From: Candidatus Latescibacterota bacterium
GTDB lineage: Bacteria > Latescibacterota > UBA2968
DNA: 64,000 bases
NCBI GenBank assembly: GCA_965204375.1
Contig: OZ241986.1
Coordinates: 5,760,001-5,824,000, forward strand
Reading direction: 5' to 3'
This document shows, in pieces, positions 1-64,000 of this stretch. The notes under the pieces are model-generated. The model had not been told where the DNA came from. It saw nothing but the letters and a program-made list of their open reading frames with translations, and did not search any database. Position numbers and translations under genes: made by a program. Within the stretch, counting starts at the first letter, position 1; each line of letters starts with the position of its first letter.

Positions 1-1
1 G

Positions 2-316
2 CGTGCTGCCGAAGATGGTTTTGATGAGATGGTTGCGCGCGCCAAAGCGCTATCTTACGAGTTTCCCTATGTGGTCGATCCCGCATCCCAGGTCGCCCGC
101 GCATTTGGTGCCAGCCGCACGCCCGAAGTTTTTCTTTTTAATGACAAAGGCAAGCTGGCGTATCACGGCGCGATTGACGATAATGCTTCGGATGCCAATG
201 CCGTGGAAGCGGCTTATCTTAAAGACGCACTGGACGCATTGTTGGCAGGAGAAGCGATTTCAATATCCGAGACCAAAGCTCTCGGTTGTAGCATTAAGTT
301 CAACGAAGACTCGTAG
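2..316 (+). CDS. Thioredoxin/peroxiredoxin-like (redoxin) protein, 5'-partial
   Basis: Frame open from the window edge; FGASRTPEVFLF..LAYHGAIDD...YL..ALDALLAG....T.ALGCSIK is the typical C-terminal half of PRX-like redoxins. Confidence 0.8.
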   Translation, partial: RAAEDGFDEMVARAKALSYEFPYVVDPASQVARAFGASRTPEVFLFNDKGKLAYHGAIDDNASDANAVEAAYLKDALDALLAGEAISISETKALGCSIKFNEDS

Positions 317-333
317 GGAAGGAGGATGAAAAG

Positions 334-576
334 ATGAGTGTGTCATCCGCTTACAGAGAAATCATTGATTTTATTGCAGAGGGGATAACCCCCGAAGATT
401 TGGTAGCTTTTCATCCATCTAAAACCGCCAAAAAGCAAGTCGCAGATCTGGTCTATCGCGAGAAAACAACAGGACTTACTGCAGAAGAGACGGCTGAACT
501 CAATCATTATTTGGAACTTGAGCATCTGATGCGTCTTGCTAAGGCTCGTACTCGCCACTATTTGAAAGATGAGTAA
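334..576 (+). CDS. Small helical protein upstream of HNH nuclease (putative antitoxin-like partner)
   Basis: 80 aa, RBS GGAGGA, overlaps the HNH gene by 8 bp; LT.EE..EL..Y..LE..MRLAKAR pattern. Confidence 0.65.
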   Translation: MSVSSAYREIIDFIAEGITPEDLVAFHPSKTAKKQVADLVYREKTTGLTAEETAELNHYLELEHLMRLAKARTRHYLKDE

Positions 577-1012
577 AACCTATATCAGCGTTGCCTTGCG
601 ACAACTTGTGATAACACGCGCCAGGGGGCTGTGTGAGTACTGCCTGATTCACGAAGATGATGCCTATTTTGGATGCGAAATTGATCACATCATTAGTGTG
701 AAACATGGCGGACCAACAGAAGATAGCAATTTGGCCTATGCGTGTTTGTTCTGCAATCGCAACAAGGGTAGTGACATTGGGTCTATAGTGAGACAAACGG
801 GGCAATTTTATCGTTTTTTTAATCCTCGTATTGATCATTGGGCAGACCATTTCGCTTTGAACGGTGTGAGAATTGATACTCTTACAGAAATAGGCGAAGT
901 GACTGCTCGTATTTTGGATTTTAATCATATAGACCGTTTAATTGAGCGTCAGGAATTGGAGACATTTGGCTATTATCCTCCTCCTGACGCTCTTGTATTA
1001 ATTTCAAGGTAG
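569..1012 (+). CDS. HNH endonuclease
   Basis: CEYC...EIDHIIS.KHGG....NLAYAC..CN.NKG zinc-finger HNH signature, followed by FNPR..W..HF. Confidence 0.9.
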   Translation: MSKTYISVALRQLVITRARGLCEYCLIHEDDAYFGCEIDHIISVKHGGPTEDSNLAYACLFCNRNKGSDIGSIVRQTGQFYRFFNPRIDHWADHFALNGVRIDTLTEIGEVTARILDFNHIDRLIERQELETFGYYPPPDALVLISR

Positions 1013-1089
1013 CATATCAGACCGCTCGAGTTGTATCGTTTACCCAGAACTAAAAAAAAGTCGTGTGTGTTTTGAAAGGAGTTCTCATT

Positions 1090-2295
1090 ATGACCATGCC
1101 GATCACCCCATCTCTTAGCGAGCAACAGATTGCGGATTACCACGAGGATGGTTATTTGATTATTCGCAATGTGTTATCTGCGAATGAAGCGAATGACCTT
1201 CGGCGCGTCGTGCAAGAAAAGGTCAAACGTGGTGCGTACCCACCAAAGCTTTCGTATCCCGAGCCGGCGAAGTACACGGTGAGTGGCAACAGGCTCGCAG
1301 AACCGGGACTTACTTCGATTTCCGAGCATCCGACGGTTATTGGTGCGGTAGAGTCCGCGCTGGGGCAACCCGCGCATTTGACGGCTTTTGTGGCGTATTT
1401 GCGAACGCCGGGTGATAAGGGGGGCGGTGCTCACTGCGATTACAAACGGTGGCGCCCCGTGGGTTCGTCGATGAACTGGGTGTTTGCCATTATTCCGCTG
1501 ACTGATTTCGATCCTGTGTATGGCCCCTTTCTGGTGTCGCCGAAATCGCACAAACTGACGCGGGTAATCGACGAGGAGGCGCATATTTTAGATCTCACGC
1601 GGCCCGATAGGAGTCAATTGCCGGATTTTATCGATCCAGAGCTTAAAGCGGGAGATTTGCTGATTGTCAATGAGCATGTCTGGCATGAAGCACCTGCGGG
1701 TACGAGTACAGAAGACCGGTGTGGTATTTTTAATAAGTATTGTGCGGTAAACGCACCGCCTGCCGCGGGATATTATCCGTACAATCCCGCCGCTTTTGAG
1801 GCTTTGAGCGACGATGGAAAACGGCTTATTCCCGTGTGTTTTGACAGACCGATTGAGACGACACGTCTGCTTATCGAGTGTCCTAATGGTGGAGAACCGA
1901 GGTTCTTGCTGCGACGCGATGCTGAGACGGAGCGCTGGGAGTTGCCGGGAGGCGAGGGTTGGGAAGAGGAGGATCTGGTCGGTTGGGATGTCGGCGCGCG
2001 TGTCGGCTCTTTGCAAGAACTTACCAGGACGCAACTCGGGTTGGAGGTGCCGTGGATGTCCTACATTGAGGATGTCGAAGAGGAAGATGGTATTTGCCGC
2101 GTTTATGGCTTTTCGGATGAGAATATAGATGTCGATGCGCTGTCAAATGGACACTGCGACTGGTTCACCAGAGCACAGATACGACATCTCGGCGAGGGTG
2201 ATGCGATTAGTCGCACTGTTGAGCTATGGCAGCGACCAGATATTATCCGCGGCAAGGGCAAGGCGTGTAATCAGAGTAAAAAACAGTTTGAATGA
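1090..2295 (+). CDS. PhyH-family Fe(II)/2-oxoglutarate dioxygenase with C-terminal Nudix-like domain
   Basis: Y.EDGYL start, HCD (HxD) motif, PKSH, distal WHEA; C-terminal FLLR...WELPGG resembles a degenerate Nudix fold; ATG 1090 follows AAGGAG. Confidence 0.75.
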   Translation: MTMPITPSLSEQQIADYHEDGYLIIRNVLSANEANDLRRVVQEKVKRGAYPPKLSYPEPAKYTVSGNRLAEPGLTSISEHPTVIGAVESALGQPAHLTAFVAYLRTPGDKGGGAHCDYKRWRPVGSSMNWVFAIIPLTDFDPVYGPFLVSPKSHKLTRVIDEEAHILDLTRPDRSQLPDFIDPELKAGDLLIVNEHVWHEAPAGTSTEDRCGIFNKYCAVNAPPAAGYYPYNPAAFEALSDDGKRLIPVCFDRPIETTRLLIECPNGGEPRFLLRRDAETERWELPGGEGWEEEDLVGWDVGARVGSLQELTRTQLGLEVPWMSYIEDVEEEDGICRVYGFSDENIDVDALSNGHCDWFTRAQIRHLGEGDAISRTVELWQRPDIIRGKGKACNQSKKQFE

Positions 2296-2364
2296 GTTGG
2301 ATATAAAAGAAAACGGGCAGGAATGAAACGCTACGGGCAGGATACATTTGAGGAGGTTTTACCC

Positions 2365-2580
2365 ATGAAAAAGAAACAGATTATTTCGCGGAACCCAAAT
2401 GTGATGAGTGGTGCCTTAGTTTTTGCTGGCACCCGCGTCCCGGTTGAGATTTTGATCCAGCATCTGACAGCAGGAGATTCACTCAACAAGTTTCTTGATG
2501 ACTTTCCAACAGTCTCCCGTGAGCAAGCTGTGGCGTACTTGAAAATGACGCTCGAGGTCGCTGATGCGCGTGCTGCTTGA
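2365..2580 (+). CDS. DUF433-family antitoxin
   Basis: I.RNP.VMSG..VF.GTRVPV..L...L.AG.S...FL.DFP.V..EQ; RBS GAGGAGG. Confidence 0.9.
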   Translation: MKKKQIISRNPNVMSGALVFAGTRVPVEILIQHLTAGDSLNKFLDDFPTVSREQAVAYLKMTLEVADARAA

Positions 2581-2593
2581 TGAAAAATTATAA
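2564..2593 (+). pseudogene. Truncated PIN-like (DUF5615-type) toxin, only MRVLLDEKL left
   Basis: ATG CGC GTG CTG CTT GAT GAA AAA TTA TAA overlaps the DUF433 3' end; MRVLLDE is the usual start of DUF433 partner toxins. Confidence 0.65.
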
Positions 2594-3859
2594 CTATTCT
2601 TTTTTAAACACAACGACGCGATTGGTGTTTGTCCCTTTTTTAAGATTATCGACGCCCCAGACATTGGCGGTTTTGGTGAATTTTTGGTCGTTGATTAAGA
2701 CGAGCAATGGCGTTAGTCCCGCTTCGATGCCGCACGGGATAACCGCTTCTTCAAGTTTTATTTTGCCGTGTCTGACTTCACCGACTTCAAAGGCGATGTG
2801 TCCGCCGGGTTTCAAAACGCGCTCTAATTCCACAAAGACCTTTGTCATTTCGCGTTGCCACTGCTCGACTTTTCTCGCCATGGTGATGGGAACATCCTCG
2901 GGGTCTATCCCGCAAAACCAGCATCGCAACCAATTATCCTGTGCGTAGTTGACGACATCGAGAAACGGCGGAGAGGTTACGACAAGGGAGACGGAGTTGG
3001 ACGCGATTTCGGGAATGCTATCTGAGGGTTGTGTGAGGAACTTTGCCTGGGGAAAGATGCCTATCAGGGTGTGCCGAGTTTGATCATCGCAGTGTTTCAA
3101 AAGGTCATGCGTTTTTTTGAGGATGAGATTTTTGACATCTCGCAATGGCGGTGCTTGATTTCTCTTCTGGTTAATTTTTTTTTGTGAATCAACAGAGACA
3201 GCCTGATTGGGGGGCAGGGTATAAACAGAGAAAAACCCCGATGAGTGTCCCGTCAATCTACTCAGTGCGACCAGGCGAATCCATTGATCGACTTGATCAG
3301 ATCCTCCATTTTGTTCTTTTTCTTTAAGATATTTTTTCAGCGAACAAATCTGTTTCAAGGTTTCTGGGTGATAAAAGACCAGTAATTCTTCCGGATATTC
3401 ATCTACATCTTCGAGTTCTATACGCGATAGTCTGTTGGCGACTTGATCTACAGTGGGTGGATTCAGGCGGGGAAGCGTCATAATGGAACTCAACGGATTA
3501 ATATCGCATCCCATGGGAACGCGCCCCAAAAGAGCAGATTCGATAAGTGTTGTACCTCGTCCAGCAAAGGGGTCATAGACCGCGTCGCCCGGTAAGGTCA
3601 ACCGTTCGATAAAGAATCTGGGGAGTTGGGGCTTGAAGCATGCCCGGTATGATATTTCGTGGAGCGCGTTGGCCGCTCTTTGTTTTGAGGTCCAAAATTC
3701 GTTTACGTAAGTTTCAATGCGAATCCGCTCGCATTTAGTGGTGGCTTCCGTAGAAGTCACAATTGTATTTTTGCCAAATGTGCTAAAGTCCGCCAGTTCC
3801 CGTTTGAGGCAGTCAGATGTAGAGGATTCTATCACTAATGTCAGTTGTTTCGCAGTCAT
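2594..3859 (-). CDS. Orphan amino (N4-cytosine/N6-adenine) DNA methyltransferase
   Basis: Motif I DPFAGRGTT precedes motif IV TSPPF; RVLKPGG; start uncertain (3859-3934). Confidence 0.85.
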   Translation of the reverse strand: MTAKQLTLVIESSTSDCLKRELADFSTFGKNTIVTSTEATTKCERIRIETYVNEFWTSKQRAANALHEISYRACFKPQLPRFFIERLTLPGDAVYDPFAGRGTTLIESALLGRVPMGCDINPLSSIMTLPRLNPPTVDQVANRLSRIELEDVDEYPEELLVFYHPETLKQICSLKKYLKEKEQNGGSDQVDQWIRLVALSRLTGHSSGFFSVYTLPPNQAVSVDSQKKINQKRNQAPPLRDVKNLILKKTHDLLKHCDDQTRHTLIGIFPQAKFLTQPSDSIPEIASNSVSLVVTSPPFLDVVNYAQDNWLRCWFCGIDPEDVPITMARKVEQWQREMTKVFVELERVLKPGGHIAFEVGEVRHGKIKLEEAVIPCGIEAGLTPLLVLINDQKFTKTANVWGVDNLKKGTNTNRVVVFKKE

Positions 3860-3954
3860 ATATGGATTCTTTATAGAAAAGTTCATATTTATAGACACAA
3901 AATTGCCCGGTGTCAAGGAGGAGGGATATTCCATTCGGTGAATGGAAGCGGGTC

Positions 3955-5940
3955 ATGAAAATAAAAAAAGAAATATGCCGAGATCTCGATCAGGCGATAG
4001 GGCGGGAGTGGCTTGAGACCAATGGCCTGGGGGGATTTGCGTGTTCGACTATTATTGGGATGAACACGCGGCGGTACCACGGCTTGCTCATTCCCGCACA
4101 AGATGAGTCGCACGGTCGGTTTGTGGCACTGTCCAAATTTGAAGAGACGCTTATCGTGCCCGGCGCAGGGTCTTTTGAACTGAGCAGTAATTGCTACGCT
4201 GGCGTGATTCACCCGAACGGTTATACCCATCTCGAACATGTCCGCCTGGATCCTTTTCCCATCTTTACCTATTGTACTGACGATTTGTGTTTTGAAAAGC
4301 AAATTTTTATGGTCTATGGTCAAAATACCACTGTGATTTCTTACGGTCCTTTTGATCGTTCCGTTATGCTCGCGCTGCGTCCGCTCGCGGCTTTCCGAGA
4401 TTACCATCACCTGATGCGCCAGAATCATTCGCTCAATGGCGATGTCGATATTTGCGATGGTTTGATGAGTTTTCAGCCCTATTCGGAATACCCGCCTTTG
4501 CATATCGCGCACAATGGAGAATTTCAGTCGCGTGGCGATTGGTATTACAATTTTGAATATGCCGTTGAAGCCTATCGCGGTCTGGACAATCGGGAAGACC
4601 TGTATTGTCCCGGAGAATTTACCTTTGATCTCGAAGCGGGCGAATCCGCGCATTTGCTCGTCAGCCTTGAACGCGGTACTTGTGATGAGGTGAATGCGCT
4701 TCGGCAGGCTGAGGTAGATCGCAGAAATAAAATTGTTCAATCAGTTTCCAAATGCACTGGTCTCAGTTTGAGTGCGGATGCGTTTCTCGTTAGACGCAGC
4801 GACGCACGCGCTACTATTATCGCGGGTTATCCCTGGTTTACGGATTGGGGGCGCGATACGATGATTGCGCTGCCAGGTCTGTCGCTGGTGACCGGACGAT
4901 TTGAGGAAGCCCGCGATATTCTCGCTGCGTATGCACATTTTTGCGACAAGGGGGTAATTCCAAACCGTTTTCCCGATTGCGGTGATATACCTGAGTACAA
5001 TAGCGTGGATGCAACCCTGTGGTACGTCTATGCGGTGGATCGCTTTCTGGCGTACACAGATGATTATGCGTTTATGCGCGAAAATCTCTGGCGAGTGCTC
5101 CAGGAGATCATTCACTATTTTGTTCGGGGAACGCGCTATAATATTCATCTGGATTGCGATGGGTTGCTCTATGCCGGGGAACCCGGTGTGCAACTGACAT
5201 GGATGGATGCTAAGGTAGGAGATTGGGTCGTTACTCCGCGGCAGGGCAAACCCGTTGAGGTCAATGCGCTGTGGTACAATGCGCTGTGTGTGATGCGGAA
5301 TCTGGCTGACAGATATGGCAAATCCGATCTCAGTGTCGAATACGCTGGCCTTGCGGAAAAAACAGCCGCGAGTTTCGCGGAGGCATTTTGGAACCCCAGT
5401 GCTGGATGTCTGTACGATTGTCTGACCGATACGGTGTCCGATGCGGCAATTCGTCCGAATCAGATTTTTGCCCTCAGCCTGCCGCATCGCATGCTCGATG
5501 CCGTGCGTGAACGCAGTATTCTCAATGTGGTCGAACGCGAGTTGTTCACGCCTTATGGTTTGCGAAGTCTATCGCCGTCCGACGCGGCATACAGGGGCAC
5601 TTATGGCGGCGACCCATGTAGTCGCGATGGCGCGTATCATCAGGGGACGGTTTGGGCATGGCTTATGGGGCCGTTCATTACTTCATGGGTTCGCATTCAT
5701 GGCAAGGAGGCAGGTGTTCGTGCTAATGCAAGACGTATGTTGCGCCCTTTGTTGCGGCATGTTGAAGCGTCAGGCCTGGGACATATTTCTGAAATTTTCG
5801 ATGGCGACCCGCCCCATGCATCTCGCGGTTGCTTTGCCCAGGCTTGGAGTACTGCGGAAGTTTTGCGTGCTTTTGTGGAAGATGTGCTGGATCAGGGACC
5901 TGAAAAAAATCCGCAGATGGACGCAGATGGACGCGGATGA
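3955..5940 (+). CDS. Glycogen debranching enzyme (amylo-alpha-1,6-glucosidase family)
   Basis: EWLETNGLGG, TRRYHGLL, IAGYPWFTDWGRDTMIA, LTWMDAK, TPRQGKPVEVNALWYNAL, YHQGTVW, QAWS. Confidence 0.93.
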   Translation: MKIKKEICRDLDQAIGREWLETNGLGGFACSTIIGMNTRRYHGLLIPAQDESHGRFVALSKFEETLIVPGAGSFELSSNCYAGVIHPNGYTHLEHVRLDPFPIFTYCTDDLCFEKQIFMVYGQNTTVISYGPFDRSVMLALRPLAAFRDYHHLMRQNHSLNGDVDICDGLMSFQPYSEYPPLHIAHNGEFQSRGDWYYNFEYAVEAYRGLDNREDLYCPGEFTFDLEAGESAHLLVSLERGTCDEVNALRQAEVDRRNKIVQSVSKCTGLSLSADAFLVRRSDARATIIAGYPWFTDWGRDTMIALPGLSLVTGRFEEARDILAAYAHFCDKGVIPNRFPDCGDIPEYNSVDATLWYVYAVDRFLAYTDDYAFMRENLWRVLQEIIHYFVRGTRYNIHLDCDGLLYAGEPGVQLTWMDAKVGDWVVTPRQGKPVEVNALWYNALCVMRNLADRYGKSDLSVEYAGLAEKTAASFAEAFWNPSAGCLYDCLTDTVSDAAIRPNQIFALSLPHRMLDAVRERSILNVVERELFTPYGLRSLSPSDAAYRGTYGGDPCSRDGAYHQGTVWAWLMGPFITSWVRIHGKEAGVRANARRMLRPLLRHVEASGLGHISEIFDGDPPHASRGCFAQAWSTAEVLRAFVEDVLDQGPEKNPQMDADGRG

Positions 5941-5967
5941 ACTGTGCTGGATCAGGGACCTGAAAAA
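5883..5967 (+). repeat. 25-bp direct repeat flanking a 35-bp insert of 10-mer repeats
   Basis: TGTGCTGGATCAGGGACCTGAAAAA at 5883-5907 and 5943-5967; between them AAAT-CCGCAGATGG-ACGCAGATGG-ACGCGGATGA-AC. Confidence 0.9.
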
Positions 5968-5984
5968 TGAAATAGAGGGGATAT

Positions 5985-7589
5985 ATGAATGAGATAGATC
6001 AAAATGGTCGTGAGCCAGTTGTGACAAAGTGGGGACGCATTGAGATCGATTTCGAGAGTGATAAAGATTACGGAAATCCCATTCAAGAAGCGGCATTGCA
6101 GGTGGTGTTTACATCGCCTTTTGGATCGGTCTATAATGTGATGGGATTCTGGGATGGTGGGCGGCAATGGCGCGTGCGGTTTTGCCCAGATGAAGAGGGC
6201 GAGTGGTCGTATGCGACGTTTTTTTCAGATGCGGAAAACACGGGATTGCACAATCGCGAGGGGCGTTTTACGTGCGGGCCATCGCAGACGAGCAGTGAAT
6301 TTGATGTTCACGGCCCGATTGCGCTGTCCGCAAACAGGCGGCATTTTGTTTATGCGGATGAGAAACCGTTTTTCTATATGGCAGATACAGCGTGGAACGG
6401 GTGTTTGCGGTCAACGCGGGATGAATGGCGCTATTATCTCAGCGAGCGCGTGCGACAGGGATTTAATACCGTGCAATGGGTGGCTACGCAGTGGCGTGCG
6501 GCTCCAGATGGCGATGTCGAGGGCAACCGGGCGTTTTCCGGTGTGGAGAAGATCGCAATAAATCCGGCTTTTTTTCAGCGGTTGGATGACTGGGTGGAGA
6601 TGACTTTTCAGGCGGGCCTGGTCAATGCGCCCGTGATGTTGTGGGCACTGGGAGGGCGCAATCATCCGGAAAAGAGTCCGGGCGTCTCGTTGTCAGAGGA
6701 CCAGATGATTCTGCTGGCTGAATATATGGTCGCGCGATGGGCGTGTTATCCCGTGGTGTGGATTCTGGGTGGGGATGGCAATTACGATGGTGAGAATGCT
6801 GAGCGATGGCAGCGCGTTGGTCGCGCGGTTTTCGGGAAAGGTCCACACGCACCTGTGGCGATGCACAGTTCGGGGCGGCGATTTCCGACTGATGAATTTC
6901 GGTCTGAAAATTGGCTTGATGTGGTGGGTTATCAAAGCGGCCACGGCGACAGCGACGAGACTTTGCAGTGGATTGTGAGGGGTCCGCCTTCGGAAGATTG
7001 GAAAAAGACACCGCGCCAATTTTATATTAACATGGAGCCTTCTTATGAAAATCATGTGGCCTATCATTCAAAGCGGCCACACGATGCAGCGTCGGTGAGG
7101 AGAGTGCTGTACTGGAGCCTGCTCAACGCGCCAACCGCTGGCGTGACTTATGGGGGACACGGCGTGTGGGGGTGGGACGATGGCAGCGGGCCGCCTGTTG
7201 ACCATCCCTATACGGGAACGCCCCTGCCTTGGCATGACGCGCTGATGATGGATGGGGCAGAGCAAGTGCGGCATCTCGTCAATGCATTCGATTCTATCGG
7301 GTGGTGGAATTTGCGCCCGGCGCCAGAGTTGTTGGGCGCGCAGCCCGGCGAGCGAGATGTACACAAACACATTTTGATTTCTAAATCTGTGGCAAATGAT
7401 CTCGTGGTTGCCTATACACCACAGGGTGAGGCGGTGGAGGTGATGGTGGCGGGTTTGGCACCACATCTGCGGGGTATCTGGTACAATCCGCGCGATGGAG
7501 ATGTCGATGCAGCAGAAGTGCGCGAGGTCAATGGCAGGCGCGTTTACGAAGCACCGGGAGAAGGCGATTGGCTTCTGGTTTTGGCATGA
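5985..7589 (+). CDS. DUF5060-DUF4038 glycoside hydrolase (apiosidase-like) with C-terminal beta domain
   Basis: GFWDGG..WRVRF.P...G.W; PFFY.ADTAW; QGFN.VQ; YQSGH; EP.YE; G.TYG.HGVW; W.NPR.G...DW.LVL. Confidence 0.8.
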   Translation: MNEIDQNGREPVVTKWGRIEIDFESDKDYGNPIQEAALQVVFTSPFGSVYNVMGFWDGGRQWRVRFCPDEEGEWSYATFFSDAENTGLHNREGRFTCGPSQTSSEFDVHGPIALSANRRHFVYADEKPFFYMADTAWNGCLRSTRDEWRYYLSERVRQGFNTVQWVATQWRAAPDGDVEGNRAFSGVEKIAINPAFFQRLDDWVEMTFQAGLVNAPVMLWALGGRNHPEKSPGVSLSEDQMILLAEYMVARWACYPVVWILGGDGNYDGENAERWQRVGRAVFGKGPHAPVAMHSSGRRFPTDEFRSENWLDVVGYQSGHGDSDETLQWIVRGPPSEDWKKTPRQFYINMEPSYENHVAYHSKRPHDAASVRRVLYWSLLNAPTAGVTYGGHGVWGWDDGSGPPVDHPYTGTPLPWHDALMMDGAEQVRHLVNAFDSIGWWNLRPAPELLGAQPGERDVHKHILISKSVANDLVVAYTPQGEAVEVMVAGLAPHLRGIWYNPRDGDVDAAEVREVNGRRVYEAPGEGDWLLVLA

Positions 7590-7598
7590 GGAGATGAT

Positions 7599-8438
7599 AT
7601 GGATCACACTTTTGAACAGAATTGCACGGTGTCTTATAAGGTTCTCAGTCCCAATACCCGCGGATCAGATCACCATTACGAAATAGATGTCTGTGCATCG
7701 GCAGAGGAGTTGCGGCAATTTGACCGGGAAGGGTATCTGGTGCGCGAGGGATTGTTTGCGGGCGAGGACTTGAAAGCATTGCAAGACGCGCTGGATCGGT
7801 TGGAGGATCGGGAATCGGGTGCGTTTCGAGATACTGGAAAGCGGTCTTGGGGGCGTATCCCGCGGCATTTGATGGACAAGGATCCGGTGTTTTTGGATTT
7901 GTTGAAGTTTTCTCCTGTACTATCAGTGGCGCGGGCGATGATGGGGCCACTGGTCAGGCTTCGGGGATTGAGCGCGCGGATCAGTTATCCGGCTGAAACG
8001 CCTCATCAGACCCCATGGCACCAGCATTTGCGCGTGGTTTCCAATCCTTTGCCGCCGTGGTTTTCCAGACCACATGGGATAGATGCTCTGATTTATCTGG
8101 ATGATTTGAATGAGGATACGGGGGCTGTGGGAATTGTGCCGGGGTCGCACAATTGGTTGGATAGAGCACCGCCTCCCGATACTTATGAGCCGGTTGAGGG
8201 CGAGCTTGTGGTCCGCGTGAAGGCCGGGGGCGGCGTGTTGATTCACAGCAATCTCTGGCATCGCGGATTGCCGACGTTGAGAACAAAGCGCAGGATGTTG
8301 ATTTTGAGTTATACGCCCACCTGGTTGCGCCGATCACCCCACGGGGGACCGCCACCCGGCGACGGGTTGACGCAGGCGATTTTAGAAGGCGATGACGAGG
8401 AGGCGCGTATTTTGTTGGGTAAAGGTGGATATACTTAG
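7599..8438 (+). CDS. PhyH-family dioxygenase
   Basis: FDREGYLV, WHQH, IYLDDL, VPGSH, H..LWHRG. Confidence 0.8.
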   Translation: MDHTFEQNCTVSYKVLSPNTRGSDHHYEIDVCASAEELRQFDREGYLVREGLFAGEDLKALQDALDRLEDRESGAFRDTGKRSWGRIPRHLMDKDPVFLDLLKFSPVLSVARAMMGPLVRLRGLSARISYPAETPHQTPWHQHLRVVSNPLPPWFSRPHGIDALIYLDDLNEDTGAVGIVPGSHNWLDRAPPPDTYEPVEGELVVRVKAGGGVLIHSNLWHRGLPTLRTKRRMLILSYTPTWLRRSPHGGPPPGDGLTQAILEGDDEEARILLGKGGYT

Positions 8439-8545
8439 AAGTGTGAAGTGTGAAGGTTGAAGTGTGAAGAAGCATCCGCTCTGGGGGTGTGTTGGGCGGA
8501 CTTCTAACTTCTAACTTCTAACTTCTAACTTCTAACTTCTTACTT
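8438..8545. repeat. Heptamer arrays (GAAGTGT)n and (ACTTCTA)n flanking a hairpin
   Basis: 4 GAAGTGT-type units 8438-8465, GC stem CCGC..GCGG, 5 perfect ACTTCTA plus 2 partial units 8500-8545. Confidence 0.9.
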
Positions 8546-8564
8546 GTTTCTAAAGGAGTGATAT

Positions 8565-10733
8565 ATGAGCAGGGTAGCAGTTGGAGAATTGAATGTAGAT
8601 GCCGCGCTCTACGCATTGGTCAAAGACGAAATTGCGCCCGATACGGGCGTGGATGCAGAGGTTTTTTGGCAGGGGTTGGAAGAGATTGTAAGAGATCTGG
8701 GGCCGGAGAACCGGCGTTTATTGGAGAAACGCGATGTTTTGCAGGCTAAGATCGATGCCTGGCATAAGGGGCGCGAATCTATTGATGGGGAAGCGTACAG
8801 GGCATTTTTGCAGGAGATCGGGTATTTATTGCCCGAAGGGGATCATTTTCAGGTGTTGACAAATGGCGTTGATCCAGAGGTTGCGACAGTGGCGGGACCG
8901 CAACTGGTCGTGCCGGTGGATAATGCGCGTTATTGTTTGAATGCGGCCAATGCGCGCTGGGGCAGTTTGTACGATGCGGTGTATGGGACAGATGTGATTC
9001 CGGAGGATGATGGCGCGGATAAGGGAACGGCTTATAATCCCGTGCGCGGTGAGAAGGTGATTGCCAGAGCGAATGAATTTTTGGATGAGACTGTGCCGCT
9101 GTCCAATGGGTCTTATGTAGCAGTGACGGCGTTTGCTCTGGGTGAAGAGGGCGAGCAGAAGGTGCTCATCGCAGAGGTTGATGGTCGGGGTACAGGGCTG
9201 TCAGACCCGCATCAGTTTGTGGGTTATGCGGAGCGAGATGGGGCACTGTCCAGCGTGTTGTTGGCGCACAATGGGTTGCATATTGAGATTCAGATTGATC
9301 CGGGCCATCCCATTGGCAAAGACCATCCGGCAGGGGTGAAAGATGTGGTGCTGGAATCAGCAATTACCACGATTCAGGATTGTGAGGATTCCGTATCGGC
9401 TGTGGATGCCGCGGACAAGGTGCTCGTGTATCGCAACTGGTGCGGTTTGATGAAGGGGACGCTGGAGACGACTTTTGAAAAGAATGGACAACCTCTGAAT
9501 CGCAAATTGAATCCCGATAGGAATTATATCCGTCCAGATGGCGGTGCGTTGACATTGCCGGGGCGAAGCACGTTGCTGGTGCGAAATGTGGGTATTCACA
9601 TGTACACCGATGCGGTGACGACTGCCAACGGAGAGGCGATTCCCGAAGGGTTTCTGGATGTGATGGTAACGTCGCTGGCGGCTATTCACGATTTGAAGGG
9701 CAATGGCGTGTTTCAAAATAGCCGCTCGGGCAGCGTGTATATCGTAAAGCCCAAGATGCACGGTCCCGAAGAGGTGGCGGCGACGGTAGAATTATTCGGG
9801 CGTGTGGAAGATGCGCTTGGACTTGAGAGAAATACGCTGAAGATCGGGATTATGGATGAGGAACGGCGCACGACTGTCAATTTGAAACGCGCTATGTGGG
9901 AGGCCCGAGAGCGCGTCATTTTTATCAATACGGGATTTTTGGATCGCACGGGTGATGAGATGCACACGAGTATGGAAGCCGGTGCTATGCTTCCCAAGAA
10001 TGAAATTAAGGCGCAGCCGTGGTTGTCGGCTTATGAAGATTGGAATGTGGATGTGGGGATTGAGACGGGGTTGATCGGCAAAGGGCAAATTGGCAAGGGT
10101 ATGTGGGCGATGCCCGATGCGATGCGGGAGATGGTGGAGACGAAGATGAATCACCCCGAAGCAGGGGCGACTACTGCGTGGGTTCCTTCGCCGACGGCAG
10201 CCACATTGCATGCGATGCACTACCATCAGGTGAATGTTTCGGCGCGGCAGGCAGAACTCGCGAGGCGAGAACGCGCGAGTCTGGAGGCGATTTTGACGCC
10301 GCCTTTGCTGGATAGGGATCTGACGGCTGAGGAGATCGCGCAGGAATTGGATAATAACGCGCAGGGTATTTTGGGTTATGTGGTGCGCTGGGTCGATCAG
10401 GGTGTTGGCTGTTCTAAGGTGCCCGATATTCACGATGTAGGTCTGATGGAAGATCGCGCGACATTGCGTATTTCGAGCCAGCATATTGCCAACTGGCTGC
10501 ATCACGGGATTGTGAGTGCAGAGCAAGTCCGCGAGACTTTTGAGAAGATGGCAGCGGTTGTCGATCGGCAGAATGCGGGCGATCCGGCGTATCGCAATAT
10601 GGCTCCAAATTTTGATGAGAGTATTGCGTTTCAAGCGGCGCTCGATCTGGTTTTCAAGGGTCGCGAAGTGCCCAATGGATATACTGAACCGGTTTTACAC
10701 GTGCGACGGCGAGAGGTGAAGGGGGAAGTGTGA
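8565..10733 (+). CDS. glcB: Malate synthase G
   Basis: [77 protein letters not shown]; 722 aa. Confidence 0.97.
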
Positions 10734-10886
10734 AGTAGGAAGTGTGAAGGGTGAAGGGGGATTTCACACTAAGACACAAAGACGCAAAGATATAAGGGGA
10801 AGGTAAGAGGCAAAGAGGGGCTGGAGACTGGGGGCTGGGGCTGAGGAGGTGGTTGGGACTGACAACTGACAACTGGCTACTGAACT
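10718..10886. repeat. Composite short tandem repeats between glcB and coaX
   Basis: Six GAAGNNN heptamers 10718-10759 (they contain the glcB stop), then ACACTAAG/ACACAAAG/ACGCAAAG, GGGGCTG units and ACTGACA units. Confidence 0.8.
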
Positions 10887-11642
10887 ATGGGGCGAAAGCT
10901 GCTGGTTTTTGATGTGGGCAATTCGCGTTTGAAGGCGGCGTTATACGATGACGACCGTCTGATTGCGCGTGTGTCTATTAGCGGAGTTCAAGATGCGACA
11001 CAGGTCGTGAATGTGCTTGAATCGCGTTTTGCCCCGAGAGGGACGCCTGATCGGTGTTTGGTTGCTTCTGTGGTGCGCGGCGCAGATGAGGTGATCCACA
11101 AGGCGGTTCAGACGGTATGGGCGATAGCGCCGCAGGTGGTTGATACAGAGATGGATCTGGGGATTGATGTCTCTGTGCCCCGTCCCGACCATGTTGGTAT
11201 TGACCGGCTATTGCAGGCGAGCGAGGCGTTTCGCATTTGCGCGGGAAGTGTGGTTGTCGCTGCTTTTGGCTCTGCGCTGACTGTGGATCTGGTGACGGCA
11301 GATGGTGTTTTTCGCGGGGGGACGATTGCGCCGGGTTTGGGTATGGGGTTGCGCGCGCTGTACGATGAAACGAGTTTGCTTCCCCAGGTGGCGCTTCAAC
11401 CGCCGGATTCGGCTGTTGGGACGGATACGACTTCTTGTATCCGGGCGGGTGTTATTTATGGGGCTGCTGGTGCCGTCGAGCGACTGTTTAGTGAATTGGT
11501 TCCAGATGGGGGGGCGACGCTTGTTTTGACCGGGGGAGATGCCGAGTTGATTGCGCCTTTTGTGAAATTTCCTCATCGGGTGGAGCCAGATCTGGTCATG
11601 CGTGCGCTGGTTTCTTTAGATCGCAGGATTTTTGACGGTTAA
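10887..11642 (+). CDS. coaX: Type III pantothenate kinase
   Basis: DVGNSRLK, ASVV, VGIDR, FGSALTVD, GG.IAPG, LTGGDA. Confidence 0.93.
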   Translation: MGRKLLVFDVGNSRLKAALYDDDRLIARVSISGVQDATQVVNVLESRFAPRGTPDRCLVASVVRGADEVIHKAVQTVWAIAPQVVDTEMDLGIDVSVPRPDHVGIDRLLQASEAFRICAGSVVVAAFGSALTVDLVTADGVFRGGTIAPGLGMGLRALYDETSLLPQVALQPPDSAVGTDTTSCIRAGVIYGAAGAVERLFSELVPDGGATLVLTGGDAELIAPFVKFPHRVEPDLVMRALVSLDRRIFDG

Positions 11643-14347
11643 GGGGAAAAGGTTGTGGCGTTGAGGAGAACGATGCGGTCGCACGCGGTGGCGGGATAGT
11701 CCCTTACGGTGATGGTTTTTTCCGAGGCGGATTCGATTTCGTAGCCGGTGTCTGCGGCTAATAGATAGGTACCAGGGAGGGTATCGGGTTCGGACAGGGT
11801 TTGCGATATATGATAGGTGCGCTTGTCAATTGAGGTGACGTCGAGGGGGGTCTGCGCCTGCGGGAGTGTGAGGGTGTGACTGCCGCAGCGGAGTTCGGTG
11901 CCGCAGAGCAGATAAGCCCGTTGGAGATTGCCCTGATTGTCGATGGATGCATATGCAAATTGGCCTGTGATGGAGACGGGTCCGAGGTCGTGGATTGTGC
12001 CTTCTGGGGCTGAGAGAATGTAGTCGGTACAGTCGTCGCGTTTTACGGCTATTGCCATGGTGCTGGTGTCGGGGTCGTTCAGAATGAGATGTGCGGATTG
12101 GATGGGTGATTTGTTGGTGTAGGGTGCGATGACGGCGGCGTACTGACTATTTGTGTTCGCGTCGTGTTTGCGTTCGGCCAGGATTTGCTGGACGGGTGGG
12201 GCGTTGAGTTGGTCGCCCAGGTCCGAACGCCAGCCGGGCGCGTCTGCGAGCAGGAGGCGATGGATGGGGTTGAGCAGGGTGAGGTCCATTCGCAGGTCCT
12301 GGTTTTGCCATGTGGCGGTGAAGGGGGCTTGGGGATGGTCGGCTCGGATGTTGTCGAGCCATTCGATTTGTTCGTCAACGGGTTGGGGATCGGCACCGCG
12401 AATGTCCGTGAGGTGGCCGTTGCAGTGGAAGCCATACTGGTGGAGATTGCCGCCGTTTATTCGGAAGATGTCGATGGCGTAGGTCTGTTCGCCGGGGATC
12501 TGGATGAGCGCACAGGTGCGCTGGTAGCGATCGCACTGTTCGTAAGGGGCGGCGGATGCCTGGACGATTTCGACGCCTGCGCCCGTGCCGAAGAGTTGTA
12601 GAGTGGCGGGTTTTGGGTTGCCGCTCTGGTTTTGGGCGTCAACGGTGACGATGTTGTGGGAGAGGGTGCTTTTGGTCCAGGCATTTCTGGGGTCGTCCCA
12701 GATATAACCCCTGTCTGCAGCCATTTCTCGCCCCTGGGCGATGTAGATGATGCCCAGGCTGTCGTAGTGGCGATGGCCGCCATAGCCATAACCGTTGAAG
12801 TAGAAGGCGGTGTGGCCTTTCGGGTTTCCGCCGCGCAGGACAGCGACGTGCCAGCCGGGGAACCATTCGGTGTGGTGGGGCAGGTCGGTATTTTGTTCGG
12901 CTATCAGATCGGGATCCCGATGCCAGAGGGCGTATTCGTCGCCTTTTTGTGAGAGGGGGGCGTTCTGCGATTTTTCCAGCAGGCCGGCGTAGCGATTGCC
13001 GTAGTGGGCGCTCAGGACTTCGGCGTAGATGGGGTCAATGCCTCGGCCTTCCCGGGAGTCTCCGATGACGGGGTCTTGCAGGTTTGGGTCGAGCATGCGG
13101 ACCATGCTTTCCAGAGCCAGGCGGTAGCGGTCAAAGTGTTGAAAGGGGTCCAGGTTTTTGAGGACTGGACCGGTTTCGGGTTCGTAGCCGTCGGGGTCGG
13201 AGTATCCGACGAGCAGTTCTGGTATGTCGCGCAACAGGTTGAGGTGCATGGCGGAATAGGAGGGGGATTCGGTGCAGAAGCCGTCGAAGTGGAAGGCATC
13301 TTCGAGGAGGGTTTCAAGGCCTTCGATGGCGCGGCGCACGCTTTGCGGTTTGTTGCAGAGTATGCCAACGGCGGCACTTAGTGCGCGGCCAGGACCACAT
13401 TTGTTGTTGATTTCGCTCCAGTTTTCGGTGTCTGCACAGCCTGATAGGATGAGGTCGTTGACGATGCGTTGATCCATTTCGGGTGTGAGGACGGGTGAGC
13501 CATCTGGATACTGGGCAGTTCGAATGAGGTCGTAGGATAGGGTGACCTGGAGAATGGCTCCGCCATCGGAGCCGCTGCAGCCAAAGCGTCCGGCGCCCCA
13601 GAAGCCGTTGTTGAGGATGGCATGGTCGGCCTCGCGATGGCGACCTTCAAAGGCGGTGATGATGGTTTCGACGGGAAAACGCCCGGCACGGGGATATTTG
13701 CCCAGGGAGATGGCGGCTTCGGCTGGCGGGCAATCCGCTATGGTGCCGTCGTAGGAGTGGAAGAGCCAGTTGGGGTATCGCCGCGCCATGCAGTCCAGGA
13801 TCCAGGCGCACCGCTGGGCGTATAATACGTCATCCGTGAGGGCGTATAATTTGGCAAGCGGTAGCATTTGTTCAAAGATCCAGCGGCTTTTTTTTGTGCG
13901 GATGATGCCGGTCCAGCTCGTGTGTACGGGCCACCGGACCCATTTGAAGGCGTGTTTGCCCGATTTGTCTTCGGGGTGGGCGCGTTCTTCGTCGGTGAGG
14001 TAGTAGGTGAAGGTTTGGTTCATTCTGGGCGCGGTGATGCTGCCGATTTCGGGATAGTTGGTGTTGGGGTATTCGGTTTTGCAGTATTTGCAGATGAGCC
14101 TGTCTGGATCGGTGGGATCCCATTCGTACAGGCCGGTTTCGCCCATGGAGGAGAGGCGGTTGACGCAGGCGGGACAGTTCTGGCCGTATTCGGGCCAGGG
14201 GGTGAGTTCGGGCATCATGGTGTCGATAAAGTCGCGGTTCTGGTCCATGAGGTGGGCAACCTGTTGTTTCCAGTCTTCGAGGATGGCCTGCGCCCAGGGA
14301 TAGCGTCTGAGGTTTTCACGGGCGTTTTCGACGTTGAGGAGGGGCAT
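11639..14347 (-). CDS. Heparinase II/III-like polysaccharide lyase with CxxC..CxxC insertion
   Basis: DGF..ESPSY, GGHRHYDSL, DRGY, HNIVTVD, Y.RT, D.FR..GG..H.Y; ATG 14347 follows AGGAG. Confidence 0.75.
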   Translation of the reverse strand: MPLLNVENARENLRRYPWAQAILEDWKQQVAHLMDQNRDFIDTMMPELTPWPEYGQNCPACVNRLSSMGETGLYEWDPTDPDRLICKYCKTEYPNTNYPEIGSITAPRMNQTFTYYLTDEERAHPEDKSGKHAFKWVRWPVHTSWTGIIRTKKSRWIFEQMLPLAKLYALTDDVLYAQRCAWILDCMARRYPNWLFHSYDGTIADCPPAEAAISLGKYPRAGRFPVETIITAFEGRHREADHAILNNGFWGAGRFGCSGSDGGAILQVTLSYDLIRTAQYPDGSPVLTPEMDQRIVNDLILSGCADTENWSEINNKCGPGRALSAAVGILCNKPQSVRRAIEGLETLLEDAFHFDGFCTESPSYSAMHLNLLRDIPELLVGYSDPDGYEPETGPVLKNLDPFQHFDRYRLALESMVRMLDPNLQDPVIGDSREGRGIDPIYAEVLSAHYGNRYAGLLEKSQNAPLSQKGDEYALWHRDPDLIAEQNTDLPHHTEWFPGWHVAVLRGGNPKGHTAFYFNGYGYGGHRHYDSLGIIYIAQGREMAADRGYIWDDPRNAWTKSTLSHNIVTVDAQNQSGNPKPATLQLFGTGAGVEIVQASAAPYEQCDRYQRTCALIQIPGEQTYAIDIFRINGGNLHQYGFHCNGHLTDIRGADPQPVDEQIEWLDNIRADHPQAPFTATWQNQDLRMDLTLLNPIHRLLLADAPGWRSDLGDQLNAPPVQQILAERKHDANTNSQYAAVIAPYTNKSPIQSAHLILNDPDTSTMAIAVKRDDCTDYILSAPEGTIHDLGPVSITGQFAYASIDNQGNLQRAYLLCGTELRCGSHTLTLPQAQTPLDVTSIDKRTYHISQTLSEPDTLPGTYLLAADTGYEIESASEKTITVRDYPATACDRIVLLNATTFSP

Positions 14348-14551
14348 GGGTACTCCTGTGGAACGCGTTGGTTTTATCGCTTTTACTTTTTGCAATATAT
14401 TGAGAAATAGACTTTGTGTCTAACCAAAGAATGGACGCACGATATAACTGTTTGTATCTCATTTCTTGCGTCTTGTATCTCTCTTTTGTAATATTTTCAC
14501 TGACCAGACGCGTAATACCAGAATACAGGCTATTTATTTTGGAGGAATACG

Positions 14552-15589
14552 ATGGGAAAGCAGCAGATAGCAGCAACAACGCTCAATAAAGACGATTTGA
14601 TCGTTATTTGCGGGGCGGGTGGTTTTATTGCTGGTGCGCTGACGCGATATTTTCATGAACAGGAGTTTGTGCGGCTTCGCGCTGTTGATAAGAAGCCTTT
14701 GCCCGAATGGTACCAGCGCGTGCCGGGGGTGGAGAATCTGTGTTTGGATTTGAGCGATGAAGATAATTGCAAACGCGCCGTTGAAGGGGCTGCTGAAGTT
14801 TACAATCTCGCGGCGGATATGGGTGGGATGGGGTTTATTGAGCGATTCAGGGTCGAGTGTTTGCGGAGTATTCTCATTAATACTCATCTGATTGAAGCAG
14901 CTTATTGGGCAGGTGTTGAGCGGTATTTCTTTTCTTCTTCTGCCTGCGCGTATAATACTGAATTGCAGGAGGATCCCAATGTGCGCGCACTCAAAGAATC
15001 AGATGCGTATCCGGCTATGGCAGAGCGCGGATACGGTTGGGAGAAGTTGGTTTCGGAGATGTTTTGTGAGGAGTACTGGTCAGAGCGCGGGATGAAGACC
15101 GCGATTGCGCGGTTTCACAATGTGTATGGTCCTTATGGGACGTGGGATGGCGGACGAGAGAAGGCACCTGCAGCGCTTTGCCGCAAAGCGATTGAGGCCA
15201 AAGATAGCGGCAATCTCGAGATTGATATTTGGGGCGATGGCAACCAGACGCGCAGTTTTATGTATGTTGACGATTGTATTAAAGGCGTCGATATGATTAT
15301 GCACAGTGAAGACTTGATTGCAACGCCTATCAATCTGGGTTCGAGTGAATTGGTTTCTATCAATGAACTGGTGAGTGTTATTGAGGAGATCGGCGATGTT
15401 AAACTCAATCGCACGTATGATTTGACTGCGCCTCAGGGCGTTGCCGGGCGCAATAGTGACAATACCATGATTAAAGAGATTCTCGACTGGGAGCCAGATA
15501 CCTCTTTGTGCGATGGTATGGCTAAGACTTATGCCTGGATTGCACAACAATATGCGGACCGCAAAGCGGGTAAGCGAACGGTGAGTTGA
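14552..15589 (+). CDS. GDP-mannose 3,5-epimerase-like extended SDR
   Basis: GAGGFIA, NLAADMGGMGFI, SSSACAY, YGWEK, RFHNVYGP.GTW.GGREKAPAA.CRK, GV.GRNSDN. Confidence 0.88.
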   Translation: MGKQQIAATTLNKDDLIVICGAGGFIAGALTRYFHEQEFVRLRAVDKKPLPEWYQRVPGVENLCLDLSDEDNCKRAVEGAAEVYNLAADMGGMGFIERFRVECLRSILINTHLIEAAYWAGVERYFFSSSACAYNTELQEDPNVRALKESDAYPAMAERGYGWEKLVSEMFCEEYWSERGMKTAIARFHNVYGPYGTWDGGREKAPAALCRKAIEAKDSGNLEIDIWGDGNQTRSFMYVDDCIKGVDMIMHSEDLIATPINLGSSELVSINELVSVIEEIGDVKLNRTYDLTAPQGVAGRNSDNTMIKEILDWEPDTSLCDGMAKTYAWIAQQYADRKAGKRTVS

Positions 15590-15591
15590 GA

Positions 15592-15716
15592 GAAGTGTGA
15601 AGTAGGAAGTGTGAAGTGTGAAGTAGGAAGTGTGGAACGATGTACAATTGGTCGCATTCCAGACCAATTCACTGTGAAGAAGCACCCGCCATCTGCGTTC
15701 ATCTGCGGATGCTTTT
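15592..15716. repeat. GAAGTGT/GAAGTAG heptamer array plus two hairpins
   Basis: Six heptamers 15592-15633; AATTGGTC..GACCAATT; AAGCACCCGC..GCGGATGCTT with CATCTGCG repeats in the loop. Confidence 0.85.
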
Positions 15717-15726
15717 GGAGAATTAT

Positions 15727-16518
15727 ATGGGCAAAGATATTACGAGCGTTATTGGCAATATTCCCTTTCGCATGGCTTTTGCCGGTGGATGGATTGATCA
15801 GCCATTTTTGTCGCAGCACAATCCATCGCCTCCCGGGTCTATGGTTGTGGTTTCGCTTGAGCCGACCAGTCGTTTTATGAATCGCTGCGGTATGGCGACG
15901 AGTACGAGAGATGTTGCGATGAAGCTCTGGGGTTCTACGTTTCCCGATCGCGCGCCGTCCGATCTGGTGAAGGAATTGTACACGGTTGAAAATGAAGGCA
16001 AGGCCGAGCCGTCGGGGTCGCAAGATATGATTGGGTTGATTTATCCAGGTGTGAGCAGGCTCGACTACGATTGCGATTACGAGGGGGGGTATTTTCCGGT
16101 CCATATCGAGTCCAATAACGATCCCGATGTCGCGCGTTGGCTCGAAGGTGTGATCTATATGGTTCCCGTTGCCCCGCGGCCCGATGGATATGAGCCGTTG
16201 GGTGAAAAAAATTTAGATCTGAGATGGATTGATAGATTGAGTCAGTCGGGCAAGGATTGTTATGATGCGATTATTGCCCGAGATGCGCGGGGATTGGGCG
16301 CGTCTCTGAATGAGTGTATGGTGTGCTGGGAGACGCTTTTGCCACATACGGTGCGGCACTCAACTATCCGGATTGATCTGATGGGTATTCTGGAATATTA
16401 TCAGTCGAGATATGTCGGGGCGATGTATTCTGGCTGTGGCGGTGGGTATATTTACGTTGTGTCTGAAGAACCCGTGCCGGGTGCTCTTCGCGTGGATGTC
16501 CGATATGACAGAGGGTAG
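15727..16518 (+). CDS. Divergent GHMP-family sugar kinase
   Basis: PFRMAFAGGWID (cf. P.R..F.GG.TD), GMATS, GSQD, SGCGGG; ATG follows GGAG. Confidence 0.6.
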   Translation: MGKDITSVIGNIPFRMAFAGGWIDQPFLSQHNPSPPGSMVVVSLEPTSRFMNRCGMATSTRDVAMKLWGSTFPDRAPSDLVKELYTVENEGKAEPSGSQDMIGLIYPGVSRLDYDCDYEGGYFPVHIESNNDPDVARWLEGVIYMVPVAPRPDGYEPLGEKNLDLRWIDRLSQSGKDCYDAIIARDARGLGASLNECMVCWETLLPHTVRHSTIRIDLMGILEYYQSRYVGAMYSGCGGGYIYVVSEEPVPGALRVDVRYDRG

Positions 16519-16521
16519 TGT

Positions 16522-17319
16522 ATGAAGACGGTCATTGTTTCAGGCAGTTTTGACGATATGAGGGCGCGCGATATACGTTTTTTGCAAGAGGCTTCCAGAT
16601 ACGGATGTCTTCACGCGCTGGTATGGGGGGATGGTGCCATTGAGGGGCGACCCAAATTTCCACAAGAAGAGCGCATGTATATGATGGATGCGATTCGCTA
16701 TGTGGACCGCGCGACGCTTGTGACGGAGTTGGGAGATAAAGATGGTCTTCCCGATACGATTCAGGCAGATGTTTGGGTGGTGGATGAGCGAGACGATACG
16801 CCGCAGAGACGACATTTTTGTGATGTGCACGATATCGCATATCGCGTTTTGACCGCAGATGATGTTAGAGGTTTTCCGATAGGGGAGACAGCGGATGGGG
16901 ATGCGCAAAATAAAAAAGTTATTGTTACGGGGTGTTTTGACTGGTTTCACTCCGGGCATATCCGATTTTTTGAAGAGGTGTCGGAGTTGGGCGATTTGTA
17001 CGTTGTTGTGGGTCACGATGCCAATGTCCGTTTGCTCAAAGGCGAACATCATCCGATGTTCGATGAAGACGAACGACGGTATGTGGTGCAATCCGTCCGT
17101 TTTGTCAAACAGGGGCTTATTTCATCTGGCGACGGATGGATGGATGCCGCGCCTGAGATTGATGTTATTAAACCGGATATTTATGCGGTGAATGAAGATG
17201 GCGATAAGCTGGAGAAGAGAGTTTTTTGCGAGGAACACGGTCTGGAATACGTCGTGTTAAAACGCGCGCCAAAGGAGGGATTGCCCCGCAGAGAAAGTAC
17301 GGTTTTGCGGGGGTTTTGA
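16522..17319 (+). CDS. Tandem two-domain cytidylyl/nucleotidyltransferase
   Basis: Domain 1 SGSFDDMRARD (HxGH lost)...EER...AIRYVD; domain 2 TGCFDWFHSGH...DER....VRFV; C-terminal RREST. Confidence 0.82.
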   Translation: MKTVIVSGSFDDMRARDIRFLQEASRYGCLHALVWGDGAIEGRPKFPQEERMYMMDAIRYVDRATLVTELGDKDGLPDTIQADVWVVDERDDTPQRRHFCDVHDIAYRVLTADDVRGFPIGETADGDAQNKKVIVTGCFDWFHSGHIRFFEEVSELGDLYVVVGHDANVRLLKGEHHPMFDEDERRYVVQSVRFVKQGLISSGDGWMDAAPEIDVIKPDIYAVNEDGDKLEKRVFCEEHGLEYVVLKRAPKEGLPRRESTVLRGF

Positions 17320-17361
17320 TTTTTCCACAATGAAACTTTATCGCGGAGCGTTTTGTCTTTT

Positions 17362-17396
17362 TATGTAGTTGCGGGTTTCAAACCCGCAACTACATA
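17362..17396. repeat. Perfect GTAG-type REP-like palindrome
   Basis: TATGTAGTTGCGGGTTT-C-AAACCCGCAACTACATA, 17-bp arms. Confidence 0.85.
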
Positions 17397-17417
17397 CACA
17401 AATAACAGGATTGTGCG

Positions 17418-18950
17418 ATGTCAAATATTCTTTTCGATAAATACGATCTCGAATCCTATCTCAAGAAGCTTGGCTTCGACAGGGAACTCGCTTATAGACT
17501 CTGGTGTTATCGCAATGGGTTGGATACCGGTCTGGATAAAACTGCTGCTCAACGCAGGGCAGAAATTGATCTTATGCAACGCGAGGTTGAGCAGCGCGAT
17601 CCCGATGTTAGCCCGAGGCACAATGCCCACCGCGCCAAATTTATCGCCCGTATCTTTAAAGGCGAGCTTCAGGACGAGACTGTTTCAGATTTGCTCTTTC
17701 GCATTCGCGCGATTTACAATAATCTCGACGGTGATCCCGATGCGCAACGAGCATTGGGTCGCCTTGTTCTGCATGTTGAAAAATACGGCGATTTGATGCG
17801 GCCCGCACGCGCCTGCAAGCGTTTTGGTCATACGGTTGTCAATACCTATATCGCCGCTCTTGAGCAACTCGCTCGCAATCACACAGATTGGATTCGGCCC
17901 GTTGAGGATTGGCGACCTGGTAGCTATAAACCAGCGCACCAATTCTATAGCCTTGCGCGTCATCTTCTGGCACAATACGATGTGCCCGCATTTTTTGATA
18001 CGGCATTTTTGCAGGGCAATACACCAAAGGCGCGACAGGAACAAGCGTGGTTTATTCACGTTGGCATGGGGCAAAATATCCGCACAGCCGGTGTGCCTAT
18101 GCGGATTACAAAGCGCATGGCGCATTTGCTTTTGCAAGAAAAACGCAGTTATCACACCGTTGTTCAGTGCCTTCGCAAGGTTCAGTACATAGCTTATGGC
18201 GGCAACCCGAAAAGTGCCTGGGAAATTGCCCATGGGCCTCTGGGGGAAGGATTCGAGAACGAAGATTTTTGGGAGACTGTTGTCCATTTTCTCGCCAATC
18301 AGGCTTTTCTTGAACGCAGCTATATCAATCCCATTATCGACTATATCCGCAATCAAAAATTCACGCCCCAGCGCATTCCACAACCCGACGGTACGGAGAT
18401 CGAAGGGCCGCCGCTACATCCCAATTTTTGTATGAAGGGCCGCAGTATTAACAAGCTTCTCCGCCAGGTCGATGTGTGGCATCAAGAGCTTACGGGTCTG
18501 GAAGATGTCGAATTGGAAATTTGGGCGTCCTCTGGCTTTAGGGAGTTTGAACATGTGACACTGGACCCCAGGCTCAAACGCAATATTCAGTGGACGGTTC
18601 ACGAACTCATTACTTCGCAACAACTCTACGCCGAGGGGCGCATTATGCATCACTGCGCGGGGTCTTATGCCAAACGCTGTGCGGCGGGTGAGAGATCTCT
18701 CTGGTCTTTGCGCGCGATCGATCTCGACGCTGCCGAAGAAAATCAGGTGCAGGAGCATGTGCTTACTATTGAGGTCGATAATAAGAAAAAATCCGTCGTT
18801 CAAAACGCCGGCAAATTCAATCTCAAACCCTTTGGCAAAAAACATCTCGCCAAACAACGCCAAACGGGAAATGTTTACCTCCATCTCCTCCGCGAGGCGC
18901 CGACGATTATGCGCCTGTGGATGAATCGCGAAGGGTTGTCCCATGGATAA
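17418..18950 (+). CDS. PcfJ-domain protein
   Basis: W.RP...W, L.RHL...Y.VP.F, WF...G.G.N.R, EL.....L..EG..M.HC..SY...C..G....W.LR...TIEV. Confidence 0.75.
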   Translation: MSNILFDKYDLESYLKKLGFDRELAYRLWCYRNGLDTGLDKTAAQRRAEIDLMQREVEQRDPDVSPRHNAHRAKFIARIFKGELQDETVSDLLFRIRAIYNNLDGDPDAQRALGRLVLHVEKYGDLMRPARACKRFGHTVVNTYIAALEQLARNHTDWIRPVEDWRPGSYKPAHQFYSLARHLLAQYDVPAFFDTAFLQGNTPKARQEQAWFIHVGMGQNIRTAGVPMRITKRMAHLLLQEKRSYHTVVQCLRKVQYIAYGGNPKSAWEIAHGPLGEGFENEDFWETVVHFLANQAFLERSYINPIIDYIRNQKFTPQRIPQPDGTEIEGPPLHPNFCMKGRSINKLLRQVDVWHQELTGLEDVELEIWASSGFREFEHVTLDPRLKRNIQWTVHELITSQQLYAEGRIMHHCAGSYAKRCAAGERSLWSLRAIDLDAAEENQVQEHVLTIEVDNKKKSVVQNAGKFNLKPFGKKHLAKQRQTGNVYLHLLREAPTIMRLWMNREGLSHG

Positions 18951-19989
18951 TACTGCGATAGCCGGTCATGCGTTTCCTTTTGTCGAAGTGTCCGGTACGG
19001 CGTACGACATGGGGTATCAGCACGGCAAACAGGCTGCGGATCTCGTTCACAAATATCTCGTGTGGATTGAAAAGCTCACGGGCAAATCCCGCGATGAACT
19101 CTGCCAGAATGCGCGTGCTTTTTATCCCTTAATTGAAAATCTGAGTCCGTTGTTTATGGAAGAGATTCGCGGGCTTGCCGATGGTGCGGGTATTTCTTTT
19201 GACGAAGCTCTTTTGTGTCAGGCGCGGGGCGAGGCCGCCAGTGTTCCGCCCGAGGGGTGTACGGCTTTCGCGCTTACTGGCTCTGCGACTGCCGATGGGT
19301 ATCCCCTGGCCGGTCAAAATCAGGATCTCGCGCCCGAATACGCCGATGTCGCCATTCTCTTGCACGTCTGTCCTTCTGATGGGCGTCCCCGGGCATTGCT
19401 TTTCACTTTTGCGGGACAATTGGGTTATTCGGGTATGAACCAATACGGTCTGGCTCATTTTGCCAATGCGCTTTACGATTGTCCCTGGCAGATGGGCTTG
19501 CCTCACTACCCGCTCAAACGCATTATGCTGGAGCAGAAGGGTCTGGATACCTGTCTTCGAATTCTCAGACAACATCCCACCTGTTCGGCTGGCAACATGG
19601 TTTTTTGTTTTGGCGATGGACAGATTGCCGATCTCGAGATCCGTCCCGAAGGCGTGATGCAATTTACCGATACACATCCCGATGCGATTGTTCACGCCAA
19701 CCACTATCTCACGCCTGAATTTGCACCCTGCGAAACCAATAGTCTCGCCGATTCCTGCCCCCGGCGCGATAGGATGCGCGATCTGGTCAGAGAACACTGG
19801 GGCGATATCACAGTGGATACAATGAAGGCCATTCTCTCGGATCACGATGGCGATCCCGCAGCGATATGCCGCCACGGTGCTGTAGATATGTATTCTATTT
19901 CGGGTTATATTGCCGAACCCGCAAAGGGGTTGCTCCACGTTAGACGGGGATTGGGTTGCACGGGAACGTGGACGGCTTATGAGGTGTAG
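18943..19989 (+). CDS. Peptidase C45 / Ntn-hydrolase (acyl-CoA:6-APA acyltransferase family)
   Basis: G.QHG, EE.RGLA.GA, G-CT autocleavage site, GQN.D, GMN..G, H.NH. Confidence 0.85.
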   Translation: MDNTAIAGHAFPFVEVSGTAYDMGYQHGKQAADLVHKYLVWIEKLTGKSRDELCQNARAFYPLIENLSPLFMEEIRGLADGAGISFDEALLCQARGEAASVPPEGCTAFALTGSATADGYPLAGQNQDLAPEYADVAILLHVCPSDGRPRALLFTFAGQLGYSGMNQYGLAHFANALYDCPWQMGLPHYPLKRIMLEQKGLDTCLRILRQHPTCSAGNMVFCFGDGQIADLEIRPEGVMQFTDTHPDAIVHANHYLTPEFAPCETNSLADSCPRRDRMRDLVREHWGDITVDTMKAILSDHDGDPAAICRHGAVDMYSISGYIAEPAKGLLHVRRGLGCTGTWTAYEV

Positions 19990-20006
19990 TGTTTTTACAG
20001 GCGGGT

Positions 20007-20945
20007 TCAGGGGGTCCAGGTTTTGGCGCGTTCGGCGTAGTCTCGGGCCTGAGCGGGGATATCTACGCCGACTTCTTCGGACCAGGCTGTGAGAAGCTGT
20101 TGATAGATGGGACCGGGTTTACCCGTGCCGACGGGTTGGAAGTTGAAGCGGGTGATGGGGACCATACAGATGGTGGTTGACGTGTACCAGGCTTCGTCGG
20201 CTTCTCGCACGTCGTAGGGTTCGATGTCGGTTTCATAGACGGGAATATTCAGTCTCGCAGCGATGTCCATGCAGACCTGGCGAGAGACGCCCCGCAGGAT
20301 ATCGTGTGGTTTGGGTGTGTGGATTTCGCCATTGCGGGCGATGAAGAAATTGGTGCCAGTGCCTTCGGTTATAAAGCCGCGTTCGTCGGTGAGGAGGGCG
20401 TTGGCACCTTTTTCCATGCGTTGAGCCTGGAGGTTGGCAATCTGGTAGTAGATGCGGCTGCGATTTTTGGCTTTGGGGTCGATGTACCGGGCGGGTACGG
20501 ATTGCTGGGGCGTGATGACAAAGTGAGCGCCCTGTTCGTAATAGTGGGCACTGCCTCCAATGTGGCGCACGAGCGGGATGACGTTGATGGTGACGATGGG
20601 ACTGGCACCTTCTGCGACGAGGGTGTCGTAAAAGCCCAGGGCTCCCCGGGTGACGTTGTGCATGATCTGAAAGTCCAGATTTTCCAGGGCGGACAGATTT
20701 TTTTTTATGGTTTTGTGTGTGGCGTCTTCCATCTGGTCAATGCTGAGGCCGCAGTCGATTTCGGCGTATTTCATGGAGGCGTACAGGCGTTTCAGATGGT
20801 TGCGAAGGCAGTAGGGTTTTTGCTTGAAGGAGCGGGTCATTTCAAATACCATGTCTCCAAACATCAGGGCGGAGTCGAAGATGGAGATACGGGCTTCGCG
20901 TTCGGGAACAAAGTTCCCGTTGAAATAGACGAGGCGCTGGGGCAT
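20007..20945 (-). CDS. PLP-dependent class IV aminotransferase
   Basis: SIFD....GD.VFE, HL.RL, KAKNRSR, EG.G.N.F, L.GVSR, ADE. Confidence 0.9.
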   Translation of the reverse strand: MPQRLVYFNGNFVPEREARISIFDSALMFGDMVFEMTRSFKQKPYCLRNHLKRLYASMKYAEIDCGLSIDQMEDATHKTIKKNLSALENLDFQIMHNVTRGALGFYDTLVAEGASPIVTINVIPLVRHIGGSAHYYEQGAHFVITPQQSVPARYIDPKAKNRSRIYYQIANLQAQRMEKGANALLTDERGFITEGTGTNFFIARNGEIHTPKPHDILRGVSRQVCMDIAARLNIPVYETDIEPYDVREADEAWYTSTTICMVPITRFNFQPVGTGKPGPIYQQLLTAWSEEVGVDIPAQARDYAERAKTWTP

Positions 20946-21079
20946 GGGGAGACCTTTCATGAGAGTCGGAATTTGGGAAATAGGTTGTTATATATACGAC
21001 AATTTTTTTGAAATTCAAGTGAGGATGGCGATGGAGGTCACGGAGGTCGAACTATAAACCGAAAGAGAGGATCGAGACA

Positions 21080-22135
21080 ATGGCGGAGCGATATAGAGCG
21101 GCGTTAATCGGATGCGGCAGGATGGGGGCGACGATTGACGATGAGGTGCTGGATCGTCCCGATAGGCATCTGTGGATCCCGTATTCACATGCAGCAGCGG
21201 CTGTGGCGTGTGAGCGGACGGAACTCGTAGCGGTTTCGGATGTGATAGCAGAGAAGGCAGAGGCGATTCGCCAGCGGTACGAGGTTGCGGTTTGTTATAC
21301 GGATTATCGGGAGATGATTGAGAAGGAGAAGCCGGATATCGTGTGTATCGCGACCCGTCCAGCGACCCATTCAGATATAACGGTTTTTGCGGCCGAACAT
21401 GGGGTGAAGGGGATTTATTGCGAGAAGCCATTGTGCTGTTCGATGGCAGAGGCAGACGCGATGGTGGCAGTGGTTGAGAAGTACGGAGTGAAGTTCAATT
21501 ACGGTACGCAGCGGCGATATATTTCGGTTTATCGGAAGATGCGGGAACTGGCGGATGCCGGGGAATTGGGTACGGTGCAGGCTGTGATTGTGCAGGATGG
21601 GGTGACAGCGGCGTTGTGGGGGTTAACCCATGGGGCAGATATGATGTTATTATTAGCCGGAGATGCCGAGATTGAGTACGTGCAGGGCACCATTGTGTGT
21701 GAGGATGAGGATTGGGAGGGCAATCGCCTGAATGTGGATCCGGGCATAGCCAGCGGGTACGTTCGGTTTGCCAATGGGGTTCACGGATATACAACGGCGG
21801 GTAGCGGCTCAGAGTTTGAGATTTGTGGCTCGGAGGGAAAGTTGAGAACGTTTAATAATGCGATGACCTATCAGTTTCGAAAGGCAAGCGGCGTGCGATA
21901 TATGCTGGAGGAGCAGGCATTTCCAGAGGTTCCGTGCGAGAGTGGCACGGTGAATGGGATTCGGGATATCGCGGAGGCGCTGGATACAGGGCGAGAGACA
22001 AAGGGGCCGGTTCATCTGGCGCGACGGAGCCAGGAGATGGTGATGGGGTTTATTGAGTCGCATCGGTTGGGCGGTGTGCGGGTAAGTTTGCCGATGGAGA
22101 ACCGAGAACTGTATGTGGGGCGGGAGAACTGGTGA
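21080..22135 (+). CDS. Gfo/Idh/MocA oxidoreductase
   Basis: IGCGRMG Rossmann motif, PDIV.IAT, CEKP. Confidence 0.9.
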   Translation: MAERYRAALIGCGRMGATIDDEVLDRPDRHLWIPYSHAAAAVACERTELVAVSDVIAEKAEAIRQRYEVAVCYTDYREMIEKEKPDIVCIATRPATHSDITVFAAEHGVKGIYCEKPLCCSMAEADAMVAVVEKYGVKFNYGTQRRYISVYRKMRELADAGELGTVQAVIVQDGVTAALWGLTHGADMMLLLAGDAEIEYVQGTIVCEDEDWEGNRLNVDPGIASGYVRFANGVHGYTTAGSGSEFEICGSEGKLRTFNNAMTYQFRKASGVRYMLEEQAFPEVPCESGTVNGIRDIAEALDTGRETKGPVHLARRSQEMVMGFIESHRLGGVRVSLPMENRELYVGRENW

Positions 22136-22194
22136 GCGCGCGTTATTACTCCCCAGCCCATATTCTATTTCTGCTGTCTGGAAGGAGGATGGCG

Positions 22195-23454
22195 ATGAAG
22201 ATCACGGAGATTGAGGTGATTCCGCTTCGGGTCCCGTATGAGGCGCGTATCCGGAAGGCGTATTATCATTTTGCGATGAGGGAAGAGGTGACGGTTTATA
22301 AGTTTTATACGGATACGGGACTGATAGGGTTGGGGGAGAATGTGGGGTCGCCGTTTGGTCAGAAGATGCTGGAGACTTATATCGGGACGGATCCATTTGA
22401 CCATGTGATGGGGCAGGGGCGGTTTAATCTGGATATGGCGTGCTACGATTTGATGGGCAAGCATCTGGGGTTGCCGGCGTGGAAGCTGATGGGGCAGCAG
22501 GTGCGTCAGTGGGTGGCTATGGGGTGGTGGATGCCGTGTATGTCGGTGGAGGATACAGCGGCGGAGGTGCAGGTGGCGGCAGAGCGGGGATACCGGGGGT
22601 TGAAGTGCAAGGCGCGGGCGTTTTACGATGTGGTGGCATGCGCACAGGCGATTCAGGATGTTGCGCCAGTGGATTTCCGGGTGGAGTTCGATTTTAACGG
22701 GGCGCTGATTTGTGTGGAGAAAGCGTTGCCGGTGTTGCGGGAGTTGGAGAAGATTCCGGTGGTGAAGGGGGTGGAGGAGCCAATTTTTGCGTATGATGTT
22801 GAAGGGTGGCGCAGGCTGCATGAGGCGATTCGGATACCGTTCTATTTGCACGGGGTGCGGGTGCTGTGTGAGGCGGCGTCGCGGCAGCCATCAGGGCCGT
22901 GGATAGGACTTCGGGCGGGAGATTTTGATGGGGCGCTTTGCAGCCATGAGTGTGTGCGGGATGCACTGGCGGCGGCTTGGACTTTTGCGGCGGCGAATAC
23001 GCCGATTTTGTTGCAGTATGTGGGAACGGGGATTACGACGGCGTTCGCGCTTCAGTTGGGTGCGGTGATGCCGACAGCGACGCTGCCTGGGGTGACGGCA
23101 AGCCATTCTTATGAGGACGATTTGATTGTGGATGCACATTTGGTGCAGCGCGGGTTTATGAAGGTTCCAGAGGGGCCTGGCCTGGGCGTGGTGCTGGATG
23201 AGGATGCCGTGGCGGAGTATCGGGAGATACCTGCTGTGGAATGGCCCCGGCACGTTTCGGTGGTGACGCTGCCGGGTGGTATCAAACATTATTATCGCGA
23301 TTTGCAACAGGCAGAGCGGCTGATGAAACAGGGGGTGGATGAGTCGTTTGCACCGGGCGTGCGCCTGGATGAGTGGGAGGACGATGGGAGCGAGGAATTT
23401 GACAGGCTTTGGACCCAGTTGCAGGCGCAGGATGCACCGATTTGGGACGGGTGA
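22195..23454 (+). CDS. Mandelate racemase/muconate lactonizing (enolase superfamily) enzyme
   Basis: MKITEIE, TD.GL.GLGE, DMA.YDL.GK..G.P, KCK, DFN, EEP, VP.GPGLG; RBS AGGAGG. Confidence 0.82.
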   Translation: MKITEIEVIPLRVPYEARIRKAYYHFAMREEVTVYKFYTDTGLIGLGENVGSPFGQKMLETYIGTDPFDHVMGQGRFNLDMACYDLMGKHLGLPAWKLMGQQVRQWVAMGWWMPCMSVEDTAAEVQVAAERGYRGLKCKARAFYDVVACAQAIQDVAPVDFRVEFDFNGALICVEKALPVLRELEKIPVVKGVEEPIFAYDVEGWRRLHEAIRIPFYLHGVRVLCEAASRQPSGPWIGLRAGDFDGALCSHECVRDALAAAWTFAAANTPILLQYVGTGITTAFALQLGAVMPTATLPGVTASHSYEDDLIVDAHLVQRGFMKVPEGPGLGVVLDEDAVAEYREIPAVEWPRHVSVVTLPGGIKHYYRDLQQAERLMKQGVDESFAPGVRLDEWEDDGSEEFDRLWTQLQAQDAPIWDG

Positions 23455-23456
23455 AG

Positions 23457-25004
23457 ATGAGATGGTTTTTAACAGTATTGTTGCTGTGGCCTCTGTGTGG
23501 GCAGACTGAGGAGAAAATATTGATGCAAATTGCGACGACGATTGATTTTGGCAAAGATGTGGGGCAGAACTGGGGTACGCTGTTTGAGGCGCGAGATGCA
23601 GAGGGTCGCGCGGTTTTGGGCGCGGGGTTTACAGGTGTGTATAATACGGCGTTTCGCATGGATCGATATACGTTGCAGTTTTTTGTGCGGGATGATGAAG
23701 CGGAGATGAATTTTGAGACGTTGCCGCCTTCGACGGAGGATGGGGGAAGTTATTTGTTCGATCTGGATGGCCGGGTGTACGCGTGTAGCTACCATCAGGA
23801 TCGGACTGTGAGAGCGTGGGACGATGTAGCAGGTGCCTGGCAGGTGGATGAGAGTTTTGGCGTGGGTGAGACGGTGAGCGGGGAGGGCAAGATGCAGGTT
23901 GGAGGGAAGGTGCTTCAGTTTAAGGGGGGTGAGGCGTGGTATGATGGGGAGCGGGTTCTCGCAAAACCGGTGTCCGGATATTACCATCATTTTTATTACG
24001 CGCTGGGCTATCTGACGTTTTTCTATAAGAACGAGGAGGTGGAACAGCCATACACGAAATTGTACGCAGTGCCCTATGTGCCGGGAGATGGGGCGGTTGA
24101 TCTGGGGAAAGCGGTGGTGCTCGATCTGAAGTACGATCGAGAGACGCCGTTTGCCATTGGGCAGCTTGGGAATGAGATTGTAAATTCGTCCAATATGGGC
24201 GGGATATATGCGTTCGACGGGGCGAGGTGGAAGGTGTTGCGCGCGTCATTGGAGGGGGTGAGTTTTCAGCTTTATTCGATGTTGAACTGGTATGATAAGT
24301 TGTTGATGGCGCAGTATCCAATGGGTAATTTGTTTATTTACGATGGGGAGGAGGTTCGTCACCTGAAGGATTGGCCGCCTGTGATGCCGGGGGTGTCGGA
24401 TAGGGTGCGAGAGGCACAGACAACGGGGTTTTACGGCGGGGATCTCTATGTGGGCGTTTGGCCGTGGTCCGAGTTGTGGCGGTACGATGCACACAGAGAT
24501 CGCTGGCAGTTTGTGAAGCGGATGTTCCGGCGTCCGCCAATTACAGATGAGATGAATCACCCGTGGGAAGATCGAGTTGTGGCGTATAATGAAGAACACG
24601 ATGGCGATATGGTGCTTAATAATTGGGGGCAGCGCGTGACGGGACTATCTCCGATGGGGGACGCGCTCTATCTTTCCGTGAGTGCTAAGGGGTGTCCCGA
24701 GCGAGATATGCGGCTTGCGTTTTTGCACGATGACGAGGTGTGGGATGAATACCGCGTGGTGCATCGATTAAAAAAGCCGGGGCATGTTTCTGTGCCGGTT
24801 GTGTGGCGCGAAGGGCCGACTACGCTTATGTTTACGGTTGGAGAGGCGGAGATCAGTGTCGTGCAGGATGGGAGGCTTTTGGGTTCGGCGCCAGTTCGAC
24901 GAGAACAGGCGGAGCGGGTGGTGGAGGGTGCCGAATTTCAGTGGGGATATGGGATGTATGGACCGCTGCGAGCGGAGTTGCAGTCAAAGGCGGTGGATCG
25001 GTAG
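23457..25004 (+). CDS. Secreted hypothetical protein, probably beta-propeller-like
   Basis: Hydrophobic N-terminal signal; repeated short strands ending in YDG/FDG..W; lies within the operon. Confidence 0.6.
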   Translation: MRWFLTVLLLWPLCGQTEEKILMQIATTIDFGKDVGQNWGTLFEARDAEGRAVLGAGFTGVYNTAFRMDRYTLQFFVRDDEAEMNFETLPPSTEDGGSYLFDLDGRVYACSYHQDRTVRAWDDVAGAWQVDESFGVGETVSGEGKMQVGGKVLQFKGGEAWYDGERVLAKPVSGYYHHFYYALGYLTFFYKNEEVEQPYTKLYAVPYVPGDGAVDLGKAVVLDLKYDRETPFAIGQLGNEIVNSSNMGGIYAFDGARWKVLRASLEGVSFQLYSMLNWYDKLLMAQYPMGNLFIYDGEEVRHLKDWPPVMPGVSDRVREAQTTGFYGGDLYVGVWPWSELWRYDAHRDRWQFVKRMFRRPPITDEMNHPWEDRVVAYNEEHDGDMVLNNWGQRVTGLSPMGDALYLSVSAKGCPERDMRLAFLHDDEVWDEYRVVHRLKKPGHVSVPVVWREGPTTLMFTVGEAEISVVQDGRLLGSAPVRREQAERVVEGAEFQWGYGMYGPLRAELQSKAVDR

Positions 25005-25061
25005 TTCGAGCAGGGATGGCGGTTTTTGTGGATAACCACATTCTAAATTTGGAGGAGATGC

Positions 25062-26111
25062 ATGGCTGTTACACGTGAGGATTTACAGGCCGCTATTGAT
25101 CAGTTCCCGCGTACGGAACTGGCTGATTTGCCGACGCGGTTGGACGATTGTCCGCGGTTTTCAGAGGCGCTGGATGGGAAGGTGCGGGTGATGGTGAAGC
25201 GGGATGATTTGACGGGGCTGGCTTTTGGAGGGAATAAGACGCGAAAGTTTGATCTGGCGCTGGGAGATGCGGTGGCGCAAGGGGCTACGGCGGTGATAAC
25301 GGGCGCGGCGTCACAGTCGAATCACGCGCGGCAGGCGGCGGCAGCGGCTGCCAGGCTGGGGATGAAGTGCGTGCTGGTGAATCGGCACGATCACCGCAGC
25401 CAGATGGGTATTCAGGGCAATCAGTTGCTGGACAATATTCTGGGGGCGGATGTGCGGCTGGTGGTGGATGGCGTGAATCAGAATGAGGTGAAGGAGCGGG
25501 TTGTGGCGGAACTGACGGCGCAGGGAGAGAAGCCCTATCTGATCGGGCAGCGTGCGGTGGTGTTGGGGACGTTGGCTTATGTGGGCTGTGTGCTGGAGAT
25601 TGTGGCGCAGCTTGAAGCGATGGATGCACGGGCGGATTTTATTTGTACCGCGTCCGGGCACGGGACACATGCGGGGTTGGCATTGGGGGTGAAAGCGCTG
25701 GGGTTGCCAATTCAGACGCAGGGGTTTTCGCCGAGCAAGGGGGATGAGGCGCAGCGGAAGGTGAGGCTGGCAGAGGTGGCCAACGAGGCGGCAGAGCTTT
25801 TGGAGTTGGATGTTCGGTTGCGGACAGAGGAGTTGGAAAATACGGATGCGTACGTGGGTGAGAATTATGGCATTGTGACTGAGGCAGGACTAAATGCATT
25901 GCATTTGCTGGCGCGGACAGAGGGTATATTGCTCGATCCGGTATATACGAGTAAGGCGATGTCAGGGGTGATTGATAGAATTCGGACGGGAGAGATTCCA
26001 GAGGGTTCTACAGTGGTGTACGTGCATACAGGTGGGAATCCAGCGCTGTTCGCGTATGCGCCAGAGTTGATTTCACATGGAGATTATCGGCAAAACCTCG
26101 TGACGAATTGA
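25062..26111 (+). CDS. D-cysteine desulfhydrase / ACC deaminase family PLP enzyme
   Basis: KRDD.TG...GGNK.RK, QSNH, LDPVYT.KA, HTGG. Confidence 0.9.
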   Translation: MAVTREDLQAAIDQFPRTELADLPTRLDDCPRFSEALDGKVRVMVKRDDLTGLAFGGNKTRKFDLALGDAVAQGATAVITGAASQSNHARQAAAAAARLGMKCVLVNRHDHRSQMGIQGNQLLDNILGADVRLVVDGVNQNEVKERVVAELTAQGEKPYLIGQRAVVLGTLAYVGCVLEIVAQLEAMDARADFICTASGHGTHAGLALGVKALGLPIQTQGFSPSKGDEAQRKVRLAEVANEAAELLELDVRLRTEELENTDAYVGENYGIVTEAGLNALHLLARTEGILLDPVYTSKAMSGVIDRIRTGEIPEGSTVVYVHTGGNPALFAYAPELISHGDYRQNLVTN

Positions 26112-26153
26112 AGCGGGCTCTAGAACTGGAGGCGAATTGGGTTTGTCTGTTTC

Positions 26154-26849
26154 TCATTGATAGACACCATCGATAAGCGTCTTTCCAAATTCTGCGACAA
26201 ACAAAAGAAAATCGCTAATACTTATTGTTCCATCAAAATCTAAATCGCCATGTCTCGCCCTGAAAAGAGAGTCTTGTGTCGCGGTAAAAATAGGAGCTAT
26301 GCGGTTCGGGTCATTCCACACGCCCTTGTTTTGGGCCTTTGCTTCCTTTTGTGCTGATACAAACTCATTTCGCTTTTCGTATTCGTGTTCAACGTCAGCT
26401 ACGCCATATCCCTGCCTTACCAATTCAAGGTTAAACAAAACGCCGTCCAAATACACATAAACGAGCAACCTGTCAAAAGCGTCTTTTTGCTGGTGGTCAA
26501 AAGATAATTTTACTTTTTTTCCGTACAGTCTTTGTCGTGTGTATTCTTTCGCTTCGGGGCCGTAAAAACCAACGGGTTCGAATGGGTGATTTGTCTCTGG
26601 CGTATCTACTCCTAACAAGCGCACGGTCACTGTGTATTTTAAATGCGTAACGTCTATTGTATCGCCGTCTTTCACGTCGGTTACTGTAAAATACACGTCG
26701 TCAAGGTCAACGCATCCAGAAGGCGCATGGCAATGGTAGGTGTTATCCGATGTGTCAAAGTGACCGCCCTGTGAATCTTGCCCGCCTCCGTGGGCAATCG
26801 CTAATGAAACAAAACAAAACAAATTACCAAATATCAAAATCTTTTTCAT
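26154..26849 (-). CDS. Secreted thermonuclease (SNase) with N-terminal YHYH-like motif and C-terminal EF-hand/dockerin half-site
   Basis: Signal peptide; HGGG.D..GGH.....YHCH; V.DGDT, VRL.GVDTPE, D.F.RLL.YVY, N.ELV..G.G; GDLDFDG.I.ISDFL.F...FG. Confidence 0.85.
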   Translation of the reverse strand: MKKILIFGNLFCFVSLAIAHGGGQDSQGGHFDTSDNTYHCHAPSGCVDLDDVYFTVTDVKDGDTIDVTHLKYTVTVRLLGVDTPETNHPFEPVGFYGPEAKEYTRQRLYGKKVKLSFDHQQKDAFDRLLVYVYLDGVLFNLELVRQGYGVADVEHEYEKRNEFVSAQKEAKAQNKGVWNDPNRIAPIFTATQDSLFRARHGDLDFDGTISISDFLLFVAEFGKTLIDGVYQ

Positions 26850-26879
26850 GTTTCTACTCGTTTCTCAAAAATAGCAACT

Positions 26880-28406
26880 CTAAGCGTTTATTTCGCCTTT
26901 TAACCGCAGGCCGCGTGATACAAACACGCGCTCAAACAACTCGAACAGTCCCTGTACAATGAGCGCCAGCAATGCCGCAGGTACAGCCCCTTGTAAAATT
27001 AGACCGATATCGTCTAACCGAATCCCCGTTAAAATGGGTTGCCCATATCCCCCAGCGCCAATTAACGCCCCCAAAGTCGCTGTGCCCACATTGATCACAG
27101 CCGACGTTTTGATGCCCGCCAAAATCGACCGCGAGGCCATGGGTAATGTCACCAATCGAAGTTGTGCCCAGTCGGACAAACCCAATGCTGTAGCTGATTC
27201 TCGTATCCCCACTGGAATATCGTGCAGTCCCGCGTATGTATTTCGCACTATGGGCAGCAAACTGTACAAAAACAGCGCCACGATCGCAGGTGCCCCGCCA
27301 ATACCCAAAAACGGAATCATAAACACCAGCAGAGCCAGAGATGGAATGGTCTGGATAATGCCCACCAATCCCAAAATAATTTGTCCACCTCTTGCCCATC
27401 GGAATGCCACAATTCCCAGGGGAATTGACACCAGAATCGCCCCGAAAAGAGAAATTCCTACCAGGGCCAAATGATCCCATGTGTGCCGCCAGAATCGAGT
27501 GCCAGCAGTTTCTTTTTTTATTTTTATCTGTACATTGAGATTTTTAGCCAAAAAATTGGCCGCAACCTGGGCTTCTGGCTTTTTCTCCAATTTGACCTGT
27601 GCATTCATGACCATCATTTTTTTTTCTGAAATCAGCCCCTCTAATTTTAAAATTTCCTTTACTACTTGAGGTGCTCGATCTATCAAATCTACCCGATAGA
27701 CAATGACGGCATTGTAAATGGGGAAATGCTGCAGGTCATCCACCAGTGACCGCAACCCGTAATACTGGATCTCGGCATCTGTCGAATACATATCCATTAC
27801 GTCAATTGTACCACTCTCCAACCCGCGATAGGCCAAATCGTGGTCCAATCCACTCACATTCTGATGCGGGAGCACATACCGGTTCCTCAAACTCGGCCAC
27901 CCATCTCCTCTATCCATAAACTCGTTGCCAAATCCCAACTTCAAGTCTGGATGTTTCTTTAAATCCGAAATCGTCCGGATTCCCAGCGCTTCAGCCCTTG
28001 TTTCCAGCATGCCCAGTACGTATGTATTGTTAAATCCCAAAGGCCGACTCATCACAAGGCCCATCTCCGCCAACCGGGCGCGAATATCCGCTTCATTACT
28101 CAAATTTTCTCCCGCCAGAATCTCCCGACTCAGGGTACCTGTATAATCCGGATAAAGATCAATATCGCCCGCAATCAGTGCATTCCACAACACCCGCGTT
28201 CCTCCCAACTCGCGCCGATGCGTAACCGATGCGTTTACACTGCGCCCGATATGAGATAGCACTTCACCCAAAACGACCGACTCAGTGAACTTCTTTGATC
28301 CCACAACAATCTCTTGTGCCTGGGCTGATGTGCAGAACAAAAAGGAAAGTAGAATACACAGGGTGGTGAATTTCACTGACGTTGTGGTGTCGTGCAGGCG
28401 CGTCAT
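26880..28406 (-). CDS. Osmoprotectant (glycine betaine-type) ABC transporter, substrate-binding domain fused to permease
   Basis: VGSKKFTES, YP.YTGT, GFNNTY, YSTD.I; permease QTIPSLALL, LLPIVRNT, EAA-like ESATALG. Confidence 0.88.
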   Translation of the reverse strand: MTRLHDTTTSVKFTTLCILLSFLFCTSAQAQEIVVGSKKFTESVVLGEVLSHIGRSVNASVTHRRELGGTRVLWNALIAGDIDLYPDYTGTLSREILAGENLSNEADIRARLAEMGLVMSRPLGFNNTYVLGMLETRAEALGIRTISDLKKHPDLKLGFGNEFMDRGDGWPSLRNRYVLPHQNVSGLDHDLAYRGLESGTIDVMDMYSTDAEIQYYGLRSLVDDLQHFPIYNAVIVYRVDLIDRAPQVVKEILKLEGLISEKKMMVMNAQVKLEKKPEAQVAANFLAKNLNVQIKIKKETAGTRFWRHTWDHLALVGISLFGAILVSIPLGIVAFRWARGGQIILGLVGIIQTIPSLALLVFMIPFLGIGGAPAIVALFLYSLLPIVRNTYAGLHDIPVGIRESATALGLSDWAQLRLVTLPMASRSILAGIKTSAVINVGTATLGALIGAGGYGQPILTGIRLDDIGLILQGAVPAALLALIVQGLFELFERVFVSRGLRLKGEINA

Positions 28407-29161
28407 TTCACTATCTCTCCCGGCGCCATACTTTCCAACGGATTTCTCTGCGCATGAATAAACTGCGTCACAAATTCATGCGCCGGGTTCTGCATCAATT
28501 TTTTCAAGCTTCCAATCTGAACAATCTTCCCTTCCCGCATCAATACAATCTGATCTCCGAAGAATCCCGCCTCGCCCATATCGTGTGTCACCATTACTAC
28601 TGTTTTGCCCAATGTCTGAAATATCGAACGCAGATCCGATTGCAAATCCGCCCGAATCATCGGATCCAGGGCACCGAGCGGTTCGTCTAATAGCAATACG
28701 TCCGGGTCCAACATCAATGCCCGCATCAATCCCACGCGCTGTTGCTGACCACCTGACAATTCTCCTGGAAATCGTTCCAATCCATCTGCTGGAAAATGCG
28801 TTAAAGCTGCCAATGTCTCGATCCGAGAGTCGATCCGATCCTCTGCCCAACCCAGATAATTTGCCATTAACGCTACATTTTTTCGCGATGTTAAATGCGG
28901 AAACAAGCCTCCCTCTTGTATCACATAACCCATCTTTTGCCGCAGAGACAACACATTTGCTGGCGTCAGAGCTTGTCCTTTATAACTAACCGTGCCTTCG
29001 TCGGGCCAGATCAGTCCCACCATCAATCGAATTAAGGTTGATTTGCCACATCCACTCGGCCCAATTAACACCGTCGTCTGTTTAGCCTGCACACTCAGGT
29101 CAACTTCGCGCAGCGCCTGCAAATCGCCAAATGTTTTCGAAACACCTGTCACCTCAAACAT
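28403..29161 (-). CDS. ABC transporter ATP-binding subunit (OpuA/ProV-like)
   Basis: GPSGCGKST, YVIQEGGLFPH, LSGGQQQR, LLDEP. Confidence 0.93.
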   Translation of the reverse strand: MFEVTGVSKTFGDLQALREVDLSVQAKQTTVLIGPSGCGKSTLIRLMVGLIWPDEGTVSYKGQALTPANVLSLRQKMGYVIQEGGLFPHLTSRKNVALMANYLGWAEDRIDSRIETLAALTHFPADGLERFPGELSGGQQQRVGLMRALMLDPDVLLLDEPLGALDPMIRADLQSDLRSIFQTLGKTVVMVTHDMGEAGFFGDQIVLMREGKIVQIGSLKKLMQNPAHEFVTQFIHAQRNPLESMAPGEIVK

Positions 29162-30123
29162 AACGTCTCCGTTTGCACGTGGTTTCTCAACATCAATTCC
29201 ATGGGATATGGGTTTAAGTAGGTTTGCTCGTGTACCCAGTCTGGTACGCGGTTGCGGTTGAGATGGTGTTTTAATAATGTGATTGGCACGATGAGAGGTA
29301 GCAGTCGCTGGCGATAGGATTCAAATACGTCGAGCAGTTCTTTTTTGTCCGCGGTGGTCAGTCCGTTTTTTATAAATCCCATCAAGTGCATCAATACGTT
29401 TACGTGTTTGCCCGGTGTGCTCATTACTTTCAGGCCCTCCATTAGCAATTTGCCGTATTGAAGCGCTATATCTTCGCTGGAAGACTGTGCGACCAGTTGG
29501 CCCAACTCGCTGTAGTGTTTTGGGCTGTGTGATAGAAGGCTCATTTTGATTCCGGTGTGAAATTTTACCAGACTACCGGGCGTTGGATTATGGGTCAACA
29601 TTTGCTGCCATCGGTAATAGACAAATGCGCGTTCGATAAAATTTTCCCGCAAAGGCAGATCATTTAGCCGACCTTCTTCTTCGATGGGCAATAAGGGGAA
29701 CCGGGCTGTCAATGCTTTTGCAAATAGCCCGCGCCCATTGCGCGTGGGTATCTGCGTTTTTGTATCAAATACCCTTACGCGAAATAACCCACAACTCGGC
29801 GAATCTTTTTTGAGTATATACCCATGTAAGTTCAGGTCTGTCAGTTCGTTGAGTCGTTTTTCTGCCCATGTCTGCATACCAACGGTGTGATCTGTGCCCG
29901 ATTTTGGGGCAATGAGTTGCGGTGATTCCGCGTCGCCCTCGAGCCGGATGGTTTCTCGTGGAATGCCCATTCCCATTTCCACTTCTGGACATACTGGTAT
30001 CCACTCGACGTAATTGCTCAATACGGTTGTCAAAAATGGCATGTGTTTGTGACCACCATTGTATCGCACTTCTTCGCCGAGCAGACACGCGCTCACGCCG
30101 AGCCTCAGTTTTGATGTTTGCAT
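29149..30123 (-). CDS. ybgA: DUF523-DUF1722 protein (YbgA family; thiouracil desulfurase-like N-terminal domain)
   Basis: GVSACLLG..VRY.GGH, CPEVE.G.G.PR, K.SPSCG, EEEGRLND..LRENF, N.L.H..G, QTYL.P.P.EL.LRNH. Confidence 0.85.
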   Translation of the reverse strand: MQTSKLRLGVSACLLGEEVRYNGGHKHMPFLTTVLSNYVEWIPVCPEVEMGMGIPRETIRLEGDAESPQLIAPKSGTDHTVGMQTWAEKRLNELTDLNLHGYILKKDSPSCGLFRVRVFDTKTQIPTRNGRGLFAKALTARFPLLPIEEEGRLNDLPLRENFIERAFVYYRWQQMLTHNPTPGSLVKFHTGIKMSLLSHSPKHYSELGQLVAQSSSEDIALQYGKLLMEGLKVMSTPGKHVNVLMHLMGFIKNGLTTADKKELLDVFESYRQRLLPLIVPITLLKHHLNRNRVPDWVHEQTYLNPYPMELMLRNHVQTETLCLR

Positions 30124-30134
30124 TTCTGTGTTCC

Positions 30135-31166
30135 TCACAGACCCACTGTGCTCGATGCGAGCCACAAATGGGGATGTGTTTCCAATATCAAATCTGCTAC
30201 TTTTTGCACGGCCTTTTTTACCCCCCAGGTGGGGCGTGGCTGACCCATTGGTGCCAGTCTGAGCAATAGCTGATTGTTTTTGCGAAATAAGAGGGATATG
30301 CCGAAATACTGGGCGAGTTCTCCTTCGCGTACCATGACTGAGATGAGGCCGTGATTGTCGGGCAGTTGGCAGTAGATGTCTGTCATCTTAATCACGGTCT
30401 GCATATCCCGATGGTTTTCGCGCCACACTTGATCTGTGGCATGTTCGATAAGTGTCAGAATATCTTTGCGTTGGTATGCGCCTTCTAATACGATATTTGG
30501 CATTTTTCCTACCTTTTGAATGCGCGTTTCGACTGATAGTTCCGATTCCCGACGCCAGACAAAATAGTGGATGGGTACGCCCGCATCTATTGCCTTTTGT
30601 TCGTATTTGGTTGGGGTACGTCCGGGCAACTGGTGAACAGATGAGGTTTCGTAAATAGATTGCAGGTGCGATTGTCGCGTCAATATATCGGTGATCCAGG
30701 CTGCGTAGTCTGCGTGGTCTGTCGCTATGGTTACTTCGCCACCCGGTTTTAAGCGCTCGGCCAGTATTTTTACAAACACATCTTGAATCAGACGCCGATT
30801 GTGGTGTCGCTCTTTGGGCCATGGATCTGAGAAATTGATCCATATCTCCGATAGGGATTGCGGGGCAAATACGTGTTGTAATAAAAATGCGGCGTCGCCC
30901 TCTATTGCGCGCACGTGATTTAATTTCAGGGCGTTTAACCGCTTGAATAATCGACGCATGGATCCCCAGGCGCGTTCGATTCCGACAAAACACGCATCGG
31001 AACGCGCTGCTGCCATATCGGATAGAAAATGCCCATTGCCAAATCCGATTTCGAGCAAGAGATCGTCTGGCCGATCAAAAATCTGTTGCCAGTCTATCGG
31101 CCAATCCAGTTGCAGCCATGGGACTGTGTATTTTTGTATTTCCGCGCTTAACGGTAGAGACATCAT
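30135..31166 (-). CDS. trmB: tRNA (guanine-N7)-methyltransferase with C-terminal extension
   Basis: EIGFGNG, GIE, NF.DPWPK.RH..RRL, ATD...Y, TKYE.K. Confidence 0.92.
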   Translation of the reverse strand: MMSLPLSAEIQKYTVPWLQLDWPIDWQQIFDRPDDLLLEIGFGNGHFLSDMAAARSDACFVGIERAWGSMRRLFKRLNALKLNHVRAIEGDAAFLLQHVFAPQSLSEIWINFSDPWPKERHHNRRLIQDVFVKILAERLKPGGEVTIATDHADYAAWITDILTRQSHLQSIYETSSVHQLPGRTPTKYEQKAIDAGVPIHYFVWRRESELSVETRIQKVGKMPNIVLEGAYQRKDILTLIEHATDQVWRENHRDMQTVIKMTDIYCQLPDNHGLISVMVREGELAQYFGISLLFRKNNQLLLRLAPMGQPRPTWGVKKAVQKVADLILETHPHLWLASSTVGL

Positions 31167-31178
31167 GTGTTATACCTG

Positions 31179-31316
31179 CGAATCGGCGAATCAGCGAATC
31201 AACGAATCAACGAATCAACGAATCAACGATAGCAGTTGGGGGTAGGGTGGGGTTCGTCTATTCGTCTATGAACTGGCCTGAGAGGCGGCCAGTTGTACCC
31301 CGCTCCGTCTATTCGT
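31179..31316. repeat. Octamer array (CGAATCAA)x6 plus a GTAG-REP-like nested hairpin
   Basis: CGAATCGG CGAATCAG (CGAATCAA)4 at 31179-31226; GTAGGGTGGGGT...AACTGGCC..GGCCAGTT..ACCCCGC; CGTCTATTCGT twice. Confidence 0.85.
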
Positions 31317-31320
31317 TTTT

Positions 31321-32151
31321 TTATCTCCGGATTTCGGTAAAGCGTTTGACCTGAGCCGTCATAGCCACTTCCGTCGGCAGGCGTTCCATTGAGCTGGCGC
31401 CGTAGAATCCATCGACTTCGGGGACCCGTTCAAGGATGTAAGAGGCGTCTTCTGGTTCGGCAATAGGCCCGCCGTGGCAAAGTGTGATTACATCGTCCCG
31501 GATCGATTTGCAGGCATTGCAAATCGCCTTTACTTCTTCCACGCAGTCATCAAGCGTTTTTGCCGTGTGCGCGCCAATTGTGCCCTTGGTTGTCAATCCC
31601 ATGTGCGCCACCACAATATCGGCGCCTGCTTCTGTCATGAGTTGTCCTTCTTCGACATTGAACGCATAGGGCGTTGTCAGCATGTCCATTTCATGGGCTG
31701 CTGCGATCATTTCCACTTCGAGGTGATAGCCCATTCCCGTTTCTTCCAGATTGGCGCGAAATAATCCGTCAATGAGTCCCACTGTTGGAAAATTTTGAAT
31801 CCCCGCGAAGCCCAGTTCTCCCAGTTCTCGCAAGAAGTGATCCCGCAACATGAATGGATCTGTCCCATTCACCCCGGCGAGTACGGGGGTGTGTTCTACT
31901 GCTGTGATGACTTCATAAGCCATTTCTTTTACTATTTCGTTGGCATTGCCATAGGCCAGGACGCCTGAGAGCGATCCTCGCCCCGCCATGCGATAGCGTC
32001 CCGAGTTGTAAATTACAATGAGGTCAATGCCGCCCGCTTCTTCGCATTTCGCCGAGATTCCCGTGCCAGCACCACCGCCAATGATCGGCAGTCCATCTGC
32101 GATTTTTTTTCGCAAGCGTTCTAATATTGATGTTCGGCTCTCTGCTGCCAT
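31321..32151 (-). CDS. PEP-hydrolase-like TIM-barrel protein (UPF0261 partner)
   Basis: [53 protein letters not shown]. Confidence 0.9.
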
Positions 32152-32168
32152 TGTTGTCTCCTTGTGGT

Positions 32169-33377
32169 TTATCTTATTTCCTGGAAACTCGCCACCAGTG
32201 CTGCTGCAAATTCTGGATCGTTGATATTGTTCGCCAGCCGTTTGATCTGGCGATTTTCCGTTTGTTCGATGCGTGCTTCCAGGGTTTCAAATAATGCCTT
32301 ATCTGCATCTGGGTCGTGAAAGGGTTGTCCTTCATCATCGATTAACGATACGCCGTTTTCTGGAATTAGTATTTGAATTGGCACCGTTGATCGGTTCAAT
32401 TTATTCGCTATCCATTCGGCAAATTGGCGGTTTTCGTCCGCTGTCGTCCGCATCAATGTGACCTGTGCGTTGTGTACGTGAAGTGTGCGGTTTTTAAATT
32501 GTTCGGGGACGGTTTCTACGGCGCCAAAATTTACCATGTCGAGCGCGCCCAGGCTCACGACATAAGGTATTTTGCGGGCGAGAATGCAATCCATTCGCTC
32601 AGGTCCGGCGGGAAATACGCCGCCTACTACTTCATCGGCTACTTCTGTTGTGGTAATATCCAGGACGCCGTCGATCATCCCGCTTTCGACCAGTTTTTCC
32701 ATTGCCTGTCCACCTGTCCCTGTGGCGTGAAATACCAGGCAGTCATATCCGTCTTTTTCCAGTGTTTCGCGGACCATGGTTACACACGGCGTTGTTACGC
32801 CAAACATGGTCATTCCAAGCGTGGGTTTGTCTTCGGCTTCTGCAACGGTGTTTACGACCATTCCCACTATTGCATGCGCTGCATTGCCCATTACTTGCCG
32901 CGATACGCGGTTGATTCCGGCTACATCTACTACTGAATACATCATCGCTATATCGCAACACCCCACATAAGGTTCGGTATTGCCACTGGCGACGGTGGAT
33001 ACCATGACTTTGGGTACGCCAATGGGCAATGCCTGCATTGCCGGTGTGATGAGTGCCGTGCCCCCGCTGCCCCCAATGCCGATAATGCCTGCCACATCGC
33101 CTTTGGCGTATTCTTGCAGCAAGTAGGCGCACAATGCTTCTCCCATCGCTGTTACGGCTTCGCCCCGGTCCGTATGTCCGAGTACGGCACCCGTTCCGCC
33201 CGCGTGACAGGCGGCTATGGTTTCCCGCGATACATCCGGCACGCCGCCCTGCGCATCGCTCTGTGTGCCTACATCTACGACTGTCACCTCTGCGCCCGCG
33301 TTTCGGATGCATTCAGCGACATACCCGATTTCTTCACCTTTGGTATCCATTGTCGCAATTGCGTATATACTGCCCAT
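32169..33377 (-). CDS. UPF0261 / Tm-1-like ATP-binding domain protein
   Basis: [55 protein letters not shown]. Confidence 0.9.
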
Positions 33378-33400
33378 TATGTCCTCCTTGGTATTGTTTT

Positions 33401-35191
33401 TTAGTTGCTGTTCCATCGTATATTACCCGGTTCGGGAGAAGATAGCAATATCATTCCCTGCCTGCGCGCCCAGATGTGTGCGGCTCTGGCGAGCACGGGG
33501 TGATCGGCATTTAGATATGTTAGAGCCATTTCCTCAGTGCCATATTGATGCAGGGCCTGGACGAGCAGGGGTTCTGCTTCAGACATTCCTTTTCGGATGA
33601 AGAAGGCGTGCGCGGCTGCTATAATAAGGGTGCGTTTCTGTTCCAGGGCTTGCAGGAGTTTCTGGCTCGCCCGCGCAGTGGCAATCTCTCCCAGAGCTTC
33701 GGCAGAGCGCCATTGTACTTCTGGCTCGGGATGGTCGATGTGTTCCAGAAAATAGGTTTCTATTTGCAGCGTCGCTTCTCGTTCCCGCCAGTTGGCATCC
33801 AGGCGGTCCAGCACCCGCACCATTCGCCGCGCCCATATCCGTCCTTTTCCGATAATCGAGATGAGAGTATCTGCCACAGATGCATCGCCGATTGATCCCA
33901 GGGCATCAGCCGTTGCCCAGCGCACTTCGGCTGACTGATCGTTCAGCATTTTCAACAGGGGAGCGATGGCACTGCGGTCTCCAATTTCTCCCAAAGCTTC
34001 GGTTGCAATGCGTCGGACCTGTACCGATGTATCGTCTAACTGCTCACTTAGTAAAGCTGTTGCACGGGGGTCTTTCAGTACACCCAGAGTTTGTATTGTT
34101 CCCAGGCGAAATACGCCTTGTTCTGCATTGGACAGGATGGTCAGGAGTGGTTCGACGGCGCGTGTATCGCGCAGTTCGCCCAGAGCCAGTGCAGCGGCTG
34201 AAACAATGCCGGGATCACGATGTTCGAGGGCTTCTACCAGTGGTTCGACGGCTCGCGCATCGCGCAGTTCGCCCAGTGCTCTTATAGCGATATACTGCAC
34301 TTGCATGTTCGGATCTTTTAGTACCTCGAGCAGGGATGGTACCACCCGGGTATCTCCGATCTGTCCCAGGGCCTCGACAGCCTGCATCCGCGCCATCAGG
34401 TCTCCGGTCGCCAGTTGCGCCACAAAAAAGTCTATGGCCGCGCCAGCACCTGTACGCGTTTTCCACTCAGCATCCATTTCCGATAGTACCTGAACTACCT
34501 GGTAGCGCGATTGGTTCGGCAGCTTCAATCCGTCAATCAGGCGATTGATCGCTTCTTCAGCAGGTGCAGAAGTTTGCCACGATGGATCGATGGTGTTGAG
34601 TGCCCCCACCATTACCTGGCGCAGTTCTCTGTCCGCCTGTGGCAGTGCGTCAATCAGGGGGGCGAGAGTCTGTGGGTTTTTTAAATGGGCGAGGGTCAGC
34701 GCGGCCACCCACCGCACATCGCGTGCCCTATCGGTCAGCGCGGTGGTCAGTGCCTGAATGGACCGGTCGCCACCTGCGATACCCAGACTTTGAATTGCTC
34801 CCAGGTACAGTGGCGTTTCTCGCTCTTGCGCGATCCGCAACAAGGTCTCCACGGCTTTTTCGCCTCCGATATTGCCCAGGGCTTCGACCACGCTCAGACC
34901 CACCATGACATTTGGGTCGCGAACAATCGCAATCAGCGAGTCCACTGCCTGCCGATCTCCCAATTTGCCCAGGGCTTCGCTTGCGGCTAATCTCACCTGT
35001 GCATCTCGGTCTTTGAGAGTTTGGATGAGAGCTGGAACCGCACGCCGGTCACCTATTTCTCCTATCTGTATCGCTGCGCGGGCGCGATCCGCAGCATTGG
35101 GATGCTCCAAAATTTGTACCCAATCATCGGCTTTGGACGCGCATCCCAACAAGCCCAGAATAATTAGCCATAAACCGCTTTTAGTGATCAC
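33401..35191 (-). CDS. HEAT-repeat (PBS lyase type) lipoprotein
   Basis: Lipobox LLGC; many repeats of VR..A..ALG.IGD.RAV..L...L.D. Confidence 0.9.
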   Translation of the reverse strand: MITKSGLWLIILGLLGCASKADDWVQILEHPNAADRARAAIQIGEIGDRRAVPALIQTLKDRDAQVRLAASEALGKLGDRQAVDSLIAIVRDPNVMVGLSVVEALGNIGGEKAVETLLRIAQERETPLYLGAIQSLGIAGGDRSIQALTTALTDRARDVRWVAALTLAHLKNPQTLAPLIDALPQADRELRQVMVGALNTIDPSWQTSAPAEEAINRLIDGLKLPNQSRYQVVQVLSEMDAEWKTRTGAGAAIDFFVAQLATGDLMARMQAVEALGQIGDTRVVPSLLEVLKDPNMQVQYIAIRALGELRDARAVEPLVEALEHRDPGIVSAAALALGELRDTRAVEPLLTILSNAEQGVFRLGTIQTLGVLKDPRATALLSEQLDDTSVQVRRIATEALGEIGDRSAIAPLLKMLNDQSAEVRWATADALGSIGDASVADTLISIIGKGRIWARRMVRVLDRLDANWREREATLQIETYFLEHIDHPEPEVQWRSAEALGEIATARASQKLLQALEQKRTLIIAAAHAFFIRKGMSEAEPLLVQALHQYGTEEMALTYLNADHPVLARAAHIWARRQGMILLSSPEPGNIRWNSN

Positions 35192-35292
35192 ATACGTCTC
35201 CTGAGAAAGGCTTTGTGTCTTATGTTGACAGTGACTACCCGCTGCGGTATCATTGGGTATTCACAAACTGTTTGTCGATGGGGAATGCGTTC

Positions 35293-36285
35293 ATGAATCG
35301 GTTCTTAAAGATTTGGTTGGTCTGTTTCGCGGCCGCCTGTGGTTCGTCCGATAAGGGTCTCCAGCCCGAAGATATCCCTGTTTTATCTGAGGGCGATATT
35401 TTGCTCACCGATGCTGCCCAGCGCGCGCTGTTCCGCATCCATCCCGGTACGGGAGACCGCACCGTTGTCACCGACCGCATCGGCGGTGTTCCCCGACAGA
35501 TCGCCCGGGATGCCAATGGCGACCTTCTGATGACCCTTTCTGAAAGCAGCCTGCCCATTGTCCTGCGGTTCGATATCCGAACGGGCGATCTTTTTATTGT
35601 GTCTTCAAGTGGTAGCCCCGTTGATCCCAATGTTCCGATCATCGGTTCAGGTCCCGCGTTTTTGGGCCCGGTCGGTCTGGTGCGAGAATCATCTGGACAA
35701 CTCATAGTTGGCGATCAGCCTTCCGCCACTATCTTTCGCGTTGATCCCGATAGCGGTGACCGCGTGGTCGTTTCTGGTCCCGGTCGAGGTGATGGACCAC
35801 CCTTTACTGGTCGCATCAAGCAGTTTGCCCTGGAGGCCGATGGCAATCTCCTATTGGTGGTCGGCTCAGTTTCTCAGGGGGGCGAGGGGCGTATCTTCCG
35901 CATTGATCCCAATAGTGGCGACCGCACGGTCATCTCTGGTCCAGAAATGGGTGAAGGACCCCGATTGATGGATCCGGAAGGGATTGTTCTGAGCACCCTT
36001 AACACCATTTTTGTCACGGATATCGGTCAGGCCGCTGTTATCCGAGTTGATCCTCTCAGTGGCGACCGAACCATTATTTCAAGTCCTTTTATGGGTGGGG
36101 GTGAATTGCCCGATATTCCCTCTGGTCTCGCTTTTAATACTCTCGATCAACTCCTGGTGGCAGATCGCACCGTTATCTACCGCGTGGATATCAGTACTGG
36201 TGACCGCACGGTTATCTCGGCGCCGATTATTGGTCAGGGCGAACCTTTTCTGGTGGCGGATGATATTTTTGTGATTAAGAATTGA
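35293..36285 (+). CDS. Six-repeat beta-propeller lipoprotein
   Basis: Lipobox-like FAAAC; six repeats of (I/V)xR(V/I)Dxx(S/T)GDR.V(V/I)S. Confidence 0.75.
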   Translation: MNRFLKIWLVCFAAACGSSDKGLQPEDIPVLSEGDILLTDAAQRALFRIHPGTGDRTVVTDRIGGVPRQIARDANGDLLMTLSESSLPIVLRFDIRTGDLFIVSSSGSPVDPNVPIIGSGPAFLGPVGLVRESSGQLIVGDQPSATIFRVDPDSGDRVVVSGPGRGDGPPFTGRIKQFALEADGNLLLVVGSVSQGGEGRIFRIDPNSGDRTVISGPEMGEGPRLMDPEGIVLSTLNTIFVTDIGQAAVIRVDPLSGDRTIISSPFMGGGELPDIPSGLAFNTLDQLLVADRTVIYRVDISTGDRTVISAPIIGQGEPFLVADDIFVIKN

Positions 36286-36286
36286 T

Positions 36287-37837
36287 TTATCTAACCTTTT
36301 TGTTCCGAATCATTTGCAAGCCTTGCTGTGCGTCCGGATGGGTTGGGTCGATTTGAACTGCGCGTTCGAAATACACCTGTGCCGAGTCTGCGCGGCCCTG
36401 ATTGAGCAATAGTATTCCCAACCTCACATGGCCATCGTAGAACCGGGGTGCCAGCTCGATCGAGCGGCGAAATGCCGCTTCTGCCCCTGCCGTATCTCGG
36501 AATCTTTCCAGGGCTATTCCCAGGTCGTAATGCGCTGTGAAAAGCGTGGGTTCCAGGTCGAGGGCTTTTCGAAACTGGGCAATAGCTAAGCCGAGAAATC
36601 CCCGCCGGTCCAGTGCATATCCGATTTGCAAATAGGCTTCTACATCTCTGGGAGCCAGCGCGTCGGCTGCTGCTTGCTCTCGCGCGGCCAGGTCCATCCG
36701 ACCATTTCCCGCATGGCGCGCCGCCCGCTCCAGATGCATCATATAGACTTCGCACTGTCGGCTCAGTGCCACTCCCGAGCGATAAACGCCCAATCCGATG
36801 CCCACAAATAATGCGACCACGCCGATGCGGAAAAGCCATTGTCCGCTCCACCAGGCGCGGCCCTGCAGGAATAAGACCGCCGCTACCGGTGTTGTGACAA
36901 AACCTGTACCGAATCCCTCAGCTACCCAGGCGACAACCGCAGAGGCCAGAATATAGGGCATGGATATTTTTGGCAATGCCATTAGACACAATAAGCCCAG
37001 CGGGATCAGCGAGACCAGCAGGTCTGGTCGCCCGCCAATGCCCACCTGCGCCACGACCGTTACCGCTGTGAATAGCCCTATGCACACCCACATTAATTCG
37101 TGCCGCGACCTGTGCTTGTTTGCGGTTGTTTCCACGGTTGTTGAGCCTACACCAGTCAGTGCCAGAACGCCCAGGGTCAAGATGCTTATCCAGTGCCAGA
37201 GTACAAAAGGCTGTGTGGGTACGGCGCGTGAAATTGGCTCGGAAAACAGGTGTAAGAACATGTGAAAAAGAAATACGCCCCACAGCGCGTGCGCCCAAAA
37301 CCTGCGCCGATAGGGCGTACAGAATGCCAGAAAATAGGGGATAAAGAACTCGAATCCCACTGCAAACCACTCCGCTATCCCTACAGTTGGCACACCTGCA
37401 AAGAAACGGTTGTACGTCGGTATGCTCCACACCCACCAGCCCGCGGCTGCCGCTCCGCCTTCTACCCCATATCCCACGGCTGCCATTCCCACGCAAGTCA
37501 TCCCCACCGTGGCCATCAAATCGCCTTTAAGTGCGGGTATCCGCGCCAGGACCCGTTCGGCCAGCCACCAGCTCACATAGAGGGCAAAAATCCATCCGAT
37601 TACTGCCTGTAAAGACGCTGAAAAAATCTGCACTACCGGCTGCGTGAATACATAAGGCATCACGCCGCCCTGCGATTTTACTGTGATCCAGTGAATCACA
37701 TTTCCCCGCACGACGCCAAACAGAAACGCCGAGATAAAAAAGCTCAGCGCAATGCGGCGGCCCCGATGGGACCAGGCGTGCCACATCAGTACGGCTATTG
37801 CCACAGCAGAGGGCACAAAAAGCAGAAGCGTTTTCAT
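36287..37837 (-). CDS. CruF/DUF422-like multi-TM protein fused to C-terminal TPR
   Basis: HA...G...AL.F; PY.F...W...Y.S..LA; GWWVW...FFAGVP....EW resembles the carotenoid 1,2-hydratase family; about 3-4 TPRs at the C-terminus. Confidence 0.55.
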   Translation of the reverse strand: MKTLLLFVPSAVAIAVLMWHAWSHRGRRIALSFFISAFLFGVVRGNVIHWITVKSQGGVMPYVFTQPVVQIFSASLQAVIGWIFALYVSWWLAERVLARIPALKGDLMATVGMTCVGMAAVGYGVEGGAAAAGWWVWSIPTYNRFFAGVPTVGIAEWFAVGFEFFIPYFLAFCTPYRRRFWAHALWGVFLFHMFLHLFSEPISRAVPTQPFVLWHWISILTLGVLALTGVGSTTVETTANKHRSRHELMWVCIGLFTAVTVVAQVGIGGRPDLLVSLIPLGLLCLMALPKISMPYILASAVVAWVAEGFGTGFVTTPVAAVLFLQGRAWWSGQWLFRIGVVALFVGIGLGVYRSGVALSRQCEVYMMHLERAARHAGNGRMDLAAREQAAADALAPRDVEAYLQIGYALDRRGFLGLAIAQFRKALDLEPTLFTAHYDLGIALERFRDTAGAEAAFRRSIELAPRFYDGHVRLGILLLNQGRADSAQVYFERAVQIDPTHPDAQQGLQMIRNKKVR

Positions 37838-37849
37838 GGCTCCTCTTGT

Positions 37850-38806
37850 TTATATTATGATGTCTGACTGCGTATGGGGTGCGTGGTTTTTGATAAACCA
37901 GAGATAGAGCACCCGACTATAGGAAAAAAATACCATCTGTTTCCGTTGGAAAAAGGGTTCCAGTTCTTTTTGCAATTTCCGCAGGTTGTAAAATGGCACG
38001 CCAGGGAAATAGTGGTGTTCCAGGTGATATGTCGAAAACAGATAGAGAAAATTCCATATCCAATTGGATCGCATGAGGGTTGTCCAGTTGGCGATTTCGT
38101 CTGGATTTATCACATAGTGCTGTCCCAACCGGTTGACCGTAAAAGCAATGGGAAAGATAAAAAATACCGGAAAAAGATGCGCTTTGAAAGCAAACCACGG
38201 GTCCAGCGTCCAGAACCAGGTCAGGATTCCCAGGTGCAGGATGATGCCTACTGTGCGTTCTCGTTTGATCTGGCGGGACAGATGCTCTGGATAGCCTTTG
38301 AAGGTTTCGGCTACTGCCCGAAAATAAATGGGGAATAGCATTGGCGTGCAGTAAAGCAGCTTGAACCACGGCGTATTGATGCGGGGGGACAGGTGCGCCC
38401 GTTTGGGGTCGGCGTGCGTCGATCCCAGGTGATCGTGGTGGTCCAGGTGCCATCGCTTGAACTGTGAAAATGCCAATCCGGAAATCCACCCGTACACAAG
38501 CCCCAGGAGGTCGTTGAGTCGGTGTTTTTTGCGAAAAATGCACCGATGTACGGATTCGTGTAGCAAAACGGAGAAGCTGAAAATTACGAATCCCAATAGT
38601 ACGCTTGCGGGAAACCAGGCCCAGAACGAATCGACGTGGTAAATCCAGACGGGTAGCCCGACCAGCAGTGCCACCTGTCGTATGGCGATCCAAAAGTGTC
38701 GCCAGGGTCGCCGCTGGTGCAGGTCTGTCAGTCGTTCTTCTGGTATTGCCGTCCGCAGTTCCCGGTTTAAGTCTCGTGCATGGTCGTGATACGTCGGTTC
38801 CGCCAT
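37850..38806 (-). CDS. Membrane di-iron fatty acid desaturase/hydroxylase family
   Basis: Three His boxes HESVH, HLDHH and HLEHH..P.VP; ATG 38806 follows GGAGG. Confidence 0.9.
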   Translation of the reverse strand: MAEPTYHDHARDLNRELRTAIPEERLTDLHQRRPWRHFWIAIRQVALLVGLPVWIYHVDSFWAWFPASVLLGFVIFSFSVLLHESVHRCIFRKKHRLNDLLGLVYGWISGLAFSQFKRWHLDHHDHLGSTHADPKRAHLSPRINTPWFKLLYCTPMLFPIYFRAVAETFKGYPEHLSRQIKRERTVGIILHLGILTWFWTLDPWFAFKAHLFPVFFIFPIAFTVNRLGQHYVINPDEIANWTTLMRSNWIWNFLYLFSTYHLEHHYFPGVPFYNLRKLQKELEPFFQRKQMVFFSYSRVLYLWFIKNHAPHTQSDIII

Positions 38807-38820
38807 TGCAGACCTCCGCG

Positions 38821-39702
38821 TTATCCGATTGCAAACACACACACAAACCCCACATGTCCCGCCATCAATAGCAAATACATGTGTTTCCACGAAATGTGAT
38901 TGGATTCAAATGTCAACGCCTCGGGGCGCTTCAACATCAACCAGCCGACATACCCTCCCCAAAGTGCCAGAAAGCCAAGCCACTGCGCACTCGGCGGCAC
39001 CCATTCCCATATTGCGCCAAGGGGAATCAGCGCAAAAGGCAATACCAGAAAAGGCAGTATCATCCACGCTGCTCGTCGAGGTCCCAATAGTACGGGTAGG
39101 GTGTTCATGCCGAAGGCGCGGTCTCCTTCCACATCTGCGAAATCTTTGGTGTTGCTGGCTCCAAACACGTAGAGGCCGAATACCAGGCCCACAAACCAGG
39201 GTGCCGGGTGCCATATAGGTTCCACAGCCGCCCAGCCGCCCACTGGTAGCAAACACCCCCGTCCAAATCCCAGTGCCAGACTTGAAGAGAGTGCGTGCCG
39301 TTTTAGCCGCAAGGGCGGTGCTGAATAGGCCAGTGTGAGCAATGCGCCCACCGCGAAGATGCCCAGCAGTCGGGGATGTACCAGATAGGCGAGACCGAGG
39401 GCGATAATATAGCACGCGGTTCCCAGCAGTGCTGCCCCCCGCATGGATACGCTCCCCGAGGGCAAGGGGCGGGTGGGTTTGTTGATCCGATCAATTTCCA
39501 GATCGCAGCACTGGTTGATGATGTTCGATCCCGCATTCAGGATTGTAACAGCCAGCGTGCCTACCAGGCCTGCTGTTGGGATCTCTCCACCGGTAGCCAT
39601 TGCCGATCCCGCGAGAAATCCCACGGCAGGTGCCAGTAGTGTGAAGGGTCGCGCGAGTACCACAAAGGCGCGGAATCCATTTTGTTCCATAGAATTGCTC
39701 AT
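38821..39702 (-). CDS. UbiA-superfamily prenyltransferase (homogentisate-PT / DGGGP-synthase-like motifs)
   Basis: RPFTL, NQCCDLEIDRINKPTRPLPSG, YS.PP.RLKR, KDFADVEGD...G..TLPV. Confidence 0.88.
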   Translation of the reverse strand: MSNSMEQNGFRAFVVLARPFTLLAPAVGFLAGSAMATGGEIPTAGLVGTLAVTILNAGSNIINQCCDLEIDRINKPTRPLPSGSVSMRGAALLGTACYIIALGLAYLVHPRLLGIFAVGALLTLAYSAPPLRLKRHALSSSLALGFGRGCLLPVGGWAAVEPIWHPAPWFVGLVFGLYVFGASNTKDFADVEGDRAFGMNTLPVLLGPRRAAWMILPFLVLPFALIPLGAIWEWVPPSAQWLGFLALWGGYVGWLMLKRPEALTFESNHISWKHMYLLLMAGHVGFVCVFAIG

Positions 39703-42125
39703 TCGCTTTGGGCCTTTGCTCCCTGCTTATCCACCACGTAAAAACGGGCTGTTTTGTACACTTCAATGTCGCGGTTTAGATCTTTTACGGCGACGACTAC
39801 TTCGTGTTGACCGGGCGCGATATCTCCCAAGTCCAGTTCTACAAAATTCTCGCTTTTCGTTTGTGTGCCGGTCTGCTCGTATCGAATCGTCACTTCTTCT
39901 CTGTTACCGCCCGATAGCATTTGGCCCAGACCCGATAGCGCGCGGATCAGTAGCGGCGTATGGTTGGCGTCTCGCACTGTATAGGCGACTTCGTAGCGCG
40001 TTTGTCCAAACGAGTCGCGTAGCAAATTGTAGATTTCAAAATAAATAAAAAACGATGTTTCCTGATAAAATATCCGACCCGGTGAGGGTTCGACCCGGAA
40101 GCCCGATCGCACAAACTGGCCCGCGGTTCCCGAATCTACCTGAGCTACTGCGCGGGCTACTTGAATACCGCTGACCATCAGTGTATCCCGGCTGTATGAA
40201 ACTACCGGTACAGCCTTTTGATAAACGCCCATCAAATCCGCTTCTGGTCGCCAGACTTGAACGGCGAGCATATAATCGCCTGGCGGTACGTCCATTGGAA
40301 ATTCTTCCACGAGCACGGATCTGCTGCCCCGCGGTGCCATGACCTCAACATCGCCCTGTACGCGATAGACTTTTCCTGAGCGCTCATTGATCAGGGCTAC
40401 CCGCCGCTGCACCCGCGCGGTATCACTGGCACCCTGCACATAGAGGTTGCGGATGGGTACTCCCATCAGCACGCGAACCTCCGTGTCTTTGTCTGTTCCC
40501 TTGAAATCCACTGTATCAAAATGGAAATCCAGGGGTTCGTAATAACTGATGTTATAGACCTCGGGTATGTCCCGGGTGATGCGGGGCATAAAGGTGGCTG
40601 GCGAATATTCCGAGAATAGTCGCGATATCCGCAGTGTCTGGTCGTGCCCAAAACGTTCCAGGCGGTTTCGGTCTTCTGTGGTCAGAACAGGTGGCGGCGC
40701 GTAATCGTAACGCCCGGAGGTAAATTCGTCGGTAAATACCACTTCGATCCCTCCACCGATGCGGGTGTAAAACCACACTTCCCACTTTACGGTCATCCCG
40801 GCAATGCCCGTTGTCACGGGTTTGTACCCGTAAAATCCCAGGGTATCTTCAGCCGCTATGCCCGCGCGGGCTTGCATGGAGCCTTCAAAGGGCATGCGGG
40901 GCAGGTCGTCCAGTTCGGGGTTGTCTTCGTCGATGATGTTTATAAATCGTTCTGTTCGCACTGGATATACAGGTCCCAGAAACGTGTGGTGTACACCATC
41001 GGGACCGTAGAGTCGGCGGGCGAGTTCCGTCTGGATGATTCCGACCGATTGGGGTACGTTGAGGTTTAATGAGCGGGAAGTGGAGCGGTGGTCTGGTTCT
41101 CCGTAGCGAATATAGACCTCACCTCGCCGGTCATAGGGAAATTGCTTTCGTCCGTAGTTTTCCCGCGCATAGAGTACCCGCCGATAGTGTTCGCACCAGC
41201 GCATTAGCCCGCCACTGGCTTTCAAGGGGTCTTTTCTCAGCCAGAATCGCCGCAGGAAATCTCTCCGACGCTCTGGCGGAGTCTGCCGATAGGCCTCCGT
41301 TTCCCTGGGTGTCGCTACAATCGATATATCCCAGTAGAGTCCTCCCTCCTCTTCAGATAGTGTGGAAATATATTCTTCAAAAGCGATGAGCGCGTCTTCG
41401 AAATTGCCCCGCTCCATGAGTATTTGTCCCAGGATCGCATAGCCTCGAGGGTCTTCCAGCCTGCCCAGCAGGCGTTCGGCTTCTGCCTTTTTGCCCGATT
41501 CGGCCAGGCTGCGGATAAACAAATAGGCCGCTTCCTGGTCTTTGGGCTGGCGCTTGAGGTACTGGTCGTAATAATGAATTGCCACTTGATCCAATTTGTC
41601 GTCATTGTAGAGCTGGCCAAGAAGCAGATATCCCGGTGCGTATTCCGGATTGATCTGGATCGCCCGTCCCGCCGCTTTTATGGCATCGCCTGTTTCCGAT
41701 ATTCGATAGAGGCGAGCGAGATGGTAGTACATTTTTGCCTGGGTCGAATCCAGTGTTACGGCTCTTTGCAAATGGGGGCGGGCACCCCGCCAATCGTTTT
41801 TCAGATCCAGGTAGGCCAGTCCTAAACCCAGGTGCGCTTCTACCCACGCCGAATCGGCCTGTACTGCTTTGCGAAATGCGGTGATAGCGTCGTCGGCCTG
41901 TTTAGACTGGAGGTGAAGTTGTCCTATCATGGTCAGCACCCGCGTAGGCTGGGGTTGTTGCTCTGCGATCTTTTCCAGATTTTTGACGGCCTGTTTTACA
42001 CTGTCTTTGTGCGAGGTCTGCAATGCCCGGGCGTAAATTGATTCGGCGTCCTGGGCATGTACCGTTCCGGTTCCGCACAGTCCGATAAAAAGGCTAAGCG
42101 CAAAATAGAAATAACAATTTTTCAT
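39699..42125 (-). CDS. Secreted TPR + GWxTD-domain protein
   Basis: Signal peptide, N-terminal TPRs; F...FW...DP......EHYRRV.YA...YG....DRRGEVYIRYGEPD; E.W.Y; beta-rich C-terminus. Confidence 0.8.
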   Translation of the reverse strand: MKNCYFYFALSLFIGLCGTGTVHAQDAESIYARALQTSHKDSVKQAVKNLEKIAEQQPQPTRVLTMIGQLHLQSKQADDAITAFRKAVQADSAWVEAHLGLGLAYLDLKNDWRGARPHLQRAVTLDSTQAKMYYHLARLYRISETGDAIKAAGRAIQINPEYAPGYLLLGQLYNDDKLDQVAIHYYDQYLKRQPKDQEAAYLFIRSLAESGKKAEAERLLGRLEDPRGYAILGQILMERGNFEDALIAFEEYISTLSEEEGGLYWDISIVATPRETEAYRQTPPERRRDFLRRFWLRKDPLKASGGLMRWCEHYRRVLYARENYGRKQFPYDRRGEVYIRYGEPDHRSTSRSLNLNVPQSVGIIQTELARRLYGPDGVHHTFLGPVYPVRTERFINIIDEDNPELDDLPRMPFEGSMQARAGIAAEDTLGFYGYKPVTTGIAGMTVKWEVWFYTRIGGGIEVVFTDEFTSGRYDYAPPPVLTTEDRNRLERFGHDQTLRISRLFSEYSPATFMPRITRDIPEVYNISYYEPLDFHFDTVDFKGTDKDTEVRVLMGVPIRNLYVQGASDTARVQRRVALINERSGKVYRVQGDVEVMAPRGSRSVLVEEFPMDVPPGDYMLAVQVWRPEADLMGVYQKAVPVVSYSRDTLMVSGIQVARAVAQVDSGTAGQFVRSGFRVEPSPGRIFYQETSFFIYFEIYNLLRDSFGQTRYEVAYTVRDANHTPLLIRALSGLGQMLSGGNREEVTIRYEQTGTQTKSENFVELDLGDIAPGQHEVVVAVKDLNRDIEVYKTARFYVVDKQGAKAQSE

Positions 42126-42295
42126 TGTGTTGTGTTCACAAGAGATGTGATTCTTCGCAAGGTGTATATAAAGTATAATAAAAAACCAAAATGGAATCGC
42201 TGTTTTTTCGCGCTGGTCTCTCGTCAGGTAAGGCGGCAATTGCATTTTTTACATATACGCCTTAGATTGTGGGTTGAACTGTCCAGGAGCTTTCC

Positions 42296-44314
42296 ATGCG
42301 TGTCATTATTTCATTTTTTATCCTGCTAATGCCCCTGTCGGCTCACAGTCGCCCAGTGGTCGCGGTTTTGCCTTTTGAAGAGGCGAATACCGATTGGCTC
42401 CCGGAGGGTATGGCCTGGAGTTTGTCGGATAAGCTCCGCCGCGTGTCGGCACTGCAAATGGTCGATTCCGATCGGCTAAATGCCGCTCTGTCTAAATATC
42501 AGACGCCTGTGCAAGTTGGCCAGTCGGCGGGGGCAACACTGGTCCTGTACGGCGCCTGTCGGTTGGAGAAAGACCAGCTCAAAATCTCCGCCCGCGTTTT
42601 GCGGATTGATACCGATGATATTCTGGAACTGGGAGAGGTGGATGGTCCTCTCGAGTCCCTTTTTGCCCTGCAGGATAGCGTGATTCGCCGCTTCCTGGAC
42701 GGTGTTGATCTCAGTTCCACCGTTATCGAATGGGAGGCGATTCTTCGCAGACCTACCCGATCGGTTCGGGCTTATGCCCACTGGGTGCGCGCCCGGAGTA
42801 TGCTGACTGGCAATGCCGAGGATCCGGATGTTGTGCGCGATCACCTCGACCGCGCCCTTGCCGAGGATGCCGATTATGCCGATGCCCATAGCCACCTGGG
42901 GTTGCTTTTTGTCGCGCAACGCCGGTTCAAAGAGGCGCTCGGTGCCTTGCAGACCGCTGTGCGCCTCAAGCCGGATGATCCACTGACTCGCTACAATCTG
43001 GGTGTGGCTTATGCCAGTTTGGGGCAGCCCGATCGCGCTGCTGTCTCGTTCCGGGATGCGATCCGCCTCAAGCCGGATGATCCCATTACCCACTACAATC
43101 TGGGTATTTTGCACCATCTTCAGGGCAATCACGAGGCTGCTATTGCGCCTTTGCAGACGGCGGTTCGTCTCAAGTCCGATTTTGCGGTCGCCTATCTAAC
43201 TCTGGGCATTGCCCTGGCCAATACGCAATCCTTTTCCCGCGCGGAAGACGCGCTGAAAGAGGCGATTCGCCTGTCTCCCGAAAATGCCGATGCGCACTAC
43301 AATCTGGGCGTTGTCTATATCGAGATGGGGCATTACAATCAGGCGGTCGAAGTTTTAGAACAGGCTATCTCGCACAATCCAGAGCACGCCGATGCCCATT
43401 TTAATCTGGGACGCGCTTATGAGGCATTGGGTCGCTATGATGAAGCGGTCGCTGCCTTCAAACAGGCCGCCCAATTCAATCCCGATTATGCCGATTTGCA
43501 CTTTAATCTGGGTATTGCCCATACCGAGGCCGGGCGTTTTGAGGAGGCTATTCGCACCCTGCACACTGCCCGCCGGATCTATCCGCAAGATCCGCTCATT
43601 TATCACAATATGGGTATTGCCTATCGAAATGCCGCGCGTTTTGAAGAGGCGGAAAATGCTTTTCGAGAAGCGCTGCGTCTCAATCCCCATCTGGCTGATA
43701 TTCACCTGTCTCTGGGCAGTTTGCTACTGGATATGGGACGCTATGAGCAGGGCCTTTCATCCATTCGAGAGGCTGTGCGTCTGACGCCCAAAAATGCCGA
43801 TGCTTACCGCTATCTGGGCGAGGCTCTGGCTTATTTGAAACAGTATCCAGATGCGATTCAGGCTTTCCGAAAAGCCATTGCGCTCAAGGGCGACGATGGA
43901 GACGCCCATCTCGGTCTGGGTATGGTCTATTTGCAGGCTGGGCAAAAAACCGCGGCTGCATCTGCCCTCAAAACAGGTCTTCGACTCAGTCCCAGACACC
44001 CCGATTCTCTGGCTATTGCCCGCGAGATCGCGCGGTTGCAGAAGCAGCCTGAGGAGGTCAGTACTTATCTGAACCGCGCCCGCGCTTTTGAGGATGCCGG
44101 GCTTTTGGACGAAGCGATTGATACCTACCGCAAAGCCGCCAGTCTCAGTCCCGAGAATGCCGATATTCAGCATGCTCTCGGCCTGGCCTGTCTGCGGGCG
44201 AACCGTCCGGAAGATGCGCTACCCGCTTTTCGGAAGGTTCTCAGGCTTCGTCCGGATCATCCCGATGCAAATCTCATTCGGGATTTTATTCGCCGCATGG
44301 TAGAGGGACAATGA
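42296..44314 (+). CDS. Secreted TolB-N/CsgG-like domain + long TPR array
   Basis: Signal peptide; VAVLPF...ISAR...I.T...L..LQD; more than 10 TPRs (AH.NLG..Y). Confidence 0.85.
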   Translation: MRVIISFFILLMPLSAHSRPVVAVLPFEEANTDWLPEGMAWSLSDKLRRVSALQMVDSDRLNAALSKYQTPVQVGQSAGATLVLYGACRLEKDQLKISARVLRIDTDDILELGEVDGPLESLFALQDSVIRRFLDGVDLSSTVIEWEAILRRPTRSVRAYAHWVRARSMLTGNAEDPDVVRDHLDRALAEDADYADAHSHLGLLFVAQRRFKEALGALQTAVRLKPDDPLTRYNLGVAYASLGQPDRAAVSFRDAIRLKPDDPITHYNLGILHHLQGNHEAAIAPLQTAVRLKSDFAVAYLTLGIALANTQSFSRAEDALKEAIRLSPENADAHYNLGVVYIEMGHYNQAVEVLEQAISHNPEHADAHFNLGRAYEALGRYDEAVAAFKQAAQFNPDYADLHFNLGIAHTEAGRFEEAIRTLHTARRIYPQDPLIYHNMGIAYRNAARFEEAENAFREALRLNPHLADIHLSLGSLLLDMGRYEQGLSSIREAVRLTPKNADAYRYLGEALAYLKQYPDAIQAFRKAIALKGDDGDAHLGLGMVYLQAGQKTAAASALKTGLRLSPRHPDSLAIAREIARLQKQPEEVSTYLNRARAFEDAGLLDEAIDTYRKAASLSPENADIQHALGLACLRANRPEDALPAFRKVLRLRPDHPDANLIRDFIRRMVEGQ

Positions 44315-45927
44315 CCATGATTCGCGTCGCGTTGTTCCTGTTCCTGATTTGCGCGCCCCATTTTGTTGCCGCCGATTCTATCCGTTTTACTGAAATGGCG
44401 GAGAAGGCGGGGATCCATTTTGTCCACAGTACCGGAGCCAGGGGCGGATGGCACTATATCGAGACGATGGGTTCCGGCTGTGCGCTTTTCGACGCGGATG
44501 GCGATGGAGATCTGGATCTCTATCTGGTCAATGGTGCCAATTTGCCCGGGCAACCGGTTCAGGGGAGCAATGCGCTGTATCGCAATGATACGGATAAAAC
44601 GATTCGCCTGACTGATATTACTGAAGCTTCGGGTGCGCCCGGGCGAGGCTATGGCATGGGCTGCACCGTGGGCGACGCGGACAATGACGGCGATCTGGAT
44701 CTCTATGTTACCGGCTATCCCGAAAATATTCTGTATGTGAACAATGGCGATGCTACTTTCAAAGACGCTTCTCGGCAGGCGAATGTGACCGCAGGCGGAT
44801 GGAGCGCGGGAGCGGCTTTTTTCGATTTTGAAGCCGATGGGGATCTGGATCTCTATGTGGTGCGCTATCTCGCGTACGATCCCGCCCGAGAGCCAGTGTG
44901 TGAACGCAGTGGTGTGCGGACCTACTGCGCGCCGTACCGGTTTCGGGGTGCTCCCGATCTGCTCTATCAAAACAGCGGAAATGGCGCATTTGAAGATATT
45001 TCTCAGCGGGCCGGTATCGCCGATCCCCGGGGCAAGGGGCTGGGCGTGCTCACGCTGGATTACGACCGGGATGGCGATACCGATCTCTATATCGCCAATG
45101 ATACGACGCCCAATTTTCTCTATCGAAATGATGGTGATCGCTTTACTGAAGTCGGGCACAAAGCGGGTGTGAGCCTAAGTGCTTCGGGCCGTCCACAGGC
45201 CGGTATGGGCGTGGATGCTGGCGATGTGGATGGCGATGGGCGCACCGATCTCATTGTTACCAATTTTTCCTATGAGTCCAACGCCTTTTATCACCAGGCA
45301 GAACAGGGCATATTTACCGATGCCAGTGCTCGTCTGGGGCTGACGGGACCGAGTACGCTTCCTCTGGGCTTTGGCACACATCTCTTCGATGCGGATAGCG
45401 ATGGCGATCTGGATCTTTTTGTCGCCAATGGTCATATTTTTCCCAATGTCTCGGATTTTTCCTCTGCCGAGTCCTACCCCCAGGCCGATCAGTTTTTCCG
45501 CAATACCGCAGGTGTTTTTGAAGACGTTTCCGAATCGGCGGGTTTTACATCGCCCGCTGTCAGCAGGGGTTCGGCGCTGGGCGATATAGATACCGATGGT
45601 GATCTGGACCTGATTGTGCTCGTCGCCGATGCTCGTCCGCATCTCTATCGGAACGATGCTCCACCTGCCTATTCATGGCTTATTGTCCAGATAGAGGGTG
45701 CGGATCGCAGTGCGATTGGTGCGCGCGTCACCCTTACTGCAGGTGGACGTACCCAATCGCGAGAGGTGCGAAGTCAATCCGGGTATCTCTCTTCGGGGGA
45801 TCCGCGCCTCCACTTCGGCCTGGGCAATGCCGAACAGATTGATCGTCTGGATATCTGGTGGCCCTCTGGACGCACCCAAACCCTTCGCAATCTGTCACCG
45901 AATCAGATTCTGGTCATTGAAGAATAG
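44311..45927 (+). CDS. CRTAC1-family FG-GAP/ASPIC-UnbV protein
   Basis: ETMGSG..FD.DGDGDLD.Y..NG; repeated D.D.DG..D and LYRN; AIGARV...Q.REV...SGY.S...LHFGLG....WPSG. Confidence 0.9.
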   Translation: MTMIRVALFLFLICAPHFVAADSIRFTEMAEKAGIHFVHSTGARGGWHYIETMGSGCALFDADGDGDLDLYLVNGANLPGQPVQGSNALYRNDTDKTIRLTDITEASGAPGRGYGMGCTVGDADNDGDLDLYVTGYPENILYVNNGDATFKDASRQANVTAGGWSAGAAFFDFEADGDLDLYVVRYLAYDPAREPVCERSGVRTYCAPYRFRGAPDLLYQNSGNGAFEDISQRAGIADPRGKGLGVLTLDYDRDGDTDLYIANDTTPNFLYRNDGDRFTEVGHKAGVSLSASGRPQAGMGVDAGDVDGDGRTDLIVTNFSYESNAFYHQAEQGIFTDASARLGLTGPSTLPLGFGTHLFDADSDGDLDLFVANGHIFPNVSDFSSAESYPQADQFFRNTAGVFEDVSESAGFTSPAVSRGSALGDIDTDGDLDLIVLVADARPHLYRNDAPPAYSWLIVQIEGADRSAIGARVTLTAGGRTQSREVRSQSGYLSSGDPRLHFGLGNAEQIDRLDIWWPSGRTQTLRNLSPNQILVIEE

Positions 45928-45929
45928 GC

Positions 45930-47897
45930 TTACCATCCGTGTACAAAGTGTCCACTTCCGGGAAACCAGATCGCATCCACGACACTCGACGCTCCCACGC
46001 CCAACAGGTATCCCACCACTATTCCATAGGAAAATGGCATTGATCGCCGGTAGAGCACTACGCCCCCAAATTTGAGGGTCAGTGCCTTGATGAGCCATAC
46101 GACAAAAATAGCGAATCCGTACGTATGACTCGGGAAGGCGAGTCCCACCGGGTGAATCGGCCAGGAAGCGAACCGGGTATTCAAGACTGTCAGCAGTCCC
46201 GCTTCTCCAACTCCGAATAGCCAGACCAGTAGTTTTTGAAAGTCAAAATATGTGGGTTCTGTGCCCTCAATTATGCCTACCTGCCCCAGCATTACGGTCC
46301 AATCGTACATATAGGCCGCGTTCAGGCCGCCCTCCGTATAACACAAATAAAGCTGAGCACCGCAGGCTATGGCATAGGCTCCAAGCAGAGAGATGGGCAG
46401 AGCAAATACGACCAGAAAACGGCGCTTCAGGGCTTGTTGCAATAGCCGAAAAAAATGTGGAATGGCCGGTATCGACAGCATCCGACCCGAATGCGCGGCC
46501 AATCCGCCGCGGTTTAACACCATTATCCCCGTCAGGTCGGAGGGGGAAAAATTGGCTGTTCCCAGAAGCGTCTTTAGTATCGGTCCACCTTTCTGTCCCT
46601 GGGGAGATAGAAATACGAATCCCGTGGCTGCCGCGTATTTGGTCACGCCAAAGTAGATCACGAAAAACAGTGAAAGCTGTAGCAGTGCCACCACGGGTCG
46701 CATGTCCAGAGATACCATCCAGCCTGTGAGAAATGCAAATGCCGCGCCGAATCCCAGCCAGGCCGTGCGATAGGTTACGGGCGTTCCATCGTCTTTGCTC
46801 CGGTCGTCTGATAATGCCTTTTGCAGGGTTTCTTTCAGGTGTCCTCTGGCTACCCAGACCGACCAGATCACGAGAAATACCAGTGCGCCGTGCGCCTCCA
46901 GCATCCGTATTTCTCCCGAGGTTGCCGCCTGCCCCTGCATGCCCACTGTAAATCCCGTTCGATCCATCAGTGCTTGTTTGAAAATATTGAGCACAAAAAA
47001 GGTCCACACGCTCAGCAGTATATTTAGCGGACACAGGTAGGCCAGCCCCATCAAAAGGGGTTGAATTCTCAGATATAAGGTCGGAAAATCGCGCCCGATG
47101 TGTACGGCTTTGGTCAAATAGTGATCGTAGATCCCAATGCGCGGAATTGTAAGAATAAAATATCCGGCAATATTCCAGAAAATTACGCCGGCTGTACACG
47201 CAAAACCCATCCAGAAAACGGGTGTTCGGAACACGATGGGCAATCGGTGTGAGGGTTCTTCCCGGAGCAGTTCCAGGGGCATTGTCGCCAGGGGAAATGT
47301 CAGCCGTTCCCGTTCCACCCATTGTTTGTAAAACAACACACTTGCAAAAAAACCAGCCATTACCAGTGCCACGGTTCCGGCAAACCACCAGAACAGCGGG
47401 GTTAGCCAGTTGCGCCATGGAATAGATTCCTCTGATCCCAGTCCCACGTACAGCTTTTCTACCACCATATCTCCCGGCTCAAAAAACAGCCAGCGGGGCA
47501 TATAGGCTCCCACGACCTCCCAGAATCGGTTTTCCGGTGAAGAAAAAGCGGATGGTGCTGAAATATCTGTAATCAAGTACCCGGCCCAGCCCACTGCCGG
47601 TGCGGTACCCACCATCCAGACCATTCCAAAAATCACCATCACTTCTGTGCGCGACAGGGCAAAGCGAGGCAAAGTTAGCTTTAATACTGTGTTGATCCCT
47701 ACCCACAATACCAGGGGCAGCAACGCGGTGACGGGCACGAAGCTTTTCATCAGATTTCGCCCGAAGTAGGTCGCGTACAAACACATACCCGCAATTGTGA
47801 TCAGCCCCAGTACAAAAGCCCGAATGGTGAGCGATTCAGATGCTGTTGATGCTTTTCTTTCAGGTTTCGGTGCCGAGGCCATGTTCGCAAACCCCAT
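45930..47897 (-). CDS. Large integral membrane protein (DUF6785/DUF6784-like, putative transporter)
   Basis: IPW..W..PL..W, QW...ERL.FPL...P, L.S.W.F, WP.HPVG, W..K...L..GG...Y....PF..G. Confidence 0.7.
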   Translation of the reverse strand: MGFANMASAPKPERKASTASESLTIRAFVLGLITIAGMCLYATYFGRNLMKSFVPVTALLPLVLWVGINTVLKLTLPRFALSRTEVMVIFGMVWMVGTAPAVGWAGYLITDISAPSAFSSPENRFWEVVGAYMPRWLFFEPGDMVVEKLYVGLGSEESIPWRNWLTPLFWWFAGTVALVMAGFFASVLFYKQWVERERLTFPLATMPLELLREEPSHRLPIVFRTPVFWMGFACTAGVIFWNIAGYFILTIPRIGIYDHYLTKAVHIGRDFPTLYLRIQPLLMGLAYLCPLNILLSVWTFFVLNIFKQALMDRTGFTVGMQGQAATSGEIRMLEAHGALVFLVIWSVWVARGHLKETLQKALSDDRSKDDGTPVTYRTAWLGFGAAFAFLTGWMVSLDMRPVVALLQLSLFFVIYFGVTKYAAATGFVFLSPQGQKGGPILKTLLGTANFSPSDLTGIMVLNRGGLAAHSGRMLSIPAIPHFFRLLQQALKRRFLVVFALPISLLGAYAIACGAQLYLCYTEGGLNAAYMYDWTVMLGQVGIIEGTEPTYFDFQKLLVWLFGVGEAGLLTVLNTRFASWPIHPVGLAFPSHTYGFAIFVVWLIKALTLKFGGVVLYRRSMPFSYGIVVGYLLGVGASSVVDAIWFPGSGHFVHGW

Positions 47898-47900
47898 CTC

Positions 47901-50273
47901 TCAGGGTATGGGTTCTGTGACATTCACAATTTGTCCCGCGGACAGGTTTTCTACGACCTGCACTGTTCCGCTGGGCCAGATCACTTTCAGTCGCGTTGCG
48001 CGATCGGCATCTCCCATTCCGAAATGGATGGCATAGGGATCGGTTGATCCGAATCCGACGCTTCCTGGCACCTCTCGGAACAGGGTGCGGTTTCCGACTG
48101 TCAGACGCAATTTTGCGCCTATGCCCGATCGGTTGCTTTGACGCCCATGGAGAGTGATCTGTAACCACCGGTTCTGATTTTCCGACTCGTTGCGGTAAAG
48201 CGCGTTTTCGAATAAGTCTCCGTGGTACCATCCGCCTTGCGGTGCATACACATCGAGGTCGCCATCTGCGTCGTAATCGGCAAATGTGATGCCGTGTCCT
48301 TTGCCCAGGTGTCCCATTCCCGCGCGTTCGGTCAGGTCGGTGAATGTACCATTCCCGTTATTGCGATAAAACCGGTTTGGCTCTAAGCGTCCCAGGTCTG
48401 GATCGCCTGTCCCGAAGTACACGTCCAGGTACCCGTCGTTATCTATGTCTCCCACATTGCCGCCCATTACGCCGTGGGCATAGATGAATCCCGCTTCGTA
48501 GGATACATCTGTGAAGCGCCAGCCTTCGGCCGGACCTTCGTTGCGGTATAGCTTGGGCGTTGGATAGGCCGGGTCGGTGGGCGCGGTATAGCCGATCCGC
48601 TGTCCCTCTAAGCTCTCTTTGAATCCGGCAAGGCAGGTGGTCAGGATATCCAGATCGCCGTCGTTGTCGTAGTCGAAGAAGAACGATACATAGCCCCGAA
48701 GTGTGCCGCTTCCGGCGACGTTGGAAGCCCGTGCGACATCTACAAATGTGCCGTCGCCGCGATTTCGATACAGGGCATTGGGCGTCTCGAAGCCGGTTAC
48801 AAAGAGGTCCAGGTCGCCGTCTAAGTCGTAATCGCCGAAGGCTGCGCCCACTGTGCCCAGAGTAAATCGCAGGCCCGCTTCGTCTGTGGTTTCGACAAAG
48901 TTTCCATTGTTGCGATAGTGCGCGTTTGAGGAGCCGTCTCCGGCAATGCCATTTGCTATAAATAAATCCAGGTCGCCATCGTTATCCGTATCGCCCCACA
49001 GGGAGACAAATCCCGATCCCCCGTCATTTGTGCCCGAAGCTGCGGATACATCGGTGAATTGGCCTCCGTCATTGCGGTAGAGTGCGTTTGGGCCGGGGCC
49101 GGACCACCCGCTGCGGGCGATGTAGAGGTCCAGGTCGCCATCGTTGTCGTAATCGACGAGATTTCCCGAGAATCCCGAATCCACGTCTTTCAGGCCGATC
49201 TGGTTGCTGATATCCACAAATTGGGTTCCGTCGTTGCGGTAAAATGCGAGGTACGTGTCGCATCCCTGCGCCAGCAGGTCCAGGTCGCCGTCGCCGTCGA
49301 TATCTCCCCAGGCACTCGGTCCTGCTCCGTCCAATTTGGCCACGCCCAGGTCGCGGGCCACATCTGTAAAGCGTACGGGCAGGGATGTATCTTTGGATTC
49401 GGGGCGCTGGTCGAAACGATAATAAGACCACAACGACCAGGGATAACCGCCGAGTTTATCATAGGCTTGTTTCAGATTCCACTGGGTGCGGAAAAACCAT
49501 TCGTCTGTTTCCGGCAGGGCGCGCAGCAAATTTAAGAATGTTTCGGCTGATTTTCGATACTGTCCCGCGCGGTAATAGGCTACGCCCAGGCGATCCGGTA
49601 CGCGGAGATCCAGGCGGTCTTTTTGCATTTGCATCGCCACTTTCAAGCGTTCAATTGCCGCTTCGTAATCTCCCATTCTCAAAAGGGCGAGGCCAGCCAG
49701 ATAGCGCGCTTCTGCATCGTTTATGGCGTTATCGGATAATTTATCGGCGTGGTGAAACGCGCGTTCCAGCAAGATGCGGGAGTCGTTCAGGGGCATGATT
49801 TGTCCGCTGCTTCCCATCTTCTGATTTTCAAACCAGATGGTTTCCCCGCCCAGCAAATAGGTGACGTATTCTTTTCGCACGTCCAGCATGAGGGGTTGTT
49901 TTATGAGAGCTGCTTCAAATTGTGCTGCCGCGCGGGCGGGTTCCCGCTGTGATCGGTAAAGCCGCGCGAGCCAGGTTCTCGCCTCGACTGCATCCGGATT
50001 GCGGGCTACTGCTCGCTCAAACGCGGTTATTGCTTCGGGGCGGTTTTGGATTGCGAGCACTTTGCCCAGGTGAAGATAGGCCGCGCTTTGTGTTGAATCA
50101 ATTTGAATACATCGGCGGAACTCGGCTTCGGCAGCTTCGTGCTGCGCCCGCCGCATGCTTTCTATTCCCTGCTGGAGATGCGTGGCATAATCTATCCGCA
50201 GGCCCGGAGAAGGTGTTCTTTGTTCACCGCATCCGATTGACAGGGCAATCAGTAGCAGAAGGATTACAATCAT
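47901..50273 (-). CDS. TPR + FG-GAP/ASPIC-UnbV lipoprotein
   Basis: Lipobox LSIGC; TPRs; repeated D.DNDGDLD.Y and N.LY.N.G; N..GIGA...HFG.G....WPSG. Confidence 0.88.
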   Translation of the reverse strand: MIVILLLLIALSIGCGEQRTPSPGLRIDYATHLQQGIESMRRAQHEAAEAEFRRCIQIDSTQSAAYLHLGKVLAIQNRPEAITAFERAVARNPDAVEARTWLARLYRSQREPARAAAQFEAALIKQPLMLDVRKEYVTYLLGGETIWFENQKMGSSGQIMPLNDSRILLERAFHHADKLSDNAINDAEARYLAGLALLRMGDYEAAIERLKVAMQMQKDRLDLRVPDRLGVAYYRAGQYRKSAETFLNLLRALPETDEWFFRTQWNLKQAYDKLGGYPWSLWSYYRFDQRPESKDTSLPVRFTDVARDLGVAKLDGAGPSAWGDIDGDGDLDLLAQGCDTYLAFYRNDGTQFVDISNQIGLKDVDSGFSGNLVDYDNDGDLDLYIARSGWSGPGPNALYRNDGGQFTDVSAASGTNDGGSGFVSLWGDTDNDGDLDLFIANGIAGDGSSNAHYRNNGNFVETTDEAGLRFTLGTVGAAFGDYDLDGDLDLFVTGFETPNALYRNRGDGTFVDVARASNVAGSGTLRGYVSFFFDYDNDGDLDILTTCLAGFKESLEGQRIGYTAPTDPAYPTPKLYRNEGPAEGWRFTDVSYEAGFIYAHGVMGGNVGDIDNDGYLDVYFGTGDPDLGRLEPNRFYRNNGNGTFTDLTERAGMGHLGKGHGITFADYDADGDLDVYAPQGGWYHGDLFENALYRNESENQNRWLQITLHGRQSNRSGIGAKLRLTVGNRTLFREVPGSVGFGSTDPYAIHFGMGDADRATRLKVIWPSGTVQVVENLSAGQIVNVTEPIP

Positions 50274-50274
50274 G

Positions 50275-50937
50275 TCAGGCCACCCGCCCATCTGCGAGTT
50301 TTATCTGGCGGTCTGCCCGATTTGCCAGATCCAGGTTGTGCGTGGATAGCACGATTGTCAATCCCCCGGTGTGGTTCATATCCCGCAACAATGCCACAAT
50401 CTCATTCCCTCGTTTTGAATCCAGGTTGCCAGTTGGTTCGTCTGCGAGCAAGATCTCGGGGTTGTTTACGAGTGCCCGCGCAATGGCTACCCGTTGCTGT
50501 TCACCCCCCGATAGTTCGCGGGGCAGGTGATCTGATCGGTGCTGCAAATCCACGCGCGCCAGCAAGTCTCTTACCCGGTCGCGTTGGTGCAGTGCGCGGG
50601 AAAAGAGGAGGGGGAGTGCCACATTTTCTTCGACGGTTAATGTGGGTACCAGGCAATAGTCTTGAAATACGAATCCCACGTGTTGCCGACGCATGGTTTC
50701 CAGGTCTTTGCCGCGCAAAGCGCTTACATCCCGATCCAGCAATTTCAAGAGGCCCGATGTGGGCCGGTCCAGACAGCCCAGAAGGTTCAATAGAGTTGTT
50801 TTTCCCGCGCCCGACGCGCCTGTGATGGCTACAAATTCGCCGGGTTCTACGGTCAGATGTACACCGAATAGTGCCGCGATTTCTTCGGCTGAACGGCGGT
50901 ATATCCGCGTGAGGCCCTGTGCAAGAATAGCCGACAT
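50275..50937 (-). CDS. LolD/MacB-type ABC ATP-binding protein
   Basis: GASGAGKTT, GFVFQ, LSGGEQQRVAIARAL, ADEPTGNLD. Confidence 0.93.
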   Translation of the reverse strand: MSAILAQGLTRIYRRSAEEIAALFGVHLTVEPGEFVAITGASGAGKTTLLNLLGCLDRPTSGLLKLLDRDVSALRGKDLETMRRQHVGFVFQDYCLVPTLTVEENVALPLLFSRALHQRDRVRDLLARVDLQHRSDHLPRELSGGEQQRVAIARALVNNPEILLADEPTGNLDSKRGNEIVALLRDMNHTGGLTIVLSTHNLDLANRADRQIKLADGRVA

Positions 50938-50938
50938 T

Positions 50939-52108
50939 TCAGCGCATCCACGCAATGGGATGCAGGCGGGAAGCCCGCCACCCCGGTATGATTCCGGCCA
51001 GTATGCCCATGCCCACTGCCATTGCAATCCCGCCGATTAGTAGTATGCCATCAATTTGCACCAGTACGCCTGGGGGGGCAAATGGGAGAATCGCGCGTAC
51101 GGCTTCAGATGCCAGGCGGCTGCCCAGGACCGATATTCCACCACCTGCGATTCCGCCTATGATGCAGATTGTCAATGCCTCTGCACAGATCAATGCAAAT
51201 ACATCGCCCCGGGATGCGCCAATTGCTCGCATTACGCCGATTTCCCGCGTTCGTTCAAAGACTGCGATTAGCATGGTATTCATCACGCCGAGTACTGCAA
51301 TTGCCACGGCTACGATGGCGATGGTTCCAATGAAAAACCGCGCTGTGCCCAGGAGGTCGAGAAGGGTTCTCTGAACCTGCGCCATGGTGATAACCTGTAC
51401 CGAGGGTATTTCGAATACGCGTTCCGAAAATCCGTCTATTCTGGACAGGTCTTTTAATTTTACGCCGATGCCTGTGAGTTTCTCCTTTTTGTCGAAGAGG
51501 TGCTGCGCTACCCCAAGCGGCACAAAGATGGTGCCGTCGTCCTGGGTTCCGCTGCGGTCAAAAATCCCGCGCACTCGGAATGTTTGTCCCATTCCCGTGA
51601 GCGGAAAGTCGTCCCCGATATTTTTCCGATAGTACGCCGCTACGCTGTATCCCAGAATTACCTCATCGGTCGCGCCTTCGTTGAACCACTCGCCACGCTG
51701 GAAGGTTAGCCAGGGTTTCATTTCCAGAAAGCTGTCTTCTATTCCCGTTATCAGGGAAAATCCCTCCCGGTGTACGGGGAGCGATCCGAGGAATAACCGC
51801 GTCGTGGTCGCCACATCGGCGTCTCGAAGAATTTCTCGGTGGATGGCTTCATCCATGTACATCGGTATTACCCCACCTTGCATCAGCAGGGTCGCGGCTT
51901 CGTAGGGACATCCTTTTGAGGTGACCAGTACGTGATAACCCAGGCGGTCAATGCTGTGGATGAGGGATGTGCGGTATCCGGTGCCCAGGCCCAGGAGGCT
52001 GACCAGGACGCATACAGATAGCGCTACGCCGCTTATGGTCAGGGCACTTCGCGTGCGGTGTCGCCGCAGTTCTTTCAGGACGACGCTTATAAATTGAAAA
52101 ATGACCAA
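50939..52108 (-). CDS. MacB/FtsX-family ABC permease
   Basis: R.R..LT..G; periplasmic domain with KGCPYEA; NT...V.ERTREIG..RAIGA; PG.RA.RL.P. Confidence 0.9.
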   Translation of the reverse strand: MVIFQFISVVLKELRRHRTRSALTISGVALSVCVLVSLLGLGTGYRTSLIHSIDRLGYHVLVTSKGCPYEAATLLMQGGVIPMYMDEAIHREILRDADVATTTRLFLGSLPVHREGFSLITGIEDSFLEMKPWLTFQRGEWFNEGATDEVILGYSVAAYYRKNIGDDFPLTGMGQTFRVRGIFDRSGTQDDGTIFVPLGVAQHLFDKKEKLTGIGVKLKDLSRIDGFSERVFEIPSVQVITMAQVQRTLLDLLGTARFFIGTIAIVAVAIAVLGVMNTMLIAVFERTREIGVMRAIGASRGDVFALICAEALTICIIGGIAGGGISVLGSRLASEAVRAILPFAPPGVLVQIDGILLIGGIAMAVGMGILAGIIPGWRASRLHPIAWMR

Positions 52109-52482
52109 ATCCTTGCCCTCTTGCGATGGATTTCTACGCCTTTTCCCATCACGCGCAGATCGCCTGCGATGCGTTTTACGACGCCTACGACGCGCAGGGA
52201 GTCGCCAGAGATATTGCGGGGGACGGTTATGGTCCGTCCCTGTTCCAGGTCAATCAGTATATGTTGCGTGCTGTCTTGTAATACAAACCAGCATCCCATG
52301 TGCTGGCATACCTGTCCCGCGCGGCCCGATAGCACGACTCGCTGTTCCAAAAATGCGGCGGGACGATCCAGGACTTCTTTGATCTGGGTCGCGCGATTGG
52401 CGGGTACGGCTTCGCCCACTTGATGCATTTTCGCAGAATCGCATCCGATTATCAGGATCAGGAGTAGCAGATACAGACGCAT
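52087..52482 (-). CDS. Small lipoprotein, DUF4920-like OB-fold with CxxxGCW
   Basis: Lipobox-like IIGC; V..SG....VCQHMGCW..L.D. Confidence 0.6.
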   Translation of the reverse strand: MRLYLLLLILIIGCDSAKMHQVGEAVPANRATQIKEVLDRPAAFLEQRVVLSGRAGQVCQHMGCWFVLQDSTQHILIDLEQGRTITVPRNISGDSLRVVGVVKRIAGDLRVMGKGVEIHRKRARIWSFFNL

Positions 52483-52584
52483 CTATATATCCCCAGTTTT
52501 TGCGTGACGCCTGCCATAAGAGATGATATTTTGTTTGTGAGGTAAAAGCAAGGGATTCTCCCATCTGTTTTTTGTGAGGGGAAT

Positions 52585-54423
52585 ATGCCGATGAAAAAAA
52601 TGATACGGGTTCTTCTGGTCGGCGTTTGTCTGGCGTGTAAGCCCTCTCAACCCGATGTATCTACGGAGTTCGTCGGTGTACATCGCTGTGTGAGTTGCCA
52701 CATGGAAGCGTATCAAGAATGGCAACGCACGACCCATGCGACTTCCATGCAAGAAGCGACTCCGCAGACTGTTAAGGGCGATTTCATAAAAAATAACGCC
52801 TATACTTTCGGCGGTATTACCTCTACAATGAGCCTTCAGGATGGTCGCTATTTTATTACGACACCGGGGGCTGATGGGGCGCAAGGTACCCACGAGGTGC
52901 TATACACTATTGGCGACCGGGATACGCAGTGGTACATCACTGAGCTTCCCGGAGGCCATTTGCAGATTCTTCCGGTTTATTTCGATGTTCGCAGAAATAC
53001 CTGGTACAATCCCGTTGAAGGTATTATCGCCTCGCCGTCCGAACGGCCTTTAGATCCCCGCGATACGTCGTTCTGGATGCATTTTGGACGCAATTGGAGC
53101 GCGCAGTGTTTTGACTGCCACGCCAGCCAGATTGAGGTCAATTACGATCCCGATGCGGGCACTTATGATTCCCGCTGGGTGGATCTGAGCATCAATTGCG
53201 AAACCTGCCACGGTTCCGGGCAGGGCCATGTCGCGTTTTGGGAGCGGGCGCTGACAGACGCCGATGCCGCCAGCATGCAGGATACTTCGCTGGTGAATTT
53301 GAGAATGCTCTCCGCAGAACAATCCGTGGAACTCTGCGCGCAGTGCCACGCGACGAAGCGCATTTTGAAACTGGGCTATCGACCCGGCGACAATTTCTAC
53401 GATTTTTACGAACCTGTTGTTCTGGATTTTGAAGGTATGTGGCCCGATGGTCGCTACCGGCATCTCGCGTATAATTATACGGCGCTCACGCTCAGTCCCT
53501 GTTATACGGAGGGGGGGGTGACGTGTTTGACGTGTCATCCGTCCCACGGTCCGGAGGGGGAGAAGAAGACAAGGGCAGATTTCGACGGTATATGTATGCA
53601 GTGTCACCGGGATATACAGCCCCGAGAACACAGCCGCCACGAGCAGTACATAGCCTGTGTAGATTGTCACATGCCCCCTATTCCAGAAGTGCGCCGGGTG
53701 CGCGTGTTTGACCACCGCATTGCGTCTCCTGTTCCAGCGAATACCGTGCGCTTTGGCATTCCAAATGCCTGCGGCGAATGCCACGGGGACCGCACACCCG
53801 AATGGGCTGTGGAAAATACAGAAGCCTGGTGGGGGAAACAGGATGATTATCTTTTCCAAACGGCGACTATTGCACTGGGGCGACAGGGAAATCCGATGGC
53901 TGTGTCTCCTCTGAGAGACGCGTTGCTCGATCTGTCCAATAATCCCACGCGGCGGGCTTCTGCGGCTCTACTTCTGGGGCGCACCCGGTCCTCACAGGCG
54001 GTGCCTGTGCTCCTCAACGCTTTGAAAGATCCGCATCCGCTCATTCGCGCAAAGGCGGTAGAAGGTCTGGGTCTGATCGGTCAGGCGCGGGTTGTGCCTG
54101 CACTTGTTCCATTGTTAGACGATCCGGTTCGGCTTGTGCGGTTTGCCCTCGTGCCGGCTATCGAAAATCTGGGCACACATCATCTTAAGGACCAGGACTT
54201 CAAGCGCTATCGTGCCATTTTTGCCGAGTACGAACAGGCGAGTAAAGAGGTCTGGGGGACTGACCCTTATGTGCATTCGTTTCTCGGATGGGCTTATGTG
54301 AGACGGGGGAATACGGAATCGGCCCAGCGCGCTTTCCAGCGGGCACTGCGGATTTGGCCCGGTATTGAGGACGCGGCCAGAGGACTGGTGCAGATACATA
54401 ACTCAGAAAAAAATGACCGATGA
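52585..54423 (+). CDS. Octaheme cytochrome c lipoprotein with HEAT and TPR tail
   Basis: Eight CxxCH motifs (CVSCH, CFDCH, CETCH, CAQCH, CLTCH, CMQCH, CVDCH, CGECH); lipobox-like CLAC; HEAT repeats; TPR. Confidence 0.9.
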   Translation: MPMKKMIRVLLVGVCLACKPSQPDVSTEFVGVHRCVSCHMEAYQEWQRTTHATSMQEATPQTVKGDFIKNNAYTFGGITSTMSLQDGRYFITTPGADGAQGTHEVLYTIGDRDTQWYITELPGGHLQILPVYFDVRRNTWYNPVEGIIASPSERPLDPRDTSFWMHFGRNWSAQCFDCHASQIEVNYDPDAGTYDSRWVDLSINCETCHGSGQGHVAFWERALTDADAASMQDTSLVNLRMLSAEQSVELCAQCHATKRILKLGYRPGDNFYDFYEPVVLDFEGMWPDGRYRHLAYNYTALTLSPCYTEGGVTCLTCHPSHGPEGEKKTRADFDGICMQCHRDIQPREHSRHEQYIACVDCHMPPIPEVRRVRVFDHRIASPVPANTVRFGIPNACGECHGDRTPEWAVENTEAWWGKQDDYLFQTATIALGRQGNPMAVSPLRDALLDLSNNPTRRASAALLLGRTRSSQAVPVLLNALKDPHPLIRAKAVEGLGLIGQARVVPALVPLLDDPVRLVRFALVPAIENLGTHHLKDQDFKRYRAIFAEYEQASKEVWGTDPYVHSFLGWAYVRRGNTESAQRAFQRALRIWPGIEDAARGLVQIHNSEKNDR

Positions 54424-54466
54424 GTAGAGAACCCACCGGTCGTTTTGTTTGGATTTGGAGCGTCCG

Positions 54467-55480
54467 TCAGAACGATCCGGTTATGGATACGCGCAGGGGC
54501 GGATCAAATAAATGGCCGAAATTTATATATGCAAAATCGACACCGATCTTTCGCCCCACGCCCAGATCCTTTTGGACGCCGCCGCCCAGTGTCCAGGTAC
54601 CCAGGTCGTAACGCCCCCGGTAACCGGCGCGCAGTGCCAGCGTGTTGGCGACCCACAATTCGCCGCCTACGTGCCAGCGCTCGCGGTCGTCAATGTGGTG
54701 TACGAGTTCTGCTGCCACGGTCAGATACGTGGGGTCTCCCTTGCGCCCATAAGGCTCCATTGCCAGGGCGATGGTGTAGATCAAGGGCTGGGCAATCGAA
54801 GTGCCCTGCGGCAGGGAACCGGGAATCACCAGTTCCTGGTCTTTGCCGAAGTTGCGAAGCGTCATGGCCAGGCGCGAACTGCCAAATCCGGTGTAAAAAA
54901 CACTGGAAAAATCAAACGAGGCACTGTTGATCTTGTCCTGGTCCAGTGTCTCTTGAATCCACTTTATAGACGCACCCAGCGACAATTTGTCCGTCATCTT
55001 GTACGCGTAACCGAAGTTTATGAAAATATCGCCGGCCGATATATCCCGCGTGAAACGCCCTTGAGGATCCAGAGGCGTAGTCTCTCGGGAAGTGCCCGCG
55101 TCAAACTGAACGACCGATAGTCCAAAGGTCTGTTGGCCGTATCGCCAGGCGACTGCACCGTTGAAAAATTTTGAATCTACCATCCAGCGCGTATATCCCA
55201 GGGCATATTCGAATCGCTCGATATGGGTCAATGCCGCCGTGTTCCAGAACATCGCATTGATGTCGTCGGCTGCGGCTGTAAACGCATCGCCCATTGCGGC
55301 TGCCCGTGCGCTTTGTCCCACTTTCAATGCGTGGAACGAAGCCCGTCCGGTTCCGTGGAACTCTTTTGTCCGATGCTGGCCCGCGCGCACGCCGGACGGC
55401 AACTGATAATTTTGCGCCCAGGCGTCTGACCCCAAAAGCCCGACGGCCAGGAGCATCGTATAAATAGTTAATCGTTTCAC
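54467..55480 (-). CDS. PorV/PorQ-family outer-membrane beta-barrel
   Basis: L.VG.SARA.AMG.A..A...D..A.FWN.A.L; G...K.I.E; LR.GY; G.G; D.AY; terminal F. Confidence 0.82.
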   Translation of the reverse strand: MKRLTIYTMLLAVGLLGSDAWAQNYQLPSGVRAGQHRTKEFHGTGRASFHALKVGQSARAAAMGDAFTAAADDINAMFWNTAALTHIERFEYALGYTRWMVDSKFFNGAVAWRYGQQTFGLSVVQFDAGTSRETTPLDPQGRFTRDISAGDIFINFGYAYKMTDKLSLGASIKWIQETLDQDKINSASFDFSSVFYTGFGSSRLAMTLRNFGKDQELVIPGSLPQGTSIAQPLIYTIALAMEPYGRKGDPTYLTVAAELVHHIDDRERWHVGGELWVANTLALRAGYRGRYDLGTWTLGGGVQKDLGVGRKIGVDFAYINFGHLFDPPLRVSITGSF

Positions 55481-55538
55481 ATCTACTCTCCTTTGTTTGC
55501 AGAGAGGCGGAACAGAGCGCCCGCCCCTCCCGTCGGTC

Positions 55539-58037
55539 TTACTGGATAATCAGAAAACTGCCCGTTTGAACCTTGCCTTCTTGTCCGGGTACCAGCGATT
55601 CTACGGCAAAGAAATAAATCCCCGGAGATGCATACGATGTGCCAGAACGCGCCCGTTGCGTCCAGCTCACTTCTGCCGTGTGTTGCGCGCCGCGCGTCCC
55701 ATCGTGTACTATCTCCATGACCAGGTCTCCCGCAGCCGTGAAGATCGAGATGCGGGCCAGACGCGGCAGGTTGGTGAACCGCATGCGCTTGTTGTTGTCG
55801 CCCTGCGCCCCAAAGGAATGCATTCCGTCATCCTTCCACGGATTTGGAACTACGAGCACTTTTTCCTCTAAGGCATCGAATCCATCTGAGGCAGCTACAA
55901 CAGGTGTAAACTGACCGCCGACTGTGTTGTGCCGCGCGGCCGTCACAATATGGCTCGACTCGGTCCCCGCGCGGATGTGGTTCTGAACCACGGGGGGCAG
56001 ATCTGCAAGTGTTGTTGGGACGGGCATTTGCGCGCCTGAAATCGCATTTCTCTGCGCATTAAGGTTCTCCCAGTTCGCATGCCCATTGGCATAGGTTACG
56101 ATATTGTACCGATACCCGAATCCCGTAACAGAGTTCTCATCGGCAAAAGTATAAATCCCGGTCGATGCATCGTAATACCTCGGATCTTTTGCCTGAATTG
56201 TGGCGATCAGATTCCAAGGACCCAGAGGCGCGCCGGCATGCTGCACGGGATCTGTCTGGATCAGCGCCGTGTTCCCGTAAATTTTGTAACCGGCCACATC
56301 CTGCGCCTCGCCGCCCGTATAATCCGGGTGTACCGCATCGTCGGCACCGTCGCTCCAGGACAGTTCCACGTTGCCATTTGCGTTGCTGCGAAGCAAAACG
56401 GGACGGTCGGTTTCGGCGCGAGCAAGCGATTCCACATCTGGCGGTTGATTGGGCAGGTCAAATCCCATTGCGTACAATTGACGCGCGCGGTCGATGTGGT
56501 TGAACAAAATATCCTCACCGCCGGGTACCTGAGCTTGAGCACCTGGCGTCATTGCCCAGATGCGAAAGTCCATCGGCTCACCGCCCGGACCCGCATTCTC
56601 GGCGGCCATACCCGCGGCAAAAACCACCACGATTTTTGCCTTGTCGCCCGGTGCCAATTTCCAGGGACCGAACATCTGCGAGTGCAATTGCTCCTGCAAC
56701 TCTCGCTCACCGGGATTTGGACCACCCTCAATCGGGTTGTCGTCATAGGGCTTGCCGGGGGTGATAAACTTCTTCCACAACTCTTCAACCGTATCAATTG
56801 TCTCATGGGGTTCAAACTCGATGTTCGTGCGGCTTCGGCGCTTCCACCAGTGTGCATACGCAGGCTGACTGACGGGAATATCCTCGCCCCCCATCGCCGT
56901 GCCCGTAATCGGCACATAGGTTTCCGGATCATTGATAAAGGGCGGTGTCACATCCACAGGTCCCCAGCCTATGTATTGCGGCGAATACAATTCTTGCTCT
57001 GCCCGATATCCGATCACACCAATGGCTTCTGCACCGAATCGGGGTTCACCCATGTCGTTGTTTGAACTGGTGGGTGCATCGCCATCGTATTGATACGATA
57101 TCTTTTTACCGCGGTATTTCCCACCGTAATTGGCGGCCTCGGTAAACTGATACCGGTCGTCTTCCAGGCGCCGCCCCGGCTCGGAAAACCAGTAGCCGTT
57201 CCACTTGCGATACGAGTGCCCGGGCTTGTTCACGCTGAAATAGTTCAAATAACCCATATACACTTCTTCATAAGATCTGTCTGAGGTATTCTCCACGACC
57301 AGTTCTACAAAGAAGAAATCGTCGTAATCCGGATGGCTCCATCCATACGCTGTCCGCGTCATTGTCATGCCGGTCCCATCTGGCTCGATATTCGTGTTGC
57401 TGCGCCATTTTGAAATCACGATCTCTTCTGGAAAGTGATCGAATTGGGGCAGCGTATATGACCCGTTTTCGCGGTAATTATCCACTTCCACAGGCTCGTC
57501 GGAAATTGGCTTAGATTGCTCGGCGATTCCGCCGCGGTCCGAGTTGAACCACACGTTGGCGTCCTGGGTATCATACCCCAACCGAGCGGCTATGATCGGC
57601 GGGTCTTGCCCGTTTCGCAAGCGCAAATTACCCGATCCAGGCGTCAAATCTGGCACCACCTGCTCCACATCCCCGGTGTTGGACACCGGCCCGGAGGATG
57701 TGACATAGGTATTTCCACTCGCATCCCGCGCGAGTATCCACACCCCCTGGCCCTTCGAGTTGTCGTAGTCCTGGTCTCGACCTCTGAAGCTACCCGATGT
57801 CGAAGATCCCGTATAAATATACGGATATGTCATCGAACCGTTTTCCCTCGCCACATACCCTTCCGACCCCAGGGCAAATGTCCCGCCCTGCTGTCCCGTG
57901 TTGCGAAACGATTCCGACAGCTTTGACCGGTCAATCTGCTTCATTGGCACTGGTTCATCCACCGCCTGAACCCCTGTCACAAATAGTCCAGTCAGAAAAA
58001 TGCCCGCAAGCGCCTTACCAATTATTTGTTTAAACAT
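55539..58037 (-). CDS. Large secreted protein with T9SS-type/FlgD-Ig-like C-terminal domain
   Basis: Signal peptide; W..P.YDDF; GP..L.PG; GYKIY FnIII-like stretch; CTD VVPNPW...RFTNLP...I.IFT.AG.LV...W......SPGIYF..V. Confidence 0.75.
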   Translation of the reverse strand: MFKQIIGKALAGIFLTGLFVTGVQAVDEPVPMKQIDRSKLSESFRNTGQQGGTFALGSEGYVARENGSMTYPYIYTGSSTSGSFRGRDQDYDNSKGQGVWILARDASGNTYVTSSGPVSNTGDVEQVVPDLTPGSGNLRLRNGQDPPIIAARLGYDTQDANVWFNSDRGGIAEQSKPISDEPVEVDNYRENGSYTLPQFDHFPEEIVISKWRSNTNIEPDGTGMTMTRTAYGWSHPDYDDFFFVELVVENTSDRSYEEVYMGYLNYFSVNKPGHSYRKWNGYWFSEPGRRLEDDRYQFTEAANYGGKYRGKKISYQYDGDAPTSSNNDMGEPRFGAEAIGVIGYRAEQELYSPQYIGWGPVDVTPPFINDPETYVPITGTAMGGEDIPVSQPAYAHWWKRRSRTNIEFEPHETIDTVEELWKKFITPGKPYDDNPIEGGPNPGERELQEQLHSQMFGPWKLAPGDKAKIVVVFAAGMAAENAGPGGEPMDFRIWAMTPGAQAQVPGGEDILFNHIDRARQLYAMGFDLPNQPPDVESLARAETDRPVLLRSNANGNVELSWSDGADDAVHPDYTGGEAQDVAGYKIYGNTALIQTDPVQHAGAPLGPWNLIATIQAKDPRYYDASTGIYTFADENSVTGFGYRYNIVTYANGHANWENLNAQRNAISGAQMPVPTTLADLPPVVQNHIRAGTESSHIVTAARHNTVGGQFTPVVAASDGFDALEEKVLVVPNPWKDDGMHSFGAQGDNNKRMRFTNLPRLARISIFTAAGDLVMEIVHDGTRGAQHTAEVSWTQRARSGTSYASPGIYFFAVESLVPGQEGKVQTGSFLIIQ

Positions 58038-58100
58038 AAATTCACTCCTTATAGAGGCGCCAGAGCCAGAGCACCTGTTCTGGTCCTCTGGCCCACCGAT

Positions 58101-61100
58101 TTACATGCTGGTGCGCACGCCGAAATAGATTTCCCGGGTGCGATTCGTATAGCTATTCCACTGATCCCAGATCTGGTTGGTGTCCCGCACCACCACTGGC
58201 GTGGGCTGGTTCTCAGCCAGACCGTACTTCGGTATATCGTGGAAGAAATTCCACCTGCGGATCGAACGCGGTTTTTTGGCATTGAACAAATTGGTCGCCT
58301 CAAAGAACAGGGTCGGACGCAACTTCCCAATTCGGAAGCCTTTCTGAATGCCCAGATCCGTGCGGAATGCCGTTGGATTGGTGTACAACAACTGGTTCCT
58401 GATCAACTTGTTGGCAGTCGAAGGAGCTGGCGTGGGCTGGCTATAGCGGAAGAATGTGCCCGGCTCGATTCGCAGCACCAGGTTTACGTTCAGATCGCTC
58501 AACACCTTGCTTCCGGCCACCTCTGGACCATATCCTTCGGGCGTGGCAAACAGGAATGTGATGCTTCCATCGCCCGTGGCATCGCGCATGTTGGCAGGAC
58601 CGCGCACGCCCCCTATCGTGTGTATCCGAGCCGCAATATTCCGCTCGTCGGTCCAGGGGAATCCAACCTGTGCATCGGGCACTTGATTGGCGAATTTTTC
58701 GGTGATCCACAGTTCCCGGTTGGCGTCGATTTCTTTTTGCACCAGCTGGTCGGCAAACATGCCAATGGCATCGACCTCGGCACTCGACAGGGGTTGCCAG
58801 ACGCGCTCACCCGTGGTCGGGTCAATTTCAAACTTAAAGCGATACGCGTCTTTGGCCAGGAAGTCCGAATCCACGAACCAGCGCCCTACCCACTCCCGAC
58901 CGCCGTAGAAGTTGTTCTGCTCCCAGTACCAACTCCACGTTGCGCGGAATGAGAAGAAATTGGTGAACCGCTTGCTCACAGCCAATTCCAGGCCGCGCGT
59001 TTCACCACTGTACGCATTCTGATACCAGTGCGCGCGCTTGATCTGCTTCTCTACCGGATCGTGCAAAAACGTGTTGTTCTGCTGGAGATAGTCTTCTGTG
59101 CGGCGGTAGAACATCGTCGCATTGGCCGTGTAGTCCGAAACAAAGTTCCAATCGACCCCCACTTCGTAGTTCACGGTACTGCCCGGACGCGAATTCGTCG
59201 ATCCGCGCTTGGTCGAGCCCATTTCCAGGCCGCCGTAATACTCATACGAGCTATATCTGCCGTCTGCGTTCAGGTCTTCGGCTATGCTTCGGCCCGAAGC
59301 CGCCTGCCAGGTCTGCCCATACATCGCATAGAAAATCGGGAGGACAAAGAACCGGCCATAGGAGAAGTGAATCGCAGACCGCGCAGTAATCGGGTGAGAC
59401 ACCCCAAAGCGCGGCGACAGCTTGAACATATTCAGACCATCATAAGTCGGGAATGACTGCGGATTGTTGGGATAGGGCGTTTGACCCTGCCGCGCCAACG
59501 ACGCATCTGCATCGGAAAACCAGCGGTTTTGAGGCAGCACCGACCACACGGGTTCGGGACGTGTCTGACCGCCGTGGTCAAACGCATCCAGACGCACGCC
59601 CACGTTTACTACCATCCCCTCAAACTCCATTTTGTCCTGTGCATAAGCTCCAAGCTGGAATGCCTTTCTCGGGTGATCCCGGAAGGCGTTCCAGGCCGGG
59701 TCGTCGAGACTGCTTGCCCGACTTAAATCGGGGAGTTTGACGCCGTTCACAGTCGTGGCGGGCACGAAGTCCATCTGACCATCTGCACCCAGGCGGTTCT
59801 GGGCCGATGCATAGTAGTCGTACATCGTCCAGACCCGATAACTACCCGATGTTCCACGGCTCTGTGACTCCCACTGGTAGGTCTGGAACCACGTTGCCTC
59901 GGCACCTGCCTTAAAGAAATTTCCCTTTGTAACCTGACTGGAGAAATCGAATTTCAAATTGTGGCGCGTTTGACGATTCAATCGGTAGTCCCGAACCTCA
60001 CGAGGTGTTGCCGTAAACCACTTGTCGTGGTCCCGAACCACATTGAACGTTTCTATAGGCATCCCCGATGTGTCTTGCTCGCTGTCTGAACGCGAGAGAC
60101 GCAACTCATACAGGGTGCGCGAAGACAGGGAATGCGTTAAATACGCGTACAACATCGAGTTCCATTCGATCTCTTTGCCCGCACCATCTATGCCTGCGGG
60201 CAAATACAGATCTCGACCGGCTGATAATGCCGACTCTCGCGTGTTGCGGAAACTCTGGTTCGTTCCATACACACCACCCAACTTCAGGTTGATATTGGGC
60301 CTCACGCCAAATGTCAGTTTGCCCGTCATCTGATAATTGGGCAAGTCCCGGAGTGCGGGATTGGGACGCTGTAAGGGTTGCCGATTTGTCTGCGCGCTCA
60401 CGTGGAACGAGGTCTTGTCCCCAATGGGACCCGAAATGGATCCTTCGAGGCGATGCCCCGATACATTTGTATAATCGTCTGGCTGGATATGTACCAGACG
60501 TCCCGAATCATCCGCCGTACCGGGCAATCCATCGGCACCGATATTTTCCTTTTCCTGCAACCAGGCTGGATCGTCCAGGCGGATGCGGCTCCTGCCCGTA
60601 CCCTGGTTCAGGTGAATGATCGGGTCATAGGCATTGAAGCCGTAATGCCGCTTTCCGGCAACTGTATATCGATACTCAAAAAAACCCGTGGTAGTCTCGG
60701 CTACCCTCTCGCGTCACGATATTGATGATCCCGGCGTCCATGTTTCCGTATTCGGCTTCTGGAACACCGGTTACCACAGAGATTTCCTGGATCGATGCGC
60801 GGTTCACACCCGTGAACATATTTGCCGCGCGGCGGTCATTGTTCACCATCCGCACACCGTCAACAGTATAGGTGAGTGAAATGGGCTTTGGCGTTGTCGT
60901 GTACCAGCCCGCACGGCGTTCGCCTTCGTCCATTTGAAAGTTGCCCTGCCGCACTGACCTTCCGTCTTTCTGTACGCCCGGCTGCAAGCCCGCCCACGCC
61001 CGAGCATCTTTGACCACGGGCTGCAAGTCGATCTCGTCAGCCGTTACATAGTATTTGCTCGCGGTCTTGTCCGGCTCTACGGGTGGACGCTCTGCCGTCA

Positions 61101-61449
61101 CGATCAGTTCTTCGGCTTCCAGTGCTGTCTCGGTGAGACTGAAATCCACTGTGGAGGTATAGCCCACCACCACTTTTACATCTTGCTGTACGACCTTCTG
61201 GTACCCCACCAGCGAGGCTTCCAGGCTGTGTGTTCCCGGCAGAACCAGCAAGATGATATAATATCCTTCTGCATCTGCGGTTGCACCCCGGTTTGTTCCC
61301 ACAATCACGACGTTGGCACCGGGCAATGGATCGCCCTTTGTATCCATTACCCTGCCAGCTATTTTACCCGTTGTTGCCGCCTGTGCCCAATCCTGCACAC
61401 CGAGGACACAAACCAGCAAAACGGACAAAAATGCTAACTGTCTTATCAT
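58101..61449 (-). pseudogene. TonB-dependent receptor split by a 1-nt frameshift (would be 1115 aa if joined)
   Basis: N-part: signal peptide, GKI.G.V.D..G..LPGANV (CarboxypepD_reg-like), plug VDG...I.E..V.TG...AEYG...G.INIVT.EG. C-part: Y.QDK.E..G...N.G.R.D, SPR.G.SHP, YE.G, R....G. One T fewer at 60678-60684 joins the two frames. Confidence 0.85.
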
Positions 61450-61486
61450 CTCTATGCCTCCTTACATAAAGGGTTGTTCGTTATAC

Positions 61487-62230
61487 TTACATCACATAGT
61501 ATTTGACCGAAAGTCCGATCTCGAAATAGTGCAGCGGAAAGGTCCGCGCGACGCCATAAGATTCCAGCTGGCGCAATTCCCCGATCAGCAAGTTCCACCG
61601 CGCCCGCGCATCAACTGCTGCGCGACCACCTGCTAATACCTCTATACCCAAACCCACGTTGAGCCCCCACGCCACATCCGTATCGTCAAACGGCGCCAAC
61701 TCCAATGTCGTATCAATCCCTCCGCCCAGATTCGGTTGTCCTGCAAAGATCAGGCCCGACACCGAATTTTTGTAGTGGTAAAACCCACCGCCATAGGCGA
61801 TGAAGGGACCTCCGGTCACGCCATCCGAACCACCTGTTCGCTCTTTCAGGTGATACAGGCCGTTGATCGTAAACGCATTGACCGTCATGTAATTGCGCGC
61901 CAGCGGGCTTGTGATTTTCTGCCACTCCTCCGGCTTGTCTTCGGGCCAGTAAAAGGTGGCGTCTTCGATTTTGCCGGGATCAAAGCGCGTGCGGTGAAAT
62001 TCCACCTCTAAGGTATTGCGCGCATCTCGCGCATAGGTGAAATACAGCCCGAATGCTTCCTGTGCGCGGAAACGATCACTCATGCCGAACACGGGAAAGT
62101 TGAAGTTTCCGCTCAAACCCAAGCCAACTTTCCCCACCACGCCCGTGTCCTGTCCATGGGCATCGCCATAGCTATTGCCCGGAAGCGCGAAGAATATCAA
62201 ACAAACTGCGGAAATTATCCCTCGTTTCAT
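61487..62230 (-). CDS. Outer-membrane beta-barrel protein (small OMP-like)
   Basis: Signal peptide; alternating beta-strands PF...G.G, G.N.G.G.E; terminal GLSVKYY; RBS GGAGG. Confidence 0.7.
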   Translation of the reverse strand: MKRGIISAVCLIFFALPGNSYGDAHGQDTGVVGKVGLGLSGNFNFPVFGMSDRFRAQEAFGLYFTYARDARNTLEVEFHRTRFDPGKIEDATFYWPEDKPEEWQKITSPLARNYMTVNAFTINGLYHLKERTGGSDGVTGGPFIAYGGGFYHYKNSVSGLIFAGQPNLGGGIDTTLELAPFDDTDVAWGLNVGLGIEVLAGGRAAVDARARWNLLIGELRQLESYGVARTFPLHYFEIGLSVKYYVM

Positions 62231-62339
62231 ACGCGACCCTCCTTGTGAATGGCCCACTCAATGCGAGTGGAAATAATTAATGTGAAATACTATTTATCTT
62301 TATAGCTAATAAAAGTACGGATTAACAATAAATAATAAT

Positions 62340-62358
62340 TATAATGATAATAAATATT
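62340..62358. promoter_or_regulatory. Fur-box-like site upstream of the OMP-TBDR operon
   Basis: TATAATGATAATAAATATT matches GATAATGATAATCATTATC at 15/19; the AT-rich context lowers its significance. Confidence 0.4.
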
Positions 62359-62641
62359 AGCTCACCAAAAATTTAAAACGCCTGTACTCAGATGTCAAGC
62401 GGTTTCGGTTTTATTCAAGAAGAAATTTTCTATCTGACAGAAAGAGAATTCAGGAGAGTGCTTTGAACAAGCGTTCACGGACGTAGTCCACAAAGCTACG
62501 AGGTTATACGAAGGATGGATTTCAGGGTAGGTATTAGATGTATTAAATACCCCTGTATAAAGTGCTTGTGTTTGCTTATGGTTTTTGTATATAAATATGC
62601 TGGGAATCAGAGCACCCACTATCAGCTCAGGAGATTTGGGT

Positions 62642-63334
62642 ATGTTAAGGGTGCCTGTCGTATTTGCTTTATTGGTTTTTGTAACCCCTGCCTCGGCCGA
62701 TCCTCCACGGCTTTATATTGATACGCTGATTGAAAATCCCGCGTATAACAATAACTTACAGGAGTTGACAGAGAAACAACCGGGTGATACCATCAAATTT
62801 CAGATTTTTGCACCTGACGCTGCAGGGCAAAAGAGTCACGGTTACGTTGTTGAACTGGCTTTGCAGGGCAAAGCGTTTGACAGTTATATCGGCGATATCA
62901 ACGGAATTGGATGGACTGAAAAAAATATGCACTTTGCCCGTGCCAGGTCGGGCAATCCGACCTTAGCTATGCTATCTCTCGCTACGGTAACGATTCCGGC
63001 GAACGGGTACTTAGGCCAGATTACACTGAACGTGGCACATCCGCTAACTTCAGATATTGTTCTCATTATTCAAGCAGCAGCATGGGCAAACGGGGATGGG
63101 ATTCAAAATATGGATGCGTCCGGCGCAGCGATATCCTTTATGGAAACTCCCCCTTTTCCCGGCGATTTTGACGGTAATGAGATTGTCAACATGGCCGACT
63201 TCTTGTTCTTTGTTGCTGCATTTGGTACCCGGTCGGGAGATGCCAAATACAATGTGCTGGCGGATATGAATCGCAACGGGACCGTTGATATGTTTGACTT
63301 TTTACTCTTTGTCACTGCGTTTGGTGGTTCATAG
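62642..63334 (+). CDS. Secreted protein with C-terminal duplicated EF-hand/dockerin-like module
   Basis: Signal peptide ending PASA; beta-sandwich-like core; GDFDGNEIVNMADFLFFVAAFG...DMNRNGTVDMFDFLLFVTAFG. Confidence 0.75.
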   Translation: MLRVPVVFALLVFVTPASADPPRLYIDTLIENPAYNNNLQELTEKQPGDTIKFQIFAPDAAGQKSHGYVVELALQGKAFDSYIGDINGIGWTEKNMHFARARSGNPTLAMLSLATVTIPANGYLGQITLNVAHPLTSDIVLIIQAAAWANGDGIQNMDASGAAISFMETPPFPGDFDGNEIVNMADFLFFVAAFGTRSGDAKYNVLADMNRNGTVDMFDFLLFVTAFGGS

Positions 63335-63357
63335 AGTATGAAGTGGTTAATAGACCG

Positions 63358-63397
63358 ACCCCGCAAAGTGCTAACCACATTTTGCGGGGTTTTGTTT
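63358..63397 (+). terminator. Probable intrinsic terminator
   Basis: ACCCCGCAAA...TTTGCGGGGT followed by TTTGTTT, just downstream of the CDS stop. Confidence 0.65.
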
Positions 63398-63600
63398 ATG
63401 TGCTGTCCTTATAATGAAAATAAAAAAAAGTGCCATTTACGATTTTTTATGCAAAAAGTAGAAATATGCGGCACATAATAAGAAATAAGCGTAGTATTTT
63501 TTGAATTGCAATTCCACAAACGATTGTATTATTTTAAATTAAAAAGCCGCCGACAAGACCTGGAAAAGTCCCCTGTTAGCGGCGGGTTAGTATCTCAAGA

Positions 63601-64000
63601 GACGTGGCACACTCCGAGACAGAAGCCACCTATGCCTCTTTGTTTAAAGACCTTAAAAAGCGAGGTTTAAAAGGGGTGCAACTGGTCATCTCTGACCACC
63701 ACGAAGGCTTACAAAATGCCATCAAACGACACTTTCAGGGAGCCTCTTGGCAGCATTGTCAAACCCATTTTCACCGAAACATCAAAGGCATCACACCCCC
63801 CAAATACCAACGTGAGGTTGCCAAGGCACTCAAAGACGTTTTCAATGCACCCGATCACAATACCGCACAGCACCGCCTATCACAACTGATGGACACCTAT
63901 GAAGAGATACTGCCCAATGTTGTGGATAAAATAGACCGGGATATTATCCATTGTCTGGCCTGCTTCCACTTTCCTCAAAAGCATCAAAGACGCATCCGGA
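63601..64000 (+). mobile_element. IS256-family transposase fragment (5'-truncated, runs off the window)
   Basis: Manual translation: SETEATYASLFKDLKKRGLKGVQLVISDHHEGLQNAIKRHFQGASWQHCQTHFHRN...FP..H.RRIR; in-frame TAG at 63577 and no N-terminal half. Confidence 0.9.

Follow-up and report, generated by a model that had tools for sequence, protein, structure and literature searches.

The DNA analysed, a 64,000-nucleotide window from a Latescibacterota genome, belongs to an uncultured coral- and sponge-associated bacterium. On its minus strand lies a four-gene unit whose open reading frames were all confirmed in an ORF map of the window: P0004 (39699..42125), encoding a secreted TPR and GWxTD protein; P0003 (38821..39702), a UbiA-superfamily prenyltransferase of 293 residues; P0002 (37850..38806), a membrane di-iron enzyme of the fatty-acid desaturase family, of 318 residues; and P0001 (36287..37837), which combines a membrane domain of about 12 helices from an unannotated family (residues 1-365, 36743..37837) with a C-terminal TPR domain (residues 366-516, 36287..36742). 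The tight coupling described in the initial annotation could be read directly from the sequence. The stop codon of P0004 and the start codon of P0003 share ATGA at 39702-39699, and the next two spacers, of 14 and 12 nt, contain GGAGG and GAGGAG, respectively. A longer P0002 frame opens from a GTG (37850-38890), while the ATG at 38806 is preceded by the GGAGG. At each of the three junctions, RNA-library contigs run from one gene into the next; this is weak evidence, DNA carry-over being possible. The unit is bordered on one side by a convergent gene ending at 36285, and on the other by a 170-bp divergent region (42126..42295) leading to a plus-strand TPR gene (42296-44314). This divergent region is the likely promoter region of the operon; its minus strand has no convincing sigma-70 consensus.

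The longest reading frame for P0004 spans 39699-42245. Started from the ATG at 42125, it yields 808 residues with a signal-peptide-like N-terminus, MKNCYFYFALSLFIGLCGTGTVHA, followed by a TPR region, a GWxTD alpha/beta domain and two Ig-like beta-sandwich domains. The protein matches TPR families (Pfam/NCBIfam) and the GWxTD model TIGR04514 (46.2 bits, cut-off 28), and in an AF2 model of residues 296-848 (pLDDT 84.5) the C-terminal half has Ig-like matches with Z of 9-11. It is one of 31 proteins in the genome to score above the TIGR04514 cut-off. In two related genomes, G017 and G002, GWxTD genes are found near FG-GAP genes, without the trio that follows P0004 here. The tie of the GWxTD gene to the other three is weak: by position it is co-transcribed, yet it may be just one of the lineage's many secreted GWxTD proteins. 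The proposal that the operon gives the orphan GWxTD domain a functional context is little served by 31 secreted paralogs and a C-terminal half predicted to consist of Ig-like sandwiches.

Two Asp-rich motifs are the mark of the UbiA prenyltransferase superfamily. P0003 matches PF01040 (154.9 bits, cut-off 34.2), and its translation contains NQCCDLEIDRINKP and KDFADVEGD, the instances of the patterns NQxxDxxxDxINKP and KDxxDxEGD noted earlier; both align to the same motifs of DGGGP synthase (DGGGPS). Its best NCBIfam score is to chlorophyll synthase ChlG (NF005742, 118.3 bits against a cut-off of 313), with PRK12884 (111 against 269), BchG (104 against 212), homogentisate phytyltransferase (HPT; NF009525, 103.7 against 226) and the DGGGPS equivalogs NF009521 (97.1 against 296) and NF009522 (83.1 against 353) also below their cut-offs. 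The nearest solved chains are Methanocaldococcus jannaschii DGGGPS (73 bits), chlorophyll a synthase (70 bits) and ApUbiA (40 bits). These comparisons support a UbiA enzyme of the DGGGPS/ChlG/HPT kind, short of every curated equivalog cut-off, and so agree with the aromatic-type, homogentisate- or DGGGPS-like enzyme first proposed. A place in a housekeeping quinone clade, the outcome that the initial annotation had set against its own reading, was rejected: P0003 scores 34-46 bits against the quinone enzymes UbiA, MenA and MqnP (cut-offs 225-420), and the genome has its own MqnP-like gene (MqnP/UbiA_other, 292 bits, cut-off 180.8) beside UbiX. The other UbiA-type paralogs are heme O synthase, DPPR synthase and a DGGGPS-like protein (C1:1231191-1232024), which at 194.3 bits scores above P0003 on the DGGGPS model and is core to the genus (20 of 21 genomes).

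P0002 bears out the description of a three-His-box, di-iron desaturase-type enzyme, with 107 bits to PF00487 (cut-off 29.7) and the boxes HESVH, HLDHH and HLEHH in its translation. Its best NCBIfam subfamilies all fall far under their cut-offs (GntB, 54 of 380 bits; DesA, 30 of 500; CrtR, 23 of 475). A search found 3134 homologs; those in records bearing the names Acidobacteriota, Bacteroidota and Planctomycetota reach 50-60% identity. Because thousands of homologs so similar occur in other phyla, the desaturase may have an independent job.

P0001, TPR repeats aside, has no Pfam match at E<=0.01 over the whole protein, and residues 1-374 match no family at E<=10, PF04240 (the CruF family, Caroten_synth) included; nor does PF04240 match anything else in the genome. 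The 365-residue membrane domain founds an unannotated family of 196 cluster representatives (E<=1e-3), in which W82, Y87 and E126 are invariant. Profile-profile comparison by hhalign relates residues ~62-214 to PF04240 members over 137 columns at 85.7-87.6% probability (E 3.5-5.5e-6), a probability that stays under 90% with just eight sequences, all from one phylum, on the PF04240 side; controls against a UbiA alignment gave 0.1-0.2%. The aligned positions include W82/W185, E126/D225, W135xW137/W238xW240, P150/P250 and W157/W257. The alignment gives tentative support for calling the membrane domain CruF-like, as remote homology only. The CruF-like hydratase with a TPR domain that was originally proposed thus stands as to the TPR domain and, tentatively and at the profile-profile level, as to the likeness to CruF, and fails as to a direct PF04240 match.

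An AF2 model of the membrane domain (pLDDT 94.1, pTM 0.93) shows about 12 helices, and no fold in the PDB matches it above noise. Its N-terminal half best matches 4xu4_A, an Insig homolog that binds lipid (Z 6.3, rmsd 3.7 over 140 aligned residues). Of 59 family members, 28 carry TPR as judged by PF14559, the commonest TPR model, and 4 have a sulfatase domain in its place. Together with a count of K/R in the loops between modelled helices, the sole basis of the predicted topology, the sulfatase-carrying relatives suggest that the TPR domain is periplasmic. P0001 might be no enzyme at all, and instead bind or sense the lipid made by the UbiA enzyme and desaturase, or use its TPR domain to pass that lipid on to partners in the periplasm, P0004 among them. 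The Insig match, the fusions, which suggest an extracytoplasmic module, and the signal peptide and TPRs of P0004 all point that way. A Z of 6.3, however, is in the noise range for helical bundles, and the invariant acidic residue and Trp cluster align with conserved positions of PF04240, a family that bears a carotenoid biosynthesis name; we regard a non-enzymatic P0001 as unlikely.

Of 20 congeneric genomes, the same 14 contain the UbiA gene, the desaturase gene and the P0001-family gene; the UbiA and P0001-family genes also occur in G079, from another family of the class. Across the phylum each of these two genes is found in 16 of 168 genomes, the identical 16, a co-occurrence based on two lineages only. 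In G079 they lie on different contigs, with unrelated neighbors around the P0001 homolog. A distant metagenome contig, L048, has overlapping genes for a UbiA enzyme, a variant radical SAM enzyme (NF045502, 216 bits) and a P0001-family protein (329 bits to the P0001-family profile), in the same UbiA-X-P0001 order at identities to the operon of 46% and 26%. Locus L035, which is the UbiA locus of G079, likewise has UbiA followed by the variant radical SAM enzyme (199 bits). The middle oxidase of the module thus appears swapped in L048, the variant radical SAM enzyme taking the place of the desaturase; in our genome no variant radical SAM protein scores above cut-off. Pairing of the desaturase with this UbiA is seen in one genus only. 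In the wider UbiA clade, a P0001-family gene is present at a single one of 80 loci and the desaturase gene at none; only 34 of these loci include at least 2.5 kb downstream of UbiA. The expectation that the genes would co-occur in other genomes is therefore borne out for the UbiA and CruF-like families, and is not for the desaturase beyond its genus.

DNA searches against a close relative, G002, place the operon within a variable island of ~30 kb (33469..63422) without counterpart there; the island's flanks are 14 bp apart in G002. Just beyond the island, at 63604-63999, is a fragment of a Mutator-family transposase. The module is accessory, carried on this island and present in 14 of the 20 congeneric genomes. 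One could take the genes for neighbors without a common pathway: on a mosaic island, an ordinary acyl-lipid desaturase would have come to lie between two unrelated membrane genes, and the GWxTD protein would be one of many. The mosaic island, with a transposase beside it, fits this account, as do the 31 GWxTD paralogs, the trio-free GWxTD genes beside FG-GAP genes in G017 and G002, and a desaturase family that is widespread without known link to UbiA and is paired with this one in a genus-specific way. Tight packing argues against it, with an ATGA overlap and Shine-Dalgarno sequences in both the 12- and 14-nt spacers, and so do the recurrence of the UbiA-X-P0001 order in L048 at those identities and the identical genome sets of the UbiA and P0001 families among 168 genomes. 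We give mere neighborhood a low probability.

The isoprenoid supply of the genome narrows the choice of substrate. Of SQS_PSY genes it has two, HpnC (328 bits, cut-off 250) and HpnD (314, cut-off 279), and HpnE (399, cut-off 283) adjoins them. Profile searches extended the reported absence of crtB and crtI from the window to the whole genome, in which no phytoene synthase or CrtI scores above cut-off (best crtI-family score 74 against 238). With HpnC, HpnD and HpnE but neither of these enzymes, lycopene would not be available. The search for GGGP synthase that had been advised did find one (271 bits, cut-off 247); the gene is unlinked to the operon and present in all 21 genus genomes, with or without it. 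Because the genome has HpnCDE and GGGP synthase and lacks a phytoene pathway, a carotenoid substrate is unlikely.

GGGP synthase raises another candidate, a modified second branch of the archaeal-type ether-lipid pathway. P0003 would prenylate GGGP either in place of the core DGGGPS-like paralog or in a step following it, and the chains would then be oxidised and hydrated to give hydroxylated isoprenoid glycerol ethers. Such a branch would suit the near-identical motif regions of P0003 and its nearest solved relative, the M. jannaschii DGGGPS, and the universal GGGP synthase of the genus. GGGPS and DGGGPS are reported to occur together in FCB bacteria (PMC7852524). Matches to PF04240 in a control genome, that of the non-carotenogenic Methanosarcina acetivorans, also fit. 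Against the branch, P0003 reaches 97 of the 296 bits of the DGGGPS equivalog; the 194-bit paralog is core to the genus, and GGGP therefore already has a partner; and GGGP synthase is equally present in operon-free genomes. We judge this branch improbable.

Our preferred reading, held at a little under even confidence, is that three enzymes form the core of the operon and work as one membrane module, which produces or modifies a prenylated lipid that is neither quinone nor haem nor carotenoid; the four genes together probably build a modified membrane lipid. The UbiA enzyme would transfer a prenyl group, likely C20 by its likeness to DGGGPS and ChlG, onto an acceptor at the cytoplasmic face. 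The di-iron enzyme would then oxidise the prenylated product with O2, by desaturation or hydroxylation, and the membrane domain of P0001 would act at a double bond of the isoprenoid, the likeliest reaction being a CruF-type addition of water, with its conserved residues predicted to face the periplasm on the same side as the TPR domain. In relatives without the desaturase, the variant radical SAM enzyme fills the slot between UbiA and the CruF-like gene. A far bolder version, which we consider quite unlikely as a whole, has the UbiA-oxidase-CruF-like module (radical SAM in anaerobes, di-iron here) make oxygenated isoprenoid lipids of a new class in the FCB group, with GGGP from the genome's own GGGP synthase as the substrate and, as the product, a hydroxylated archaeol-like ether lipid at the periplasmic face, handled by the TPR and GWxTD proteins.

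The prenylate, oxidise and hydrate pathway of the initial annotation is thus supported in part, by the kind of UbiA, the probable remote homology to CruF, the pairing of these two families and the absence of crt genes, and not by the desaturase pairing outside the genus or by the GWxTD context; the meroterpenoid product and the scaffolded complex that it also suggested stay purely hypothetical. As a lipid pathway the module is for now better taken as a well-posed hypothesis than as a discovery. To our knowledge, the only known setting for such logic is the C50 carotenoids of haloarchaea and actinobacteria; our reading, if true, extends it to an uncultured phylum of symbionts and to a lipid that is not a carotenoid, assigns a function for the first time to the unannotated membrane family of P0001 (196 sequence clusters), and bears on which coral and sponge bacteria make unusual isoprenoid lipids.

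Among known systems, the closest in layout is the haloarchaeal bacterioruberin trio, with CrtD, LyeJ (a UbiA protein) and CruF adjacent in Haloarcula japonica (PMC9258230); here too a UbiA enzyme, a desaturase and a putatively CruF-related membrane protein stand side by side, and the P0001 family aligns to PF04240 with conserved positions matched. In contrast to that trio, the operon has as its desaturase a di-iron membrane enzyme (PF00487) rather than a flavoprotein, P0001 lies below Pfam detection and is longer by about five helices and a C-terminal TPR domain, the genome has no lycopene supply, and the UbiA scores nearest DGGGPS and ChlG. Archaeal DGGGPS (PDB 6m31, E 1.8e-19) shares with P0003 an almost identical first Asp-rich region and the KDFxDxEGD motif, whereas the equivalog score is far too low, another paralog scores higher, and the operon neighbors are not lipid-backbone genes. 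ChlG, BchG and HPT, including the solved chlorophyll a synthase, are similarly close in score, with P0003 far under their cut-offs. Pairs of O2-dependent and radical SAM enzymes for one step are known in AcsF/BchE and HemF/HemN. That the reactions here are equivalent as in those pairs is purely our inference, and the UbiA proteins of the two contexts are only 46-56% identical. The slot after UbiA is taken by the di-iron enzyme in our operon and by a variant radical SAM enzyme in L048 and L035, and the latter may be the O2-independent counterpart of the former; if the module works as proposed, this would be a clean example, inside a single operon, of a radical SAM enzyme giving way to an O2-dependent one.

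An ORF map of the region gives four co-directional minus-strand ORFs, and direct reading of these ORFs, their junctions and the translation agrees with the initial annotation in its coordinates, spacings and UbiA motifs. The gene for the GWxTD-TPR protein, P0004, spans 39699-42245 as its longest ORF, with an internal ATG at 42125 from which translation would begin with a signal-peptide-like N-terminus. Downstream lie the genes for a UbiA prenyltransferase (P0003; PF01040) at 38821-39702, for a desaturase-family di-iron enzyme (P0002; PF00487) at 37850-38890 as a GTG ORF, or from an alternative ATG at 38806 behind GGAGG, and for a CruF-like membrane domain with TPRs at the C-terminus (P0001) at 36287-37837. 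The stop codon of P0004 overlaps the start codon of P0003 in an ATGA at 39702-39699. P0002 and P0001 are preceded by spacers of 14 nt containing GGAGG and of 12 nt containing GAGGAG, respectively. A convergent gene, 35215-36285, comes to within one base of the 3' end of the operon, and a 170-bp divergent intergenic region lies on its 5' side. Scans for promoters and terminators returned counts no higher than the shuffled expectation. The four-gene operon is confirmed as an observation, and the interpretation first attached to it, a pathway that prenylates, oxidizes and hydrates (or cyclizes) a membrane lipid, is partly supported.

The UbiA enzyme scores 154.9 bits against PF01040, and its translation carries the motifs NQCCDLEIDRINKP and KDFADVEGD. 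Its scores to NCBIfam models all fall below cut-off: ChlG (118 bits, cut-off 313), PRK12884 (111, 269), HPT (104, 226), BchG (104, 212) and digeranylgeranylglyceryl phosphate synthase, or DGGGPS (97, 296). The quinone and haem prenyltransferase families reach 34-51 bits. The best solved chains are M. jannaschii DGGGPS at 73 bits and chlorophyll a synthase at 70, with ApUbiA far behind at 40. Four further UbiA genes occur in the window's genome, encoding a heme O synthase (262 bits, cut-off 210), an MqnP/UbiA_other protein adjoining UbiX (292, 181), a decaprenyl-phosphate phosphoribosyltransferase (325, 234) and a DGGGPS-like protein below cut-off (194, 296). Given these four genes and its own scores, P0003 is therefore a fifth, accessory paralog. 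The initial annotation had regarded placement among housekeeping quinone enzymes as the outcome that would count against it; with its low quinone scores, and with a separate MqnP-like gene in the genome, P0003 is not such an enzyme.

No Pfam family matches the first ~365 residues of P0001, even with the threshold relaxed to E<=10. Residues 1-365, used as the HMMER query against all 1.84 billion representatives, defined a family of 196 proteins at E<=1e-3, of which 132 pass 1e-10 and 28 pass 1e-30. Among 59 members scanned for domains, TPR_19, the commonest TPR model, was found in 28 and a sulfatase domain in four; other members consist of the ~340-residue membrane domain alone. Residues W82, Y87 and E126 are invariant in the family alignment, and H20, G81, W90, W135, W137, W157 and P279 nearly so. 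Profile-profile comparison of the family with PF04240, the CruF family, represented by eight members all from Latescibacterota genomes, gave probabilities of 87.6% and 85.7% (E 3.5e-6 and 5.5e-6) over 137 columns (query 64-213), pairing W82 with W185, E126 with D225, W135xW137 with W238xW240, P150 with P250 and W157 with W257. Control comparisons of either profile with a UbiA alignment stayed at 0.1-0.2% probability. The CruF-like assignment of the initial annotation is thus supported as remote homology by profile-profile comparison but not as PF04240 membership at Pfam's own threshold. On these sequence profiles P0001 is probably a distant relative of CruF proteins that carries additional helices and ends in TPRs. 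An AF2 model of the membrane domain (pLDDT 94.1, pTM 0.93) has ~12 helices. Neither Foldseek, with no PDB match at E<=0.001, nor a wide VIA-align search, whose top hit was an Insig homolog at Z 6.3 and within helical noise, bears on fold novelty. A PDB sequence search returned no chains at E<=10 for either the family profile or the PF04240 set, and an ESM Atlas look-up of the domain gave nothing usable. From K/R counts of the modelled loops, the conserved residues and the TPR would lie on the periplasmic side.

The desaturase scores 107 bits against PF00487 and carries the His boxes HESVH, HLDHH and HLEHH. It has 3134 detected homologs, many 50-60% identical; the few with source names are records from Acidobacteriota, Bacteroidota, Planctomycetota and Acidimicrobiia. 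No named desaturase subfamily was reached at NCBIfam cut-offs.

The UbiA ortholog occurs in 16 of the 168 genomes of the phylum and the P0001 family in the same 16, by single-sequence and profile searches alike, with the desaturase in 15. All three genes occur in the window's genome and in 14 of its 20 congeners; one genome from another family of the class (G079) has UbiA and P0001. Gene order is identical among congeners, as far as one (G001) at 80-86% identity. Eleven of 12 close loci in species genomes come from records titled as Candidatus Latescibacterota or Latescibacteria MAGs; the other is a 3.6-kb contig titled Gammaproteobacteria. In G079, UbiA and the P0001 homolog are on separate contigs. 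The UbiA contig, which is the metagenome locus L035 (99.9-100% identity), encodes in order a GWxTD-TPR protein with 38% identity to P0004, then a PhyH-like dioxygenase, UbiA (56%) and a variant radical SAM protein (NF045502, 199 bits).

A wider UbiA clade is represented by 80 metagenome loci at 42-56% identity, 34 of which hold at least 2.5 kb downstream of UbiA; with that coverage, the desaturase was found at none of the 80 and a P0001-family gene at one. This locus, L048, has overlapping genes for, in this order, UbiA, the variant radical SAM (216 bits) and a P0001-family protein. The gene orders of the operon and of L048 therefore describe a recurrent pattern, UbiA followed by an oxidizing enzyme and a CruF-like protein, in which the middle gene varies between lineages. 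The variant radical SAM occurs at five of the 80 loci, directly downstream of UbiA in three, and nothing in the window's genome scores above its cut-off. Other recurrent neighbors in the clade are a different radical SAM, of Rv2578c type, immediately downstream of UbiA (17 loci), NAD epimerases (18), LptD (11), polyprenyl synthase (9) and GT2, and at 14 loci a 445-residue protein lies upstream of UbiA that contains DUF92, which may correspond to the phytyl-phosphate kinase VTE6; the literature searched never mentions DUF92 and VTE6 together. Such neighbors, seen among loci L036-L114 (42-49% identity), make up an uncharacterized conserved neighborhood.

P0004 combines TPRs with a GWxTD domain (TIGR04514, 46.2 bits, cut-off 28), one of 31 matches above cut-off in the window's genome. 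Its nearest paralog is 37% identical, barely under the 38% of the GWxTD-TPR neighbor in G079, and two other genomes of the phylum (G017 and G002) have GWxTD genes without the trio of UbiA, desaturase and P0001. P0004 seems to belong to a large set of secreted envelope proteins, although its ATGA overlap with UbiA and the repeated adjacency in G079 mean that it may be linked to the trio. In a model of residues 296-848 (pLDDT 84.5), the GWxTD part is alpha/beta and is followed by two Ig-like sandwiches. A transglutaminase identity was rejected: the top Foldseek rows reach E 3e-9, yet TM is 0.14-0.18 and the match spans the two Ig-like domains, and a 23-row GWxTD alignment has no invariant Cys. 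The term GWxTD was not found in the literature searched. Elsewhere in the genome, at G000:C1:5832731-5839515, two GWxTD-TPR paralogs adjoin the gene for a double-domain dioxygenase that is 65% identical to the PhyH-like one of L035, a type with at least six copies in this genome at 60-65% identity.

The close relative G002 (GGGPS, geranylgeranylglyceryl phosphate synthase, 98% identical) matches the window at 26136-33468 with 92% identity and resumes at 63423-63599 just 14 bp on in its contig; window positions 33469-63422 are therefore accessory, a segment of ~30 kb. Since G002 is without this whole segment, a clean indel confined to the operon genes is ruled out. Besides the operon, the island carries HEAT, NHL, TPR and FG-GAP/ASPIC genes, a DUF6785/DUF6784 gene, a pair encoding an ABC ATPase and a MacB-type permease, TonB-receptor-like genes and a gene (52585-54423) for a 612-residue protein joining multihaem cytochrome c motifs, HEAT and TPR repeats in one chain. 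At 58101-61449 a TonB-receptor-like gene is seemingly split into a 257-residue piece (CarboxypepD_reg, Plug) and an 819-residue ORF without Pfam match. Just right of the island and outside it is a Mutator-family transposase fragment (63604-63999; PF00872, 115 bits), whose DNA has two copies in G018, another genome of the phylum, at 86% identity. A short intergenic repeat at ~31176-31334, with dozens of copies 75-100% identical across the G008, G016, G018 and G002 genomes, resembles an element of REP or MITE type. GC skew is +0.25 to +0.40 over 20 kb at 6001-26000, against ~0 in the remaining window.

A single contig of 6.34 Mb makes up the window's genome, and sequencing runs that contain the stretch, RNA libraries among them, carry coral, sponge and marine metagenome labels. 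In four metatranscriptome libraries, contigs span the region and bridge all three operon junctions. Such contigs also cover flanking genes on both strands, and one is 14 kb long, so they cannot show a transcript; with DNA carry-over possible, they are only a hint of expression.

As to substrate, the squalene synthesis trio HpnC, HpnD and HpnE scores above NCBIfam cut-offs at G000:C1:3898.3-3902.3 kb (loci L144 and L146), with no crtI-family gene above cut-off genome-wide and no PF04240 match in the genome; this makes a carotenoid an unlikely substrate, and the lack of crtB/crtI first remarked on for the window extends to the whole genome. A GGGP synthase (G000:C1:690184-690930, 271 bits, cut-off 247) is core to the genus, in 21 of 21 genomes, as is the unlinked DGGGPS-like UbiA (G000:C1:1231191-1232024), in 20 of 21. 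GGGP is available, but the presence of its synthase does not track the operon. The two genes form an archaeal-type ether-lipid pair in a Latescibacterota lineage; a preprint on sponge ether lipids, in the portion available, names Latescibacterota for ElbD/Ger homologs only and makes no mention of UbiA or GGGP. The closest known parallel is the haloarchaeal CrtD-LyeJ-CruF trio (PMC9258230), from which the operon differs in its type of desaturase, in the missing carotenoid supply and in the strong divergence of its hydratase-like domain.
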